Shown: one piece after another, positions 1 to 64,000 of the stretch
Layout: each line of letters begins with the position of its first letter
Position numbering within the stretch: the first letter of the stretch is position 1
Assembly: GCA_963719085.1 (NCBI GenBank)
Contig: CAVRAL010000001.1
Span: 448,001-512,000, forward strand
Direction: 5' to 3'
Source: a candidate division FCPU426 bacterium
Lineage (GTDB): Bacteria > Oederibacteriota > Muellerivitia > Muellerivitales > Muellerivitaceae
Length of the DNA: 64,000 nt
Translations under genes and position numbers: made by a program
The notes under the pieces: generated by a model
The model's database searches: none
What the model was told of the DNA's origin: nothing
What the model saw: only the letters and a program-made list of their open reading frames with translations

Positions 1-655
1 CCGGACCCGGGGGCGCTTCGCTGGATTGAGGACGGATTCCGCAGGATCCGGCGACCCGCCGCCTCCTTGGTTCAAAAGCCAGCATGCCTATATTTCGGAG
101 TTTTACGATGTCGCGCGCCATCCGGCAATTGTCGGACGGGTGGCGTCACTGCTGGGGCCGGATATCCTGGCTTGGTCCTTTACGATCAATTCTTATTTTC
201 CGGGTAAGGTACATCCTTGGCATGTTGACGTAGAACATCTTCGTTGGCCGGGTGTGAGTGTCTTTTTGGGACTTCGGAACATCACGATAAAGTCCACTCT
301 GAAGGTCATCAGCGGATCTCAACGCATTCGTCAATTGCCCGAGGAGTTTGGGGTGGTCGACGATGAATCAGCTTTGGCCGCTTGTTTGAAATTCGTACCG
401 GACGCCGAATTGGTGCGAGTGCCGATCAGGGAAGGCGAGTTTTTTATTTTCGATGGTCCAATTTGGCACGGATCCCAGAATATGAGTTTTAAACTGAGGT
501 CCGCCGCGATCATCCAATATTGCCGGCCGGATCAAAAGATCACGGCGCCGATTAATTATGGCCGTTCGGTTCAATGGCATCCTGTGCCCCCGCCCTGTAT
601 TTTGGTGAGGGGAGAGGACCGTTGGGGGATCAACCGGCTAGTGGGAAGGCCTTAG
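1..655 (+). CDS. Phytanoyl-CoA dioxygenase (PhyH)-family Fe(II)/2OG oxygenase, probably 5'-truncated by the window
   Basis: HxD motif (PWHVD), distal His in WHGS followed by R; frame is open back to the window edge. Confidence 0.75.
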   Translation, partial: RTRGRFAGLRTDSAGSGDPPPPWFKSQHAYISEFYDVARHPAIVGRVASLLGPDILAWSFTINSYFPGKVHPWHVDVEHLRWPGVSVFLGLRNITIKSTLKVISGSQRIRQLPEEFGVVDDESALAACLKFVPDAELVRVPIREGEFFIFDGPIWHGSQNMSFKLRSAAIIQYCRPDQKITAPINYGRSVQWHPVPPPCILVRGEDRWGINRLVGRP

Positions 656-667
656 GCGTTGGGGAAT

Positions 668-695
668 AAAAAAGCCGCCGGCAAAGTCCGGCGGC
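668..695 (-). terminator. Intrinsic terminator for the - strand gene 721-1029
   Basis: gccgccgg-caaagt-ccggcggc hairpin (674-695) with A6 at 668-673 (U-tract on - strand), between convergent genes. Confidence 0.7.
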
Positions 696-720
696 GGGAA
701 CCGGTTTAATTTAAAAGGGA

Positions 721-1029
721 CTATTGGGAATCGGCGTACGCGTCGGCTTGTGCTAATTCATCCAAGGCGTGGTTGATGGCCGCGATGGCCTGCATCTTAT
801 GACCGCCGAAGTCGTGGCCCGCGGACCAAAGCAGGTGTTTGGATTCCCGTAATTTATTCGCGGCCCGGAAGATCAGGGGATGGTGATGGCCTCTGAAGTG
901 AAAATGAGCCTCGTCGTCATCACCAACATTGGCCATAAAGGTGATGTTGTCCGCATGGATGACGGCGGGCAAAGCCAAGGTGAGCCCGAGGGCAACTACT
1001 CCCGTAAACTTTCTAAAATTTTTCCACAT
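721..1029 (-). CDS. Small secreted His-rich helical protein (102 aa)
   Basis: GGAGG RBS before ATG at 1029; signal peptide MWKNFRKFTGVVALGLTLALPAVIHA; HFHFRGHHHP and HDFGGH motifs. Confidence 0.75.
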   Translation of the reverse strand: MWKNFRKFTGVVALGLTLALPAVIHADNITFMANVGDDDEAHFHFRGHHHPLIFRAANKLRESKHLLWSAGHDFGGHKMQAIAAINHALDELAQADAYADSQ

Positions 1030-1198
1030 CTGAAGCCTCCTGGATGAACGATTAATTTGTCCACGACTGGGTTTATTATACGGAAGACCTTTTTGAGGGG
1101 AGTGAAAGTTTTCTCCCCGGGACGACTTTGGTCGAAAAGTTGCCCCCCTCCAGGGGAAGGTTGAAGTAAACTGTCGCCTCGAATGGAAAAGGAAACGC

Positions 1199-2104
1199 AT
1201 GCTTAAACTGATTCCGGTCTTTGGGTTGGCCCTGGTTTTTGTCTTGGGCGTTTGGACCGTGGGGCTGGCCGACGCGCCGTCCCCTGGGGCCGCCGGAATT
1301 TCAGGCCAAGCGGAGGGGCCTCTGGTTTTTTCCCTGGTTCGCCCCCTTTTTAAACCCTTGCTCGGGGATCCCCGGGAACCCTCCCTTGGAATGACTTCTT
1401 ATTTAAATGAAAAGGGCTACGAATATTCGTTTGGCGGCGCGCTTGATTTCGCGCGTTGGCGGTCCGCCCCGGATATGGAATGGGGCATGGGGCTATTCGC
1501 CGGTCTTTGGACCTTGAGCGAAAATCCCGATGGGTCCACCCTGTTGGTGGATGATTGGTTCACGGGACTTTACTTGAGCGAAAAAACCGGGCCTTTTTCT
1601 TTCCGACTTGAATTCCAAGACCAAAAATCGGATCCGGGCGACGCACTGCCGAAACCGTTGGCCCCTTTTTATCCCTTCGACCCGAGCCATCCCGATGCTT
1701 CCCGATATTATTTCACCCGGGACAACCAAAACCTCACCGTTTCCTTGGACGCCTTACGGGGCTTAAGACTTTACGCCGGAGGGGGGTTCAAAACCTGGTG
1801 GGACGATTTCGATCCTTTTGAGAGCCAGATTTTCCTCTTCGGTGGATTGGAAGCTGAGTCGTCCACTTTTGATTTTTTGGGTTCGGCCTGCCGGGGATAC
1901 GGAACCTATCACTTCAAATACCAGGATCAGGCGGGGGGAACCTATGACCACGCGATCCAACTGGGATTACGGTGGGCGCCCGCGTCGGACCGGGGAAGCG
2001 CTTTGCGTTTCGCCTTGATGTTTTACAGCGGCCATTCGGAATTCGGCCAATTTTATCAAAAGAGCGACCAGCATTGGGGGCTCGGACTTTTTTTCGATCC
2101 CTAA
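1199..2104 (+). CDS. DUF1207-like secreted/outer-membrane beta-barrel protein, paralog 1
   Basis: Signal peptide; FKPLLGDPREP motif; alternating aromatic beta strands; C-terminal YSGHSEFGQF...WGLGLFFDP. Confidence 0.6.
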   Translation: MLKLIPVFGLALVFVLGVWTVGLADAPSPGAAGISGQAEGPLVFSLVRPLFKPLLGDPREPSLGMTSYLNEKGYEYSFGGALDFARWRSAPDMEWGMGLFAGLWTLSENPDGSTLLVDDWFTGLYLSEKTGPFSFRLEFQDQKSDPGDALPKPLAPFYPFDPSHPDASRYYFTRDNQNLTVSLDALRGLRLYAGGGFKTWWDDFDPFESQIFLFGGLEAESSTFDFLGSACRGYGTYHFKYQDQAGGTYDHAIQLGLRWAPASDRGSALRFALMFYSGHSEFGQFYQKSDQHWGLGLFFDP

Positions 2105-2155
2105 TCGCTGAAAAGACGGCGGTGGAACCAGTGGCGGCTATTCAAAGGAAACGGA

Positions 2156-2992
2156 ATGCGTGAATTTTTAAAAACCCTTATTTTAATCCTCGTCCTGGGC
2201 GCGCTCGGGCCCGCGGCGGCTTGGGCGCAGGAAATCCCGGCGGTTTTCCTTCCGGCCGGTCATGTGTTCGCCCCGCTTTTGGCCGACCCGAGGGAGCCCG
2301 CGAACGAAATCGCCGTCCATCAGGATTTGAAATACTTTGACGGTGAGCTCGGCGGAACCTTGGATCTCATTCGTTGGACTCCCTGGGATAAAAGCATTTG
2401 GGGCTGGGGGTTTTCAGGCGCCGGCTTTCTTTCCCTCTTGAATAATTCCTCGCACAACGCGGGTCAAAGCTTCCGTTTGGTGGATATCGATCTGGAACTG
2501 GGGACCTATGTGAGCGAGTCCTGCGGATTATTCTCCAACCGCCTTGAAGTGGTCCAGCAGTCTTCGCATTTGGGGGACGCTTTCAGTTCTTTACAGCCGG
2601 TGCCGGCTGACCGGGAAGGCTGGAAATTTACCGACGCCTGGCAGGCTTCCGGTTCTTTGCGCTTGATCGCCGGGGCGGGCGGTTGGTTTTCGGCCAAGCC
2701 TTCGGCCCCGCCGGTTTTCGCCCAACTGGGAGCGGAACTCGGATCGGCTTACGCTCCCTGGGATTCCAACCTGCTTTTTCGGGGTTATCTGGCCTATGAC
2801 CTGAAAATGGGGGCGGAGGCGAGTGGGGATTTGGATCAAAATTTTGAGGCGGGATTCCAATGGAAAGGCTTGGCGGAAGGCTCTCCCGGATTTCGCTTCG
2901 CGGTTCTTTATTACAACGGCGATAATCTTTCTGGGCAGTTCAACGGCCAAAGGGACAACCATTGGAGCTTCGGCTTTTTCGTGGACCCTTGA
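2156..2992 (+). CDS. DUF1207-like secreted/outer-membrane beta-barrel protein, paralog 2
   Basis: Signal peptide ending AWA; FAPLLADPREP; SSHLGD; C-terminal YNGDNLSGQF...WSFGFFVDP aligns with paralog 1. Confidence 0.6.
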   Translation: MREFLKTLILILVLGALGPAAAWAQEIPAVFLPAGHVFAPLLADPREPANEIAVHQDLKYFDGELGGTLDLIRWTPWDKSIWGWGFSGAGFLSLLNNSSHNAGQSFRLVDIDLELGTYVSESCGLFSNRLEVVQQSSHLGDAFSSLQPVPADREGWKFTDAWQASGSLRLIAGAGGWFSAKPSAPPVFAQLGAELGSAYAPWDSNLLFRGYLAYDLKMGAEASGDLDQNFEAGFQWKGLAEGSPGFRFAVLYYNGDNLSGQFNGQRDNHWSFGFFVDP

Positions 2993-3018
2993 GCGAAATC
3001 CCTCGGGGATGGGTTTAT

Positions 3019-3047
3019 TTGACCCGGCGGGTCAAGTTGAATAACAT
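3019..3047 (+). promoter_or_regulatory. Putative sigma70 promoter of gmd with overlapping palindrome
   Basis: TTGACC-17nt-TAACAT; ttgaccc-ggc-gggtcaa inverted repeat (3019-3035) covers the -35. Confidence 0.4.
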
Positions 3048-3086
3048 GGTTTCGCGCGACATCAATCGGCTCTAACAAGGAAACGC

Positions 3087-4097
3087 ATGAAAATCAAAAA
3101 AGCCTTCATCACGGGCATTACGGGTCAGGATGGATCTTGGCTGGCGGATTTTCTCTTGGAAAAAGGCTACGAGGTCCATGGATTGGTGCGCCGCTCCTCG
3201 TCCTTCAATACGGACCGGGTGAACCATATTTATCAAGATCCGCATGACAAGGGCCGACGATTCTTTTTGCATTATGGCGATTTGACCGACTCCTCGGGAC
3301 TTTTCAAGCTTTTACATAAAACCCAACCGGATGAAATTTATAACCTGGGCGCCATGAGCCATGTGCGGGTTTCCTTCGACCAACCCGAATATACCGGGGA
3401 AGTGACGGGGGTGGGGACCATCAAGCTTTTGGAAGCCGCTCGTTCGGCCTGCCCCCGGGCCCGCTTCTACCAGGCCAGCAGTTCGGAGCTTTACGGCGGG
3501 ATCGATTGCCCCAAGGCCGGTTATAACGAGAAAAGCCCCTTTTACCCCCGGAGCCCCTACGGCGTGGCCAAGCTTTATTCCTTTTGGTCGGCCAAAAATT
3601 ACCGGGAAGCCTATGGCCTGCATATTTCCAACGGCATCCTTTTCAACCACGAGAGCGAACGGCGGGGCGAGACCTTCGTCACCCGCAAAATCACCCGGGC
3701 CCTGGGCCGTATCAAGCTGGGCCTTCAAAAAGAGCTCTACCTCGGCAATCTGGACGCCCACCGGGATTGGGGGGACGCGAAAGAATTCGTGCGGGCCATG
3801 TGGCTCATGCTTCAGCAGAAAAAGGCGGATGATTATGTCATCGCCACGGGCAAGACCTATACGGTCCGTCATTTCCTGGAAACGGCTTTCGGCTACGCCG
3901 GGCTTGATTATAAAAAGCACGTCAAATTCGACGCCCGCTACTTGCGGCCTTCCGAGGTGGATTACTTGAAAGGCGATTCATCCAAGGCCCGCCGGGTGAT
4001 GGGGTGGAAACACGAGACATCCTTTGAGTCATTGGTCAAACGCATGGTGGACCATGATTTGGAAATGGCCCGCCGGGAAAAGAAAAGGGATTCTTGA
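3087..4097 (+). CDS. gmd: GDP-mannose 4,6-dehydratase
   Basis: [44 protein letters not shown] signatures. Confidence 0.97.
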
Positions 4098-4098
4098 T

Positions 4099-5031
4099 TT
4101 GAAACTCTTCATCGCGGGACACAAGGGGATGGTGGGCTCGGCCCTGGTCCGGCATTTTAAGGGCGCGGTTGGAACCGATCTGGTTCTGCGGGACCGGTCG
4201 GAGCTTGACCTTCTGAACCAGCGGGCGGTCTTTGATTTTTTTCAAAAAGAAAAACCCGACCAGGTGATCCTGGCGGCGGCCAAGGTGGGCGGCATCCTGG
4301 CCAACGACACCTATCCCGCGGATTTTCTTTACCAGAATCTGGCCTTGACCACCCATTGCGTCGAGGGCGCTTACCGGGCGGGCGTGAAGCGGTTGCTTTT
4401 TCTCGGCAGTTCCTGCATCTATCCCAAACTGGCGCCCCAGCCCATGCCCGAGGGGAGTCTTTTAACCGGACCCCTGGAATCGACCAACGAAGCCTACGCG
4501 GTCGCCAAGATCGCCGGGCTCAAACTTTGCCAATATTATCGAAAACAGTACGGCGTGCGGTTCCATTCGGCCATGCCCACCAACCTCTATGGGCCGGGGG
4601 ACAATTATGATCCGCGGAATTCCCATGTGCTTCCCGCGCTGATCCGCAAGTTTGACGAGGCGAAAGGGTCCGGCGGTCCGGTGGTTTTGTGGGGAACGGG
4701 CTCCCCCAAGCGCGAATTTTTGCACGTGGATGACCTGGCCGCCGCCTGTGATTTTCTTTTGAACATCCAGGACCCGCCCGATTGGGTGAATGTGGGGATC
4801 GGCGAGGATATTTCAATTAAAGAATTGGCGGATCGGGTGGCGGAAGCGGTCGGCTACCGGGGAAAAATCGAGTGGGACTCCACGAAGCCGGATGGAACCC
4901 CCCGAAAGTTGATGGATGTTTCCCGCCTGAAAGCCGCCGGCTGGAAAGCCCGGATTCCGTTCCGCGAGGGCCTCCATAAAACCTATCAAAACTACCTGGA
5001 AGAAAAGGCCGCGGGCCGATTGAGGGCCTGA
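4099..5031 (+). CDS. fcl: GDP-L-fucose synthase (TTG start inferred)
   Basis: [43 protein letters not shown]; directly follows gmd. Confidence 0.95.
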
Positions 5032-5093
5032 ATTTTCGGGTTTTAATTTTATGGATCGGGTGGAAAACCGGCCGCCTCCTGTTGGGATTGAAA

Positions 5094-5678
5094 ATGAAGA
5101 TTGAAAAAGTTTGGGTGTTGGTTGTTTTGATGGCGGTTCCCCAATGGCTTTGGGCTCAGACGGAAGGTTTCGCCCTTTCCTTCGGCGGAGCGGCCTCCAT
5201 GGCCTATACCTCGATTCCCTTGAAACCCAACGGCGGTTTTGGGCTTTCCGGCGATTTGGAATATGATTGTTTAGATGGCTTCGGCGCCGGTTTGGACATT
5301 GGACTGGTGGAATATATCGCCCCGACCGGGCAGGCGGACATGAAGAGCGCTTGGGCCGACCTGACGGCCCGTTTGTTTCCTTTTCCGGCTTCCGGTTTGG
5401 GCCGCCCTTATTGGCGGATGGGGTTTGGTTTTTCCCCTTTTGTGGCGGGCCTCTTCGGGGATTATTGGCCCAACTACGCCGCCGCCCAATTGGGTGGTCC
5501 GGCTTCTTCCGCGGCGATTTACTGGAACGCCCAAACCTCAATCGGCTATCGTTTTTTTCTCAGTCAAAACTGGGCCCTGGACACGGAAGCTCAATACAAT
5601 CTTTTCTGGCCGCCCGCGGCGCCGCTGCTTCAAACCTTAAGTCTTCAAACACGGTTGGTTTTGTTTTTGGGAAAATAA
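5094..5678 (+). CDS. Secreted hypothetical protein, possible small outer-membrane beta-barrel
   Basis: Signal peptide ending WLWA; amphipathic Gly/aromatic strands (GYRFFLSQNWALDTEAQYN). Confidence 0.5.
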   Translation: MKIEKVWVLVVLMAVPQWLWAQTEGFALSFGGAASMAYTSIPLKPNGGFGLSGDLEYDCLDGFGAGLDIGLVEYIAPTGQADMKSAWADLTARLFPFPASGLGRPYWRMGFGFSPFVAGLFGDYWPNYAAAQLGGPASSAAIYWNAQTSIGYRFFLSQNWALDTEAQYNLFWPPAAPLLQTLSLQTRLVLFLGK

Positions 5679-5691
5679 AAATTCAAGCAGG

Positions 5692-7185
5692 TTAGGGTTT
5701 TTGGGCTAGAAGCAAGGGGCTTGGGGCGGCGGCCGGAGCCTCCGGGCGAAGCGCCACGGTCGGTTTTTTCGCGGGGACGATGCCCCTCTGACAAGGGACG
5801 ATGCCCCCCTGACGGGGGACGATGCCGTACTTTTTCTTGGTGGCCATGATCCGTCCGTAAGCCACGTCGATGGTTTTCATCGGAACCTTTCCCGTTTCCA
5901 CGGCCAGGACTAAAGCGTCCATGACCCGCCGCTCCAAATTATCCGTCACCAGCAGCACATCCACCCCCGCGTTCACCGCCTGCACCACGGACACGTTCAA
6001 GGGATAATATTGTTTGATGGCGTCCATCCGCAGGTCGTCCGAAATAACCAGCCCCTGGTAGCCCAATTGCCGCCTCAAAAGGGTCTGGATCATCTCGCTG
6101 GAGAGGGAAGCCGGAAAGTAGGGATCCACATTCTTATAAATCACGTGGGACAGCATGATGGCGTCCAGGCCATGGTCGGCGATGAGCGCCCGGTAGGGGA
6201 GCATGTCCTTTTGTTCCAATTCCTGGAGCGGCACATCGGCCACGGCGATTTGCTCATGGGGATTGGAACTGGATTCGGTCTCGCTGGGGAAGTGCTTGGC
6301 CGTGGCGATGATGTTCTCATCCCGCATGCCCCGCACGATCTGCCGGGCCAGGCTGGCCACGAGCACCGGGTCGCTGCCCAAGGACCTTCGATATTTGGCG
6401 ATAATGCTGTCGCCCGCGCCATGGTCCAGATCCACCACGGGGGCCAGGTTGAGGTTGGCCCCGACCTCCCGCAATTGGCGGCCGCTTAACAGCCCGAACC
6501 GGTAGGCCAAGTCCGGGCTCCCGGTTTGGCCCAAGGCGGCCAGCGAGGGAAGCCGCTGAAAGCCCTGCGCTTCCTTCAACCGCCTGACCGCTCCGCCTTC
6601 CTGGTCCAAGGCCACAAAGAGGGGTGTGGGGGCGTTGCTTTGAAGCTGGGCGATATATCGCTTAAGCTGTTTTTTGGTTTGGATGTTCTGGCTGAAAAGA
6701 ATGACGCCGCCGATCCACCCGGCTTTCAAGAGGGCCTGTTTTTGGCGGTTGAGCTGGGTGCCAGGCACGCTGACCATGATCATCTGGCCGATTTTTTTCT
6801 GAAGCTGTTTTAAGGGAGCGCCCGTGAGATTGAGGACCACGCGGGGAGCGGCGCCTTGCCGCAGTTGGGTCAAAAAGGGCGGCAGACGCGAGGCGATTTG
6901 CGGGTCGAGCGCCATGGCTTTCGAGTAATAAAAAAAAGCGGCGTTGTCCTGGTCTTGCAGGTAGAAACAATGGCCGATTAAAAGCCAGGGAGCCGCGGTG
7001 TCCGGCGCGTTGGCCCCGGCCAAGAGGGCCCAGCGCTCCGCGGGAAAATACTGCTGGGTTTGGAAACAATTTCGGGCGGTCTCAAATTGCCGGGCGGCCA
7101 GGCTGTCCCGGCCGTTGAATAGTGGCGGCGGAACCGAGAAAAATAGGACGAAGGCCAAAAAAAACGCGGGTAGGGTCTTGCGCAT
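5692..7185 (-). CDS. nagZ: GH3 beta-N-acetylhexosaminidase (NagZ-like) with N-terminal signal/anchor and TPR
   Basis: GGVILF, DQEGG, NLAPVVD, KHFP, ISDDL motifs; TPR-like WLLIGHCFYLQ...YYSKAMALDP. Confidence 0.8.
   Translation of the reverse strand: MRKTLPAFFLAFVLFFSVPPPLFNGRDSLAARQFETARNCFQTQQYFPAERWALLAGANAPDTAAPWLLIGHCFYLQDQDNAAFFYYSKAMALDPQIASRLPPFLTQLRQGAAPRVVLNLTGAPLKQLQKKIGQMIMVSVPGTQLNRQKQALLKAGWIGGVILFSQNIQTKKQLKRYIAQLQSNAPTPLFVALDQEGGAVRRLKEAQGFQRLPSLAALGQTGSPDLAYRFGLLSGRQLREVGANLNLAPVVDLDHGAGDSIIAKYRRSLGSDPVLVASLARQIVRGMRDENIIATAKHFPSETESSSNPHEQIAVADVPLQELEQKDMLPYRALIADHGLDAIMLSHVIYKNVDPYFPASLSSEMIQTLLRRQLGYQGLVISDDLRMDAIKQYYPLNVSVVQAVNAGVDVLLVTDNLERRVMDALVLAVETGKVPMKTIDVAYGRIMATKKKYGIVPRQGGIVPCQRGIVPAKKPTVALRPEAPAAAPSPLLLAQKP
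5774..5826. repeat. 21-bp tandem repeat (2.5 copies) in the nagZ 3' end, encoding GIVP x3
   Basis: gggacgatgcc at 5774, 5795, 5816. Confidence 0.85.
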
Positions 7186-7251
7186 GGGGGGAATTCTAAC
7201 AAAGAAAAAGAAAGGGCGGCCAAACAAAAGCTTTTCGCCGGGTCCGCCGGC

Positions 7252-7821
7252 TTGAAACTAGTAGTTGATTCGGGTTCGGGCCCCAATTATCCTGAAACCC
7301 TCGAAGGCCATTCAAAGGAAACCGCCATTTTTCTTCGTTCCGTTCATTCCAGAGTTCTCGCGCTTTTGGTTTTCTCGCTGGGGGCGGCTCTTCTTCCCGG
7401 CTGCGTGGCGATCCGCCAAAGCCTGGATCGGGGCAGTCTTTTCGGGGAAGCGCCCGGCGATTTTAACACCGAACCCGGCGGCCCCGCGCCGGCCGGCGAT
7501 GATTGGAAAAGCCAAATGGAAGGCGTGGCTTCCTGGTATGGCGAGGAATTCAACGGCAGGCTCACCGCCAGCGGCGAGGTTTACGACATGTACGCCATGA
7601 CGGCGGCCCACCGAACCCTGCCCCTGGGAACCATTGTCCGGGTGACCAACGAGGACAATGGAAAAACCGTGGAAGTGAAAGTGAACGACCGGGGGCCTTT
7701 CGTGAAGGACCGGATCATCGACCTGTCCAAGTCGGCCTGCCGGGCCTTGGATATGATGCAAAACGGCACCGCCCATGTGAAGCTGGATGTGGTGCGCTGG
7801 CCCCAGGTCGCTGATAAATAA
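7252..7821 (+). CDS. rlpA: RlpA-family septal lytic transglycosylase lipoprotein, no SPOR domain (start uncertain)
   Basis: Lipobox-like LLPGC; GVASWYG, TAAHRTLP, VNDRGPF, RIIDLS. Confidence 0.9.
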   Translation: MKLVVDSGSGPNYPETLEGHSKETAIFLRSVHSRVLALLVFSLGAALLPGCVAIRQSLDRGSLFGEAPGDFNTEPGGPAPAGDDWKSQMEGVASWYGEEFNGRLTASGEVYDMYAMTAAHRTLPLGTIVRVTNEDNGKTVEVKVNDRGPFVKDRIIDLSKSACRALDMMQNGTAHVKLDVVRWPQVADK

Positions 7822-7844
7822 GTTGAGATTTATAAAAAAACCGA

Positions 7845-7958
7845 TTTCACCGCCAAGGCGCCAAGTTCGCCAAGAGAAGCAAAAGATTTTAAGAGGTTTA
7901 AAAACATAAGGGTTTTATTCGGGTTGTTCTTGGCGAACTTGGCGTCTTGGCGGTAAAA
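7845..7958. repeat. Family A inverted-repeat intergenic element, copy A1
   Basis: tttcaccgccaaggcgccaagttcgccaaga ... tcttggcgaacttggcgtcttggcggtaaaa with AT-rich loop. Confidence 0.9.
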
Positions 7959-8000
7959 AGCCCCTATGTTTATAACCTTTAGGATGTTCTGAGGACTGAA

Positions 8001-8819
8001 ATGGAACCATTCTCGAAAAGACTCAAGGCCGCCGTGGAAAGAACCCATGGCTGTCTTTGCGTGGGACTGGACGTGGACTTGGCCAAGATGCCCAAGGACA
8101 TTCCGGCGGACGGGCATGGGGCTTTGCGGTTCTGCCGGTCCATCATTGAGGCGACCCGGCCCTTCGCGGCGGCTTATAAGGCGAACCTGGCTTTTTTCGA
8201 GTCGCTGGGCGCCCAAGGATTCGAGATCCTCGAGCTGTTGCGCCAGTCCATTCCTTACGACACCCTTTTCATCGCCGACGCCAAGCGGGGCGATATCGGC
8301 AATACTTCCGAAGCCTATGCCAAGTCCCTTTACGGCATCCTCAAATCCGATTCGACGACCCTTTCGCCTTATATGGGAAAGGACTCGGTGGAACCTTTCT
8401 TAAAATATCCAGGGACCTGTTCTTTTGTGCTTTGCTTGACCTCCAACCCTTCGGCGGAGGATTTTCAACTGCAAAGCCTTTCTTCCGGCGAGAAGCTCTA
8501 TGAAAGGGTGGCCAAAACCGCCCCTGGTTGGGCCAAAAACACGGCCGGTGAAATCGGGCTGGTCGTCGGGGCTACGAAAGCGGAATATGTGAAGTCCCTG
8601 CGGGCGCTGGCGCCGACCACCGCGTTTCTGGTGCCCGGAGTCGGGGCCCAGGGCGGGGATTTGGACGCCGTATTAAAAGAAGGTCGCGCCCAAGATGGCG
8701 CCGGAATCTTGGTGAATGTTTCCCGCTCGATCCTCTATGCTTCTTCCGGAACCGATTACGCGGAAGCCGCGCGGGCGGAAGCCCAAAGGCTGGTGGGCGA
8801 GATGAAGGCATATTTTTAA
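8001..8819 (+). CDS. pyrF: Orotidine-5'-phosphate decarboxylase
   Basis: LCVGLD, DAKRGDIGNT, PYMGKD, TSNP, LVPGVGAQGG, VSRSI. Confidence 0.95.
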   Translation: MEPFSKRLKAAVERTHGCLCVGLDVDLAKMPKDIPADGHGALRFCRSIIEATRPFAAAYKANLAFFESLGAQGFEILELLRQSIPYDTLFIADAKRGDIGNTSEAYAKSLYGILKSDSTTLSPYMGKDSVEPFLKYPGTCSFVLCLTSNPSAEDFQLQSLSSGEKLYERVAKTAPGWAKNTAGEIGLVVGATKAEYVKSLRALAPTTAFLVPGVGAQGGDLDAVLKEGRAQDGAGILVNVSRSILYASSGTDYAEAARAEAQRLVGEMKAYF

Positions 8820-8837
8820 CTGAAGACAAGGGATTGA

Positions 8838-8937
8838 AACACGGAGTTACTCAGAGTGAACAGGGTAAGAATTCAGAGATCCAGCAAAAAAATAGTCTTA
8901 TCTTAAACTCTGCGTAACTCCGTGTAACTCTGTGGTT
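8838..8937. repeat. Family C inverted-repeat intergenic element (10-nt units)
   Basis: aacacggag ttactcagag ... ctctgcgtaa ctccgtgtaa ctctgtggtt; followed by an orphan family-A arm fragment ttcttggcggtgaaa (~8943-8956). Confidence 0.7.
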
Positions 8938-8975
8938 AACGTTCTTGGCGGTGAAAAGGTTTTCTGGAGGTTTTA

Positions 8976-9560
8976 ATGAATCAAGAAGAAGTTTTGAAAT
9001 ATTTCGAGGAAACCCACGCGCTTTTAAAAGGGCATTTCCGACTGTCCTCGGGACGGCACAGCGACCGTTACCTGCAGTGCGCCCTCGTGGTGCAATATCC
9101 TTGGATCGCGGAAAAGCTTTGCTCGGCTTTGGCCGAATTGGTCAAACCCTTGAAACCCCAAGCCGTTGTCTCACCCGCGTTGGGCGGCCTCATCGTGGGC
9201 CAGGAATTAGCCCGGGCGCTGAAGGTAAGGGCGATCTTCACCGAGCGAAACAAAGCCACCGACGCCATGGAATTGCGCCGGGGATTTTCCGTTGAAAAAG
9301 GGGAGCGCCTTTTCGCGGTCGAGGACGTCATAACGACCGGGGGATCGGTCAAGGAAACCATCGCGGTCACGCGGGGTCTGGGCGCCCAGGTGATGGGCGT
9401 GGGAAGCTTGATTGACCGCAGCGGCGGCGGAACGGATAAAACTTTTGACGTGCCGATGAAGGCGCTGGTGACCCTGGCGGTTGAGAGCTGGGAAGAGAAA
9501 GATTGCCCGCTTTGTAAGCAAGGGCTGCCCGTGGAAAAGCCGGGATCGAGAGCCAAGTAG
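8976..9560 (+). CDS. pyrE: Orotate phosphoribosyltransferase
   Basis: GHFRLSSGRHS, PRPP-binding VEDVITTGGS, KPGSR C-terminus. Confidence 0.95.
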   Translation: MNQEEVLKYFEETHALLKGHFRLSSGRHSDRYLQCALVVQYPWIAEKLCSALAELVKPLKPQAVVSPALGGLIVGQELARALKVRAIFTERNKATDAMELRRGFSVEKGERLFAVEDVITTGGSVKETIAVTRGLGAQVMGVGSLIDRSGGGTDKTFDVPMKALVTLAVESWEEKDCPLCKQGLPVEKPGSRAK

Positions 9561-9570
9561 GACAAAAAAT

Positions 9571-9691
9571 AGTTAGGCGTTAGAAGTTAGGGGCGCGAAG
9601 TTGAAAAACAAAATATCCTGAACCACTCGGTGAGCGCATGGTTCAGGATTTTAAAAACTACTAGCTCCACACTCCTAATTTCTAACCGCCT
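9571..9691. repeat. Family B heptamer inverted-repeat element, copy B1
   Basis: agttaggcgttagaagttagg ... ctccacactcctaatttctaac; inner hairpin atcctgaacca/tggttcaggat. Confidence 0.7.
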
Positions 9692-9714
9692 CAAAAGCGG
9701 TTCAAAGGAAAATT

Positions 9715-9972
9715 ATGGCTGAAACTAAAATTCCAAATCCGAACGCCCCGGCCCCCGGTGACAACCTGCGCGTTTATTTTCAGGCCAATCTGGTGGCTTG
9801 GGGTTTTTTATTGGTTCTGGCGGTGGCGGCCTTCTTTATTTGCGGCGGTGTGTGGGATGACGTGACCACCGGAGTCTTGGAGTTTATTTTTGTCGTGCTG
9901 GGCGGCGGTTTCACGCTGGTATCGTTGCTTGATTTTTTTTACGAAAAAAGCCAGGGAGACCGAAAATCATGA
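9715..9972 (+). CDS. Small two-TM membrane protein
   Basis: AAAGGA RBS; two hydrophobic segments; ATGA overlap with next gene. Confidence 0.7.
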   Translation: MAETKIPNPNAPAPGDNLRVYFQANLVAWGFLLVLAVAAFFICGGVWDDVTTGVLEFIFVVLGGGFTLVSLLDFFYEKSQGDRKS

Positions 9973-10946
9973 GATCTTTTTTAACGAAGTCCTGCGCCGC
10001 CTTCTTGGTTTTTGCCATGGCGGTTGGCGCTTTTCCGGCCCAATGGGTTTTCGCCCAAACGGACGTTTCGATGGCTTCGGATGATGAAGTTCAAGAAATC
10101 CAGCACTTGGTTCAGGCCGGTTATTTGAGCGCCGATTCACCCTACGCGGCGTCCAAAAGCCTGACCGAAGACCAGGTGACCGACGCCCTGATCGCCATTT
10201 ATGACCGGCTGAAGGCCGTGGATCTTAAAAACCTCCCCACGGGCGCGATGGGTTATCAAACGGCGGATCTTCAAGCCCTTTCCCAATTGGTCGAGGATTA
10301 TTCGGAATTTCTCCACGACCGGAAGGTTTCCGCCTGGGGTTATGAAAACCGCCTGCAAAAGATGATCCAGTCCCTGGCGAGCTTGACGCCCCAGCCTACG
10401 GCTGTCATCGCGCCGGTTGCCTCCGTGACGACGGCCGTTACGGCAACGCCCACGGCGGTAGTGACTCCGGGCCCGACCTTCAGTGATCTAAACGAGCTCA
10501 AAGACTCGCTCAAGGATCAAGCCCAGCGTTTCTCCGATCTTCAAATTAAATACGATCAAAAATTCCAAGAGGCGGACGCCGACGATCAACTGCTCAAGAC
10601 CAAGGAACAGGAATCCGCGGACGAGATGAAACTGGTCAAGAACCTGATGGATACCTATGAGTCCAACCTGCAAAAAATGAACGACCGCATGGATCAGATA
10701 TCCGATAAGGCCAATCAGAAAACCTTAACGGATGAGGAGTTGGAGCAGGAGTTGACCATTATGCATAAGGACCTGCGGGATAATACGCAGGACCTGACGG
10801 TGTTGAAACAGCAGGTGGCCTTGTTGGACGCGCCGCAGAAGGCGGCGCAGGATCCGTTGGATGATTTTTTGACTTCCAAGTGGTTGGCGGGAGGCGCTTT
10901 GGTGGTGGGATTGGCGGCTTTGGTGGTCGGGCTCACTAAAAAATAG
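9969..10946 (+). CDS. Exported SLH-like/coiled-coil protein with C-terminal membrane anchor (Omp-alpha-like layout)
   Basis: Signal peptide; SLH-like EIQHLVQAGYL...SLTEDQV; DLQALSQLVEDYSE; long heptad region; terminal hydrophobic helix + KK. Confidence 0.55.
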   Translation: MRSFLTKSCAAFLVFAMAVGAFPAQWVFAQTDVSMASDDEVQEIQHLVQAGYLSADSPYAASKSLTEDQVTDALIAIYDRLKAVDLKNLPTGAMGYQTADLQALSQLVEDYSEFLHDRKVSAWGYENRLQKMIQSLASLTPQPTAVIAPVASVTTAVTATPTAVVTPGPTFSDLNELKDSLKDQAQRFSDLQIKYDQKFQEADADDQLLKTKEQESADEMKLVKNLMDTYESNLQKMNDRMDQISDKANQKTLTDEELEQELTIMHKDLRDNTQDLTVLKQQVALLDAPQKAAQDPLDDFLTSKWLAGGALVVGLAALVVGLTKK

Positions 10947-11060
10947 TGAGGAGTTAGAAGTGGGGGGGCGAGGTTGGCGCAGAGCGGAGAAAATTAAAGG
11001 GCATTTGGGAGAGGGTGGAGGACTTTAACTCCAAACTCCTCACTCCTAATTCCTAACTTT
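10946..11060. repeat. Family B heptamer inverted-repeat element, copy B2
   Basis: gtgaggagttagaagt ... actccaaactcctcactcctaattcctaact. Confidence 0.65.
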
Positions 11061-11083
11061 CGTTATTCTTTCAAGGAGGCTTC

Positions 11084-11734
11084 ATGTTTATCGGACATTT
11101 TGCCGTGGCTTTCGCTGGAAAAAAAGTGGCCCCGAAGGTTTCTTTGGGCCTGATGTTCCTGGCGGCCCAATTTCTTGATGTGCTTTGGCCTGTTTTTGTT
11201 CTTTTGGGAGCCGAACATTTCCGCATCGTCACCGGAATTACCAAGGTCTCGCCCTTTGATTTTTATGATTTCCCCATGAGCCACAGCCTGGTCATGGCCG
11301 TCACCTGGGCCATCGGGTTCGGGCTTGTTTATTTCATCGTTAAGGGCGACGTCAAGTCCTCCGGAATTCTGTCGGCCCTGGTTTTCAGCCATTGGATTTT
11401 GGATGTGATCGTTCACCGGCCCGATTTGCCGCTGCTTCCGCAGGGACCCTATTGGGGTTTGGGGCTTTGGAATTCCCGCGCGGGCACGCTCATCGTGGAA
11501 TTCGGCCTGCTGGCGGCGGGCGCTTGGATTTATAAAAAGTGCACGAAGCCGAAAGACTCCACCGGGGATTGGGTTTTTTACGGATTGCTATTCACCTTGG
11601 CGGCCTTCTATATCATCAGCTTGGTGGCGCCCACGCCCACCAACACCTTTATGGTGGCCTTGAGCGGCATCATCGTGATTTGGGGTTTTATCGCCTGGGG
11701 TACCTGGGCGGACAGCCTGCGTAAAGCCGCTTGA
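11084..11734 (+). CDS. Membrane-bound metal-dependent hydrolase (YbcI/YdjM-like)
   Basis: MFIGH, LD, SHSL, SHWILD..HRPD motifs; multiple TM helices; GGAGG RBS. Confidence 0.8.
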   Translation: MFIGHFAVAFAGKKVAPKVSLGLMFLAAQFLDVLWPVFVLLGAEHFRIVTGITKVSPFDFYDFPMSHSLVMAVTWAIGFGLVYFIVKGDVKSSGILSALVFSHWILDVIVHRPDLPLLPQGPYWGLGLWNSRAGTLIVEFGLLAAGAWIYKKCTKPKDSTGDWVFYGLLFTLAAFYIISLVAPTPTNTFMVALSGIIVIWGFIAWGTWADSLRKAA

Positions 11735-12180
11735 AAAAAAAGGAAGCCCTCGTCATCCGCGGCATGCGGGCGGGTGACCGCCGGGGCTTAAGTTTGGTTT
11801 ACCAGGCGGCTTTTTCTTTCGGTCCGGGGGCCGAACGCTGGAGTGAAAAGGCCGCGGACGCGCGGGTCCATCAAGTGTTGAAATTAAAACATCCCGCCTG
11901 GACGGCCTGTCTTTACGGCCAACCGGTGGGATTCGCTTTTGTGTCCATTCGGGAAGGCCATCAGGGACCCTACGGCGAGCTGACGGAACTGGCGGTCCAT
12001 CCTTTTTTCCAAGGCCAGGGCATCGGGACCAAGCTTCTGAAAAAAATAAAGGACGCCCGTAAAAGGCTTCGGCTCAAAACCCTTTATGGGTTGGTCTATA
12101 AGGGTCCGGCGGAAGTTTTTTTGAAAAAGAACGGGTTCAAACCGTCCCGGCGCAGCTCAGTTTTCTCCCTTCGCCGATAA
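11731..12180 (+). CDS. GNAT-family N-acetyltransferase
   Basis: LAVHPFFQGQGIGTKLL acetyl-CoA motif; FLKKNGF. Confidence 0.85.
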   Translation: MKKKEALVIRGMRAGDRRGLSLVYQAAFSFGPGAERWSEKAADARVHQVLKLKHPAWTACLYGQPVGFAFVSIREGHQGPYGELTELAVHPFFQGQGIGTKLLKKIKDARKRLRLKTLYGLVYKGPAEVFLKKNGFKPSRRSSVFSLRR

Positions 12181-12195
12181 AAGTAAAAGATTCTC

Positions 12196-13446
12196 TCACC
12201 CCCGGCGGCCAGCTTTTTCCAGTGATCCAAATCGACCCACTTCCGGCCAGATCCGCATGACGGCTAAGACCACCAAAATGCTTCCTACCCCCCCAAGGAC
12301 TACAGAACCAACTGGTCCTAGCAACGCGGCTGTGGCGCCGGATTCAAACCCGCCTAACTCGTTGGAGGAGTGGATGAAAATATAACTGACGGCCGTGACC
12401 CGGCCCCGCATGGCGTCGGGTGTCAGGACTTGGACCAGGGTTGACCGTACGATAACGCTGATGTTGTCGAGCGCTCCGGTTAAAAAGAGCATGAGGAAGG
12501 ACAGCCAATACCATTTTGAAATCCCGAAGATGATGGTGGCCCCGCCAAAACCCGCAACGGCCCAAAGTAAGGACAATCCAGCTTTTTTCATCGGAGGGCG
12601 CTGGGCCAAAAGAAACGCCATCAAAAATGCCCCGACCAAAGGAGCTGCCTGAAGAAAACCATAACCGATCGCGCCACAAGCCAGAATGTCGGTTGAAAAA
12701 GCCGGTAAAAGGGCCGTGGCGCCGCCTAGGATCACCACGAAAAGATCCATGCTGATGGTTGCCAGAATGAGGCGATTGTCGCGTACGAATTTAAAACCAC
12801 TTAAAAGCGATTTCAGGCTAACGGCTTCCCGTTTGAAGACCCGGGGCAAAGTATTAAGGGCTAGGACGAACCCGAAAAAAACCAACTCGAAGAAAGAATC
12901 CAGGAAACAAACTCGAGTGTAACCCATGGTCGAAATTAAAAAACCTCCCAAGGCTGATCCGACCATGGAGGCGACTTGGAAAATACTGCTACCCCAGGTG
13001 ACCGCGTTGGTAAAAATAGGGAGCGGAACCAATTGGGGCAGCAAGGACTGCCGGGCCGGATCGCTGAAGGCGCGGGTAAGTCCGGTCATGAACAAAATCG
13101 CGTAAAGTGCCCAAAGCGGAGCCGATAAAGACGCGGCCAAAGCCAGGCCCAAAGAACAGCAGGCGTACATCAATTGGCAGGCTAGAACAATAGTTTTCCG
13201 GGAATAGCGGTCGGCGGCCAGTCCGCCAGGCAGCATAAAAAGCAGTATGGGTAGCCAAATTGCCAATCCGATCAGTCCTAGGTTCCAAACCGAATGGGTT
13301 TGGCGATAGACCTCAAAACCGACAGCCACTCTTAACATTTGTTGTCCAGCGACGGTGATGAAATTACCGGTGGCGTACAAACGGTAATTCGCATGGCGAA
13401 AAGCCGCGTAGGGGTCGTGGGTTTTGAGGGTTGGCGGCTTCGGCAT
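12196..13446 (-). CDS. MFS transporter (EntS/DHA3-like)
   Basis: ~12 TM segments; GLAADRYSRK motif A; TPDAMRGRV. Confidence 0.9.
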   Translation of the reverse strand: MPKPPTLKTHDPYAAFRHANYRLYATGNFITVAGQQMLRVAVGFEVYRQTHSVWNLGLIGLAIWLPILLFMLPGGLAADRYSRKTIVLACQLMYACCSLGLALAASLSAPLWALYAILFMTGLTRAFSDPARQSLLPQLVPLPIFTNAVTWGSSIFQVASMVGSALGGFLISTMGYTRVCFLDSFFELVFFGFVLALNTLPRVFKREAVSLKSLLSGFKFVRDNRLILATISMDLFVVILGGATALLPAFSTDILACGAIGYGFLQAAPLVGAFLMAFLLAQRPPMKKAGLSLLWAVAGFGGATIIFGISKWYWLSFLMLFLTGALDNISVIVRSTLVQVLTPDAMRGRVTAVSYIFIHSSNELGGFESGATAALLGPVGSVVLGGVGSILVVLAVMRIWPEVGRFGSLEKAGRRG

Positions 13447-13593
13447 GGCGGCTCCGTGGTTTCAATCAAAATGATCGGTATTCTAGGGGAAGGAGGGCCG
13501 GGTTGAAAGAGACCGTTTACCCGAAAAGGGCTTCCGGGGCTATTTAAAAATAAACCCGGGGACTAGAATAAAAAAAAGACGAAAGGGTGGAAA

Positions 13594-13917
13594 ATGGCAA
13601 AAACCGAGTCGGCCTCAAAAAAAACCGAATCCTTTCTTTCGGGCTGGGTGGATAAGGCCTGGAAATTGGGCTTACAGCCGGTGCTGGAAACTTTTCTTCG
13701 ACAGATGGAAGACCGGGTGGAGCGGTGGGAAAGGCGCGTCCTGACTTTGGCGGTCGCCTATTTGGGGATTTTCGCCGGACTTTTCTTTTTAGTGTTGGGG
13801 ATTTTTTTCCTGTTGGTGGATTATTGCGGCCTGCCCCGGGGCGTTGTTTTCGCGGCAGGCGGATTTTTAATTGTTTTGATTTCGTTTGTTTATTTGCAGG
13901 GCGGTAAAAGACGATAA
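13594..13917 (+). CDS. YqjE/phage-holin-3_6-like two-TM protein
   Basis: Two TM segments; adjacent to a DUF883-like gene, the usual pairing. Confidence 0.5.
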   Translation: MAKTESASKKTESFLSGWVDKAWKLGLQPVLETFLRQMEDRVERWERRVLTLAVAYLGIFAGLFFLVLGIFFLLVDYCGLPRGVVFAAGGFLIVLISFVYLQGGKRR

Positions 13918-13928
13918 GGAGGACGATC

Positions 13929-14264
13929 ATGGCGGGTAACATTAAGTTTCCGAGCAAGGAAGCCCAAGTGAAGCTGAAAAAGCAGATCATGGAAAAGCTG
14001 GCGATGGGGAAGAAAAAAATACAGGATTTGGAAAAGGCCGTCCGTTCGGGCGAGGCCGGCGAACAAATCACCCAGGAGCTGAAAAAGGCCAAGGTTCAAT
14101 TGGAAAAGCTCAAAGAACAATACAAACAAAGCGAAGCCAAGGCTTTGGAATATGTGCACGAGAATCCCAAGAAGGCTTTGCTGGCAGCCGCCGCGGTCGG
14201 AATTTTGGCCGGCACGGTCATCGCCGCGCTGCGTTCGAGTAAGTCTAAAAAGAAGAAAAAGTAG
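13929..14264 (+). CDS. DUF883/ElaB/YqjD-like tail-anchored protein
   Basis: Coiled coil, then YVHENPKKALLAAAAVGILAG and basic tail. Confidence 0.7.
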   Translation: MAGNIKFPSKEAQVKLKKQIMEKLAMGKKKIQDLEKAVRSGEAGEQITQELKKAKVQLEKLKEQYKQSEAKALEYVHENPKKALLAAAAVGILAGTVIAALRSSKSKKKKK

Positions 14265-14274
14265 GGAAGGGCTT

Positions 14275-15090
14275 ATGCCGTTGATTCAAACCCCTCGGGG
14301 GCGTTTTTTCTACGAGGAGCGGGGCCCGCGGACGGGCCCCGTTCTTTTTTTATCGCACGGACTCACCTCCAACCATCATACCTGGGAAAAGGTAGGGGAG
14401 CCTTTGGCGGGGGCCGGGTTCCATCTCTACGCTTTTGACATGCGGGGACATGGGCAAAGCGATTGGCCCGCTTCGGGCTACAGCCCCGAGGATCACGGAC
14501 GGGATGTGGAAGCCTGCGCGAAAGCGCTTGGCCATGAAAAAATCCACATCGCGGGCCATTCCACCGGCGGCCGCAACGCGCTGGTCTTCGCCGGACTTTT
14601 TCCCGGGCGGACCCGAACTTTGACGATCATCGATCAGACGCTGACCGCGGATCCGGACAGCTGGAAAAAATACAAGACCCGCTACGGGGCCTACCCGGTT
14701 CCTTTCGCCGGTGAAAAAACATTGGACGATTTCCTGCGGTTGAAGTTTCCCGGGGACCGGCGGCGTTTCGACTATTACAAAAGCCAGTTTTCCCCAAAAC
14801 CCGATGGACGTTGGGATTTCAACTTCTCGATTGAGGGGGCCTGGGAAACCCAGCGGCTGGGCCGGGAAAAGGAAGCCTATTCCTGGCTTTTTCGGGTGGA
14901 GGTTCCTATCCTTTTCGTCAAGGGCGCCCAAAGCAACTATGTTTCCTTGGATGAGGCGAAGAAGATTGAAAAGCTGATGCCCCAAGGCCGAGGCCGCTTG
15001 GTTTTAGTGGAAAGGGCGGAGCACGCCGTTCAAAGGGACAACCCGGAAGGCCTGCTGGATGTCTTTTTGCCCTTCCTAAGGGAATCTTAA
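14275..15090 (+). CDS. Alpha/beta-fold hydrolase
   Basis: HG oxyanion motif, DMRGHGQS, GHSTGG nucleophile elbow, C-terminal His (AEH). Confidence 0.9.
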   Translation: MPLIQTPRGRFFYEERGPRTGPVLFLSHGLTSNHHTWEKVGEPLAGAGFHLYAFDMRGHGQSDWPASGYSPEDHGRDVEACAKALGHEKIHIAGHSTGGRNALVFAGLFPGRTRTLTIIDQTLTADPDSWKKYKTRYGAYPVPFAGEKTLDDFLRLKFPGDRRRFDYYKSQFSPKPDGRWDFNFSIEGAWETQRLGREKEAYSWLFRVEVPILFVKGAQSNYVSLDEAKKIEKLMPQGRGRLVLVERAEHAVQRDNPEGLLDVFLPFLRES

Positions 15091-15111
15091 AAATTCCAAG
15101 GCGAACACAAT

Positions 15112-15258
15112 TTTCGCCGCCAAGACGCCAAGTTCGCCAAGAATTAGCGCGAAGATGAATTTGATAAAACAATCGGGGTTCGATCTGGACACCCATAACA
15201 TATTATTTATTCTTAATAGCCTTGTTTTACTTGGCGAACTTGGTGTCTTGGCGGTAAA
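15112..15258. repeat. Family A element, copy A2
   Basis: cgccgccaagacgccaagttcgccaag ... cttggcgaacttggtgtcttggcggtaaa. Confidence 0.9.
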
Positions 15259-15490
15259 TAGGTTTTTGTGATGGATTTTAAGCAAAGCTATCTTTTAAAG
15301 GCTCTTTTGGGTATACTCTCGCCTCCCTTGAGGGGCTTTTGGATAGAAGGATTCCCCTCGCGAAAAATCCCTGAAAAATAGGCGTTAGGATTTTTCATCG
15401 GGGATTTCGCCGGTGAACTCGATTCCTCACCTGGTGGGTAAAAAATCATAGATGCCACGGGTTTGACCCGTGAAGCTCAAGAGGCAAGTA

Positions 15491-17338
15491 ATGACTTTAA
15501 GAAGTGACTTACGCAATATCGCCATCGTGGCCCACGTTGACCATGGTAAAACCACTCTCGTGGACGCCCTTTTCCGGCAGTCCGGTGTTTTCCGCGCCAA
15601 TGAGCATATGGAAGAGCGGGTGATGGATTCCAACGCGCTTGAAAAAGAACGCGGGATCACCATCTTCTCGAAGAACGCCTCGGTTATCTGGAACGGCGTT
15701 CGCATCAATATCGTGGATACGCCGGGCCACGCCGACTTCGGCGGGGAAGTGGAGCGCATTCTTTCCATGGTCGACGGCATTCTTTTGCTGGTGGACGCCG
15801 CCGAAGGACCCTTGCCCCAAACCAAATTCGTCTTGCGTAAAAGCTTGGAGCGCAACCTGCCGGCCATCGTGGTGATCAACAAGATCGACCGAAGCGACGC
15901 GCGCCCGCAGGAAGTGTTGGACAACGTCCTGGATCTTTTTATCGCGCTGGGGGCCACCGAGCACCAGATCGATTATCCGGTGGTTTATGCCATCGCCCGG
16001 GAAGGAAAAGCTACGCTGGACTTGAGCAAGCCCGGCACCGACCTCAAGCCTCTGTTCGACACCATTGTGAATCATTTCAAGCCCGTGGAAGTCGACACGG
16101 AATCGCCTTTTCAAATGCTGGTGACCACGACTTCTTATAACGAGTACCTGGGCCGCATGGCCGTGGGCCGGGTTCACCGGGGCACCATCAAGATGAACGA
16201 CAATATCGCGCTGGTCAAACTGGACGGCCGCAAGGTCGCCAGCAGCGCCACCAAGCTTTTCAACTACCAGGGTATCAAGCAAGCCGAGTGCCCTGAAGCC
16301 AAGGCCGGCGATATTATTCTTTTGGCCGGATTGGAAGACGTGCAGATCGGGGAAACGGTGGCTTCGGGCGCGGATCCGCAGGCTTTGCCGGCCATCACGA
16401 TCGACGAACCGACCATGAGCATGCTTTTTACGGTGAATAACAGCCCCTTCGCCGGAAAAGAAGGCAAGTTCATCACCTCCCGCCATTTGCGGGACCGCGT
16501 CTATAAAGAAGCCGAGGCCAACCCTACGCTTAAAATTTCCGATACCGAAAGCCCGGACGCCTTTAAGGTCGCGGGCCGCGGGGAATTGCATTTGGGCATC
16601 CTGATCGAGACCATGCGGCGCGAGGGCTATGAGTTTCAGGTTTCCCGTCCGCAGGTGATTTACCGCGAGGTGAACGGCAAAACCGAGGAGCCTTACGAGC
16701 AATTGATCGTGGACGTGCCCAACAATTGCGTGGGCGTAACCATGGAAAAAGTCGGCTCGCGCAAAGGCGAGATGAAAAACATGACGCCTTTGTCCGAAGT
16801 GACCACCCGTATCGAGTTTCTCATCCCGTCGCGCTGCTTGTTGGGGTTCCGCACCGAGTTTTTGACCGACACCAAGGGTGAGGGCATTTTGCATCACGTG
16901 TTTTTTGGCTACGGCGAATATAAGGGCGAGATCGCCGGCCGCAACCGGGGCGTTTTGGTGGCTTTTGAGGCCGGTGTCACCGCCGCTTACGGAATGTTCC
17001 AACTGTCGGACCGGGGCAAGTTTTTCATCAACCCCCGCACGGAAGTCTATGAGGGGATGATCGTGGGCGAGCACACCCGGGAAAACGACATCGCGGTGAA
17101 TCCCTGCAAGACCAAGCATTTGTCCAATATGCGAAGCAAGTCTTCGGACGAGGCTTTGACCTTGGAGCCGCCGACCATCTTTTCGCTGGAACAATGCCTG
17201 GAATATATCCAGGACGACGAACTTTTGGAGGTCACTCCCCAGAACATGCGCATGCGCAAAAAGATCCTCAACAACAATGAGCGCATGAAGGTGGAAAAGA
17301 TGGGGTCCAAAGCCGCCCAAAAGGCGATGAACGGATAA
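15491..17338 (+). CDS. typA: Translational GTPase TypA/BipA
   Basis: [34 protein letters not shown], TypA C-terminal domain. Confidence 0.97.
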
Positions 17339-17342
17339 AAGT

Positions 17343-17489
17343 CAGTTTGGAGTCGGAAGTTAGGAGTTGGAACCCCAAAAGACTAAGACGGAAAACAGCG
17401 GCGTGGTCCGGGATAAGACGGCCTCTCAAAATGGGGTTTTCTACGCTAGTTTTCAAAACTTCCAACTCCGCACTCCTAACTCCTAACTG
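17343..17489. repeat. Family B heptamer inverted-repeat element, copy B3
   Basis: cagtttggagtcggaagttaggagttgg ... cttccaactccgcactcctaactcctaactg. Confidence 0.75.
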
Positions 17490-17509
17490 GGCGTGATAGG
17501 ATTGTGGCC

Positions 17510-17980
17510 ATGAGATACCTCTTGTTCGCGGCGCTGGCGCTCTTATTCGCGGTACCTAAACTTCATGCCCAATCGTTTATCCCCACGCCGCCTCCGGTCA
17601 AAGACACCGCCGATTTAGGTTTCACCAAACCTTATGAATATGAGCGCCAAGCCTATGGTTATGATCCGGACGGCGTTCAATACAAAGAAAACCAAGCGGA
17701 AGATTTTCAGGTGGTTTTCATCACTTCGGCGCCTTTCGCGGCGCTGGCCAGCCTGGGTCTTACGGGTTTGGCCTCCACGCTCATTGAGGGCAAATTTGAC
17801 ATCAATGGCGTTTATTTGATCCCTTTTATCGCCGGTACGCTGGCAGGCTCCACCGCTGTGGCCTGTGTTTCAGTTTTAACCAATCCTTATCCGCCGCCCG
17901 ATGAGGAGCCGGTTCTTTCCAGCGCTTCCGGACCGCGCCGTTTTGCCCTCGCTTTACCTCTGGTAACCGCTCAATTTTAA
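17510..17980 (+). CDS. Exported/membrane hypothetical protein
   Basis: Signal peptide ending LHA, two hydrophobic segments; TG-n-TAGGAT 7 nt before ATG. Confidence 0.7.
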   Translation: MRYLLFAALALLFAVPKLHAQSFIPTPPPVKDTADLGFTKPYEYERQAYGYDPDGVQYKENQAEDFQVVFITSAPFAALASLGLTGLASTLIEGKFDINGVYLIPFIAGTLAGSTAVACVSVLTNPYPPPDEEPVLSSASGPRRFALALPLVTAQF

Positions 17981-17986
17981 AAACCA

Positions 17987-18103
17987 TTTCACCGCCAAGT
18001 CCGCCAAGTAAGTCCCAAAACATTAGGTTTAAAGGACACGAATTTTTGTTTTCTTCAAAGATTTTAAGCGGTTCTTGGCGAACTTGGCGTCTTGGCGGTG
18101 AAA
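17987..18103. repeat. Family A element, copy A3
   Basis: tttcaccgccaagtccgccaag ... tcttggcgaacttggcgtcttggcggtgaaa. Confidence 0.9.
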
Positions 18104-18204
18104 TATTGTGGTGGTTTTAATCTATAAACTATCCCAAAGCCGGGTTAAAATAACGGGCCTTTGCTGGGAAGCCCATCCATCATGATTCATTAGGAGCCGG
18201 GGGA

Positions 18205-19122
18205 ATGACCCAACTCATCGCCGTATTGTCGATCCTGCTCATATCGTTTGGCGAGCTTCGGGCTCAAGATCTGCCGCCCTTGCCTCCGGCTTCCCCGGCC
18301 GATTCCCAAGCCTCGGTTTCCGCTTCCGCCGCCGTTCCCGCTGGGTCGGGGACGATGCCGGCTTTACCTCCGCTGCCTTCCTCGACGGGGACTTCGACCG
18401 CCACGGATGGGACGATGCCGGCTTTGCCCCCCGTGTCCGTGACCGTGTCCGCTTCCGACGCGGGAACTTCGTCTTCGGCGGCGGCCATGCCTCCGCTCCC
18501 CCAAACGGGGACGTCACCCACGACGGGAACCTCAACTGACAACAGCCAGGCGGCTTCTTGGACGTCTCCCACTTTACAAACGCCCGCTTCGGGCCCGGCT
18601 TCGGCCGCGGCGGTTCCGGATGTGCCGAAGGCTTCACCGGCGAAATCGAAACGCAAAATAACCGTGGTGGAACAATACAAATTGGATCACACCCGGCCCA
18701 ACGTGATTTATGGCGGATGGGTCTGGCCCAAGGGTCAGGACGTGGATGACAAATTGGCCTGGACCTCCCAGGAAATCCTGAACGCGCTGATACCCCATGG
18801 GTTTACGGTGACGAAAGAAGAAGGGAACTATGACGGCGAGGACACGAGCACCTTCCAATGGCGCCAATGGACCTTCTCCATCGACCATTCCTCCGTGATC
18901 ACCCAGGTTTATATCAAGCCTCTCAAACAGCGGGTTTGGGTCCGGGTCGGGCCTTCCGAGGCGCCCGCGGGACTCAGCTTGAAAGAAGTCCAGGCGATTC
19001 AAAAACAGGATTTGCGCATGCTCAAACTCCTGCGCCAGAAGCTGGGTAAGCGCTTTACCCCCCACCATCGGGGAAGTTGGACGGCGCCTTATAACTACCA
19101 GCGGGAAACGGCGGACGAATAA
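18205..19122 (+). CDS. Secreted hypothetical protein with Pro/Ser/Thr/Ala-rich N-terminal half
   Basis: Signal peptide; LPPLP/GTMPALPP repeats (60-bp period at 18349/18409); globular C-terminal domain. Confidence 0.7.
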   Translation: MTQLIAVLSILLISFGELRAQDLPPLPPASPADSQASVSASAAVPAGSGTMPALPPLPSSTGTSTATDGTMPALPPVSVTVSASDAGTSSSAAAMPPLPQTGTSPTTGTSTDNSQAASWTSPTLQTPASGPASAAAVPDVPKASPAKSKRKITVVEQYKLDHTRPNVIYGGWVWPKGQDVDDKLAWTSQEILNALIPHGFTVTKEEGNYDGEDTSTFQWRQWTFSIDHSSVITQVYIKPLKQRVWVRVGPSEAPAGLSLKEVQAIQKQDLRMLKLLRQKLGKRFTPHHRGSWTAPYNYQRETADE

Positions 19123-19135
19123 AGTCGGTTAAGCC

Positions 19136-19288
19136 ATGACCCAAAGAACCTTAGGGATGGCGCTTTTTGCCGTCGGGATTCTGGGCTTGTTATTCTCGCT
19201 GGCCCGCACTTATTATCTGGTTTGGAAATTGCGCAAAGGCCGGGAGCCCATCCGGAAAAAACAATCTCCCCCCAGTGACACATTATAA
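19136..19288 (+). CDS. Small single-TM protein (50 aa), absent from the ORF track
   Basis: Own translation: MTQRTLGMALFAVGILGLLFSLARTYYLVWKLRKGREPIRKKQSPPSDTL; fills the gap between co-directional genes. Confidence 0.55.
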   Translation: MTQRTLGMALFAVGILGLLFSLARTYYLVWKLRKGREPIRKKQSPPSDTL

Positions 19289-19324
19289 AAGGACCCCAAT
19301 CGGTTTAAGTTTAAGGAGAATTTA

Positions 19325-19798
19325 ATGGCGGTAAAAAAAGAGAAGCCCACGGATTTTTTGAAGGAAGTCAGCCTGTTCGACGGGATGGACGACAAAATTT
19401 TGGCCCAGGTTTTCAATTTGGGCAAGGTGCGGCATTTCAGCAAAGGCGAGAGCATCATCCGCGAGGGGGACGCCGGCGGAAACCTGCATGTCATCATCCA
19501 AGGTTCGGCGGAAGTCAGCTTGAAGAAGGATAAAAACGACCGGTCCCGCTATTTGGCGGACTTGGAACGGGGCTCGATTTTCGGCGAGATGAGCGTGTTC
19601 GATTCCGCGCCCTATTCGGCCACAGTGAAGGCCCGGGAAGACTGCTCGGTGCATGTCATCAAGGGGGAAGACTTTAAAAAATACCTTAAAAAGAACCCCG
19701 AAGAGGCCTTTGTCATTTTCAGCGCGCTGGTGAAGCAGCTTTCCAGCCGGCTGCGGCGGACTAATTTGGCCTTCACTCTTTTGGGATTTGATTCCTAA
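19325..19798 (+). CDS. Stand-alone cyclic-nucleotide-binding domain protein (no HTH)
   Basis: IIREGDAG, IIQGSAEV, FGEMS...SATV, C-helix LSSRLR; AAGGAG RBS. Confidence 0.85.
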   Translation: MAVKKEKPTDFLKEVSLFDGMDDKILAQVFNLGKVRHFSKGESIIREGDAGGNLHVIIQGSAEVSLKKDKNDRSRYLADLERGSIFGEMSVFDSAPYSATVKAREDCSVHVIKGEDFKKYLKKNPEEAFVIFSALVKQLSSRLRRTNLAFTLLGFDS

Positions 19799-19811
19799 AA
19801 CCAAAACACGG

Positions 19812-19986
19812 TTCACCGCCAAGACGCCAAGTTCGCCAAGAACATCTAAATAATAAATTCGTAAAAACGAAATTTTTGCCTTTCTTGGCGAACTTGCATC
19901 GCCTCCAATCAAAAATGACAATGAAGGCGATATGTCCCGGCCGATTAGCCTGAACAAAGGCCGCCGGGAGCGTCTTGGCGGTAAAA
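19812..19986. repeat. Family A element, copy A4, with a 73-nt insertion in its right arm
   Basis: Perfect left arm; right arm split as cttggcgaacttg[19897-19969]gcgtcttggcggt. Confidence 0.85.
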
Positions 19987-20069
19987 TTGGGTTCTTTCTT
20001 GGCTTTTCCCGGGTTCTTTTCCCCTTTTGCTTATGCTAAAGTATGCCCCCCTACGAAAGGTTTCAGCTT

Positions 20070-21491
20070 ATGTCCAAGAAAAACTCAACTCTTTCCAAAA
20101 CCGTCGCCGTGGTGAGCCTGGGATGCCCCAAGAACACCGTGGACTCGGAAGTCATGCTAGGCAAATTGGCCCAGGACCATTACACCCTGGTGAAGGATCC
20201 TTCCCAAGCGGAAGTCGTGATCGTGAATACCTGCGGGTTCATTGAGGCGTCCAAAAAAGAATCCATTGATACCATCCTGGAAGTGGCCAAACTGCGCAAA
20301 AGCGGGAACTTGAAATCGCTGGTGGTGGGAGGCTGTCTGGCCCACCGCTATGGCGAGGATCTTAAAAAAGAACTGCCGGAAATCGACATTCTTTTCGGGC
20401 TCAATGAGGTGGAAAACGTGGCCCGGCAAATCAAGGGCGAACCCTTATCCCCGCTTCCCGCTTTTGGCGATTTCTCGAAAGCGGGGGCTTTGCCGCTGCA
20501 TCCGGGCGTGGAAAAACGCGCGCCGCTTTTGCCCCGATCCATGGAAGAGGCCACTTACGTTTACGACGCCTCCACGCCGAGGCTTCTTTCAACTCCCAGC
20601 CATTTCGCTTACGTCAAAATTTCTGAGGGCTGTGACCTGCCCTGCACCTTTTGCATCATCCCCAAGATCCGCGGCCATTACCGTAGCCGGTCCCTGGAAG
20701 ATATTGAGAGGGAAGCCCGTCAATTATCCGCCCAAGGAGTGCGGGAACTTTGTTTGGTGGCCCAGGACAGCACCTGGTATGGGGCGGACCGTTATGGAAA
20801 ACCAAAAATCGCCGACCTTTTGGCCCGCTTGGCCAAGGTGGAACCCATGGAATGGGTGAGGCTTCACTATCTTTATCCCAGCCGGGTGTCCGACGAGATG
20901 CTCAAGGTCATGGCGGATCATCCCCGGATCGCGCCTTATTTTGACGTCCCGCTTCAGCATGCCAGCGACAAAATTTTAAAATCGATGCGGCGCATCGGCG
21001 ACCGCTCTTCGCTGGAGAAACTCATCGCCCGCATCCGGACCGCCATTCCCAACGCCTCGATCCGCTCCACTTTTATTGTGGGTTACCCCGGTGAGACGGA
21101 CGATGATTTCGACCAGCTATTGGATTTTTTACGCCAAAGCCAAATGGATTACGTCGGCTTTTTCGCTTACTCCCAGGAAGAGAACACCCCGGCGGGGACG
21201 ATGGAAGGCCAAGTCGGCGAGGAAATGAAGCAAGAAAGACTGGCCCGGGCCTACCGGCTCCAAGAAGAAATCGCGGAAAAATCCCACCAGCGCTGGGTGG
21301 GCGAGCGCCTCAAAGCCGTGGTGGAATCGGTGGACGAAAAGGGATTGGTTTATGGCCGCACCCAGTACCAAGCGCCCGAGGTGGATGGCGTGGTGCTAAT
21401 GGAAGGATTGACCAAGCCCCACGTGGGCCAATGGGTTGATTTGGAAATGACCCACACCTTGAATTTAGACCTAGTCGGCAAGCGGGTTTAA
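20070..21491 (+). CDS. rimO: Ribosomal protein S12 methylthiotransferase
   Basis: SLGCPKNTVDSE, NTCGFIEAS, radical-SAM CDLPCTFC, QAPEVDG TRAM domain. Confidence 0.95.
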   Translation: MSKKNSTLSKTVAVVSLGCPKNTVDSEVMLGKLAQDHYTLVKDPSQAEVVIVNTCGFIEASKKESIDTILEVAKLRKSGNLKSLVVGGCLAHRYGEDLKKELPEIDILFGLNEVENVARQIKGEPLSPLPAFGDFSKAGALPLHPGVEKRAPLLPRSMEEATYVYDASTPRLLSTPSHFAYVKISEGCDLPCTFCIIPKIRGHYRSRSLEDIEREARQLSAQGVRELCLVAQDSTWYGADRYGKPKIADLLARLAKVEPMEWVRLHYLYPSRVSDEMLKVMADHPRIAPYFDVPLQHASDKILKSMRRIGDRSSLEKLIARIRTAIPNASIRSTFIVGYPGETDDDFDQLLDFLRQSQMDYVGFFAYSQEENTPAGTMEGQVGEEMKQERLARAYRLQEEIAEKSHQRWVGERLKAVVESVDEKGLVYGRTQYQAPEVDGVVLMEGLTKPHVGQWVDLEMTHTLNLDLVGKRV

Positions 21492-21497
21492 AGCGCC

Positions 21498-22142
21498 ATG
21501 CCCCTCCCGAATTCCTCCAAGTGGAACGCCGCCAACTTGGTGACCTTTTCGCGTATCGGTATGGCCCCGCTTTTTTTGATCTTCTTTTTCCGCCCCGAAG
21601 CTTGGGCTCAATGGACCGCCGGCCTTTTGTTCGCCTGGGGCGCCTTTAGCGACTATTTGGACGGCTACCTGGCCCGCAAGTACAATCTCAGCTCCAACTT
21701 CGGCATCCTGATGGATCCATTGGCCGACAAAATTCTTTTCCTGACCGTCTTGGTGGCCTTCGTCCAACAGCAATTGGTGCCTTCCTGGATGGTGATCGTG
21801 ATCGCGGCCAGGGAATTTCTCATCACGGGTTTCCGGCAAGTGGCCCAAAGTAAAAACGTCATCATCGCCGCCAGCCGGGCGGGAAAACACAAAACCGTCT
21901 CCCAGATCGTGGCCATCTCGGTCATCCTGGCCAGCGTCTGCGTGCGGGCCACGATCGAGCAAACGCAGGGCCAGTGGGACCAGGTTTTGGCCCGGTGGGG
22001 ATCCTGGGGGGACGCCCTTCAAAACTTGGTGGTTTACGGTCCCTATTGGCTGATGTTTTACGCCACCGTGATGTCGATCATTTCCGGCATGGATTACGTG
22101 GTGCGCAACCGGCATGTGTTGAGCGGGGAAACCAAGCCTTGA
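21498..22142 (+). CDS. pgsA: CDP-diacylglycerol--glycerol-3-phosphate 3-phosphatidyltransferase
   Basis: DYLDGYLAR...GILMDPLADK CDP-alcohol phosphotransferase motif. Confidence 0.93.
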   Translation: MPLPNSSKWNAANLVTFSRIGMAPLFLIFFFRPEAWAQWTAGLLFAWGAFSDYLDGYLARKYNLSSNFGILMDPLADKILFLTVLVAFVQQQLVPSWMVIVIAAREFLITGFRQVAQSKNVIIAASRAGKHKTVSQIVAISVILASVCVRATIEQTQGQWDQVLARWGSWGDALQNLVVYGPYWLMFYATVMSIISGMDYVVRNRHVLSGETKP

Positions 22143-22152
22143 GGAGTTCTTT

Positions 22153-22626
22153 TTGAAAAAACGGATCTATTACGCGCTCGCCACGGTTTTTGGCATCGGC
22201 CGCCTGCCTTGGATGCCGGGCACCTGGACTTCGGCGGCGGCGGTTTTTATTTGGTGGCCCCTTATTTCCAAACCTTGGCTGTTATTGGCGGTCCTGACCG
22301 TTCTTTTTTTTGGCGCGGTTTTTCTCTGCACGGAAGTGGAAAAGATCGCAGGAGTCAAGGACCCGCACTGGGCTTCCATCGATGAGCTTTTGGGCATGGG
22401 GGTGGCTTTAGTTTTTCTGCCGAGCCCGGATCCGACCCTGAAGCCTTATTTTGCCCTGATGGCCTTCATTCTTTTCCGCCTCTTTGACATCTGGAAACCC
22501 TATCCCATCCGCCGGATCGAGAACCTGCCGGGCGGCTGGGGCATCATGACGGATGATTTGTTGGCCGGGATTTACGCCAACTTTTTCCTGCAAGTCGGCG
22601 CGTTTGTGGTGCGTATCATCGCTTAA
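22153..22626 (+). CDS. pgpA: Phosphatidylglycerophosphatase A
   Basis: PGTWTS, DP...IDE, FRLFDIWKP, GIMTDDLLAG. Confidence 0.93.
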   Translation: MKKRIYYALATVFGIGRLPWMPGTWTSAAAVFIWWPLISKPWLLLAVLTVLFFGAVFLCTEVEKIAGVKDPHWASIDELLGMGVALVFLPSPDPTLKPYFALMAFILFRLFDIWKPYPIRRIENLPGGWGIMTDDLLAGIYANFFLQVGAFVVRIIA

Positions 22627-22644
22627 AATTGAAAGCAAAAACAA

Positions 22645-22766
22645 TTTCACCGCACACGCCAAGTTCGCCAAGAACTGCTTTAAATCTTTGGTGAAAATCA
22701 AAATTCATGTTTTTTAAGCCTAATGTTTTTGACTTGCTTGGCGTACTTGGCGTCTTGGCGGTAAAA
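22645..22766. repeat. Family A element, copy A5 (loop inverted relative to A3)
   Basis: tttcaccgcacacgccaagttcgccaag ... cttggcgtacttggcgtcttggcggtaaaa. Confidence 0.9.
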
Positions 22767-22794
22767 TTCGGTTTTTCTTTGAGGGAATATACAG

Positions 22795-24066
22795 ATGAAC
22801 GCGGAAATTGTGGCGATTGGGACTGAACTGCTCCTTGGACAAAACCTGGACACCAATTCGGCTTGGCTGGCCCGGGAATTGGCCGGCTTGGGTGTTGATC
22901 TTTTTGGTTTCCAGGCCGTGGGGGACAACGAAAAAAGGATGGAAGCCGCCATCCGGGGAGCTTTGGAGCGCAGTGACTTTGTGCTGACCACGGGCGGCTT
23001 GGGGCCCACGGTCGATGACGTGACCCGCAAGGTGGCGGGCCGGGTGGCCCAGCGCCAACTGGTCTTTCACGATGATATCGCTAAGCGGATGGAAGCGCGG
23101 TTCACCCAATTGCGTCCCGGCAAACCCTTTCTCAAGACCAACCTGAACCAAGCCTTTATTCCCCAGGGCGCCACGATCATTCCAAATCCGGTGGGATCGG
23201 CCCCCGGATTTATTCTCAAGGTGGGGAAATCCCATCTGGCTTGTTTACCCGGGGTGCCCGCCGAAATGAAGGCCATGTTCGAGCAAACTGTGAAGCCTTT
23301 GCTGAAATCCCTGGCTCCCGCCGGGACCTTGATCAAGTCCCGGGTTTACCGTACCACGGGCATTTTTGAGTCCGCGCTGAATGAAAGAATCGCTGATATT
23401 TTTGAGAGTTCCACTAATCCCACCATCGGCGTTTTAGCCCATAAAGAAGGCGTGGATATCCGGTTGACCGCCAAGGCCGAAAGTGAGGCGCAAGCCGACA
23501 GCCTGCTGGACGGATTGGGCAAGGTCTTAACGACCCGCCTGCCGAATCATATTTACGGGCTGGATCAGGACGAGCTGGAGACCATTGTGGGCAAGCTTTT
23601 AACGACCCGGTCCCTGACGCTGGCCACGGCCGAATCCTGCACGGGGGGGCTGATCGCCCATCGGATCACGCTGGTTCCCGGAAGCTCCGGTTATTTTTCG
23701 CGCGGGTCCGTGGTTTACAGCAACGAGGCCAAGTCGGAAATGCTCAAGGTCGACCCGAAGTTGATCCAGTCCAAGGGCGCGGTGAGCCCGGAAGTCGCCG
23801 AGGCGCTCGCGCGCCAATGCCGCCTGTTGGCCAAGACCGACTTGGGGCTTTCCACCACGGGCATCGCGGGACCTTCCGGAGGCAGCGCCGAAAAACCCGT
23901 GGGGCTGGTCTATATCGCCATCGCGGATGAGCAAAGCACCCAGGTTTTTAAGTATCAAATGTTTGGGAACCGGGAAAGCGTCAAGTTTCGAACGAGCCAA
24001 GCGGCGCTGGAGATCGTGCGGCGCTATTGCCTGGGACTTCCTTTACAGGATGGAAGCGAAGGATAA
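22795..24066 (+). CDS. cinA: Competence/damage-inducible protein CinA (molybdopterin-like + PncC domains)
   Basis: IGTELLLG, GGLGPTVDD, LPGVPAEM, AESCTGG, TGIAGP. Confidence 0.95.
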   Translation: MNAEIVAIGTELLLGQNLDTNSAWLARELAGLGVDLFGFQAVGDNEKRMEAAIRGALERSDFVLTTGGLGPTVDDVTRKVAGRVAQRQLVFHDDIAKRMEARFTQLRPGKPFLKTNLNQAFIPQGATIIPNPVGSAPGFILKVGKSHLACLPGVPAEMKAMFEQTVKPLLKSLAPAGTLIKSRVYRTTGIFESALNERIADIFESSTNPTIGVLAHKEGVDIRLTAKAESEAQADSLLDGLGKVLTTRLPNHIYGLDQDELETIVGKLLTTRSLTLATAESCTGGLIAHRITLVPGSSGYFSRGSVVYSNEAKSEMLKVDPKLIQSKGAVSPEVAEALARQCRLLAKTDLGLSTTGIAGPSGGSAEKPVGLVYIAIADEQSTQVFKYQMFGNRESVKFRTSQAALEIVRRYCLGLPLQDGSEG

Positions 24067-24072
24067 TTCCTT

Positions 24073-24648
24073 ATGAAATCCATCCGATTGTTCGCCGCGG
24101 TTTCTTTGGGTCCGGAGCTTCAACAAAAATTCGACTCGTTATTGGGGCAAGCCGCCTCGATCCCCTCGGATATCCGCTGGGTCAAGCCCGACAACCTTCA
24201 TTTGACCCTTAAATTCTTTGGCGAGATGAATGACGAAAAATTGCCCCTGGTCATCGATCTTTTGGCCAAGGTCGCGGCCCGGCACAGCCCCTTTTCCTTG
24301 GCCGCGGAAGGGCTCGACGCCTTTCCCAATCCGCGTCAGCCCAAAGCTTTGTTTGTGCCCTTAAGTTCGGGGACGGACGCTTTATCGGCCTTGGCGCTGG
24401 ATATTGAACAGACTTCCAAAGTTTTTGTTTTAAAACCGGGGGAAGAGAAGTTTAAGGCCCATATCACCTTGGGCCGGGTGAAGTCCGAAAAGGGCTTGGT
24501 CCCGGTCTTGGAAAAACTAAATTTTCTTTGCGCCCAGCCTCTGGGCGAAATGGCGGTGGATTCTTTTTATCTTTATGAGAGCCATCTGACTTCCGAGGGT
24601 TCGGTTTACACGCGGCTACGCGAGTTTTTTCTTTCCGGCTTCGCCTAA
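24073..24648 (+). CDS. thpR: RNA 2',3'-cyclic phosphodiesterase
   Basis: Two 2H motifs, HLTLKF and HITLGR; follows cinA. Confidence 0.9.
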   Translation: MKSIRLFAAVSLGPELQQKFDSLLGQAASIPSDIRWVKPDNLHLTLKFFGEMNDEKLPLVIDLLAKVAARHSPFSLAAEGLDAFPNPRQPKALFVPLSSGTDALSALALDIEQTSKVFVLKPGEEKFKAHITLGRVKSEKGLVPVLEKLNFLCAQPLGEMAVDSFYLYESHLTSEGSVYTRLREFFLSGFA

Positions 24649-24828
24649 GATCCGTCGGGGACTTGAGAAGTCAGCTTGTTTGAAAGCGATTTAGGATACC
24701 TGCCGATAGTGGGGGTAACCCGGCGTAGCCGCCTTTTGGCGGAGTCGGGTCCGGCAAACGATTTCGGAGATGGCAATTTATCGGTTTTTTCTGTAATTTA
24801 AATTTGAGAAATGTCCGGAGAGGGATTG

Positions 24829-25299
24829 ATGAACGAAAAAAATGAGTTGAGCCAAGCGGAAATGGAAGCGCAAATGAAAGCCTTCCAGGCCGCCGAGCAA
24901 ATTTATCTGGAGCAGTCGTTTAAGTGGTTGATCGATTATGTCGCCAGCTATTTTCCGGAGGATCAATTGGTGGTCGAGGACGTGGTGACCGATGTCCACT
25001 TCATCCAATCCGTGGTGGAAGGCGGCAAGCCCTTGGGAGCCTTGGTATATCGTTTCCGTAAGGTCCAGGATAAAAAAGCTTATTTCAATGATTTACGGGA
25101 GGAGTATAAGGAAGGCTTGGGGGTGCCGGAAGTTTTGTTTGTGGATTCGGAGACTCAAACCTTCGCCGCGCCGGCTGCCCTGGACAGCGAGTCCGGGATC
25201 TTCGAGATTCCCCCGAAAGAGATAACGTCTAAATTGAGGGAACTGCGGGAAGAGTTGAAGCGCCGGGCAAAGGTCCGGCAGCTGCGTGAAAGTCTGTGA
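24829..25299 (+). CDS. Hypothetical cytoplasmic protein
   Basis: GGAGAGG RBS; acidic/helical ORF, no recognised motif. Confidence 0.65.
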   Translation: MNEKNELSQAEMEAQMKAFQAAEQIYLEQSFKWLIDYVASYFPEDQLVVEDVVTDVHFIQSVVEGGKPLGALVYRFRKVQDKKAYFNDLREEYKEGLGVPEVLFVDSETQTFAAPAALDSESGIFEIPPKEITSKLRELREELKRRAKVRQLRESL

Positions 25300-25319
25300 A
25301 ATTAATTCAGGAGGTTTTT

Positions 25320-25811
25320 ATGAGACGTTTATGGACATCGGGTTTGTTGGCGTTGGTTTTGTCGCTCGCCGCGGGCATAACGGGCTTGGCTTCGGCGGAT
25401 GAGTCGCCGGTCGTGGGCGGGGGCAATTTCGGGATCGGCTTGGACTTTGGTCAGCCGGGTACCTGGGGCGCCACCGGAAAAGTTTGGATGGATAATAAAA
25501 ACGCGTTCCAAGGGGCCGTTAAGTTTGACGGAACCACGATCCTGCAATTGGACTATCTTTGGCATGATTTTGACCTGATCAAGGTGAAACACGGAGCCTT
25601 GCCTTTTTACGTGGGCGTGGGCGGGGATATTTCCCTCAACAGCGGTTCGGCCGCCATCGCGGCCCGGGTGCCGGTTGGAATTTCCTATCTGTTCCAACGA
25701 GAAGACGTGCCCGTGGATATCTTCGTGGAGGCGGTCCCGACCATTTGGTTTTACAGCGGCGGAGCCCAGTTTGATGTCTTGGGCGATTTGGGAGCCCGCT
25801 ACTACTTTTAA
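25320..25811 (+). CDS. Small outer-membrane beta-barrel-like protein, paralog 1
   Basis: Signal peptide; GIGLDFGQP..WGATGKVW; C-terminal beta-signal-like GARYYF. Confidence 0.65.
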   Translation: MRRLWTSGLLALVLSLAAGITGLASADESPVVGGGNFGIGLDFGQPGTWGATGKVWMDNKNAFQGAVKFDGTTILQLDYLWHDFDLIKVKHGALPFYVGVGGDISLNSGSAAIAARVPVGISYLFQREDVPVDIFVEAVPTIWFYSGGAQFDVLGDLGARYYF

Positions 25812-25841
25812 CGCCAAAACTGAATCGTCTTATATTTTGGG

Positions 25842-25869
25842 AGGCGCCGGATTTCCGGCGCCTTTTTTT
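25842..25869 (+). terminator. Intrinsic terminator
   Basis: aggcgccgg-attt-ccggcgcct followed by T-run. Confidence 0.85.
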
Positions 25870-25898
25870 AATGCAAGCCGCCCGCCAACCCTTTACTC

Positions 25899-26408
25899 TT
25901 GAGTCCTATGGGGAATGAGCGCGTCGTTAAAATCTGGAAGCGGGGCGTCTGGGCGCTGGTTTGGGCGTGGGGGATGGCCTCTTCCGCCGCCGCCACCCCC
26001 CGGCAAGGACCCCTTCCGCCGCAGGAACTTTTCGGCCTGGGGATCGTCGCGGGCGATCCCGAAGGCTGGGGGATTACGGGTAAACTGTGGCTGGACCACA
26101 ATGTGGCGCTTCAACCGGTCCTCAAACTGGGTTGGAATGGAAACGCGGCGCTTCAATGCGACCTGCTTTGGCACAACTATAAAATGATTCCGTCGGATTT
26201 GGACTCCTGGCCTCTTTATATCGGGCTGGGAGCGGTGGTAGATTCTTTGGGTCCGGCTTGGGGACTGCGCGCGGTGGGGGGGATTGACTATTTACTGCGC
26301 GATATCTCGGGCGATGTTTACGCCCAACTGGTGCCGACCTATTGGCTCCGGGCGCCGGTCCCCGCGGCTGAGCTTTATGGGGAAGTGGGTTTTCGCTTTT
26401 ATCTTTGA
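25899..26408 (+). CDS. Small outer-membrane beta-barrel-like protein, paralog 2 (start uncertain)
   Basis: GLGIVAGDP..WGITGKLW; ends GFRFYL; aligns with 25320-25811. Confidence 0.6.
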   Translation: MSPMGNERVVKIWKRGVWALVWAWGMASSAAATPRQGPLPPQELFGLGIVAGDPEGWGITGKLWLDHNVALQPVLKLGWNGNAALQCDLLWHNYKMIPSDLDSWPLYIGLGAVVDSLGPAWGLRAVGGIDYLLRDISGDVYAQLVPTYWLRAPVPAAELYGEVGFRFYL

Positions 26409-26420
26409 TCCGAGGGTGCC

Positions 26421-27566
26421 ATGAAAAACACGAAAAGCCGCTCCAAACCCGCTTTGATGATGTACGCGGCCAGTGAGCATGATTCCAACCTTTATTACGC
26501 GGTCAAGTTCTCCGTGCCGGATCCTTTTCCCTTTTTTGAGATCGGCGGGAAGAAAATTATCTTGATGAGCGATTTGGAATTGGGACGGGCCAAGAAACAA
26601 GCCAAGGTCGACGAGGTGCTTTCCTACACCGAGATTTACGCGAAAACCAAAGCCCGGGGCGTGGAGCGGCCCCAGGTGGCCGATGTATTGGCTTATTTTC
26701 TCAAAAGCCGAAAGGCCGGAAGGGTAAGGGTGCCGGATAATTTTAACGTGGGGCTGGCGGACGCCCTTCGCCAAAGGGGAACCGAGCTTGAAAGCAAGCC
26801 CGATCCGTTTTTTGAGGAACGGGTTTACAAGTCGAAAGAGGAAGTCGCCATGATCACCCAATCCCTGCGCCATACGGAGCGGGCGATCCACCAGGCGGAG
26901 GAAACGCTTAAGAAATCCAAGATCGTCGGGAAGAAAATTTATTACCGGGGCCAGCTGGTGACCTCGGAATTCATCAAAAAAATCATCAACGTTTCCATGA
27001 TGGAAAACAACTGCGTGGGCAGCCATACCATCGTGGCCAGCGGGGATCAGGGCTGTGACCCGCACCAAGAAGGCACGGGGCCGGTTTGGGCCAACCAATC
27101 CCTGATCGTGGACGTGTTTCCCCGGTCCGCGGATACCTTTTATTACGCCGACATCACCCGCACTTTCGTGAAGGGAAAGGCCTCGCCGGCCCTCAAGGCC
27201 CAATATGAGGCGGTCAAGGCGGGCCAGGAAAAAGGGGTCAAGATGGTGGCGCCCGGCGTGAACGGACGGGAGGTGCACCAGACCATCACCCAGATCATGG
27301 AAGATCGGGGCTACCTGACGGAGCGGCGCAACGGTACTTTGGTGGGTTTTTTCCATGGGACGGGACACGGGCTCGGGCTGGATGTGCACGAGCCGCCCCG
27401 GGTCAATTCCTCGGACCATGTGTTGAAAAAAGGCGAGGTGGTGACGGTGGAGCCCGGTCTTTATTATCCCGGTGTGGGCGCGGTCCGCATTGAGGATCTT
27501 TTGGTGGTCACTGAAAAGGGAAACCGGAACCTGACGGTTTATCCCAAACGGCTTGAAATCCGCTAA
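26421..27566 (+). CDS. Xaa-Pro aminopeptidase (M24B)
   Basis: PH, D..., ADITRT, HGTGHGLGLDVHE, TVEPGLY, VRIED metal ligands. Confidence 0.92.
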   Translation: MKNTKSRSKPALMMYAASEHDSNLYYAVKFSVPDPFPFFEIGGKKIILMSDLELGRAKKQAKVDEVLSYTEIYAKTKARGVERPQVADVLAYFLKSRKAGRVRVPDNFNVGLADALRQRGTELESKPDPFFEERVYKSKEEVAMITQSLRHTERAIHQAEETLKKSKIVGKKIYYRGQLVTSEFIKKIINVSMMENNCVGSHTIVASGDQGCDPHQEGTGPVWANQSLIVDVFPRSADTFYYADITRTFVKGKASPALKAQYEAVKAGQEKGVKMVAPGVNGREVHQTITQIMEDRGYLTERRNGTLVGFFHGTGHGLGLDVHEPPRVNSSDHVLKKGEVVTVEPGLYYPGVGAVRIEDLLVVTEKGNRNLTVYPKRLEIR

Positions 27567-27588
27567 GTCTTAAAAAGAAAAGGCATTT

Positions 27589-27651
27589 GAGCAATGATAA
27601 AAGCTGATAAAAGCGGATTTTAATTTTTTTTATCGGCGTTTATCCATGCTC
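27589..27651. repeat. Degenerate family D inverted-repeat element (10-nt units)
   Basis: gagca-a-tgataaaagc tgataaaagc ggat ... atcggcgtttatc-ca-tgctc. Confidence 0.4.
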
Positions 27652-27674
27652 CAATATTTTCTTCGGGAGGGTTT

Positions 27675-28532
27675 ATGCCTTCTTTCGAGAAATTGACAGC
27701 CGAATTCAAGCGCTACCTGGAACGCCAGGCCCTGGCCGGAGCCGGCGCCAACGGCTTGGTGGAAGGCGCCATCTTGATTGCCCGGCAGGAATATCCCAAA
27801 CTTTTGGCGCCTCCTTTTCAACGGGAACTCGATCAAATGGCGCTGGAAGTCAGCGACCGAATCGCCAAGCCCTCGACCCAAGCCCAGAAAGTCGCCGTTT
27901 TAAATCATTATTTTTTCGAGGACTTGGGGTTTAAAGGCAACCGGGAGCGCTATTACGAAACCGCCAACAGCTATTGGCCGGATGTGATGGAGAGGCGGAC
28001 CGGCATTCCCATCAGTTTGGCCGCGATTTATTTGGAGGTGGGCTGGCGGCTGGGGTTTCCCTTAAGCGGCATTAATTTTCCCGGTCACTTTTTGGTGGGC
28101 TGGACTGACCCCGCGCTTTCGCTTTATATCGATGTTTTCGCCGATGGGAAGATTTTGTCGCCGGATGATTTGAACGATTTGGTCCGCCGGTTTGTCGGGG
28201 AAGATCAGGCGCTCAAGCCCGATTCCCATCTTCGGCGGGCCGGGATCAACGACATTCTTTACCGAATGCTTTCCAACCTTAAGGGAATCCACGCGCAATC
28301 GGGTCATTTGGAAAGGGCCCTGCTTTGCGTCGATTGGATGCGCATCATCAAGCCGGATGATTGGAATAGTTTGCGGGATAGGGGAATGTTTTTGGCCTCT
28401 TTGGACCGCCTGCCGGAGGCGGAAGAAGCCTTGATGGGTTACTTGGAACAGTCGAAAAAGGCGCCCGATTATTCCCAGGTCTGGCAGGTGCTTTACTCCA
28501 TCCGGGCCCAAGACCCGATCCATTGGAATTAG
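27675..28532 (+). CDS. SirB1-family transglutaminase-like protein with TPR
   Basis: GFKGN..YY...NS, RRTGIPISL, NFPGHFL, RMLSNLK, RDRG. Confidence 0.88.
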   Translation: MPSFEKLTAEFKRYLERQALAGAGANGLVEGAILIARQEYPKLLAPPFQRELDQMALEVSDRIAKPSTQAQKVAVLNHYFFEDLGFKGNRERYYETANSYWPDVMERRTGIPISLAAIYLEVGWRLGFPLSGINFPGHFLVGWTDPALSLYIDVFADGKILSPDDLNDLVRRFVGEDQALKPDSHLRRAGINDILYRMLSNLKGIHAQSGHLERALLCVDWMRIIKPDDWNSLRDRGMFLASLDRLPEAEEALMGYLEQSKKAPDYSQVWQVLYSIRAQDPIHWN

Positions 28533-28756
28533 GGGACTTGCGTTTGGTCGGCGGAGGTTCCGGGCGCGAGGACTTTTAAGGCGGCTTTGGTCGTGTCATC
28601 GTCTTTACTGCCGGACGAAAACAGGAAATAAGAAAGCACGATCATCACACCGCCCCAAATAATCATTTTAGGGCTTTGGATTTTTTTACCCCGGTACATG
28701 TAATAACCGCCCAGGGTTCCCATGAAGAATGAGATGATCGCTTCCAACCAAAACAT
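28529..28756 (-). CDS. Small two-TM membrane protein
   Basis: GGAG RBS; two hydrophobic segments flanking YRGKK. Confidence 0.65.
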   Translation of the reverse strand: MFWLEAIISFFMGTLGGYYMYRGKKIQSPKMIIWGGVMIVLSYFLFSSGSKDDDTTKAALKVLAPGTSADQTQVP

Positions 28757-28770
28757 AGTTTTTCTCCGGG

Positions 28771-30597
28771 TTATTTCTTGGTTTGGTCCGAATTAAGATC
28801 CATCACTTCCATTATACCTTGGATGGCTTTTTTAGCGATGGGAGCGGCCACATCCTTGCCGGTGCCGCCGTTTTCCGCTAGCACGGCCACCGCGATTTGG
28901 GGGTTCTCCACCGGCGCGAAACAAATGAACCAGGCGTGGAAGTTGGGGTTGCGGCTTCCCGAGGTTCCGGTTTTTCCGGCGATTTTAAGCCCCGGAATAC
29001 GGGCCTTCGCCCCGATGCCGCGTTCCACGTCGTTAAGCATCATGGCGGTTAAAAAGCCCGCGGTTTGGTGGCTGATGGTGTTCTTGTAAATGACCGGCTT
29101 GTTTTCTTGAAGCACCTTGCCGTCGATATTCGTCATCTTTTCCACCAGATAAGGCGACATCATCACGCCGTCATTGGCGATGGCGGCGGCGATGAGCGCG
29201 GCGTTCAGGGGAGTGATCCTAAAATTATCCCCCAGTCCGGTGGCGGATTGGGCCAGCTCATATTGGGACAGGCCCAGCTTGGGAGAAAAACTCATGGACA
29301 CCGGAATGTTGAGGGTCTTGGGCAGGGAATTGAAGCCGAAGCGGTTGTTGAATTCCAGGACCTTATCCTCGCCCAAGGCGAAGCCCAGTTTCGCGTAGGA
29401 CATATTGCAGGAAGCGTCAAAAGCCTCTTCCAGCGAGTGGATGGTCTTGTGTTTGGCCCAGTCATAAAAAACTTTGCCGTCGATATATTCGTAGCCTTTG
29501 CAATAAAGCGGGAACACCTGGTTGAGATTCAGGTTGGTTTCCACGGCGGCGGCCGAGGAGACGATTTTTACGATGGACCCGGGTTCATAAAGGCCCTCGA
29601 ACGCCCGGTTCTTGAGGGGCTGATTTTTATTGTCGACGTACGACCACCATCCGGAATGGATTTTTTCCGGCGTAAAGGTGGGCTGGGAAACGCAGCCCAA
29701 AATCTCGCCCGTGCGGGGGTTGAGCACCACAATGGAGCCCTTTTCCCAACCGAGAGCCTTGAAGATGGCGCTTTGAATCCGGCTGTCGATGGTCAGGTAA
29801 AGTTTGTTGCCCGGAAAGTAGCTTTGATAAACATTTTCCAAGCCCGTGGAGCCGTGGTTATTGTCGGCGCTGGAATCCACATAGCCGATCAAGTGGGCGA
29901 ATTCTTTGCCCATGGGATAACCCTTTTCGCCGTTTTTCAGCCATTGCAAGGCCAAGGGCTGGCCGTTACGGTCATAAATATAATAAATGGAACCCCGGTC
30001 CCGTTCTTCCCGGGCTTCTTCCACCAATTGCTGAAACTTCTTATTTTTAGGATCGTAGTTGAGGGCGGTCTCGTAATATTTTTCCCCCTTGGCCACCTGG
30101 CTCAAGGCCCTTTCGGCGGTCCCTAAGGCGATATAAACATTGGGATTGTTGGGTTGAAGCTCCAACGCGTGCTGGAGTTCCAGCTCCGCCTCTACATATT
30201 GGCCGTTGTCGATAAAACCTTGGCCGGTTTTTAAATGGTTGAAACGGCGGCTAAAACTAAGCCCGGCTTTCATGGCCTGGTCGTAAAAATCCTTGGCTTG
30301 ATCCAGGTGGTTTTCCTTGATTTCGACCATGCCCAAACCGTCGATGGCTTTGGCGTTGCCCGGGGAGCGGGTGAGCACCTTATTGAACTCCATCTTCGCC
30401 AGTTCCAGGTCCCCGGCGGTCCAGTATTTGAGCCCCTTGAGAAAGTTGTACTGGTTCATGAGGGAAGTCTTGAAGCTCAGCGCCCCGATCAGAAGAATCA
30501 GGATGAGCGCCGTAGTCCGTAAGGAGGGAAGCTTGGTTTTACGGCGTCGGGACAAGGATAAGGGTTTATAACGGCGGAAGGGGTCAATAACAGCCAT
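28771..30597 (-). CDS. Class B penicillin-binding transpeptidase (PbpA-like) with N-terminal TM and TPR repeats
   Basis: SxxK (PGSIVK), SxN (SCN), KTG (GKTGT); IYDRNG; about four TPRs. Confidence 0.88.
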   Translation of the reverse strand: MAVIDPFRRYKPLSLSRRRKTKLPSLRTTALILILLIGALSFKTSLMNQYNFLKGLKYWTAGDLELAKMEFNKVLTRSPGNAKAIDGLGMVEIKENHLDQAKDFYDQAMKAGLSFSRRFNHLKTGQGFIDNGQYVEAELELQHALELQPNNPNVYIALGTAERALSQVAKGEKYYETALNYDPKNKKFQQLVEEAREERDRGSIYYIYDRNGQPLALQWLKNGEKGYPMGKEFAHLIGYVDSSADNNHGSTGLENVYQSYFPGNKLYLTIDSRIQSAIFKALGWEKGSIVVLNPRTGEILGCVSQPTFTPEKIHSGWWSYVDNKNQPLKNRAFEGLYEPGSIVKIVSSAAAVETNLNLNQVFPLYCKGYEYIDGKVFYDWAKHKTIHSLEEAFDASCNMSYAKLGFALGEDKVLEFNNRFGFNSLPKTLNIPVSMSFSPKLGLSQYELAQSATGLGDNFRITPLNAALIAAAIANDGVMMSPYLVEKMTNIDGKVLQENKPVIYKNTISHQTAGFLTAMMLNDVERGIGAKARIPGLKIAGKTGTSGSRNPNFHAWFICFAPVENPQIAVAVLAENGGTGKDVAAPIAKKAIQGIMEVMDLNSDQTKK

Positions 30598-30847
30598 GGT
30601 GGAACGGCTCCTTAGTCAACGCATCCCCTGAAGGACGTCGTGATCAAACGGTTCGAAAGGTGAGGGAACATTTTAATTGGATTGCCCGGGGAATAAAGGA
30701 AAAAAACCGCGTCTTCGCCCGTAAAAGCCGGGCTTTTGGAAAGCGCGGCGTGTAAAAGCGCCGGAGGTCTTGATAAGATACGCTCGATTCCAATCGCGGA
30801 AGCTCCTTCGGCCTGATCCGGCCGAAACTGAAGAAGAGGAAAATCGC

Positions 30848-32083
30848 ATGTCCTTGACCGTCGGCTTTCTTATCTTTATCGGCTGCACCCAGCTGTTTCT
30901 TTTTTATTGGCTGGCGAAAAGAAACAACGGCGCTTCGCAAGAACTTTTGAAAAACATTGAGAAGCTGGAACGGGTCTTAAGGGAAGAAATGAGCCGCAAC
31001 CGGGAAGAGTCCCAGGGCGTGGCCCGGGGAAACCGGGAGGAAATCAACCACCAACTTCTTTCGTTGACCCAGACGAACGAACAGCGGTTGGAGCGGATGC
31101 GCGAAACCATCGAGTCCCGGTTGCGCCAGCTGCAGGAAGAAAACGGGTCCAAGCTTGACCAGATGCGGCAAGTGGTGGACGAGAAACTGCAAACCACCCT
31201 GGAAAAAAGACTGGGGGAATCCTTCAAGATGGTCAGCGACCGTTTGGAACAGGTCCACCAAGGCCTGGGCGAGATGCAGTCCCTGGCTTCCAATGTGGGC
31301 GATTTGAAAAAAGTGCTGACCAACGTGAAGACCCGGGGCACCTGGGGGGAAGTGCAGTTGGAAAGCCTTCTGCAACAAGTGCTCACCTCCGAGCAATACG
31401 CCAAGAATGTGGCCACTAAAAAAGGGAGCGAGGACCGGGTGGAATTCGCCATCCGCCTCCCCGGACGGGAGGACGGAAACGGCGGCCAAGTTTGGCTTCC
31501 GGTGGACGCCAAGTTCCCGCAGGAGGACTATCAACGTTTGGTGGAAGCCTTTGAGCAGGGGAACGTTTCTTTGGCGGAAGAGGCCTCGAAAAGTTTGGAG
31601 AACCGCATCAAGCTGGAGGCTAAAAATATCCGGGATAAATACTTGGACCCGCCCTACACGACCGATTTTGGCCTGATGTTCCTGCCGACGGAAGGCCTTT
31701 ACGCCGAGGTGGCCCGCCGCCCGGGCTTAATGGATATCTTGCAAAGGGATTTCCGGATCATCGTCAGCGGCCCCAATACCTTCGCGGCCCTGCTCAACAG
31801 CCTTCAAATGGGTTTTAAAACCTTGGCCATTGAGAAGCGTTCCAGCGAGGTTTGGGGGCTTTTAGGGGTGGTCAAAAACGAGTTTGGCAAGTTCGCGGCG
31901 CTCCTGGAGAAAACCCAGAAAAAAATACAAGAGGCCGGCAATACCATCGAGGACGCGGCCAAGAAGACCCGAACCATTGAAAGAAAACTGCGGGGCGTGG
32001 AATCGGCGCCGGGGACGCCCTTAGGTCTTGAGGATTCGGTCGAAAAACAACCGGAATTAAGCGAACTGGATCTGGGCGGCTAA
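30848..32083 (+). CDS. rmuC: DNA recombination protein RmuC
   Basis: N-terminal TM, coiled coil, KTRGTWGE, PVDAKFP, FLPTEGLYAE, SLQMGF. Confidence 0.93.
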   Translation: MSLTVGFLIFIGCTQLFLFYWLAKRNNGASQELLKNIEKLERVLREEMSRNREESQGVARGNREEINHQLLSLTQTNEQRLERMRETIESRLRQLQEENGSKLDQMRQVVDEKLQTTLEKRLGESFKMVSDRLEQVHQGLGEMQSLASNVGDLKKVLTNVKTRGTWGEVQLESLLQQVLTSEQYAKNVATKKGSEDRVEFAIRLPGREDGNGGQVWLPVDAKFPQEDYQRLVEAFEQGNVSLAEEASKSLENRIKLEAKNIRDKYLDPPYTTDFGLMFLPTEGLYAEVARRPGLMDILQRDFRIIVSGPNTFAALLNSLQMGFKTLAIEKRSSEVWGLLGVVKNEFGKFAALLEKTQKKIQEAGNTIEDAAKKTRTIERKLRGVESAPGTPLGLEDSVEKQPELSELDLGG

Positions 32084-32257
32084 AAAAACTGTTTATTTAT
32101 TGACCTCCTTTGTTCTTGAGATTAATAATATGTAAATCGCTTTCCTTCAAACGACGGTTGAAAAAATAAGTAAACCGCTCTTCTAGGAAAGCCACCGATT
32201 GGCCGCCTGAACCCCTGGTTTTTTGCCGGGCGCAGTAAGGATGGCAGAGGAGCTACC

Positions 32258-34474
32258 ATGCAAATCAATTCCCTGGTTCCCGGCTGTTTCCATCTGGAAG
32301 GCCCCACCTGCAGCGCGCTGCTCGGCAGTCCGCCTGAGATTTTAAAAGTCCTGATCAAAAACAAAAAGTCCGTCCCCCAAGTCGGTATTTTGCCCGATGT
32401 TTCCCATAAAAATGGTGTTTCCCAAATGGCGTTTGAGTTTTTGGGCTACTGGTTTCTTTTCGTGGATCAGGGCTATCAAAAGGGAAAAAAATTCCGCATT
32501 TTGGGCACCCCGGCCCTTTGCGAAAGGCTTTACCACATTCTTCGCGTCACGCTTCTGGGCCCCAGCCGCGAGGAGATGAAAGAATGGGGCCTGAGCAAAA
32601 GCCGCGTGGACACCCTCGTCAAGATGTCGGAAGGTTTGGCCTTGAAGCGGGGCGAAAAAGTCCTGGCGGTGGAAGAGCTTTTCGAGTTCATCCATTTGCC
32701 GGAAGAGGACGACAGCCTTTTCGTGCCGATTTTTTCCGATTCCAAAGATTATATGATTAAGCGTCTGGGGGAAAACCGGTATCAAATTCTGTCCCAGGGC
32801 GAAACCCTGGAGTTGGACTTAAACTTCGAGGGCGAACAATCGCCCCCCCTGATTGACTTGACCGGTGAGGTGGAAAAGCCGGAAGCTCTCCGGGTGAAGG
32901 TTTTGGGTTGTTACACCGGGTTTGACCCGGAAGGGCCCACCACGGGCATGCTTTTTTGGATCAACGGAAACGGCTTTCTCGTCGATTCGCCGGCGGGAAT
33001 CGGGAAGTATCTTAAACAAGTGGGTGTTTCCAAAGACCGTTTGACCGCCGTCATTCAAACCCACGTGCATGACGACCATTGCGCTTTGAGCGAGCTGCTT
33101 TTGTCCGAGCAGGTTTTAACCATCATCTCCACCCGTGAAATTTATGAGTGCATGGTCTTGAAGGTGGCCAATGTCATCGGGGAATCGACGGAGATGGTGA
33201 AGTCCATGATGCAATTCGTCGAGGTTATTCCGGGAAAAACCTACAACCTTTACGGCGCGGCTTGGGAATTTTTTTACACGGTTCATTCCATCCCCACGGT
33301 GGGATTCCGGGTGACGGTCCCGGACGAGAAGGGAAAAACCCACACGATTCTTCATTCCAGCGATTTGGACCATTTTGAGGGCATGCAGCAGTTGGTGGAC
33401 TCGGGCGCCATCAGCCAGGAACACATGGACCGCATGAAGGGGTTGGTCCGGGGAGATGAAAGGCTGGCCATGATCGACGCCGGCGGCGCGCCGATCCACG
33501 GGAAAACCTCGGATTGGGACGGCATGATCGCCCAATACCCGGACACTGAATTTCTCTTCTATCACGTGAACCCTTCCAAAGTGAACGCTGAAAAATACCA
33601 GGTGGCCCGGCCGGGTTGGGGCAAGACTTTTTTAGCCGAGCGCCAGTTTCCCCAATCGGTTTATAACGGCGTGGTGCAGGCCTTGAGATTATTCGAGATC
33701 AAAGACCAGTCTTGGACCAATATTTTGCTGTCCCAAGGCCAGGTGGTGGAATATCCGGCCAAGCACGAGGTCGTGCGCAAGGGCCAGGAAGGGGATTCTT
33801 TTTATTTTATCCTTTCCGGCAATTTGGACGTTTTGGATCCGGAGAACAAAAAGGAACCGCTTTTGGCCACCTTGGAAAGCGGCGATTTTTTTGGCGAGAT
33901 GTCGATCATCAACCGATCCAAAACGAACGCCACGGTGGTAAGCCGGACGCCGGTCATTCTTTTTAAACTTTCAGGCAGCTTGTTCTTGGAATTCGTGGAG
34001 AAAAACGAGCTCAAGGAAAATTTTTCCAGCCTCTGGAAAAGACGCCCGCTGATTTCCTCGGTGGCCATTTTCAGGGATCTGGATCCCACGGCCAAGCATG
34101 AGATATCCCTTTTGGCCAAGAGCCAGTCGTTTAAAAAAGGCGAATTGATCATGCGGCAGGGAAGCAAGACCGAGGAGTTTTACATCATTTCCTCGGGGAC
34201 CGTGGAGATTGTGCGTAAAAACGAAAACGGCAAAGTGGTGGTTTCCACTGAATTGAGGGCCGGGGAATTTTTCGGGGAAAACGTGGCGATTGGATACGTG
34301 GATAAACGAAACGCGTCGGCTTTGGCTTTAACCGACGTGACCACGCTGGTCATTTCGGGCCGGGAACTGCGCACGCTGGCCAAGCGGATGCCGGTCCTGC
34401 GCCATCAATTGCACGTGATCATGAAGCGGCGCGGAGTGACGGAAGAAGTTTTGGAAAAAGGCGTGGTTTTGTAG
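32258..34474 (+). CDS. Metallo-beta-lactamase-fold hydrolase fused to two cNMP-binding domains
   Basis: THVHDDH, HSIP, SSD, YH ligands; two FYxIxSG...FFGE cassettes. Confidence 0.82.
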   Translation: MQINSLVPGCFHLEGPTCSALLGSPPEILKVLIKNKKSVPQVGILPDVSHKNGVSQMAFEFLGYWFLFVDQGYQKGKKFRILGTPALCERLYHILRVTLLGPSREEMKEWGLSKSRVDTLVKMSEGLALKRGEKVLAVEELFEFIHLPEEDDSLFVPIFSDSKDYMIKRLGENRYQILSQGETLELDLNFEGEQSPPLIDLTGEVEKPEALRVKVLGCYTGFDPEGPTTGMLFWINGNGFLVDSPAGIGKYLKQVGVSKDRLTAVIQTHVHDDHCALSELLLSEQVLTIISTREIYECMVLKVANVIGESTEMVKSMMQFVEVIPGKTYNLYGAAWEFFYTVHSIPTVGFRVTVPDEKGKTHTILHSSDLDHFEGMQQLVDSGAISQEHMDRMKGLVRGDERLAMIDAGGAPIHGKTSDWDGMIAQYPDTEFLFYHVNPSKVNAEKYQVARPGWGKTFLAERQFPQSVYNGVVQALRLFEIKDQSWTNILLSQGQVVEYPAKHEVVRKGQEGDSFYFILSGNLDVLDPENKKEPLLATLESGDFFGEMSIINRSKTNATVVSRTPVILFKLSGSLFLEFVEKNELKENFSSLWKRRPLISSVAIFRDLDPTAKHEISLLAKSQSFKKGELIMRQGSKTEEFYIISSGTVEIVRKNENGKVVVSTELRAGEFFGENVAIGYVDKRNASALALTDVTTLVISGRELRTLAKRMPVLRHQLHVIMKRRGVTEEVLEKGVVL

Positions 34475-34637
34475 GTTTTTTTGTCTGATTTTTTAGTGTC
34501 AGAGGATTATCAAAAAGTCTAAAAATCGAACAAAGATGTCATTTTCCGTTTAACCTGTCCATTTAATCGGTTACTGAAAATACCCGTAATTCCTTAAAGA
34601 GTTTGATAAAGCGATTCACGGAAAAAGGGCATAGAAA

Positions 34638-36911
34638 TTGCCCTTTCTTCCATGGCCGGTGAAATTTTATTGCCCGGATCCCATGTTTAATTTCAGGAAA
34701 AGGTTTTCACGAGCGATGCTAAAAACGATTCAACAAATTATAAATTCACTTTATGCCGCTTTTTATTCGCCGGCTTTGGGAATGATTTTTTTCCTGATGG
34801 TCTGGCCTTCCTTTGGCTTTTCGGCGCCGTCCGCATTGACCGTTTCGGGAAACCGTATCGTTTCGTCCGGTGGTTGTACTTTTTTACTGAGGGGCGTGGA
34901 CGTGGACGGCCTGGAATTTTCGCCCGGCGGATACGGCCCGCCCAGCGGAAATAACGGGAGCACTTTGGCGGTGGTGGGAGAAGCGGTCACGGTTTGGGAT
35001 TCCAACGTCATCCGTCTTCCGCTCAACCAGGATTATTGGTTCGGGTGTAATGGCGCCAACGCCGCTTCCTATCAACAAGCGGTCAGCAATATCGTCAATT
35101 ATTGTTCCGCCCAAAATGTTTACGTTATTTTGGACCTGCACTGGTCGGGAACCTATAGCGGTACTTCCGCCACCAGTCCTTCGGGATGCAGCAGCGGGAA
35201 CGGATGGGGAAGCTCCAACGCGCAACAAGTGATGCCGGACTGGAACTCGGTGACCTTTTGGGGATCGGTGGCCACCGCTTTTTCCAATAATCCCGCCGTT
35301 CTCTTTGACCTCTATAACGAACCGCATCCGGATTCCAGCTTGGGCTCGCCGGGTGATTGGCAAGTTTGGCAAAATGGAGGCGCGACCAGCAGCACCCCCA
35401 GCCAAACGCCCGGGATGAAGAATCTTTTGAACGCCGTTCGGGCCACCGGCGCCAATAACATTTGTTTAGTGGGCGGTTTGCAATACGCCTATGACCTGTC
35501 CCAAGTAGACACCTATCCCGTCACCACTTCCACGAATGTCGGCAACGGGGTGGTTTATTCGGCCCACATCTATATCAACAAGGGAACACCCGGCCAAAGC
35601 ACTTGGGATCCCTATGTGACGACGGCCACCACCAACCATCCGGTCTTTATCGGGGAATATGGGCCCAGCCTGAGCTGCAATACGGATAGTTCGACCTTTG
35701 ATACGACTTTCTTCTCCTGGGCGAATGGTACCAACAGCAAAAGCTATGTTTATGGCGCCACCGCTTGGTCGATGACAACGGGTTCTTGCCCGAACCTGCT
35801 TTCGGATTGGAGCTTTGACACCACCAGCTGGGGTGCGGCGGTTAAAAATTGGCTGGCCACGCCGATTCCCACTTGCGGTTCGAGTCCTGTCAATACGGCC
35901 ACGCCCACGGTGACGCCGACCAAGACCCTTACTCCCACGGTTACGGCGACCGTGACCTCGACGCGGACCCTCACCCCCACCGCGACCTCGACCCCAACGC
36001 GTACCTTGACAGCCACACCTACCAAAACCCTGACCGCGAGCCCGACCTTCACGGCGACCGTGACCAGTACCAACACTTTAGCTTCCACACCGACTCCGAC
36101 CGTGACCGCCTCCCCTACCGCTACGAGGACGATGACCGCTACGGCGTCCGCTACCGCCACAAAGACAATGACCGCCACGGTAACACTGACCCGGACTCCA
36201 ACGGTGACCGCCACCTTGACCGTGACGAATACAATCACTTGGACACCTACCATCACCGACACGCCGAACGCCAGTTTCACCCCCAGCTTTACCCCGACGA
36301 TCACGCTGAGCCCGACCGTGACCGCTTCCGCTACTCCTACGGCGTCCGCTACCTCTACGGGAACAATGACTGCTACGGCAACCCTAACGGTTACGACGAT
36401 CCCGACTTCCACCCCAACCCTGACCGCCTCCGCTACCGCTACCTCGACGGCCACTCAAACCTTAACGCCTCTGTTCACTCCAACCGCTAGTTTCACCTTC
36501 ACCGCGACCCTTGTCCCGACCGCTACGGTGACTTTGACCCCCGTTCCGACGGGAACGGCGACTTTTTCTCCCACCTTGACCCCCACCGTTTATTTGCCGC
36601 CGACCGCCACGGCGACCTCGGCTTTTGGAGGGATGACTTTTGAGCCGCCTTACCCGAACCCCTCTTTTGGAAATCCAGTAACCTTGTTGGTGAATGTGCC
36701 TTCGACCGCCGCGGTGAAATGTTCAGTTTTCACGACGGCCTTCCGAAAAATATATGATGCGAATCAAACCATTATCGGAAATGGGAAGATGGTATGGAAT
36801 TTGTGTGATACGAGCGAAGTGCCGGTTTCAAACGGGGTTTACTATGTTCGTTTGGAAGTGGACTCGAATCATCCGCAGACCCAGATTTGGAAAGTGTTGG
36901 TATTGAAATAG
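34638..36911 (+). CDS. Secreted GH5 glycoside hydrolase + Thr-rich stalk + T9SS-like C-terminal domain (start may be 34683-34782)
   Basis: IRLPL, ILDLHW, NEP acid/base, HIY, IGEYG nucleophile; (T-X)n ~35890-36620; PYPNP...LVLK. Confidence 0.85.
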
Positions 36912-37264
36912 CCGACTTTTATCATCGGGTTATTTCCCTTATTTTGTCAAAAGACCTACAGGAAGTAAGAAAGCGAACAGTTTTCCGCCCTGTTTCGCCT
37001 CCGAGGCTCACTTGGTTGTTTCGTTCAAATTCCGGATTTATCGATAAACATAAAAAACTATCAAAAAGGTATGGAAATTGCACTTTCATCTAATAGGATG
37101 AATGCGGGTTTTCGCCTTTCTTCAACTATCACTTCACTTTTCCCGCGATAAGCTCGAGATCTTGGTGACGATGTTTCTTGGCTTGACCCCTTGGGGGCCG
37201 TGGTCTTGAAACTTGCCGAGAGACGGACTGAAAAAGTAAATCGTTCCAAGAAAGCTAAAATCGA

Positions 37265-40200
37265 TTGAATTTTAAAATTTTAAAATTTAATTACAGCAAA
37301 AACTCCTTCCTTGGCTTGCTTTGCGCCTTGGCGCTTGGGTTTATGGGGGCGAGTTCCGCTTCGGCTCAAAATATCACGATCATCAGCGATAGCATCACGC
37401 CCGCCAATCCGGCGCCGGGGCAAAGTTTCCAACTCAGCGTCACTTACTGTAATAACCAAAATACCCAATCCGAATGGGAAGTCGCCCTCAGCAGCGCGGG
37501 TACGACGGTCTTGGCTTGCCCGACCAAGAACCAAGTGTTTTTGGTCGACAAGAACGGCGTGAATGTGGACGAATCCGATCCTTGCGCCGGCGCCTCAGGT
37601 TGCAATATGGGCTGGCTCATGACGCCGACGGACGCCCAGACCAGCGGTTCTTGCGTGACCTTCACCCATACCTGGAACCTGACCATGCCGAACAACGCTG
37701 TTTATGGCGGAACCTACAACCTGATCCTGGGCGGAGGGGTTTATTACGAACAGTGCGGAGCGACACCCCAGGGCGGCATGGAAGTCACCATTCCCATCAC
37801 GGTTCCGGTTCCCGCCACTTCGATCCTCAGCACCAGTAAAACGGCCGAAGGTGGAAACGCGGCTCCGGGCGATCTCATTCTTTTTACCGTCAATTATGAT
37901 TTTCTCAACGACACCAGTGGCGGAACCATTACGGATACCGTGCCGGCGGGAGTCACCATGGTTGAAATGGGTCCGGGTGCCCCTGTGGGCGATTCGAGTT
38001 CCGGCGTGGCCCCCGGCTCGACCCTGACTTGGACCGTGCCCGGCAGCGGTACTGAAGCGGAGGGACAGGTTTGGTTTTTGGGCCGGGTGTCTTCGACGGC
38101 GACGGCGGGAACCCTAATCAGCAATACGGCGAAGTTGGCGCTCAACGGAACGGGGTTGACGCAAAACACGAATACGGCCACCTCCACGGTCGGCGGAAGC
38201 GGATTTTCGCTCACCAAAACTCAATTTCCCCAGGCGAACCCCTTGGCCGCGGGGCAGAGTATTCTTTATGGTTTAAGCTACGTGGCCAACGGCTATAGTC
38301 TGCAATGGTACGATTCTTATGACAACGATGGGAATGGAACATTAGGGTCGGGATATGACGGAACGGGTTATACCGACGTTCCGGGCCAAACCACCGGCGG
38401 TTATACGGTCGCCACCGATTCCCAAGGCAATCATTATCTGGTGGCCACCTCGACCTACTCGACCTCGGGCGGGGACTATCCGTTGTACCTGCGCGGCAAC
38501 GGCGAAAATTTATGCGCGGGAACCTATGTGGTGGAAGGCGATGTGCAGATTCCCACGACGGCGCCGGGAGCCAGCGGTGCGAGCGCGGGGGCGGACGCCA
38601 GCATGGTTTTAGCTTACGGCGTCAATGGCGGGGTGACCCAGGCCTACATGGCCTCGATTTCCTTGGACAATGGTCCCGGATATCTCTTTGAGCAAGTCAA
38701 CAACGGAACCTCTTATACCTCGAAGGGCGGACTGACCTCTTATCCGCAGCCGGTCACCATCACGGCGGGAGTTTGGTACACGATAAAAGCCGTAATGACG
38801 GTGACGGCCGCCGGTTGCATGACGCTCACCCAATATGTGTGGGACCGCAATAATCCTTCGTTGGTCGACACCTACACCTATCCCCAGGATTGCACTTTCG
38901 GCGCGAACCTTTGCGCGGATAAATGGCAGCAAGGCTGGCAGGCGGACGCCACCTCGGGGATCGACTGGTATTCCAATTTGAAGTTTGAGCAGGCCGATCC
39001 GATCGTCAACGCCAAACTTTGGGACACGATTCCCACTGGCGTAACCTACACCGGCGAGAATACGACGAATTCCAATTCGGTTCCGGCGCCTACATTCAGC
39101 AACTCAGGCGGGGCCTTGACTTGGAGTTTTCCGGCCACCGTTTATAACCTCCAGGGCTCGGTTTCCTGGTGGGGCAACGTCAGCTGCACGGGCGCCGCCC
39201 AAACCATCATCAATTCCTTCTCCATGGGCGCGCAGGGAGTCAGCACGGCCCTTTCGAATTCAGTGACGGCCATCGTCCAATGCGCTTCGCCCACCCCGAC
39301 CCCGACCCCGACCGTCACGAATACCATTACGCCGACCCGCACCCCGACCCCCACGCCGACCATTACTCCCACGTCCACGCCGACCCCTACCCGCACGCCG
39401 ACCCCGACCCCCACGATCACCAATACCAATACCCCCACGTTCACCCCGACCTGGACCCCCACGCCGACCAATACCCGTACTCCCACGCCGACGCCGACGA
39501 TAACGCCGACGATGACGCCTACCAACACTCCGACGATGACACCCACCAAGACTCCGACCATCACGCCGATCTTCACGAATACTTATACGTGGACGCCCAC
39601 GGTGACTAATACCTTTACCCCCACGAACACGCCTACGCCCACCCCCACACGCACCCCCACCTTAAGCCCGACTCCGACAAATACAGTAACGGCTACTTGG
39701 ACCCCCACTTGGACTCCGACGCCGGTTCCTTCCGCCACCGTTACGCCGACCTTTACCCCGACTTTCACCTTCACGCCGACCTTTACGCCGACTGAAACGA
39801 ATACCATTACCCCGACCAATACCTTCACTGTGACGAATACGGACACCTTTACTCAGACACCCGTTCCTTCGGCGACGGACACCTTTACCTTTACGGTCAC
39901 CAATACGCCGACCTTCACCTTTACCTGGACCCAGACCTTTACGCCGACCCCGACGAATACGCCTCCATTTACGCCGACGAATACCTTTACCCCGACCTGG
40001 ACCTCGACCTTTACGAACACCTTCACGCCCACGACCACTTTCACGCCGACCCCGACCCCGACCCAAACCCCGAGCCCGACTCCGGCCACCTCGGTTCTAT
40101 TCACCAAAAAGGTCAATCCGACCACGGTCTCCGGGGGAGGGATATTGACCTATACCTTGAATATCGACGTTCAAAACAGCCCGTCGACGAATCCGGTAGT

Positions 40201-41383
40201 GACCGATCTGCTGCCTTCCAACGTGACTTTTGTTAAATTTTTAACGGGTAATCCGGCGGTGGCCGGCGTGACGCTTTTAAATGGGGGCGTAACCGAATTG
40301 GAATGGAACCTGTCCACTTTAAGTCCGGGTCAATACTCATTGGGCTATGAAACCCAGGTCAATAATTTCGTGACCGGCGGGAGCACCATCGTGAACCAGG
40401 CGGTTTTTGACTCTTCCAACCTGAGCCAACCCTTGACGGCGGTGGCCAAGGCGCTGGTTTCGGGAACCTACACGGTCAGTATCGATATTTATAACGGGGC
40501 CGGTGAAATCGTCAAAACCATCCCCATCCAACAATTCTCCGAGCCCGTTCAAAATATCGCCATTGGCAGCACGAATATCATCGGGAATTCCAGCAATCCG
40601 GTGACGATCTTCTTTGGCACTATCCCGATCGGGATTTGGGACGGGACGAATAACAACCAGGAGCCCGTCTTGAACGGCAATTACTACGTCAAGGTGGACA
40701 GCGTGGATCCCATGGGCAACTTGACCAGTGTCACTCAGATCGTGGCCGTCAGCCGGACGCTCTACACGATCACGGCCAATATCTACAATGAGGCCGGTGA
40801 AATTGTTAAGCACCTTCTCGCCTATTCCACCACCCCCGGGCAGGCCTTGATCACGGGGGCGACTTTGTCCACGCCGATTTTAAAACCCTCGGCGGATCCC
40901 TCGCCAGGCCAGCCCACGCAATTGACCATTACCCTGAATACGGGCGTGACCATGACCTGGGACGGGACTTCGGATTCGGGAAGCCTGGTACAAGGCGGAC
41001 AGTATTACATTGAAATCAGTTCCAACGACGGCAAGGGAAGCTCCAGCGAGTTGACCCAAACCATCGTGGTCACGGGAACCGGGTCCACGGGTATCACGAG
41101 CGTGGCCGCGTCCCCCAATGAATTAACTTTTGCCAATGGCACCACATCCACGACCTTTAAAGTGAAAGCTTCCATGCCGGTGTTCGTGGAGGCGATCATT
41201 TACACGGTGGCGGGCGAGAAGGTGGCCGTGGTCGGGAATGATCCCGCCAATCCAAACCAAAGTTTGCCGTGGGACGCCAGCAACCACGCCAGCGGCCTTT
41301 ACATCGCCGTGGTGACCGTGCGGGACGCGTCCTCCAACGGAATTATCGCCCACAAAACTTGCAAGTTCGTGATTCTTCGATAA
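37265..41383 (+). CDS. Large secreted DUF11/Ig-like protein with Thr-Pro stalk, two FlgD-like Ig domains and T9SS-like C-terminal domain
   Basis: Signal peptide ending ASA; K...PGDxxxY/F and TDxxP DUF11 motifs; IYNxAGEIVK...WDGT twice; SPN...IYTVAGE...SGLY...VILR. Confidence 0.75.
39288..40092 (+). repeat. Hexamer-periodic (acNNNN)n coding repeat encoding ~270 aa of (Thr-X)n
   Basis: [19 protein letters not shown]...; similar tracts at ~35890-36620 and ~44244-44900. Confidence 0.9.
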
Positions 41384-41434
41384 AGGCCGTTTGATGAGTG
41401 ACGGTCATCTTAGGGTTCACGGATTAAAGCCATT

Positions 41435-44400
41435 TTGAAAAAACAAAAATTAAAATCGATTCAATTGTTCGTTTGGGCCGCCGGATTTTGTTTTTTCCTT
41501 TCAGCCGCCGACGCGGCCACCAATATCCCCTCGCAGGCCTGGAGCCGCGACATCAACGCCGGGGGCTATACGGATGGGGCGCCGATCGGCGGTTTTGGCG
41601 CGGGAACCATGACCTGGGATTTTTCGGGGAATTTTTATCTGGGCCGCCTCAACATCGCCACCGCGGCCGTCACCACGGGCAACGCCCCCTACGCGATTGA
41701 CGCCAACGCCCATTTCTATATGTACCAAAAACTTTCGGGCCAAGCCGCGGTCGAGAAAATGCTCAACGCCGCCACCTTGGGATCGGGGGAGGCCACCTAT
41801 TACTCCCTTTTTCCAAAAGCTTGGGTGGATTATTCCGGCCCGACTTTTCCCCTGGAAACCAAAGTCACCCAGTTCTCGCCGATCATTCCCGGGGATTACC
41901 AGCGAACCAGTTATCCTGAGGGGATTTATGAGTGGGACGTCACCAACAGTCAGGCGGTCTCCTGCGATTTCGCGGTGATGCTGACCTTTGACAATACCTT
42001 CGGCGGCACCAACGCGGCCGTCACGACCTCCGGAAGCAATGTGGGATTGGTATTAACCCGCAATACGGGCAACGCCTCCAGCCCCGCCCAGGGTGAGTTT
42101 TCTTTGGCGTCCCAAACCTCCACTGGCGTGACGGTGACCTATGAGTCGGCGGCGGCATTGACCACCCTTCAGACGGCTTTCGCGGCTTCGGGTAACCTGG
42201 CGGATACCACGGGCAACAACACGATCGGCGCGATCGCTTTTAAGGTGACCCTGGCGCCGGGTCAATCGGTGAAAATCCCAATTGTGCTGGCTTGGGATAT
42301 TCCGCAAGCTAAGCCCGGCACGGGAGCCGCTTGGTACCGCGAATACACGAAATACTATGGCGGCGTCGCCACCGGGCGCACCGGGTTTAATTCCGGGGCA
42401 ATCGCTTTTGACGCGCTCAATAATTACGCCACCTGGGAAGCTTCCATCGACAGCTGGCAATCGGGCATCCTCACGGGCAATTATCCCGACTGGCTCAAGC
42501 AAATGCTTTTCAACGAGCTTTACTATTATTTTACCGGCGGAACCATGTGGGAAGCGGGGCAGGTGGGCAGTACGGCTTTCGACGCCAAACCCAGCATGTT
42601 CAGCAGTTTGGAAAGCTACATTTATGATTTTTATGGGACATCGGACGTGCGTTTTTACGGCTCTTGGCCCTTGGCCTTGCTTTGGCCCAATATCGATAAA
42701 CAGGAAGTCCAGCAGTTTTGCGACAGCGTGACCACGGGCACCAGCTTGATCGGGGTGGCCCCGCTTTCGGCCGCCACCTGCGCCCATGACATCGGCGACG
42801 ATAACGGGGTCTTCACCGAATGGAACGCTTACGTCTACCGCGATTCCACCACTTGGAAAGATTTGAACTCGAAATTAGTGCTGATGGTTTACCGGGCCTG
42901 GGAATTGACGGGGAAGACCGACACGACTTTTCTCAATTATTGCTGGCCGGCGGTCCAGGCGGCCATGACCAAGGTCCACGGCGAGTGCGACGCCAACGGG
43001 CTGCCCTACTCCAACGGCATCGACCAAACTTATGATGACATGGGGCTGTATGGCGACACGGCTTATTGCGGAAGCTTGTTTTTAGCCGCTTGCGAGGCGG
43101 CCCAATCCATCGCCACGGCCGAAGGCAATAGCGCCTTGGCCACCACTTACGGAACCTGGCTGACGACGGGACAGACGGGATTCAATACCTTATGGAACGG
43201 AACTTATTACAACATTGATAACGGAGCCACCGACACGGCCCAAAACCGGATCATGGTGGATCAATTGGCCGGGGAATGGTATGCCAAAGCCTTGGGGCTT
43301 CCGGGAATCGTCAGTGACGCGAACGCCAACAGCGCTTGGCAGGTGATCCATGACAATAACTGGAAAAAATTCGATGGGGGCGCCCATGGCGCCGTGAATG
43401 TCATGACGGCGGCCGGCGCGATTGATACGACCTGGCCCCAAAGTCAGGAAGCCTGGGTGGGGGTGAGTTGGGGGGCGGCCGCGGGAATGATCCAACAGGG
43501 AATGTTCACCCAAGGCACGGATTTGGGCTATAGCCTTTACAACAGTATTTGGAATTTGGGGCAGTTCTGGTTTAGAACGCCTGAAGCCTGGGAGACCGGG
43601 CTCGCCAATTTCCGGGCCCCCTATTACATGCGGGCCAACGCCATTTGGGCCGTGAAGCACGCTTACGATATCGCCCCGCCGCCCTGCGGGCTTTTGACCT
43701 GCACGGCCACGCCCACCTTTAGCCCCACCCTCACCCAAACCCCCACCGCCACGGTCAATCCTTGCGCTTATATTTATGAGGCGGTGGATTGCGGTTCGGC
43801 GGCCCAGACGATTATCGGCGGCGTGACTTGGCTGGCGGATAAAGCCTATACGGCGAGCGGCTATGGTTATGTGACGGTGGGAACGACCGCCACCACGGCT
43901 ACCGCGATCACCGGTTCCGGCGCCCAACAGCCTATTTACCAAAGCGAGCGTTACGCCCCGACGTTGGAATATAAATTCACGGTCCCGAACGGGACTTATC
44001 AGGTGACGATTAAAAACGCCGAGCAATATTGGACGGCGCCGGGGAAGCGGGTCTTTAACGTGGCCATCAACGGCGTCACGGTTTTAAACAACTTGGATAT
44101 TTTTTCCCAAGTCGGCGAATTCGCGGCGGATGACCACACCTTCACGGTTTCGGTGACGGGAGGGCTCATTGACTTGGTGGAAGCGGCCAGCGCGGATAAC
44201 GCCGAATTGACCGGCGTTGAGATTGTCAGTGAGGCGCCTTGCTCTCCCACCCCTTCGCCTACTCAAACTTTCACCCCGAGCCCAACGGTTACGCCCACAC
44301 CCACCTGGACGGTGACTAAAACCATGACCATGACGCCCACGGTTTCACCGACCGCCTCCGCTAGCGCTACGGCGTCCGCTACCGCTTCGGCGTCCGCGAC

Positions 44401-45190
44401 TTCGACGCCGACCCTGACCGCTACAGTATCCGCCACGGCTACGATTACCCAGACGCCTCAGTTCTCGCCGACCGCGACCGCTACTTCGACCTTAACGGCG
44501 ACCCTGACCGCGACGGTTTCCGCTACCGGGACCCCTTCCATCACGGCGACTTCCGCCTTTTCGCCAACCGCCACCGTTTCCCCCACGAGGACAATGACCG
44601 CTTCGGCAACCGGCACTCCGTCATTGACGGCTACCCCCACGACGACCCCGTCCTTCACTAAGACGGTTACATTGACGGTGACGCCAAGCGCGACTAAAAC
44701 TCCAACCCTGATCCCCACCGCTTCCCCTACGGGAACAATGGCCGCTTCGGCGACGCCGACCGCTTTGGCGACAGCGACCCCTTCGCCGACGCTCACAATG
44801 ACGCCGATTCCTACCCAAACCGCCTCGGCCACCGCTTCCCCGACGCCCTTGCCGACGAATTCTCCCACGGGGACCCTGACAGCGACCCCGATCCCCACGA
44901 TGTCGTTCACCGATATATCGGCGCCTTATCCCAACCCCACTTCGGGCGGGCCGGTTACGATTCAATTGAATTTATCGGGGTCTTATCAAGTCAAGTGGGA
45001 CATTTTTACGACCGCTTTCAGGAGAATCGCGGGCCAAAGCAGCAATTCCTTGCCGGGGAATACTTTGATTTGGAATTTAAAGGACCCGGAAGGCCAGGAA
45101 GCGGCCAATGGCATTTATTATTGGCGAGTTGAATTAAAAGACGCCGGCGGCAGTCACACCCGTCTGGTCAAGATTCTTGTCCTGCGATAA
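41435..45190 (+). CDS. Secreted GH116 beta-glucosidase + malectin domain + Thr-rich stalk + T9SS-like C-terminal domain
   Basis: GAPIGGFGAG, LFNELY, SLESYIY..YGTSDV, HDIG, WKDLNSK, DQTYD, FRTPEAW, YMRA; malectin YQSERY..GKRVFNV; PYPNP...LVLR. Confidence 0.88.
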   Translation: MKKQKLKSIQLFVWAAGFCFFLSAADAATNIPSQAWSRDINAGGYTDGAPIGGFGAGTMTWDFSGNFYLGRLNIATAAVTTGNAPYAIDANAHFYMYQKLSGQAAVEKMLNAATLGSGEATYYSLFPKAWVDYSGPTFPLETKVTQFSPIIPGDYQRTSYPEGIYEWDVTNSQAVSCDFAVMLTFDNTFGGTNAAVTTSGSNVGLVLTRNTGNASSPAQGEFSLASQTSTGVTVTYESAAALTTLQTAFAASGNLADTTGNNTIGAIAFKVTLAPGQSVKIPIVLAWDIPQAKPGTGAAWYREYTKYYGGVATGRTGFNSGAIAFDALNNYATWEASIDSWQSGILTGNYPDWLKQMLFNELYYYFTGGTMWEAGQVGSTAFDAKPSMFSSLESYIYDFYGTSDVRFYGSWPLALLWPNIDKQEVQQFCDSVTTGTSLIGVAPLSAATCAHDIGDDNGVFTEWNAYVYRDSTTWKDLNSKLVLMVYRAWELTGKTDTTFLNYCWPAVQAAMTKVHGECDANGLPYSNGIDQTYDDMGLYGDTAYCGSLFLAACEAAQSIATAEGNSALATTYGTWLTTGQTGFNTLWNGTYYNIDNGATDTAQNRIMVDQLAGEWYAKALGLPGIVSDANANSAWQVIHDNNWKKFDGGAHGAVNVMTAAGAIDTTWPQSQEAWVGVSWGAAAGMIQQGMFTQGTDLGYSLYNSIWNLGQFWFRTPEAWETGLANFRAPYYMRANAIWAVKHAYDIAPPPCGLLTCTATPTFSPTLTQTPTATVNPCAYIYEAVDCGSAAQTIIGGVTWLADKAYTASGYGYVTVGTTATTATAITGSGAQQPIYQSERYAPTLEYKFTVPNGTYQVTIKNAEQYWTAPGKRVFNVAINGVTVLNNLDIFSQVGEFAADDHTFTVSVTGGLIDLVEAASADNAELTGVEIVSEAPCSPTPSPTQTFTPSPTVTPTPTWTVTKTMTMTPTVSPTASASATASATASASATSTPTLTATVSATATITQTPQFSPTATATSTLTATLTATVSATGTPSITATSAFSPTATVSPTRTMTASATGTPSLTATPTTTPSFTKTVTLTVTPSATKTPTLIPTASPTGTMAASATPTALATATPSPTLTMTPIPTQTASATASPTPLPTNSPTGTLTATPIPTMSFTDISAPYPNPTSGGPVTIQLNLSGSYQVKWDIFTTAFRRIAGQSSNSLPGNTLIWNLKDPEGQEAANGIYYWRVELKDAGGSHTRLVKILVLR

Positions 45191-45227
45191 TTTTTTCACC
45201 GGATGAATTTGACGATATAATAAGCCA

Positions 45228-46250
45228 ATGACCACCCACTCCTCTCCTTTGCGCGTTGGTGTAATCGGCTTAGGCCAAATCGCCCTGAAGGCCCATTTGC
45301 CCGGATACGAAAAAGCCGAAGGCTGCCGCCTTACGGCCCTCTATTCTTCCCGCGAAAACGTCGCCCAAAAAGTGGCGGTTCAGTATGGAATCCCCACTAT
45401 TTTCACCGATTGGAAAAAACTTCTGGCCTCTCCCGAGGTGGACGCGGTCTCCATTTGTACCCCCAATTTCACCCACGCCCCGATTACTTTGGAAGCTTTA
45501 AAAAGGGGAAAGCATGTTTTAGTGGAAAAGCCCATCGCCATTTCAACGCGGGACGCGGAGGCCATGATCCGCTTGGCGGGTAAAAAAAGACGGGTCCTGA
45601 TACCGCACCATAATATGCGGTTTGACCCGGCGGTCCGCACCGCGCGCAAACTCCTCGCGAAGGGAACCATCGGGAATGTTTTCGCTTTCGCTTGTTCCTT
45701 GGCCCATCCGGGCCCCCAAATCTGGAACCCGAACTCCAAATGGTTTTTTAACATCAAATCGGTTGGGGGCGGGGCTTTGATGGATTTGGGCGCCCACATG
45801 TTCGACAGCCTTCGATTTTTGCTTCGGGAGGACCCCAGCGAAATTCACGCCACCGTCCCCAAGTCGGAAAAAGGGAAGGGCGGTGAATCCCATTGCGCCT
45901 GCCTTTTAAAATTCAAGGGCGGCTCCGTGGGAACCATGACCTTGAGCTGGGCCGACACGGATTATCACAACCGTTTTTATTTTTTCGGGTCCAAGGGAAC
46001 CTTGTTCCTGAATTTGGGCAATGGGGAACCTTTGGTTTTGGAACTGAGAAAAGGCTCGGGGCGATTTTTGCCGCCTTTGGCCAAGGACGCTTTTAAACCC
46101 TCCATCTACCAACACTTCGTGGATTGCGCCGTGACCGGGCAAAAGCCTTCGGTCACGGCGGGGGATGGGCTTCGGGCGCTTCAAGTCATTCAGGCCGGTT
46201 ATGAATCCATCCGCCGAGGAATTCCCGTTTCCACCCGGTTTTTAGACTGA
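45228..46250 (+). CDS. Gfo/Idh/MocA-family oxidoreductase
   Basis: GVIGLGQIA, CTPNFTH, VEKP, GGGALMDLGAH. Confidence 0.92.
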   Translation: MTTHSSPLRVGVIGLGQIALKAHLPGYEKAEGCRLTALYSSRENVAQKVAVQYGIPTIFTDWKKLLASPEVDAVSICTPNFTHAPITLEALKRGKHVLVEKPIAISTRDAEAMIRLAGKKRRVLIPHHNMRFDPAVRTARKLLAKGTIGNVFAFACSLAHPGPQIWNPNSKWFFNIKSVGGGALMDLGAHMFDSLRFLLREDPSEIHATVPKSEKGKGGESHCACLLKFKGGSVGTMTLSWADTDYHNRFYFFGSKGTLFLNLGNGEPLVLELRKGSGRFLPPLAKDAFKPSIYQHFVDCAVTGQKPSVTAGDGLRALQVIQAGYESIRRGIPVSTRFLD

Positions 46251-46252
46251 AA

Positions 46253-47596
46253 ATGACCGGTGGTTTTTGCCGCAAGACCGCGGTTTTTCAAGCCGGTTTC
46301 TGGCTGCTATTGAGCCTATTTCAGTTAGGGGCCCAATCCGAGCCCGCTCCCGAGGCTCAAGCGGATTTGCTGGCGAAGGCCGACTCGGTTTTGGAGGAGG
46401 TCTCCCGGCTCAGCGGCCTTCCCATCCACGACAATGTTTCCATCGAATTTAAGGACCGGGATTTTTTTGAGAACTATTACGCGCTCCGCCTTCAAGCCCA
46501 ATATCCCCCGGCCCGCCAAGCGGCGGTCGAAAAGGCCTATGTCTTACTGGGCTTTTTGAGGCCGGGCGAGGATTTAATCCAAACTTATTTGGACTCTTTC
46601 TTGAAATCAGTTCAAGGCTATTACGATCCGGACCAGAAGACCTTGGTTTTGGCCGATTGGGCGGATCCCCAAAGCCAAGAAATGACCATGGCCCATGAGT
46701 TGACCCACGCCTTACAAGACCAGTCTTTTCCCCTCAACGCCTATTTTGCCCAGGTCCCGAATGAAACCATGGATTCCCAATTCGCCCAAAGCAGTCTAGT
46801 GGAGGGACAGGCCGTCCTGGTGGCGGCTGAGTATTGGACGCGAAGAAATAGCGAGCCCTTTATCCGTCCTTCGGGGGTGATTGAGCTGGCGGATCCGAGG
46901 TCCCTGGGTAAATCGACGGATGACTCGACTTTGGAGACTATGAGCGCTAAAGGCGCGATTGATTTTCCCTATGTCTACGGTCCGGTTTTTTTTAAGGCTT
47001 GTTTGAAGGGACGGGACAAAAAAGATTTAAGCCGGCTTTTTAAAGATCCGCCCACCACGACCCAACAAATTATGCATCCGGAAGATTTTGTTTCCGGGCG
47101 GCGGGAATCGGAATGGCGGGAGCCCGCCGAATGGGGACGGCCCACCCTCGAGGGTTATTCCAAGTTCTGGGAAGACTCAATGGGGGAATACGGACTTTTT
47201 CTGGTTTTGCGCCAATATCTGGATGACGACGAGGCTTGGAAAGCGGTCGAAGGCTGGAGGGGCGACCGGTTGCGGGCTTATGAAAATCCGGAAAATGAGA
47301 AAAAGGTTTTGGTGGGCAGCGTTTTGATGAAAGACGCGGCTTCGGCGGGGTTGTTTTTTAAATCGTACGGAAAACTTCTGGCCCGCAAGTACGGAAAATT
47401 TAAAGAAACAAATTCGGGCGAATGGGTGGATGGCTTCGATTTGTCCCCGGGCGGGAATCGGGTTTATTTGGAGCGGTTTGGCCGACAAATTATTTTCGCC
47501 GAAGGAATCCCCGCCGCGGATACTCCGGCGGTCCGTCGAGCGCTTTTGAACTTGAAGGCGCCCCCGGATCCAAGCTCCAAGGCCGGGGCGGATTAA
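46253..47596 (+). CDS. Secreted zincin-like metallopeptidase
   Basis: Signal peptide; GYYDP; HELTHALQDQ (HExxH); downstream EG; FPY..G. Confidence 0.65.
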   Translation: MTGGFCRKTAVFQAGFWLLLSLFQLGAQSEPAPEAQADLLAKADSVLEEVSRLSGLPIHDNVSIEFKDRDFFENYYALRLQAQYPPARQAAVEKAYVLLGFLRPGEDLIQTYLDSFLKSVQGYYDPDQKTLVLADWADPQSQEMTMAHELTHALQDQSFPLNAYFAQVPNETMDSQFAQSSLVEGQAVLVAAEYWTRRNSEPFIRPSGVIELADPRSLGKSTDDSTLETMSAKGAIDFPYVYGPVFFKACLKGRDKKDLSRLFKDPPTTTQQIMHPEDFVSGRRESEWREPAEWGRPTLEGYSKFWEDSMGEYGLFLVLRQYLDDDEAWKAVEGWRGDRLRAYENPENEKKVLVGSVLMKDAASAGLFFKSYGKLLARKYGKFKETNSGEWVDGFDLSPGGNRVYLERFGRQIIFAEGIPAADTPAVRRALLNLKAPPDPSSKAGAD

Positions 47597-47617
47597 TGGG
47601 ATGCCGCGGCCGGGCCG

Positions 47618-47646
47618 TTGACAGTGGGTGAGGGGGCTCCTAAACT
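47618..47646 (+). promoter_or_regulatory. Sigma70-type promoter of trxA
   Basis: TTGACA-17nt-TAAACT. Confidence 0.55.
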
Positions 47647-47717
47647 TAATGAGCTTGACGAAAAGGCTGTAACCTTTTGGATCTAAAATCCTTATTGATA
47701 ACTAACCGGAGGCGGTC

Positions 47718-48047
47718 ATGGGCGATACTTTAAAAACAACGGATGCCAGTTTTAAACAGGATGTTTTGCAATCCCCGCTTCCCGTTTTGGTCGACTTTTG
47801 GGCCGAGTGGTGCGGGCCCTGCAAAATGGTGGGACCGGTCTTGGACGAACTGGCCAAGGAATATAACGGGAAAATCAGGATCGCCAAGGTCAATGTGGAT
47901 GAAAATCAGCAGGTCTCCGTGGATTTCCACATTCGAAGCATTCCCACCCTGCTTTTTTTCAAGAACGGCCAAATGGTGAAGCAGCTGATCGGCGCGCATC
48001 CCAAAAGTAAATTGATCAATGAAATCCAGGAAGTCATCGGAGCGTAA
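47718..48047 (+). CDS. trxA: Thioredoxin
   Basis: VDFWAEWCGPC, SIPTL; GGAGG RBS. Confidence 0.96.
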   Translation: MGDTLKTTDASFKQDVLQSPLPVLVDFWAEWCGPCKMVGPVLDELAKEYNGKIRIAKVNVDENQQVSVDFHIRSIPTLLFFKNGQMVKQLIGAHPKSKLINEIQEVIGA

Positions 48048-48048
48048 A

Positions 48049-48489
48049 ATGAAAGGGAGCCCTCGATTAACGGCGGTTTTATTACTGGGCTTGGCCTGGG
48101 TTTATTTGGGATTGGGACAACTGCGGGCGACCACGGTGTCTCCGGTTCAAATCACCCCGGACAATTTTAAAACCGAGGTTTTGAAATCCAAGTTGCCGGT
48201 GATGGTGGACGTGGGCGCGACTTGGTGCGGGCCCTGCCATTTGCTGGCCCCCACGGTTGAGAAAATGTCGGGTGTTTACGCTGGGAAATTGAAGGTCGCC
48301 GACATGGACGCCGATCAAAATTCTGATTTAGTCGGGCAGCTGGGGGTTCAGGCTTTTCCCACCCTGCTGTTCTTTAAAAATGGGAAAGTCGTTAAAACGC
48401 TGATCGGACTCCAAACGGAAAAAGATTTGAGACTGGAAATCGACCACTTCCTGAAATCGGCCCAAAAAGCGCCTGTTCAGCCTTCTTAA
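48049..48489 (+). CDS. Thioredoxin paralog with N-terminal signal peptide
   Basis: MKGSPRLTAVLLLGLAWVYLGLGQLRA followed by ATWCGPC, FPTLLFFKNG. Confidence 0.85.
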   Translation: MKGSPRLTAVLLLGLAWVYLGLGQLRATTVSPVQITPDNFKTEVLKSKLPVMVDVGATWCGPCHLLAPTVEKMSGVYAGKLKVADMDADQNSDLVGQLGVQAFPTLLFFKNGKVVKTLIGLQTEKDLRLEIDHFLKSAQKAPVQPS

Positions 48490-48514
48490 AAGCCCCGTCC
48501 GGGGCCCAAATGCA

Positions 48515-48544
48515 TTGACAGCTTTTTATCGTTTTTTCTATACT
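48515..48544 (+). promoter_or_regulatory. Sigma70-type promoter of secDF
   Basis: TTGACA-18nt-TATACT. Confidence 0.55.
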
Positions 48545-48616
48545 GCCCTCCGCTTGTTCCTCGGTTTTCCTTAGTTTTTCGTTCCATCGCACTCTCTTGA
48601 TGACGAAAGGTTTTTT

Positions 48617-49915
48617 GTGACTCTTCAAAGATTCATCGCTTGTGTGGTCCTTCTTTTGGTTTTGGCCTCCGTGTATTACGTCTATCCCCCCTCCCAAAAA
48701 CTGAAATTAGGTTTGGATATCAAGGGCGGCTTGGACATGAACCTGGAAGTGGATACGGATAAGATGCCGGGCAAGACCCAGGCTGAAATCTCGGACGCGG
48801 CGGACCGGGCGCTGGAGATTCTGCGCAACCGCGTGGACGGTTTGGGTGTGAGCGAACCGGTTTTGGAGCGGGAAGGGCCTTCGGGCATCGTCATCCAACT
48901 GCCGGGACTCAGCGACGTTCAGCGGGCGAAAGACATCCTTTTGTCGACAGCGCTTTTAGAGTTCCGTTTGGTTTCCACCGAGGACATCTCTCAATACAAA
49001 AAAGACGGGAAAGTGGACGAGAAGCTTTTGCCCAAGGGCGTCTATTACATGCAGGGCAAGGATAATCAGGATTATTTGGTGGAGGAGCCCCTTTTAACCG
49101 GGGACTCTTTGGTGGACGCCAATGTCCAACCGGATCAATACGGCCGTCCGATTGTTGAGTTTAAGCTCAACGACGCCGGGGGCAAAAAGTTCGGAATCTT
49201 GACAGGCGATAACATTCACCGTCAATTGGCCATTATTTTGGATCAACGGGTTTATTCGGCTCCGACCATTCAAGGCCGCATTCCGGGCGGCTCGGGGATT
49301 ATTACGGGTAGTTTCACCGACGAGGAAGCCAGGGACCTGGCCTTGGTTTTAAGGGCGGGCGCCTTGCCGGCGCCTTTAAAGATAACCAGCCAGTTTGAGG
49401 TGGGTCCGACGTTGGGGGCTGATTCGGTTAAAAAGGGGACCTGGGCGGCGATTTACGGTTTGATTTTGGTTCTTCTTTTTATGGGTATCTATTACGGTCT
49501 TTCCGGATGGATCGCCAATGTGGGGCTTCTCATCAATATGCTTTTCCTTTTGGCCTGCCTGGCGGGCCTTCAAGCGACCCTGACTTTGCCCGGCATCGCC
49601 GGCATCATTCTTACCCTGGGCCTTTCGGTGGATTCCAACGTCCTGATTTTCGAGCGAATCCGGGAAGAATTGCGCTTGGGCAAGACCATTCGGGCGGCCA
49701 TTGAGGCCGGTTACCACCGGGCCCTGGTCGCCATTATCGATACGCACGTGACCACTTTGATTTCCGCCGCCGTTTTGTTCCAGTTCGGAACCGGCCCCAT
49801 CAAGGGATTCGCCGTGACCTTAAGCCTCGGCGTTGCCTTGAGCTTGTTCACGGCGGTCGTGATCACCAAGATGATCTTTGACGCCCGTAAAAATTATAAA
49901 AGCCTCAGCATCTAA
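48617..49915 (+). CDS. secD: Protein translocase subunit SecD
   Basis: LGLDIKGG, RVDGLGVSEP, RAGALPAP, VDSNVLIFERIREE, GPIKGFA. Confidence 0.96.
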   Translation: MTLQRFIACVVLLLVLASVYYVYPPSQKLKLGLDIKGGLDMNLEVDTDKMPGKTQAEISDAADRALEILRNRVDGLGVSEPVLEREGPSGIVIQLPGLSDVQRAKDILLSTALLEFRLVSTEDISQYKKDGKVDEKLLPKGVYYMQGKDNQDYLVEEPLLTGDSLVDANVQPDQYGRPIVEFKLNDAGGKKFGILTGDNIHRQLAIILDQRVYSAPTIQGRIPGGSGIITGSFTDEEARDLALVLRAGALPAPLKITSQFEVGPTLGADSVKKGTWAAIYGLILVLLFMGIYYGLSGWIANVGLLINMLFLLACLAGLQATLTLPGIAGIILTLGLSVDSNVLIFERIREELRLGKTIRAAIEAGYHRALVAIIDTHVTTLISAAVLFQFGTGPIKGFAVTLSLGVALSLFTAVVITKMIFDARKNYKSLSI

Positions 49916-49931
49916 TTAAGAAAGGCCTAAA

Positions 49932-50867
49932 ATGATTCAATGGTTTAAGGACCCCCAAATCAATTTCATGAAGCCGCGCCGGTTTTTCCTGGCCCTTTCG
50001 GGCCTGGGGATGGCCGCCGGTGTTTACGCCTGCCTCCTCATGGCCCAAGGCAAAGCCAATATGGGGACCGATTTTTCGTCCGGCTCCCTGTTGATCATTT
50101 CCGCTTCCCAAACCATGGATATTGATCCCATCCGCCAATCCCTTGAAAGTGGGGGCTACCAGGGCGCCCAAATCCAACAGGTGACCGGCGTGGGGGAAAC
50201 CGGCTTTAAACTCAACATCAAGTTAAAAAATAACCCGCAAACGGCGGTGGGCTCCACCGGCGACGGGGTCTTGGCCGTCTTGAATAAGGCCTTTCCCCAA
50301 GCCCAGTTTGTTCTGGAGGGGAGCAACGAAGTGGGGCCGGCGGTTTCGGCGAAATTGCGGGACGACGCCTTTAAGGCTTTTGTTTTCGCCATGCTGGGGA
50401 TATTGATCTACATCATTTGGCGCTTTGATTTTCATTTCGGCGTCGCGGCGATCATCACGACCCTCCATGACATCCTTATCATTTTGGCCGTCATTATTTT
50501 GAGCGGACGCGAGTTCAACCTGCTTCAAGTGACGGCGCTTTTAACCCTGGCCGGCTATTCCTTGAACGATACCGTGGTTACTTTTGATCGGATCCGTGAA
50601 AACTTGAAACTTTTAACCCAAGATCATGACTTTATCAGCTTGGTGAATTTAAGCGTGAATGAAACTTTAAGCCGGACCATCAACACCAGCGGCACGGTTT
50701 TTCTGACCCTTCTACCCTTGTGCATCATGGGCGGGGAGATCCTTAAGGATTTCGCCTTTACCCTTCTTTTAGGGGTGGTGGTGGGGACCTACTCGTCGAT
50801 CTTCGTGGCCAGCCCGATCTTGGTGGAATGGAACTTGATCTCAAAACCCAAGAGTTCCCAACCTTAA
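49932..50867 (+). CDS. secF: Protein translocase subunit SecF
   Basis: GTDFSSG, VGP, LHD, GYSLNDTVVTFDRIRE, GTYSSIFVA. Confidence 0.96.
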   Translation: MIQWFKDPQINFMKPRRFFLALSGLGMAAGVYACLLMAQGKANMGTDFSSGSLLIISASQTMDIDPIRQSLESGGYQGAQIQQVTGVGETGFKLNIKLKNNPQTAVGSTGDGVLAVLNKAFPQAQFVLEGSNEVGPAVSAKLRDDAFKAFVFAMLGILIYIIWRFDFHFGVAAIITTLHDILIILAVIILSGREFNLLQVTALLTLAGYSLNDTVVTFDRIRENLKLLTQDHDFISLVNLSVNETLSRTINTSGTVFLTLLPLCIMGGEILKDFAFTLLLGVVVGTYSSIFVASPILVEWNLISKPKSSQP

Positions 50868-50915
50868 CCTATTCGGGTTTGTCTTGGCATCCGCTGGACT
50901 TTGAGGAATGACGGG

Positions 50916-51593
50916 ATGGGAATCCAGGCGCGTATTGATGAAGTCCAATCCCGGATCGCCATGGCCGCCCGGCGGGCCGGACGATCGGCCCAAGCCGTTA
51001 CCCTTTTAGCCGCCACCAAAACCCTTCCAGTGGAGATTATCCAAGAAGCCTATGACGCGGGCCTGCGCCAATTCGGCGAAAACCGGGTTCAGGAAGCCCT
51101 TGAGAAACAAGCGCGGCTTCCTAGGGATGTTCATTGGCACCTCATCGGCCAACTTCAAACCAACAAAATCAATAAAGTCGTGGACCGGTTTGAGCTGATC
51201 CATTCGATTGATTCCTTGAAGTTGGCGAAGGGATTATCCGAACGTTTGAGCGGTTCCCAGGAGATCCTTTTGGAAGTCAATAGTTCGGGGGAGGCGACCA
51301 AAGCGGGATTTGCCCCTTTGGAGCTCCAGTCCTTGTTCGCCGAGATCAATCGGCTGCCCAACTTAAAAATCAGGGGACTCATGACGGTCGGGCCCTTGCG
51401 AGGGGATGGGGATGTGAAGCGGGGAGCCTTTAAAATTTTAAAAGAGCTCTTTGAGACTTTGAAACCTCAGGCGGATAGGCCGGGGGATTTTTCCATTTTG
51501 TCCATGGGCATGAGCGGCGATTTTGAGATGGCGATTGAGGAAGGGTCGACCCTGGTCCGGGTGGGGACCGCCTTATTTGGCGAGAGGTCATGA
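50916..51593 (+). CDS. yggS: PLP homeostasis protein YggS
   Basis: AATK, FGENRVQE, WHLIGQLQTNK, GLMT, SMGMSGDF, VRVGT. Confidence 0.95.
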   Translation: MGIQARIDEVQSRIAMAARRAGRSAQAVTLLAATKTLPVEIIQEAYDAGLRQFGENRVQEALEKQARLPRDVHWHLIGQLQTNKINKVVDRFELIHSIDSLKLAKGLSERLSGSQEILLEVNSSGEATKAGFAPLELQSLFAEINRLPNLKIRGLMTVGPLRGDGDVKRGAFKILKELFETLKPQADRPGDFSILSMGMSGDFEMAIEEGSTLVRVGTALFGERS

Positions 51594-51623
51594 TCCTATT
51601 AGAACCCCTCACAAAAACCTATC

Positions 51624-51730
51624 TCGCCGCCAAGCTCGCCAAGGTAGGCAAAAACAACGGACGATTTTTTGTTGATTCTTTAAGATATAACCTTTTTTTC
51701 TTGGCGAACTTGGCGTCTTGGCGGTGAAAA
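51624..51730. repeat. Family A element, copy A6
   Basis: tcgccgccaagctcgccaag ... tcttggcgaacttggcgtcttggcggtgaaaa. Confidence 0.85.
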
Positions 51731-51811
51731 TTGCTTTTGATTATTGTTAGAGATTCTTAGTTTTTTTGCCGCCCGGCAAAAATAAACGTAGAATAAGCGC
51801 GGGAGAATCCA

Positions 51812-52633
51812 TTGGCCTTCAAACCTAAAACCATCTTATTCGGATTCGGCGCCATGGGCGGAGCCTTGGCCAAGGGTTGGATCCAAAAAAAGGTGATGAA
51901 AGCGTCCCAAATCACCGCGGTCAATTTGGACCCGGCGAAACGCGCGGGACTCGCCCGTTCCCTCAAGGTTAAACTGGTCCAGGATCCTTCGGGTTCGCTT
52001 AAAAACGCCGGTTTGATTGTGCTGGCCGTGAAGCCCCAACAAATGAAGGAACTCTTAGGCCGTTATGGCGGCTTGTTTCCCCGCAAGGCGTTAGTTGTTT
52101 CCATCGCCGCTGGAATCGCCGCCCGGCAAATCGAGTCCTGGCTGCCGCAAGGGTGCCCGGTGGTTCGGGTCATGCCCAATACTCCCTTGGTGCTGGGAGA
52201 AGGTATGGCGGCTGTGGCTTCCGGAAGCCGCGCGAAAGAGCCGCAGATCCGGTTGGTTTTGAGCTTAATGGCGGCCGTGGGCAAATCCATTCGGGTGAAT
52301 GAGGATCAAATGGATTTGGTGACCGCCCTTTCGGGAAGCGGGCCGGCTTATCTTTTCCACTTGATCGAGGCCTTGGTCGCGGCCGGAGTCAAGGCGGGGC
52401 TCGACGTTAAGACGGCGTCCCTGTTGGTGTCCCAGACGGTTTATGGCGCCTCCCGGATGGTTTTAGAAACGGGTAAAAGTCCGGAAGCGCTGCGGGTCCA
52501 AGTGACCTCGCCGGGCGGCACCACGCAGGCGGGCTTGGCGGCGATGGATGAGAAGGGTTTTGTGGAATCGATTGAGGCGGCGATTACCGCGGCGACGAGG
52601 CGGGGAGCCGAGCTTCGAAAAATGAACGAATAA
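51812..52633 (+). CDS. proC: Pyrroline-5-carboxylate reductase
   Basis: GFGAMG, LAVKPQ, SIAAG, RVMPNTP, SGSGPAY, VTSPGGTT. Confidence 0.96.
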   Translation: MAFKPKTILFGFGAMGGALAKGWIQKKVMKASQITAVNLDPAKRAGLARSLKVKLVQDPSGSLKNAGLIVLAVKPQQMKELLGRYGGLFPRKALVVSIAAGIAARQIESWLPQGCPVVRVMPNTPLVLGEGMAAVASGSRAKEPQIRLVLSLMAAVGKSIRVNEDQMDLVTALSGSGPAYLFHLIEALVAAGVKAGLDVKTASLLVSQTVYGASRMVLETGKSPEALRVQVTSPGGTTQAGLAAMDEKGFVESIEAAITAATRRGAELRKMNE

Positions 52634-52646
52634 GGCAAGGAACGCC

Positions 52647-52937
52647 ATGGGAACTATTTTGTGTGATTTCGCCTACGCTCTCACGATCCTTTTGCACCTG
52701 ATGGCCCTATTGATCGGGTTCGAGTGGGTGGGCCATCAAATCCCGGGGGCGGGACTTAACCCGGCCCGTAAATTTCTTTTTAAAACCACCTATCCTTTTT
52801 TAAAATTGGGAGCGCTTTTAGGATTGCGGCGCACCGCCTTCGATTGGACTCCCGGCGTCATGATCGTTCTTTTATTGCTGGTAAGCCGGTTGGGTTTGCC
52901 TTGGGTGGTGTGGTTTGGTTTTTCGCTTCGCGGCTAG
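52647..52937 (+). CDS. yggT: YggT-family membrane protein (divergent)
   Basis: NP..FL...T.P.L and D.TP motifs; yggS-proC-yggT synteny. Confidence 0.55.
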   Translation: MGTILCDFAYALTILLHLMALLIGFEWVGHQIPGAGLNPARKFLFKTTYPFLKLGALLGLRRTAFDWTPGVMIVLLLLVSRLGLPWVVWFGFSLRG

Positions 52938-52978
52938 TTTTTTTGAGCCGGGGTTGAAAATAAATTTAAGGAAATAGC

Positions 52979-53800
52979 GTGGAACTTTTCGATCAAATTC
53001 AAGAATCCGTAAAAGTGATCCAAGGAAAAACCAAATCCATCCCAAAGGTCGGCATCATCCTGGGAACGGGTTTGGGCGCCTTGGCGAAAGAAATAAAAGA
53101 AACCACCGTCATTGCTTACGATCAAATCCCGCATTTTCCGCTTTCCACGGTGGAATCCCACGCGGGGGAGCTGGTCTTTGGAAAATTGGGGAATACCCCG
53201 GTGGTGGCCATGAAGGGGCGTTTTCACCGTTATGAGGGCTATAGCCTTCAACAGGTCACTTTTCCGGTCCGGGTGATGAAGGCGCTGGGAATCCAATATT
53301 TGCTGGTCTCCAACGCTTGCGGCGGGATGAACCGCACCTATGAGCCCGGGGATTTGATGATTATTGAGGATCATGTGAACTTGATGGGGGACAATCCCTT
53401 GATCGGGAAAAATGACGATCGATTGGGGCCCCGGTGGCCTGATATGGCGGAGCCCTACGCCCAAGAACTGATCGCCTTGACTGAAAAAATCGCTTGGGAA
53501 AAGCGCATTCCGGTCCGCAAAGGGGTTTATGTGGCGGTCACCGGCCCTAATTTGGAAACCCGGGCGGAGTACCGTTGGCTGGCGGGTTTCGCCGATGTGG
53601 TGGGAATGTCGACGGTTCCGGAAGTGATTGTGGCGGTTCATGCCGGGCTCAAGGTGCTGGGCATTTCGGTGATCACGGATAAATGCGTGGCCGATACCCT
53701 GGAGCCGGCCGATATTCAAAAAATCATCAAGCACGCCCAACAAGCCGAGCCCAAGCTGACGATTTTGATGAAAGAAGTGGCCATGGCCCTGGAAAAGTGA
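52979..53800 (+). CDS. punA: Purine-nucleoside phosphorylase (trimeric type)
   Basis: [35 protein letters not shown]. Confidence 0.92.
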
Positions 53801-54858
53801 TGCGAAACAAGCTCAACCCCATCCGTTGGAAATCCGGAGTCCTTTTTCTTTTAGAGCAGAGGCTTTTGCCCTTGAAAGAAAAATGGGTGCGCTGTGACTC
53901 GGCCGAAAAAGTAGCCCGCGCCATTGAGGACATGACCGTCAGGGGCGCGCCGGCCATTGGCATTACCGCGGCTTATGGTGTGGCGGTGGCGGCCAAGCGG
54001 TCCCGCCAGTTGAAGCCTTCCTTGTTTCAAAAAGAAGTCCTGGCCGCGATTGCCCGCTTGCGAAAGACCCGGCCGACGGCGGTCAATTTGTTTTGGGCCT
54101 TGAACCGCATGGAGCGAAAACTAAAATCCATCGCGTCGGAGCCGGTTTCAACCCAACGAAAGCGGTTGGAACAAGAAGCCCTGCTCATTCATCGGGAGGA
54201 TGAAAAACTCTGCGATCAATTGGGCAAATGGGGGGCCCAGGCCCTGGCCGGCAGCCAAAATGTTTTGACCCATTGCAATACGGGGGCCCTGGCCACCGGC
54301 GGGGCGGGGACGGCCTTGGCCGCCATCACCGAGCTCGGGCGGAAAAATAAAAAACTTCACGTTTGGGTGGATGAGACCCGGCCTTATTTGCAAGGCGCGC
54401 GCTTGACCGCCTATGAAATCGCCCACGCGGGCCTTTCATTCCATTTGATCACGGATAACATGGCCGCGGCCTTGATGGGCCAGGGAAAAGTCGACGCCAT
54501 TATCGTGGGAGCGGACCGGATTGTGGCGAATGGGGACACGGCCAATAAAATCGGCACCTATGGTTTGGCGGTCTTGGCTAAGGCCCACGGCGTCCCTTTT
54601 TATGTCTCCGCCCCGACCACGACGCTGGACTTGACCAAAAAAACGGGAAAAGAAATCGTCATTGAGGAGCGAAGCTCCAAAGAAGTGACCCATCCCCAAG
54701 GCGTGGCCATTACGCGGGGTGATTACCCGGTTTTTAATCCGGCCTTTGACGTGACGCCGGGAAAATTGATCGATGGGATCATTCTAGAAAGCGGCATTGT
54801 GCGTCCGCCTTATGGAAGCGGATTAAAAAAGGCTTTTCGAAGAAAGCCGGCGCCGTGA
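53800..54858 (+). CDS. mtnA: Methylthioribose-1-phosphate isomerase
   Basis: VRGAPAIG, RPTAVNL, LTHCNTG, ETRPYLQGARLT, NKIGTY, NPAFDVTP. Confidence 0.95.
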   Translation: MRNKLNPIRWKSGVLFLLEQRLLPLKEKWVRCDSAEKVARAIEDMTVRGAPAIGITAAYGVAVAAKRSRQLKPSLFQKEVLAAIARLRKTRPTAVNLFWALNRMERKLKSIASEPVSTQRKRLEQEALLIHREDEKLCDQLGKWGAQALAGSQNVLTHCNTGALATGGAGTALAAITELGRKNKKLHVWVDETRPYLQGARLTAYEIAHAGLSFHLITDNMAAALMGQGKVDAIIVGADRIVANGDTANKIGTYGLAVLAKAHGVPFYVSAPTTTLDLTKKTGKEIVIEERSSKEVTHPQGVAITRGDYPVFNPAFDVTPGKLIDGIILESGIVRPPYGSGLKKAFRRKPAP

Positions 54859-55265
54859 GTTCCGCGCCTGAAACCCTTTATCAGGATGATCACTATTGTT
54901 TTTGTTGCGGGGATCAAAATCCCTTGGGGCTCAAGATGAAGTTTTGGTTTGAGGGGGAAAAATTGTTTTCCGAAGTCTCCGTCCCCAAGCCTTATCAAGG
55001 CTTCGCCAATGTGGTTCATGGGGGCATTTTGGGCACCCTTTTGGATGAGGTGATGGTCAATCTTCATTGGCTTCGCGGCGCCAAGATGGTGAGCGCCGAG
55101 TATCAGGTTCGCTTGAAGGCCCCCTGTCCGGTGGATCGGAAAATTTTGTTGTCGGCTTGGCCCTTAGAAACCAAGCGAAATATCCATTTTGTGGCGTCGC
55201 GAGCCCTTTTGGAAGATGGGACCTTAGTGGCGGAGGCCACGGCCAAATGCGTGAAATTGGCCTAA
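54855..55265 (+). CDS. PaaI-family hotdog thioesterase
   Basis: CFCCG..NP.GL, HGGILGTLLDE. Confidence 0.88.
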   Translation: MSSAPETLYQDDHYCFCCGDQNPLGLKMKFWFEGEKLFSEVSVPKPYQGFANVVHGGILGTLLDEVMVNLHWLRGAKMVSAEYQVRLKAPCPVDRKILLSAWPLETKRNIHFVASRALLEDGTLVAEATAKCVKLA

Positions 55266-55346
55266 TCCGGGTTGTCAAAGGCCGTTTTCCTGTTAAACTG
55301 ATGCCCGCGTTTTAATAAGCTTTAACCTTTTTGGGAGGATCTTCGA

Positions 55347-55451
55347 ATGCCGAATGGCCGTAAACGTCACCGCGCTAAAATTAAGACTCACAAACGTAAA
55401 AAACATCGCCGTAAAATGCGTGCCCTTATGCGTCGGCAGGGCAGGCTTTAG
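55347..55451 (+). CDS. Small basic protein of the bS22/AURKAIP1-COX24 (mS38-like) family, absent from the ORF track
   Basis: GGGAGG RBS; MPNGRKRHRAKIKTHKRKKHRRKMRALMRRQGRL, with the family-type K..HKRKK pattern. Confidence 0.8.
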   Translation: MPNGRKRHRAKIKTHKRKKHRRKMRALMRRQGRL

Positions 55452-55466
55452 TCTGTCTTTTTTCCG

Positions 55467-57620
55467 GTGAACCCGCCTTTTAACTCACCTCGTAAAAACA
55501 TCACTAAATGGGTTTGGCTGTTTGTCCTGGCGGCCCTCTTTTTGCTGGCCGCCAGCGGCATTTGCGTCCGTCAATCGGCGGATGTCCCTCTGTCCTGGCT
55601 GATTGGAGCCTGGATAGCGGCCTTTCTTTGGCTGTTTTTTCTCGACCGTAAAAAGGTATTTTCCCACCCGAATCGTTTTCTCTTTCTCTTGGGAACGACG
55701 GCCGGGATTAATTTATTGGCTCAATCCACCGGTGCCGACCAATCGCCCCTCATTTTCGCCGTTTTTGTCCTGATGGGGGTGGCGGCATGGAGCGGGGAAG
55801 CCAAATTTGGTTTTTGGGTGGCCATCCTCTTCAGCCTTTTGGAAGCGGTTTCCCTGCGGCATCAAAACAACGCCCAGGGCTGGGTTCTTTATCTTCGCTG
55901 GGCCGCTTTGTTGGTCTTCGCTTTTTTCCTCACCCGCATCGTCAAAACCCGCGCCGAAAAAGAACAATTAGGAAATAAGCTCGAAACCTTAAAGCACGAG
56001 GCCGGACGATTCGCCACCGCCGAACCCTCCTCCTTTCATATCCCCAAGGACAAGCTTTTAAGGGAAGAAAGCCGGTTAACCGCCCGGGTGGGGACCGTGA
56101 TGGGGTTGGAAGAAGCCCTCAACCAGCAGGTTTCCCTGTTTCAAAAATCGCTGAAACTCCACACGGTCTCGATTTTTTTATTGACCACCCTGGAAGAAAA
56201 AAAGGTTTTTCGCCTGCGGGCCTCCTCGACCGTTTCCGAATCCCTGGCGCCGGACGTGACCCTTTTGCCGGGTGAAACCCTGGTGGGGTTGGCGGCCAAA
56301 GAAGGAAAAAGGGTTTTGCTGAATGAGATGTCCCCGGAAAGCGCGAAAGCCCTTCCTTATTACCTGAAATACAACCCGATCGGTTCCTTTTTAGTTCAAC
56401 CCCTCCACGTTAAAAATGTTTTGGGAGTGGAGGAAAATCAAGATTTGGCGGGGCTGGCGGTTTTGGATAGTTTGACCGAGAAGTTTTTTGGCGCCCATGA
56501 ATTGGAATTGGTGGACGGTTTTTGCGCCAATATTGAGGAGGCCATCGAGCATACGAAGGCCCTTCATTTTTCCCAGACCAAGAGCCGAAACTTGCATGCC
56601 TTGTACGAGGTCTCCAAGGCCTTTTCCACTTTGCTGGATTTTAAAAAAGTGCTTCAAACGAGTTTAAAAACCGCCACGGATATTTTTCCCTGCGACTCGG
56701 CTTATATCGCGATGGCCAAGGGAGATGGGAAAAGTTTCGAGGTTTTAGCTTGGTGGGGGCCTTCGTGGGCCGCGGCCCAGCCGGTCCAATTGGACCCGGA
56801 GTTGGCCACTTGGATGCTGGAAAATAAAAAGCCCATCCGCTATACCCGCGGCCAAAAAGACCGGAACCTGGCCGCCTTCACGCGGCGCGACGGCATGCTG
56901 GGGTCGATCCAGTCGTTTCTCATGGTTCCTCTGATGGCGGGCCAGGATATCTTGGGCGTTATCCGGCTCAACAGCAACCAACAGGATACCTATCAGGAAT
57001 ATGACCAAGATGTCTTAAGCACGCTGGCGAACCAATCCGCCATGGCGATTCAAAACGCCCTTAACGTGGAACAAATCCACAATATGGCCACGAAGGACGG
57101 ATTGACCGGCATTTATAACCACCGTTATTTCCAAGAAAAGCTGGAGGAAGAAATCGCGAAGGCCGACCGCTATAACAAGGACCTGAGCTTTTTACTTTTG
57201 GACGTGGATCATTTTAAAAAATTCAATGATACCTACGGCCATCAAGAAGGGGACAAGGTGCTGCGAACCGTGGCCGAGATCGTTCAAGCGACGATCCGGC
57301 AGAAGGCCGATCTATTGGCCCGTTACGGGGGCGAGGAATTCGCCGTGATCCTGCCCGAAACCGACATCAACTCGGCTGCGGATTTGGCCGAGCGGATCCG
57401 CCGTAATATCGCCGATCATGTGTTTGAGGCCGAGGGGAATAAGTCCTATCGGGTTACGGTTTCCATCGGGGTTTCGGCTTATCCTTTTGACGCAAGGGAA
57501 AAAAGTAAACTGATCCAGGCCGCGGACGCGGGACTCTATGAGTCCAAGCATCTGGGCCGCAATCGGGTCACCCTCTTTCAAGCGATCAAAAGAGTCCCTG
57601 ATTTAAATCAGGGAAAATGA
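55467..57620 (+). CDS. Membrane sensor diguanylate cyclase (TM region, two GAF domains, GGDEF)
   Basis: DGLTGIYNHRY, DVDHFKKFNDTYGH, RYGGEEF, VSIG; GAF-like SFLMVPL. Confidence 0.92.
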   Translation: MNPPFNSPRKNITKWVWLFVLAALFLLAASGICVRQSADVPLSWLIGAWIAAFLWLFFLDRKKVFSHPNRFLFLLGTTAGINLLAQSTGADQSPLIFAVFVLMGVAAWSGEAKFGFWVAILFSLLEAVSLRHQNNAQGWVLYLRWAALLVFAFFLTRIVKTRAEKEQLGNKLETLKHEAGRFATAEPSSFHIPKDKLLREESRLTARVGTVMGLEEALNQQVSLFQKSLKLHTVSIFLLTTLEEKKVFRLRASSTVSESLAPDVTLLPGETLVGLAAKEGKRVLLNEMSPESAKALPYYLKYNPIGSFLVQPLHVKNVLGVEENQDLAGLAVLDSLTEKFFGAHELELVDGFCANIEEAIEHTKALHFSQTKSRNLHALYEVSKAFSTLLDFKKVLQTSLKTATDIFPCDSAYIAMAKGDGKSFEVLAWWGPSWAAAQPVQLDPELATWMLENKKPIRYTRGQKDRNLAAFTRRDGMLGSIQSFLMVPLMAGQDILGVIRLNSNQQDTYQEYDQDVLSTLANQSAMAIQNALNVEQIHNMATKDGLTGIYNHRYFQEKLEEEIAKADRYNKDLSFLLLDVDHFKKFNDTYGHQEGDKVLRTVAEIVQATIRQKADLLARYGGEEFAVILPETDINSAADLAERIRRNIADHVFEAEGNKSYRVTVSIGVSAYPFDAREKSKLIQAADAGLYESKHLGRNRVTLFQAIKRVPDLNQGK

Positions 57621-57636
57621 TGGTTTAGACCGGCGA

Positions 57637-57682
57637 ACACCAGTTGTGGTGGTTTTATTTAAGGGGCCACTATATGTGGTTG
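57637..57682. promoter_or_regulatory. Tandem operator-like boxes (NrdR-box-like), 30 bp apart
   Basis: ACACCAGTTGTGGTGG and CCACTATATGTGGTTG, both followed by a T-run. Confidence 0.4.
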
Positions 57683-57809
57683 TTTTTATCTAAAATCCGC
57701 CCTCCCTTGCTTTTTCAAAGCGCTTCCGCTTTCCAGTTTTTGATGGGCGCTTACAATGAGCCTGTCACCATCCTCAAAGTCTATTATCAACCTTAGTTCG
57801 GGAATCCAA

Positions 57810-58070
57810 ATGATCCTGACGATCCGGGAAATCGCCTCAAAATTGCACGTGCATGAACAGACTTTAAGAAACTGGGAGAAATCCGGTTTGTTGAAGATTT
57901 CCAGAATCGGGGGAAATCGAACCCGCATTTATGACGCGAGCGATCTATCCCGGTGTAAAAAGATTTTAAGCTTTTCTGAAAAGGGAATTAATTTAAGGGG
58001 AATCAAGGCTCTTTTGGGGCGTGAAAAGCAAAATCGTAATAAATTTTTAGCGGCTCCAGGCAAAGATTAA
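57810..58070 (+). CDS. Short MerR-family HTH regulator
   Basis: TIREIASKLHVHEQTLRNWEKSGLL..R...TRIY; GINLRGIK; no effector domain. Confidence 0.85.
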   Translation: MILTIREIASKLHVHEQTLRNWEKSGLLKISRIGGNRTRIYDASDLSRCKKILSFSEKGINLRGIKALLGREKQNRNKFLAAPGKD

Positions 58071-58161
58071 AACAAAATTTTTGTCCGCGGGAGCGAAGCG
58101 GCGTCGATGTGGAAAAAGGCGAGAAACCCTGGAAAATTAAGGCTTTTTTAACCATTCTTTG

Positions 58162-58189
58162 TTGACAGGAAAAAAAGCTTTGTCATAAT
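58162..58189 (+). promoter_or_regulatory. Sigma70-type promoter of the flgB operon
   Basis: TTGACA-16nt-CATAAT with extended -10 TG. Confidence 0.55.
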
Positions 58190-58299
58190 GACACTAATTT
58201 TTCGCCTCTGACGAAAATCCGTACATCTACGCCCCTCAACGCCGCCGGTGCCGCACGTTAAGTCGCCCAGTATGATTCAAATTCAATTGGGGAGTTTTT

Positions 58300-58722
58300 G
58301 TGGTCAACCCTGTCAGCGCCATCGATCCTATGACGGTTTTGCAAAAAAGCATGGATGCTTTAGCCATCCAGCATGAAGTGATCGCCAATAATTTGGCCAA
58401 CATCGATACCCCCAATTTTAAACGCTCGGAAGTTTCGTTTCAGGACAAGTTGAAAAACATTTTGACCCAGGACGGGCCGTCGGCCTTGTGGAGGACCAAC
58501 GTCAAACATTTTCCGATCACCCAACCGGTTTCCCTGGATGATTTCAAACCCACCATCACCACGATCACGGATACGATCGGGAGAAATGACGGGAACAATG
58601 TGGACTTGGAAATGGAATCGGCGAAATTGGCCGAGAACAATCTTCTCTATAACAGTTTGGCGGATGTCACCGGCCGCTATATCGCGAACTTGAAGCACGC
58701 GATCACCGAAGGGAAACAATAA
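58300..58722 (+). CDS. flgB: Flagellar basal-body rod protein FlgB
   Basis: IANNLANIDTPNFK, DGNNVDLEME. Confidence 0.95.
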   Translation: MVNPVSAIDPMTVLQKSMDALAIQHEVIANNLANIDTPNFKRSEVSFQDKLKNILTQDGPSALWRTNVKHFPITQPVSLDDFKPTITTITDTIGRNDGNNVDLEMESAKLAENNLLYNSLADVTGRYIANLKHAITEGKQ

Positions 58723-58725
58723 TCC

Positions 58726-59181
58726 ATGGGCGCGCTTTCGGGCTTTTCATCCTCTTTCGCCATCACGGCCTCGGCACTAACGGCTGAGAAGCTCCGTATG
58801 GATGTCATTTCCAACAACATCGCCAACGCGGATACGACCCGAACAATTGAGGGCGGGCCTTATATCCGGGAACGCGTGGTTTTCGCTCCCCGCATTGACG
58901 CAACCCAGACCTTCGCTCCCATGCTGGCCAATATGACGGCGGAGGGCATGCCGATTGGAGTCCGCGTCACGGGGATCATCAAGGATCCGAGCCCGCCGCG
59001 CATGGTTTATGATCCGGGCCATCCGGACGCCAATTCGGAAGGTTATGTGGCCTATCCGAACGTGAACGCCGTCAATGAGATGGTGGATTTGATTTCAGCG
59101 AGCCGGGCTTACGAGGCCAACATTACGGCTTTCAACGCGACAAAGTCGATGGCGCTTCAAGCTTTAACCATTGGAAAATAG
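58726..59181 (+). CDS. flgC: Flagellar basal-body rod protein FlgC
   Basis: NNIANA, GGPY, YDPGHPDA, PNVN..EMVDLISASRAYEAN. Confidence 0.96.
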   Translation: MGALSGFSSSFAITASALTAEKLRMDVISNNIANADTTRTIEGGPYIRERVVFAPRIDATQTFAPMLANMTAEGMPIGVRVTGIIKDPSPPRMVYDPGHPDANSEGYVAYPNVNAVNEMVDLISASRAYEANITAFNATKSMALQALTIGK

Positions 59182-59229
59182 TTTTTAATTTTGATTTCAA
59201 AAATCGTTTTTAATCGGAGCTTTTGATTC

Positions 59230-59568
59230 ATGATTCCGCTTGAGCCCATACAGCCGATTCAAACAGCGATCGCCCCGATTCAAGCGGTCTTGAATCCCAT
59301 GGGGACGTCGCCGGTGGACCCGATGCCGGCGGTGGCGGAGAACTCCGCGGTTAATTTCAAGGATTTGATGAAGAGCGCTTTGAGCGACTTGAACGCCAGT
59401 CAGGTGAACGCCAGCGACGCCATTCAGAATTTGGCGTCCGGCGGGGACGCTAATTTGCACGATGTGATTATTTCGATGGAACAGGCGGGCATGACGCTTC
59501 AATACGCCATTGAGATTCGTAACAAGCTTCTGGATGCCTATCAATCCGTTATTCAAATGCAGATTTGA
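59230..59568 (+). CDS. fliE: Flagellar hook-basal body protein FliE
   Basis: LHDVII, EIRNKLLDAYQ..MQI. Confidence 0.93.
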   Translation: MIPLEPIQPIQTAIAPIQAVLNPMGTSPVDPMPAVAENSAVNFKDLMKSALSDLNASQVNASDAIQNLASGGDANLHDVIISMEQAGMTLQYAIEIRNKLLDAYQSVIQMQI

Positions 59569-59579
59569 CGTTAGTTGAT

Positions 59580-59607
59580 GGCGTCCCCCAGGGGGGCGCC
59601 TATTTTT
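59580..59607 (+). terminator. GC-rich hairpin / weak terminator between fliE and fliF
   Basis: ggcgtcccc...gggggcgcc followed by tattttt. Confidence 0.45.
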
Positions 59608-59626
59608 GCGTGAGGACGAGGAATCC

Positions 59627-61282
59627 TTGAATAATTTTTTCCAACAATTAATTCAACAGCTGCGGGATGTTTGGGGTCGTTTTAACAATACCCAAAGGGC
59701 CCTTTTAATCGCCATTCCCGCCCTGGTTTTGATCCTCTTTTTGTCCCTTATTCTTGTCTCGACCAAGTCGAAATACGAGATCTTATATTCCCATCTTTCC
59801 CAAAAAGACGCGGCGGACGTGACGACGGAGCTGAAGAAAAACAATGTTCCTTACCGGCTGGAGTCCAAGGATGATTCGGTGATTGTCCTGGTTCCGTCCG
59901 AAAAAGTTTATGACTCCCGGTTGGCCTTGGCGGGCGAAGGCTTGCCCAAGGGCAATGGGGTGGGCTACGAGATATTCGATCAGACTAAATGGGGGACCAC
60001 CGATTTTACCCAGAAGGTGAATTATAAGAGGGCGCTCGAAGGGGAATTGCAGCGCACGATCGAAAGCTTGCAAGAAATCGACGCCGCCCGCGTCAATATC
60101 GTGATTCCCGAACCCGAGCTTTTCACCGAACAAGAAAAGCCCACCACGGCTTCGGTGGTGTTGCAACTCAAGCCTGAGGCGGAATTGAAAAAAGAACAGG
60201 TGCGGGGAATCGTTCATTTGGTGGCGGCCAGCGTGGAAGGCTTGAAGCCGGAGAACGTCAATGTGATCGATGGAAATGGCAATATCCTCTCGAACTTCAT
60301 CCAGGAAGAGGCGGAAGACAATAATTCGGATTCGGTGACCGACGGGTCGAACCTCACCCAGCAAGCCAAATTGACTTTGCATCAGATGGAAGTTCAGCAG
60401 AATTTCGAAAAAGACCTGGAACGCAAAATTACCACCATGCTGACCAAGGTTTTGGGCAATGACCGCTTGGCGGTTTCGGTGTCCGCAGAGCTTGATTTTG
60501 ACAAGGCGGAAAACGACTCGGAAATTTATGAGCCTGTGGTGGATGGCCAGGGCATCGCCCGGTCCACCCAAACGAAGAAAGAACAATATGTGGGCGACGG
60601 ATACCCCTCCAATGTGGTGGGCGGGGTTCCGGGCACGGATTCCAATATTCCCGGTTACCAAGCGGTGGTCGGCAACGGCAATAATTCCCAATATTCCCGC
60701 GAGGAGAATACGACCAATTACGAGATCAACCGCACCGTCAAGCATGACGTGGTGGCGCCGGGCTCCCCCAAGCGTATTTCGGTGGGCGTGTTTGTCGATA
60801 ATTTGCAGCCGCAACAAGTGGATGACATTAAGACGGCTGTGGTTGCGGCGGCCGGTTTGGATTTGAATCGGGGAGACCAGGTGGCGGTCGAGAATATGCC
60901 GTTTGATAACTCTCAGGAATTGGCCAGCATGAAGGAGAGCCAGATGGAGACTCAACAAAACTTTTATCTGTCGCTGGGCAAGATCGGATTATTGGTCTTG
61001 ATGGTTTTAGGCATCCTGCTTTTCCTGAGGTCCCTGTTAAAGCCCAAGCGGGAAAAGAAATACGTGGACTCGCCGGATGACCTGGACATGGGCGAGACGA
61101 TGCCCATGCCCCAAGTGGAAGACATTATTACCAATGATATCTCGCCGGAAGAATTGGCCCGAGCGGAAGCCGCCCGGGAAGCCAAAAAGCGCGAGGCGAT
61201 TCGTTTGGAAGTGGCGGATTTGGCGAACAAGCATCCTGAAAATGTGGCTCAAATTATCAAGAAATGGCTCTCTGAGGAGTAG
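59627..61282 (+). CDS. fliF: Flagellar MS-ring protein FliF
   Basis: GYEIFD, RALEGEL.RTI, ASVEGL, PGTDSN, NYE, RGD; two TM segments; IKKWL. Confidence 0.95.
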   Translation: MNNFFQQLIQQLRDVWGRFNNTQRALLIAIPALVLILFLSLILVSTKSKYEILYSHLSQKDAADVTTELKKNNVPYRLESKDDSVIVLVPSEKVYDSRLALAGEGLPKGNGVGYEIFDQTKWGTTDFTQKVNYKRALEGELQRTIESLQEIDAARVNIVIPEPELFTEQEKPTTASVVLQLKPEAELKKEQVRGIVHLVAASVEGLKPENVNVIDGNGNILSNFIQEEAEDNNSDSVTDGSNLTQQAKLTLHQMEVQQNFEKDLERKITTMLTKVLGNDRLAVSVSAELDFDKAENDSEIYEPVVDGQGIARSTQTKKEQYVGDGYPSNVVGGVPGTDSNIPGYQAVVGNGNNSQYSREENTTNYEINRTVKHDVVAPGSPKRISVGVFVDNLQPQQVDDIKTAVVAAAGLDLNRGDQVAVENMPFDNSQELASMKESQMETQQNFYLSLGKIGLLVLMVLGILLFLRSLLKPKREKKYVDSPDDLDMGETMPMPQVEDIITNDISPEELARAEAAREAKKREAIRLEVADLANKHPENVAQIIKKWLSEE

Positions 61283-61287
61283 CTTTC

Positions 61288-62307
61288 ATGGCGAAGTCCG
61301 ATAAAAAAGTCGCGTTAACCGGCGAGCAAAAGGCCGCTGCCCTTTTAATTACACTGGGCCCGGAACTGGCTGCCAAGGTTTATCAGCACTTAAAAGAAGA
61401 GACGGTCGAGCAAGTCACCTTGCAAATCGCCAATCTTCGGCGCATTACGCCCGAGGAAAAAGATTCGGTGATGCAGGAAGTGATGAATATCGCCGCCGCC
61501 CAGGAATATATTTCCCAGGGCGGGGTGGAGTACGCGCATGAGATTCTGGAAAAGGCCTTAGGCGCCAACAAGGCGATGGAAATCATCAACCGTCTGCAGG
61601 GTTCCCTGCAGATGACGCCTTTTGATTACATCAAAAGAACCGATCCCCAACAGCTCCTGAATTTCATCCAGTCCGAGCATCCCCAGACCATCGCCTTGAT
61701 CCTGGCCCATTTAACCCCGGACCATGCCGCGATCATTTTGGGCGCCTTGCCGGCGGAGATTCAAGTGGATGTGGCCACCCGCATCGCGATTCTGGACCGC
61801 GCGGCGCCGGACGTGGTCATGGAAATTGAGCGGGTTCTGGAACGCCGGATTTCGTCCATCTTCACCCAAGAGTTCACCGCCGCTGGCGGCGTGCGGGCCT
61901 TGGCGGAAGTCTTGAACCGGGCCGACCGTTCGACCGAAAAGGCCATTATGGAAAAACTGGAAGAACAGAATCCCGAATTGGCCGAGGAAGTCAAGCGCCT
62001 CATGTTTGTCTTTGACGACTTGATCAATTTGGACAACCGCACCATCCAGCAGGTTCTGCGCGAGGTCGACGCCAAGGACTTGGCTTTGGCCTTGAAGGGC
62101 GCGAAAGAAGAAGTGAAGGACCACCTGCTCAAGAACATGTCCAGCCGCGCGAAGGCCATGATTTTGGAAGACATGGAAGTGATGGGGCCGGTTCGCTTGA
62201 AGCACGCGGAAGAAGCCCAGCAGAAGATCGTGAACGTGGTTCGCCAGCTCGAGGAGATGGGCGAAATTGTCGTCGCCCGCGGCGGCGAAGAAGAAGTGAT
62301 GATTTAA
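61288..62307 (+). CDS. fliG: Flagellar motor switch protein FliG
   Basis: KAAALL, GGVEYA, EHPQTIALILA, MFVFDD, ALALKG, NMSSRA. Confidence 0.97.
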   Translation: MAKSDKKVALTGEQKAAALLITLGPELAAKVYQHLKEETVEQVTLQIANLRRITPEEKDSVMQEVMNIAAAQEYISQGGVEYAHEILEKALGANKAMEIINRLQGSLQMTPFDYIKRTDPQQLLNFIQSEHPQTIALILAHLTPDHAAIILGALPAEIQVDVATRIAILDRAAPDVVMEIERVLERRISSIFTQEFTAAGGVRALAEVLNRADRSTEKAIMEKLEEQNPELAEEVKRLMFVFDDLINLDNRTIQQVLREVDAKDLALALKGAKEEVKDHLLKNMSSRAKAMILEDMEVMGPVRLKHAEEAQQKIVNVVRQLEEMGEIVVARGGEEEVMI

Positions 62308-62341
62308 GTGGCGTTTCCATCGGCAAAGGCGGTTTGAGGTT

Positions 62342-63253
62342 ATGGGCAAAGGTGTTTTATCCGATCGCCAATATCAATATTCGGACCAAGGGTATGTGGT
62401 CGATAACGTTTATTGGCAGGATGAGATCAAGCGCCGTGCCTGGGAAGAGGCGAACCGTCAGCAAGAGGATTTGAAAAGCGCCGGACTGGTGTCGGGCGAT
62501 TTTCAGGCTTTTGTTCCCGAAAGTTTCGAGGGAGCGGTTTCGGCGCCCGTGGCGGCCGAGGAGCCGGCGGTGCCGGTGATCGACGAGGCTGAAGCGACGC
62601 GGCTTCAAGCCGAAGAAACGGCCCGGCAGTTGGAAGCGGCCGCGGCCCTGAAGGCCGCCGAGATTGAGAACGCGGCGAAATTAAACGCCGAAAAAATGAT
62701 TACAGCGGCCACGGAAACGGCCCGGGTTGAGAGTGAGAAAATAAAGGCTGAAGCCGTTGAGGGGGGCCGAAAAGAAGGGCATGAACTGGGCTATCAGGCA
62801 GGCCTTACGGCCGGTCAAGAGGAAGGCAAAAAGACCTATTCCGGCGTGGTCAATGACTTGAACTCGGTTTTTCAAAAGACGGTTGAGGAACGAAAGAAAC
62901 TTTTAGGTGAAATGAAGCCCCTTTTGATTGAGCTCGTGGGCGAGGCTTTGCAAGCCTGTCTTAAAAAAAAGGCGAAGAACGGCGCGATCGTCGTTCACTT
63001 TGTCGAGGAAGCCTTAAAAAAGGCCTTGGGCCGTACCAAATTGATGGTGCATTTAAACCCCGCGGATGTGGAAGCGGTGGAAGCGGAAGTTCAGAATTTG
63101 CAGTTGGCGGTTGGGGCCGGGGAAATCGAGCTGGTGCCGGACGCGCGGATCGAGCAAGGCGGATGCCTGCTGGAAACCGAGGCGGGTTCGGTGGACGCCC
63201 AGATTCCCACGGTGGTTTCGCAGGTGAAGGCCGCTTTAGGCGATGAGGCCTAG
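62342..63253 (+). CDS. fliH: Flagellar assembly protein FliH
   Basis: GxxxG repeats (EGGRKEGHELGYQAG), HLNPAD, GGCLLET..GSVDA. Confidence 0.9.
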   Translation: MGKGVLSDRQYQYSDQGYVVDNVYWQDEIKRRAWEEANRQQEDLKSAGLVSGDFQAFVPESFEGAVSAPVAAEEPAVPVIDEAEATRLQAEETARQLEAAAALKAAEIENAAKLNAEKMITAATETARVESEKIKAEAVEGGRKEGHELGYQAGLTAGQEEGKKTYSGVVNDLNSVFQKTVEERKKLLGEMKPLLIELVGEALQACLKKKAKNGAIVVHFVEEALKKALGRTKLMVHLNPADVEAVEAEVQNLQLAVGAGEIELVPDARIEQGGCLLETEAGSVDAQIPTVVSQVKAALGDEA

Positions 63254-63273
63254 AGCTTGAGGAGGGGGATGGC

Positions 63274-64000
63274 GTGAACTCAGTTTTAAATGATGTCCTT
63301 CCCTCAATGGATGAGTTTAAAGATCGTTTAGGCCGGTTGGAAGTGACCCGGGAAAACGGCCGGGTGGAGCAGATTGTTGGATTGGTCATCGAGTCCGTGG
63401 GGCCGGTGTCCTCCATCGGGGAGGCTTGTTGGATCACGCCGAACGAGGCGGATTGCCCGCCGGTTCTGGCTGAGGTGGTGGGTTTCCGGCAAAACCGGGT
63501 TTTGCTCATGCCGCTGGGTGAGATGCGGGGGCTGGGGCCGGGAAGCCAAGTGGTAAAGACGGGCGCCCCGTTTAAGATCAACGTGGGTTCGGCGCTTTTG
63601 GGAAGGACCTTGGACGCGATGGGGCAGCCCATTGACGGTAAAGGGCCCCTGCCGAAAATGGACGAGCACTACGCGATTCATCGGGAGCCGCCGCCTTCCA
63701 TGGAGCGGCGCCGGATTGAGAAGCCGGTTTCGACGGGAGTGCGGGTTTTGGATGGGTTGGCGACTTTAGGCGAAGGGCAAAGGCTTGGGATTTTCGCCGG
63801 CTCCGGGGTGGGCAAGAGCACGCTTCTGGGAATGGTGGGAAAAAACACCGAAGCGGACATCAATGTGATCGCCTTGATCGGCGAGCGGGGCCGGGAAGTC
63901 CGGGACTTTCTGGAACGGGATTTGGGATCCAAGGGGTTGGAACGAACGGTAGTGGTGGTGGCCACCTCGGACCAATCGTCTCTGCTTCGGATTCAAGCGG
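63274..64000 (+). CDS. fliI: Flagellar export ATPase FliI, 3'-truncated by the window
   Basis: Own translation from GTG 63274: GRVEQIVGLVIES, GQRLGIFAGSGVGKSTLLGM (Walker A), ALIGERGREV, VVVATSD. Confidence 0.95.
   Translation, partial: MNSVLNDVLPSMDEFKDRLGRLEVTRENGRVEQIVGLVIESVGPVSSIGEACWITPNEADCPPVLAEVVGFRQNRVLLMPLGEMRGLGPGSQVVKTGAPFKINVGSALLGRTLDAMGQPIDGKGPLPKMDEHYAIHREPPPSMERRRIEKPVSTGVRVLDGLATLGEGQRLGIFAGSGVGKSTLLGMVGKNTEADINVIALIGERGREVRDFLERDLGSKGLERTVVVVATSDQSSLLRIQA

Follow-up and report, generated by a model that had tools for sequence, protein, structure and literature searches.

According to PMC11285876, PMC4793230, PMC12421860 and PMC12635249, the T9SS is confined to Bacteroidota or to the FCB group, and the PorLM motor and PorKN ring are core parts of it. 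PMC11285876 lists Fibrobacterota, Ignavibacteriota, Chlorobiota, Gemmatimonadota, Cloacimonadota and Rhodothermota as phyla in which the system is reported or suspected. Firestonebacteria, Goldbacteria and Elusimicrobiota are treated as mutual nearest neighbours in PMC7031533, where Firestonebacteria and Elusimicrobia are described as largely devoid of cellulase and flagellar genes. In the literature text that was searched, we found no paper describing a T9SS, or its SprA and PorV proteins, from Elusimicrobia, from Firestonebacteria or from Omnitrophota. NCBI already uses protein names like 'PorV/PorQ family protein [Elusimicrobiota bacterium]', and as NCBI family models match these proteins, the parts are already annotated in databases. 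Here we describe a putative SprA-PorV-CTD pathway that apparently lacks motor, ring and sortase.

Three consecutive tagged proteins in a flagellated host

The window (the whole stretch of DNA that was analysed, 64,000 nucleotides) belongs to a genome of 99% completeness whose phylum includes Candidatus Firestonebacteria. The earlier note had described three consecutive secreted proteins with a common domain of about 90 residues at the exact C-terminus, and both the ORFs and the profile bear this out. The features are as follows.

34638..36911, + strand: GH5 cellulase-family protein, a 757-aa ORF (Pfam PF00150, 6e-32); signal-like N-terminus, GH5 domain at residues 104-380, linker at 405-663 (61% Thr/Pro/Ser), then the C-terminal sorting domain
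36633..36908, + strand: sorting domain of FTTAFR type at the C-terminus of the GH5 protein (residues 666-757)
37265..41383, + strand: secreted protein of 1372 aa without an assigned N-terminal family; signal peptide up to ASA-Q, linker at 664-958, internal FlgD_ig-like Ig domains, terminal sorting domain
41090..41380, + strand: C-terminal domain of the 1372-aa protein, residues 1276-1372
41435..45190, + strand: GH116 beta-glucosidase-family protein with malectin domain, 1251 aa (Pfam); a signal-like N-terminus precedes the GH116 N-terminal (48-334) and catalytic (389-740) domains, malectin (783-916), the linker (925-1170) and the sorting domain
44906..45187, + strand: sorting domain of FTTAFR type at the C-terminus of the GH116 protein (residues 1158-1251)
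59606..63253, + strand: fliF, fliG and fliH, flagellar context outside the secretion pathway

The start of the GH5 protein is uncertain, the gene caller's version being 709 aa from 34782. Pfam assigns the GH116 N-terminal, catalytic and malectin domains at 3.9e-47, 1.7e-89 and 1.1e-23, respectively. The linker of each of the three proteins spans 246-295 aa and consists of 61-68% Thr/Pro/Ser. The GH5 tag carries, in order, PYPNP, VFTTAFRK and NGVYY, followed by KVLVLK at the terminus, and the tag of the 1372-aa protein is of a generic 'YTVAGEK' subtype ending in KFVILR. The only domain of that protein assigned from Pfam and NCBIfam is FlgD_ig at residues 1228-1256 (Pfam, 3.7e-8); the 'DUF11' label that it had been given was not reproduced, as neither database yields a DUF11 match at E <= 0.1. 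The domain coordinates noted earlier agree with those listed above, and signal-like N-termini are readable in all three translations. The host is flagellated, as had been proposed, with rod, L-ring, P-ring and hook genes located elsewhere in the genome in addition to the fli genes of the window. A scan of 34300-45400 for promoters and terminators gave 8 and 15 sites (5.4 and 15.8 expected), not above chance, and we therefore call no operon there.

Translocon, barrels and undetected T9SS parts

We searched the genome for SprA and PorV homologues, as the earlier note had suggested, and found an SprA homologue above cut-off and barrels of the PorV/PorQ family. The SprA/Sov homologue, of 1948 aa, scores 231.8 bits against TIGR04189 (cut-off 200; E 1.1e-68), and the profile of its family matches Flavobacterium johnsoniae SprA (6h3i_A) at 2.6e-52; the Pfam SprA_N model finds no match on it. 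There are 17 PorV-like ORFs, 12 of which pass the PorV/PorQ family model NF033709 (PorV-side E 7.9e-54) and none of which reaches the equivalog cut-offs for PorV, PorQ or PorV2. One of them matches PorV (6h3i_F) at 1.3e-8, and some paralogues are fused to OmpA or TPR domains.

SprA is widespread in the lineage: it was detected in 92 of the 99 genomes searched from the phylum and, among those of high quality, in 58 of 60. Within the phylum, the Candidatus Firestonebacteria SprA has counterparts of 47-100% identity in 13 genomes from families f4-f7. In a SprA tree computed with a fast alignment and FastTree, with branch supports of the weaker kind, the protein of the window's genome groups with those of Firestonebacteria, Goldiibacteriota and Elusimicrobiota, apart from 18 SprA proteins carrying PF14349. 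PorV-family barrels, the tag profile and SprA are found together in all 11 related genomes tested, Elusimicrobiota, Firestonebacteria and Goldiibacteriota loci among them. Genomes of Elusimicrobiota and Goldbacteria, which lie outside the FCB group, share this SprA clade and likewise have CTDs as well as multiple PorV barrels.

The companion search for PorU and PorK-N, also suggested earlier, detected no C25/PorU, GldK, GldL, GldM or GldN. GldM has no match in the genome, in any of the 99 genomes of the phylum or in the controls, GldN has none anywhere, controls included, and GldL gave a single match in the genome at E 0.13; these three negatives come without a positive control, so diverged motor proteins could be missed. 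The sole Bacteroidota in the control set is Bacteroides thetaiotaomicron, which is not known to have a T9SS core. Assignment of PorW/SprE was rejected: only TPR-type matches were obtained, and the model also matches in 13 of 14 control genomes, which makes PorW/SprE-like proteins indistinguishable from generic TPR proteins. The GldK and PorP models find no match in the genome, and Peptidase_C25 reaches E 0.36 at best there and is absent from all 30 genomes searched within the family; across the phylum, 8 of 99 genomes encode a C25 peptidase similar in length to PorU. The PorU model matches in the genome through its CTD part only (model positions 961-1095). With its placement in the phylum that includes Firestonebacteria and with ring, motor, PorP and C25/PorU undetected, the host is unlike the case that the earlier note had named as a refutation, a relative of Bacteroidota bearing the canonical T9SS.

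Clustering of ORFs around sprA at 73 related loci revealed no conserved T9SS accessory or motor gene; the recurrent neighbours are a ComF-like phosphoribosyltransferase (40 loci), GAPDH, PGK and a LytTR regulator (15 loci). The window's family has a tagged protein of ~1420 aa near sprA in 14 loci (1499 aa in the genome studied here), to which we assign no PorU/PorZ-like role, since Pfam, the PDB and a protein atlas gave only fn3-type matches. Pfam identified no MotA/ExbB-type motor among 37 neighbours of four PorV-rich regions.

It is conceivable, though we consider it unlikely, that the organism has a complete ordinary T9SS whose PorK, L, M, N and PorU are too diverged for models trained on Bacteroidota. 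The silence of the GldM and GldN models even in controls, which leaves their sensitivity unproven, would accord with this, as would the TPR proteins inseparable from generic ones and the PorU-length C25 peptidases kept in a few genomes of the phylum. However, SprA and PorV, which belong to the same system and were modelled from the same taxa, are easily detected. The FGE-sulfatase fold of PorK is absent from the genome although the control works (3 of 14 control genomes above cut-off), and GldK is above cut-off in none of the 11 related genomes. The lack of a conserved motor-like gene beside sprA or around the examined PorV clusters, and of C25 throughout the family, also argues against it.

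The C-terminal tag, its cargo and its barrel partners

The GH5 and GH116 tails match each other at E 1e-16 and 5.7e-17 (about 59 bits, 37% identity). The middle-protein tail matches the GH116 tail at a whole-protein E of 5.9e-4 with no single stretch significant, and was recruited into the family by iterated profile (i-E 2.9e-13); residues 1243-1370 of the same protein match the CTD end of the PorU model NF033707 at E 5e-4. All tags, those of the window included, are linked by a profile built from 66 tags, which aligns from end to end with the CTDs of PorU (6za2, 9.3e-9) and PorZ (5m11, 3.8e-8) and with those of the substrates that the SprA-PorV complex of F. johnsoniae contains (8glk_D, 2.9e-5; 8glj_D, 2.6e-4). 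The AlphaFold2 model of the GH5 tag (pLDDT 94.6) has six strands of at least three residues (DSSP). Its first-ranked Foldseek match in the PDB is the PorU CTD 6za2 (TMq 0.77, E 6.4e-4), with PorZ 5m11 at TMq 0.65 and 8glk_D at 0.54, generic Ig domains being nearly equal in score (C5a peptidase, TMq 0.70). By profile and predicted fold, the tag is a divergent T9SS type-A CTD, in line with the type-A pattern that the earlier note had recognized in its motifs. Scoring against existing models gave a divided result: 14 of 48 TIGR04183 matches elsewhere in the genome reach the curated cut-off of 23 bits, but the GH5 and GH116 tags fall below it (14.6 and 15.7 bits) and the middle protein is absent from the matches.

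The tag profile finds 70 of the 12,708 ORFs of at least 60 aa, with 74 domain hits, 66 of which end within 8 residues of the C-terminus. The domain is thus restricted to the C-terminus, contrary to the second refutation named in the earlier note, apart from eight internal copies, which mostly lack the last strand, their matches stopping near model position 80 of about 91. A crude hydrophobicity test for a signal is positive in 56 of the 70 tagged proteins and in 457 of 1194 background ORFs. Three tag subtypes (21 FTTAFR-like, 7 YNSAGEF-like and 42 other) were recognized where at least two had been anticipated. The tag occurs on unrelated cargo families, and the 21 FTTAFR-tagged proteins are mostly CAZymes. 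The expectation of polysaccharide-degrading cargo on stalks agrees with a GH, PL or CE catalytic domain in 19 of the 66 tagged proteins scanned with Pfam and with the long, Thr/Pro/Ser-rich linkers of the window proteins.

A quite unlikely alternative is that the tag is a FlgD-type Ig module serving as spacer, glycan binder or wall anchor rather than a secretion signal, and that the enzymes exit by a secretin-type (T2SS-like) route or in vesicles. The FlgD Ig-like domain (PF13860, of the flagellar hook cap) has the same fold as the tag (3osv, TMq 0.63) and is the best PDB sequence match of the tag profile (3.5e-11), and of the 66 tagged proteins that were scanned, Pfam labels the tag FlgD_ig in 22 but Por_Secre_tail in no more than 3. 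The internal copies would also fit a module of this kind, and the genome encodes two secretins, so another outer-membrane route exists. However, FlgD matches only profile positions 18-85, the core of the tag, whereas the T9SS CTDs match end to end, and the tagged proteins lack the FlgD N-terminal domain. The genome's own FlgD (136 aa) is encoded elsewhere, and Pfam finds no Ig domain in it. The terminal position of most copies, the truncation of the internal ones, the variety of cargo and the co-occurrence with SprA and PorV further argue against a mere Ig module, as does the adjacency of tag and PorV genes, which is far above chance.

Specifically, a CTD gene stands immediately upstream of 8 of the 17 PorV-like ORFs, where 0.48 would be expected (P about 7e-9). 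By subtype, 8 of the 42 tags outside the FTTAFR and YNSAGEF types have their own PorV gene directly downstream and none of the 21 FTTAFR tags does, both window ones included. PorV-TPR paralogues are encoded at the head of three gene clusters with FTTAFR-tagged genes. Self-contained cargo-anchor pairs of tag and PorV-type barrel, comparable to type-B CTDs with PorP/SprF and leaving SprA uninvolved, are very unlikely: they would suit these eight pairs and the at least 30 such pairs that coordinates indicate among the matches listed for the 11 related genomes, but not the unpaired FTTAFR tags or the retention of SprA in nearly all of the phylum's high-quality genomes. Nor is any route known by which a 14-strand-type barrel could let through a folded enzyme of 700-1200 aa.

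A docking model of one PorV-TPR barrel (L013) with the GH5 tag scored 0.66, a mark that 116 of 157 solved complexes attain but only 2 of 215 mismatched pairs, and the best control scored 0.00. At least 80% of contacts agree between runs, and partner pLDDT is at least 82. As a similar PorV-CTD complex has already been solved, the docking pass indicates likeness to it, and binding of this GH5 tag by this L013 copy is a prediction.

Proposed pathway and comparison with known systems

The best explanation as a whole, which we hold with slightly better than even confidence, is that divergent type-A CTDs, SprA and PorV-type barrels export glycan-active proteins without PorK/L/M/N, PorP and PorU. It is supported by the homology of tag, translocon and shuttle, the terminal position of the tag, the cargo spectrum and the distribution across genomes. 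The three window genes would give rise to Sec-exported glycan-active proteins in which the tag forms a beta-sandwich of ~90 residues after a Thr/Pro/Ser-rich spacer, and about 66 proteins of this flagellated diderm carry it terminally. A PorV-family barrel would recognize the CTD of the folded periplasmic cargo by way of a predicted contact surface formed by the PNP motif together with the FTTAFR and final strands; the cargo would then pass through the SprA barrel and exit together with the PorV-type protein. We infer that tagged proteins cross the outer membrane and remain displayed at the surface. Because a C25 sortase that would cleave and re-attach the tag is undetected, the CTD is probably retained, with the enzyme held at the cell surface by its PorV-type partner and the Thr/Pro linker acting as a stalk. 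The FTTAFR-tagged CAZymes may share a common shuttle, for which the PorV-TPR paralogues heading the three clusters are candidates, and the eight other-type tags with a directly downstream gene may each use that private PorV.

The motor is needed for transport in Bacteroidota. A motor-less version therefore has no known energy source for the step that GldLM powers there. A lineage with translocon, shuttle and about 66 tagged proteins but without motor, ring and sortase would amount to a natural knock-out, bearing on the minimal machinery for SprA-mediated transport, on what energizes cargo release and on whether secretion or gliding arose first. It would also explain how uncultured flagellated soil or peat bacteria from this group could display numerous cellulases, hemicellulases and pectinases on their surface. 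More tentatively, and with less than even confidence, we suggest that a motor-less outer-membrane secretion and display pathway, self-sufficient with SprA, PorV-type barrels and type-A-like tags, is ancestral to a whole set of non-FCB phyla (Firestonebacteria, Goldbacteria and Elusimicrobiota), with a private PorV for many cargoes and shared PorV-TPR shuttles for FTTAFR tags. The translocon would then predate Bacteroidota, PorKLMN and PorU having been added later with gliding and covalent attachment.

Among the closest described systems is the Bacteroidota T9SS (Porphyromonas gingivalis Sov/PorV/PorU/PorKLMN; F. johnsoniae SprA/PorV/GldKLMN) with type-A CTD cargo (TIGR04183 / PF18962). The pathway described here resembles it in the combination of a Sec signal with a terminal beta-sandwich tag of ~80-90 aa, in the motifs PNP, G-x-Y and terminal K-x-x-x-K/R, in the SprA/Sov homologue and PorV/PorQ-family barrels, and in CAZyme, protease and adhesin-like cargo. 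Unlike in Bacteroidota, the PorK/N ring, PorL/M motor, PorP and C25 sortase are undetected in this genome, SprA is about 450 aa shorter (1948 versus 2403 aa), PorV paralogues are numerous and some are OmpA or TPR fusions, the window tags score below the curated CTD cut-off, and the host, a flagellated bacterium, does not belong to the FCB group.

Type-B CTD proteins have cognate PorP/SprF-like outer-membrane partners. There too, a tagged cargo gene is directly followed by the gene of a barrel that would hold the cargo at the surface, whereas here the PorP model has no match in the genome, the tags are type-A-like and the partner belongs to the PorV/PorQ family. In other FCB phyla, T9SS-type tags, some on glycoside hydrolases, and core proteins are likewise reported or suspected outside Bacteroidota, whereas the lineage studied here belongs to the Firestonebacteria / Goldbacteria / Elusimicrobiota group.

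The tagged proteins and the identity of the tag

Three consecutive open reading frames, all on the forward strand, encode proteins that share a C-terminal domain. We list them here with the flagellar genes of the window.

34638-36911, +, GH5 protein, 757 aa (Pfam GH5); Thr/Pro/Ser-rich stretch at residues 405-663
37265-41383, +, middle protein, 1372 aa (Pfam FlgD_ig alone, residues 1228-1256); Thr/Pro/Ser-rich stretch at residues 664-958
41435-45190, +, GH116 protein, 1251 aa (Pfam GH116 N-terminal and catalytic domains, plus malectin); Thr/Pro/Ser-rich stretch at residues 925-1170
59606-63253, FliF, FliG and FliH

Each protein has a signal-like N-terminus (ending at ASA-Q in the middle protein) and one stretch composed of 61-68% Thr, Pro and Ser. 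The start of the GH5 protein is uncertain because a gene caller's version is 709 aa. The middle protein had been labelled DUF11, a label for which no match was found in Pfam or NCBIfam at E <= 0.1. As the earlier note stated, all three proteins finish in a domain of ~90 aa (the tag) that reaches the last residue. The tail of the GH5 protein is clearly homologous to that of the GH116 protein (E ~1e-16, 37% identity), and both have the motifs PYPNP, (V/I)FTTAFR(K/R), NG(V/I)YY and a terminal K(V/I)LVL(K/R). The tail of the middle protein (IYTVAGEK ... KFVILR) is a more distant relative that joins them via an iterated profile (i-E 2.9e-13).

Upstream (32258-34474) lies a gene whose 738-aa product combines a metallo-beta-lactamase fold with two cyclic-nucleotide-binding domains, and downstream (45228-47596) are a GFO/IDH/MocA oxidoreductase and a putative M78/DUF6782-type metallopeptidase. 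No PorV-like gene (one matching PorV/PorQ family models) occurs among these flanking genes. Two DUF1207 paralogues (301 and 278 aa) stand in tandem at 1199-2992.

The earlier note proposed a likeness to type IX secretion system (T9SS) sorting domains. Scored with the curated type-A model for such domains, the tail of the GH5 protein reaches 14.6 bits and that of the GH116 protein 15.7, both under the cut-off of 23; elsewhere in the genome, 14 of 48 matches pass it. Pfam names the tag FlgD_ig in 22 of 66 scanned proteins and Por_Secre_tail in 3. In a search of PDB sequences with a profile built from 66 tags, the top match was the FlgD Ig domain (3.5e-11), confined to positions 18-85; end-to-end matches were the C-terminal domains (CTDs) of PorU (9.3e-9), of PorZ (3.8e-8) and of two F. 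johnsoniae substrates from the SprA-PorV complex (2.9e-5 and 2.6e-4). Modelled with AlphaFold2 (pLDDT 94.6), the GH5 tag matches the PorU CTD best among PDB structures (TMq 0.77), followed by PorZ (0.65), with generic Ig domains close behind. These profile and structural matches place the tag, as a divergent member, in the fold family of T9SS type-A CTDs and FlgD-Ig domains; its first and last motifs and its position are those specific to CTDs. The genome's own FlgD (L136:476-883; C1:545475-545882 of the window genome, G000) is only 136 aa, with N-terminal and tudor parts by Pfam and no FlgD_ig; FlgD_ig-like domains are plentiful on secreted proteins.

Tagged proteins across the genome and their pairing with PorV-like barrels

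The genome (3.04 Mb, five contigs, completeness rated 99%) was searched with a profile grown from the three window tails. The tag is carried by 70 of 12,708 ORFs of at least 60 aa and is mainly terminal, in agreement with the earlier expectation: 66 of 74 domain matches stop 8 residues or less from the C-terminus, and the eight internal copies mostly end near model position 80, hence without the last strand. Pfam was run on 66 carriers, the four longest being excluded on size. A GH, PL or CE catalytic domain was identified in 19 of them (GH5 x4, GH8 x2, GH16, GH28, GH30-type x3, GH44, GH62, GH64, GH116 x2, pectate lyase, PL4 domains x2, polysaccharide deacetylase). Among the other carriers, some have CBM3, CBM9, CBM11 or malectin modules, several contain NHL, SBBP, Kelch or FG-GAP propellers, and three are peptidases of the S8 or S53 type. 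Signal peptides were indicated by a crude test in 56/70 carriers versus 457/1194 background ORFs; several of the misses have obvious signal peptides or are truncated at contig ends.

By motif, 21 of the 70 tags are FTTAFR-like, 7 YNSAGEF-like and 42 'other'. The FTTAFR tags are carried mostly by CAZymes, and occur in 40 further protein clusters from metagenomic bacteria, on GH5, GH8, GH9, GH16, GH18, GH64, GH116, S8, S53 and SBBP cargo. Eight tagged genes, all of the 'other' class and none FTTAFR or YNSAGEF, have a PorV-like gene directly downstream (<=300 bp, same strand), compared with 0.48 expected from 17 PorV genes among ~2500 genes (P ~7e-9). At least 30 such pairs were read by eye from the coordinates of the matches listed for 11 related genomes (5 Elusimicrobiota, 3 Firestonebacteria, 1 Goldiibacteriota and 2 others). 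Three paralogues in which the barrel is fused to TPR repeats (PorV-TPR; 31-44% mutual identity) each head a cluster with FTTAFR-tagged genes, in the order 'other'-tagged protein, PorV-TPR, further genes. The gene after PorV-TPR encodes an FTTAFR-tagged CAZyme in two of the three clusters, and in the third an FTTAFR-tagged NHL protein is one gene further on.

A complex predicted for one PorV-TPR barrel and the GH5 tag scored 0.66 (best control 0.00), passing a mark reached by 116/157 solved complexes and 2/215 mismatched pairs, with at least 80% contact agreement between runs and partner pLDDT of at least 82. The predicted tag contacts are residues 4-10 (EPPYPNP), 33-40 (FTTAFRKI) and 85-91 (last strand). 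As PorV-CTD complexes have already been solved, this pass indicates likeness to known complexes and is not proof that the pair binds.

PorV/PorQ-family barrels also occur inside flagellar clusters (L135, C1:527000-540000; L136, C1:545000-556000; both G000). Barrels of 705 aa (with an internal tag-like Ig domain) and 548 aa sit between a FlhB-C-like gene and flgF/flgG, flgA, flgH and flgI, and a tagged 493-aa protein and two further PorV-like barrels come after flgD, flgE and an NHL protein. The flagellum may include these barrels as outer-membrane parts, or their placement may be coincidental. Two genes upstream of a PorV2-like barrel is a gene for an 810-aa PMT-type (protein O-mannosyltransferase-like) glycosyltransferase (L134:895-3324, -; G000 C1:640894-643323), which prompts the question whether the Thr/Pro linkers carry O-linked glycans.

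SprA and its distribution

We identified a SprA homologue of 1948 aa that scores 231.8 bits on the NCBI Sov/SprA model (cut-off 200). The Pfam SprA model has no match on this protein; its family profile matches F. johnsoniae SprA at 2.6e-52. Of the 17 PorV-like ORFs, 12 score above the cut-off of the PorV/PorQ family model; the equivalog cut-offs for PorV, PorQ and PorV2 are reached by none of the 17. One ORF matches PorV of the solved complex (1.3e-8), two carry a fused OmpA-type peptidoglycan-binding domain, and about six have TPR repeats attached.

The gene that follows sprA (L001:7022-11518, -) encodes a 1499-aa fn3-containing tagged protein, whose position is conserved in 14 related loci. 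Immediately preceding sprA (L001:17397-19396, -) are genes for a histidine kinase and its LytTR response regulator, the latter seen again in 15 loci, Firestonebacteria and Elusimicrobiota among them. These are a possible partner and a possible regulator of the translocon. Another locus (L133, G000 C1:748500-758300) encodes a SurA-like PPIase, a 591-aa PorV-OmpA fusion, TPR proteins of 401 and 661 aa with weak, non-specific PorW/SprE-model matches, an unknown 546-aa protein and a second PorV-like barrel (312 aa). Contig C5 (226 kb; 49.2% G+C versus 53-55% on the other contigs) has a locus (L002:7282-12744) encoding a LysM protein of 1103 aa, in which a short segment resembles SprA (33 bits). 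Next to it are a weak PorV-like ORF and an NHL protein whose N-terminal domain is tag-like. This contig could be a mobile element or mis-binned.

Close SprA homologues (42-82% identity) are all from MAGs. Scanning a single genome from each species returned 386 relatives, and the best 76 loci are from bacteria at 44-73% identity, Candidatus Firestonebacteria at 26-29% over the full length, many Elusimicrobiota (Endomicrobia among them), Goldiibacteriota and Coatesbacteria. At 47-100% identity, a SprA from Candidatus Firestonebacteria has matches in 13 genomes (families f4-f7) that belong to the window's phylum, and therefore the phylum, as the genome collection defines it, includes Firestonebacteria. 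SprA is present in 92/99 genomes of the phylum and in 58/60 of high quality. In a quick FastTree of 52 SprA proteins, computed without bootstrap, 34 from Elusimicrobiota, Firestonebacteria, Goldiibacteriota and relatives form one clade (local support 100), apart from 18 proteins carrying PF14349; within it Elusimicrobiota are separate from the rest. A ComF-like gene lies directly 3' of sprA in 40/73 loci, followed by GAPDH and PGK. The tree topology and this conserved housekeeping synteny fit vertical descent. All 11 related genomes have PorV/PorQ-family barrels over cut-off (6-37 matches apiece) and tag-profile matches (7-90 apiece).

A proposed secretion pathway and its relation to the T9SS

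We consider a reduced type IX-like pathway the best-supported explanation, and rather favour it. Cargo would be exported by Sec, recognised via its tag by a PorV-type barrel and passed through SprA. Since a PorU-type sortase appears to be lacking, the cargo would probably be kept on the surface by the tag-PorV complex, with the Thr/Pro stretch as a stalk.

SprA and PorV-like barrels, named in the earlier note among the parts to look for, were found; PorU and PorK-N were not. In the window genome there was no match to GldK, PorP/SprF, GldM or GldN (the last two models were silent everywhere, so their sensitivity is uncalibrated), GldL was not detected (best E 0.13, in a search without a known-T9SS control), nor was Peptidase_C25, the PorU fold (best E 0.36), and the PorU model matched solely through its own CTD part. 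FGE-sulfatase, the PorK fold, gave no match with 3/14 controls over cut-off, the only negative with a working positive control. As the GldM and GldN models are uncalibrated on known T9SS, these absences are likely, not proven. GldM was likewise found in 0/99 genomes of the phylum (with the same silent model), including the eight that bear a C25 peptidase, and GldK was over cut-off in 0/11 related genomes, with weak generic FGE-type matches in 3. The C25 carriers belong to families f8, f9, f15 and f23 (0/30 genomes in the window's own family), and their proteins are mostly ~1050-1680 aa, within the PorU range, so PorU-like sortases are patchy in the phylum. Among the 11 related genomes, only the 2 listed above as others have a C25 peptidase. 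It is unlikely that PorKLMN and PorU are present in diverged form.

That the tag is a mere Ig module, with export through one of the genome's two secretins, seems somewhat less probable again. Self-contained tag-PorV anchor pairs working without SprA, to which the gene pairs would also conform, are the least probable reading.

The reduced pathway that we favour may be compared with published systems. The T9SS is described as found in Bacteroidetes only (PMC4793230), and GldLM-driven energisation as acting via outer-membrane proteins disulfide-linked to a moving track (PMC12635249). Goldbacteria are placed beside Firestonebacteria and Elusimicrobia, the latter two being described as largely without cellulase and flagellar genes, and we found no mention of T9SS in that text (PMC7031533, in part). 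Nor did the literature text covered here yield a report of SprA, PorV or T9SS tags in these phyla; database annotation already calls some of these proteins PorV/PorQ family. Hub components named for the Bacteroidota T9SS are GldK and GldN, and the track protein is GldJ (PMC12635249); neither hub component was detected in this genome. From this comparison, we regard the pathway as a variant of a known system, some parts of which are already annotated in databases.
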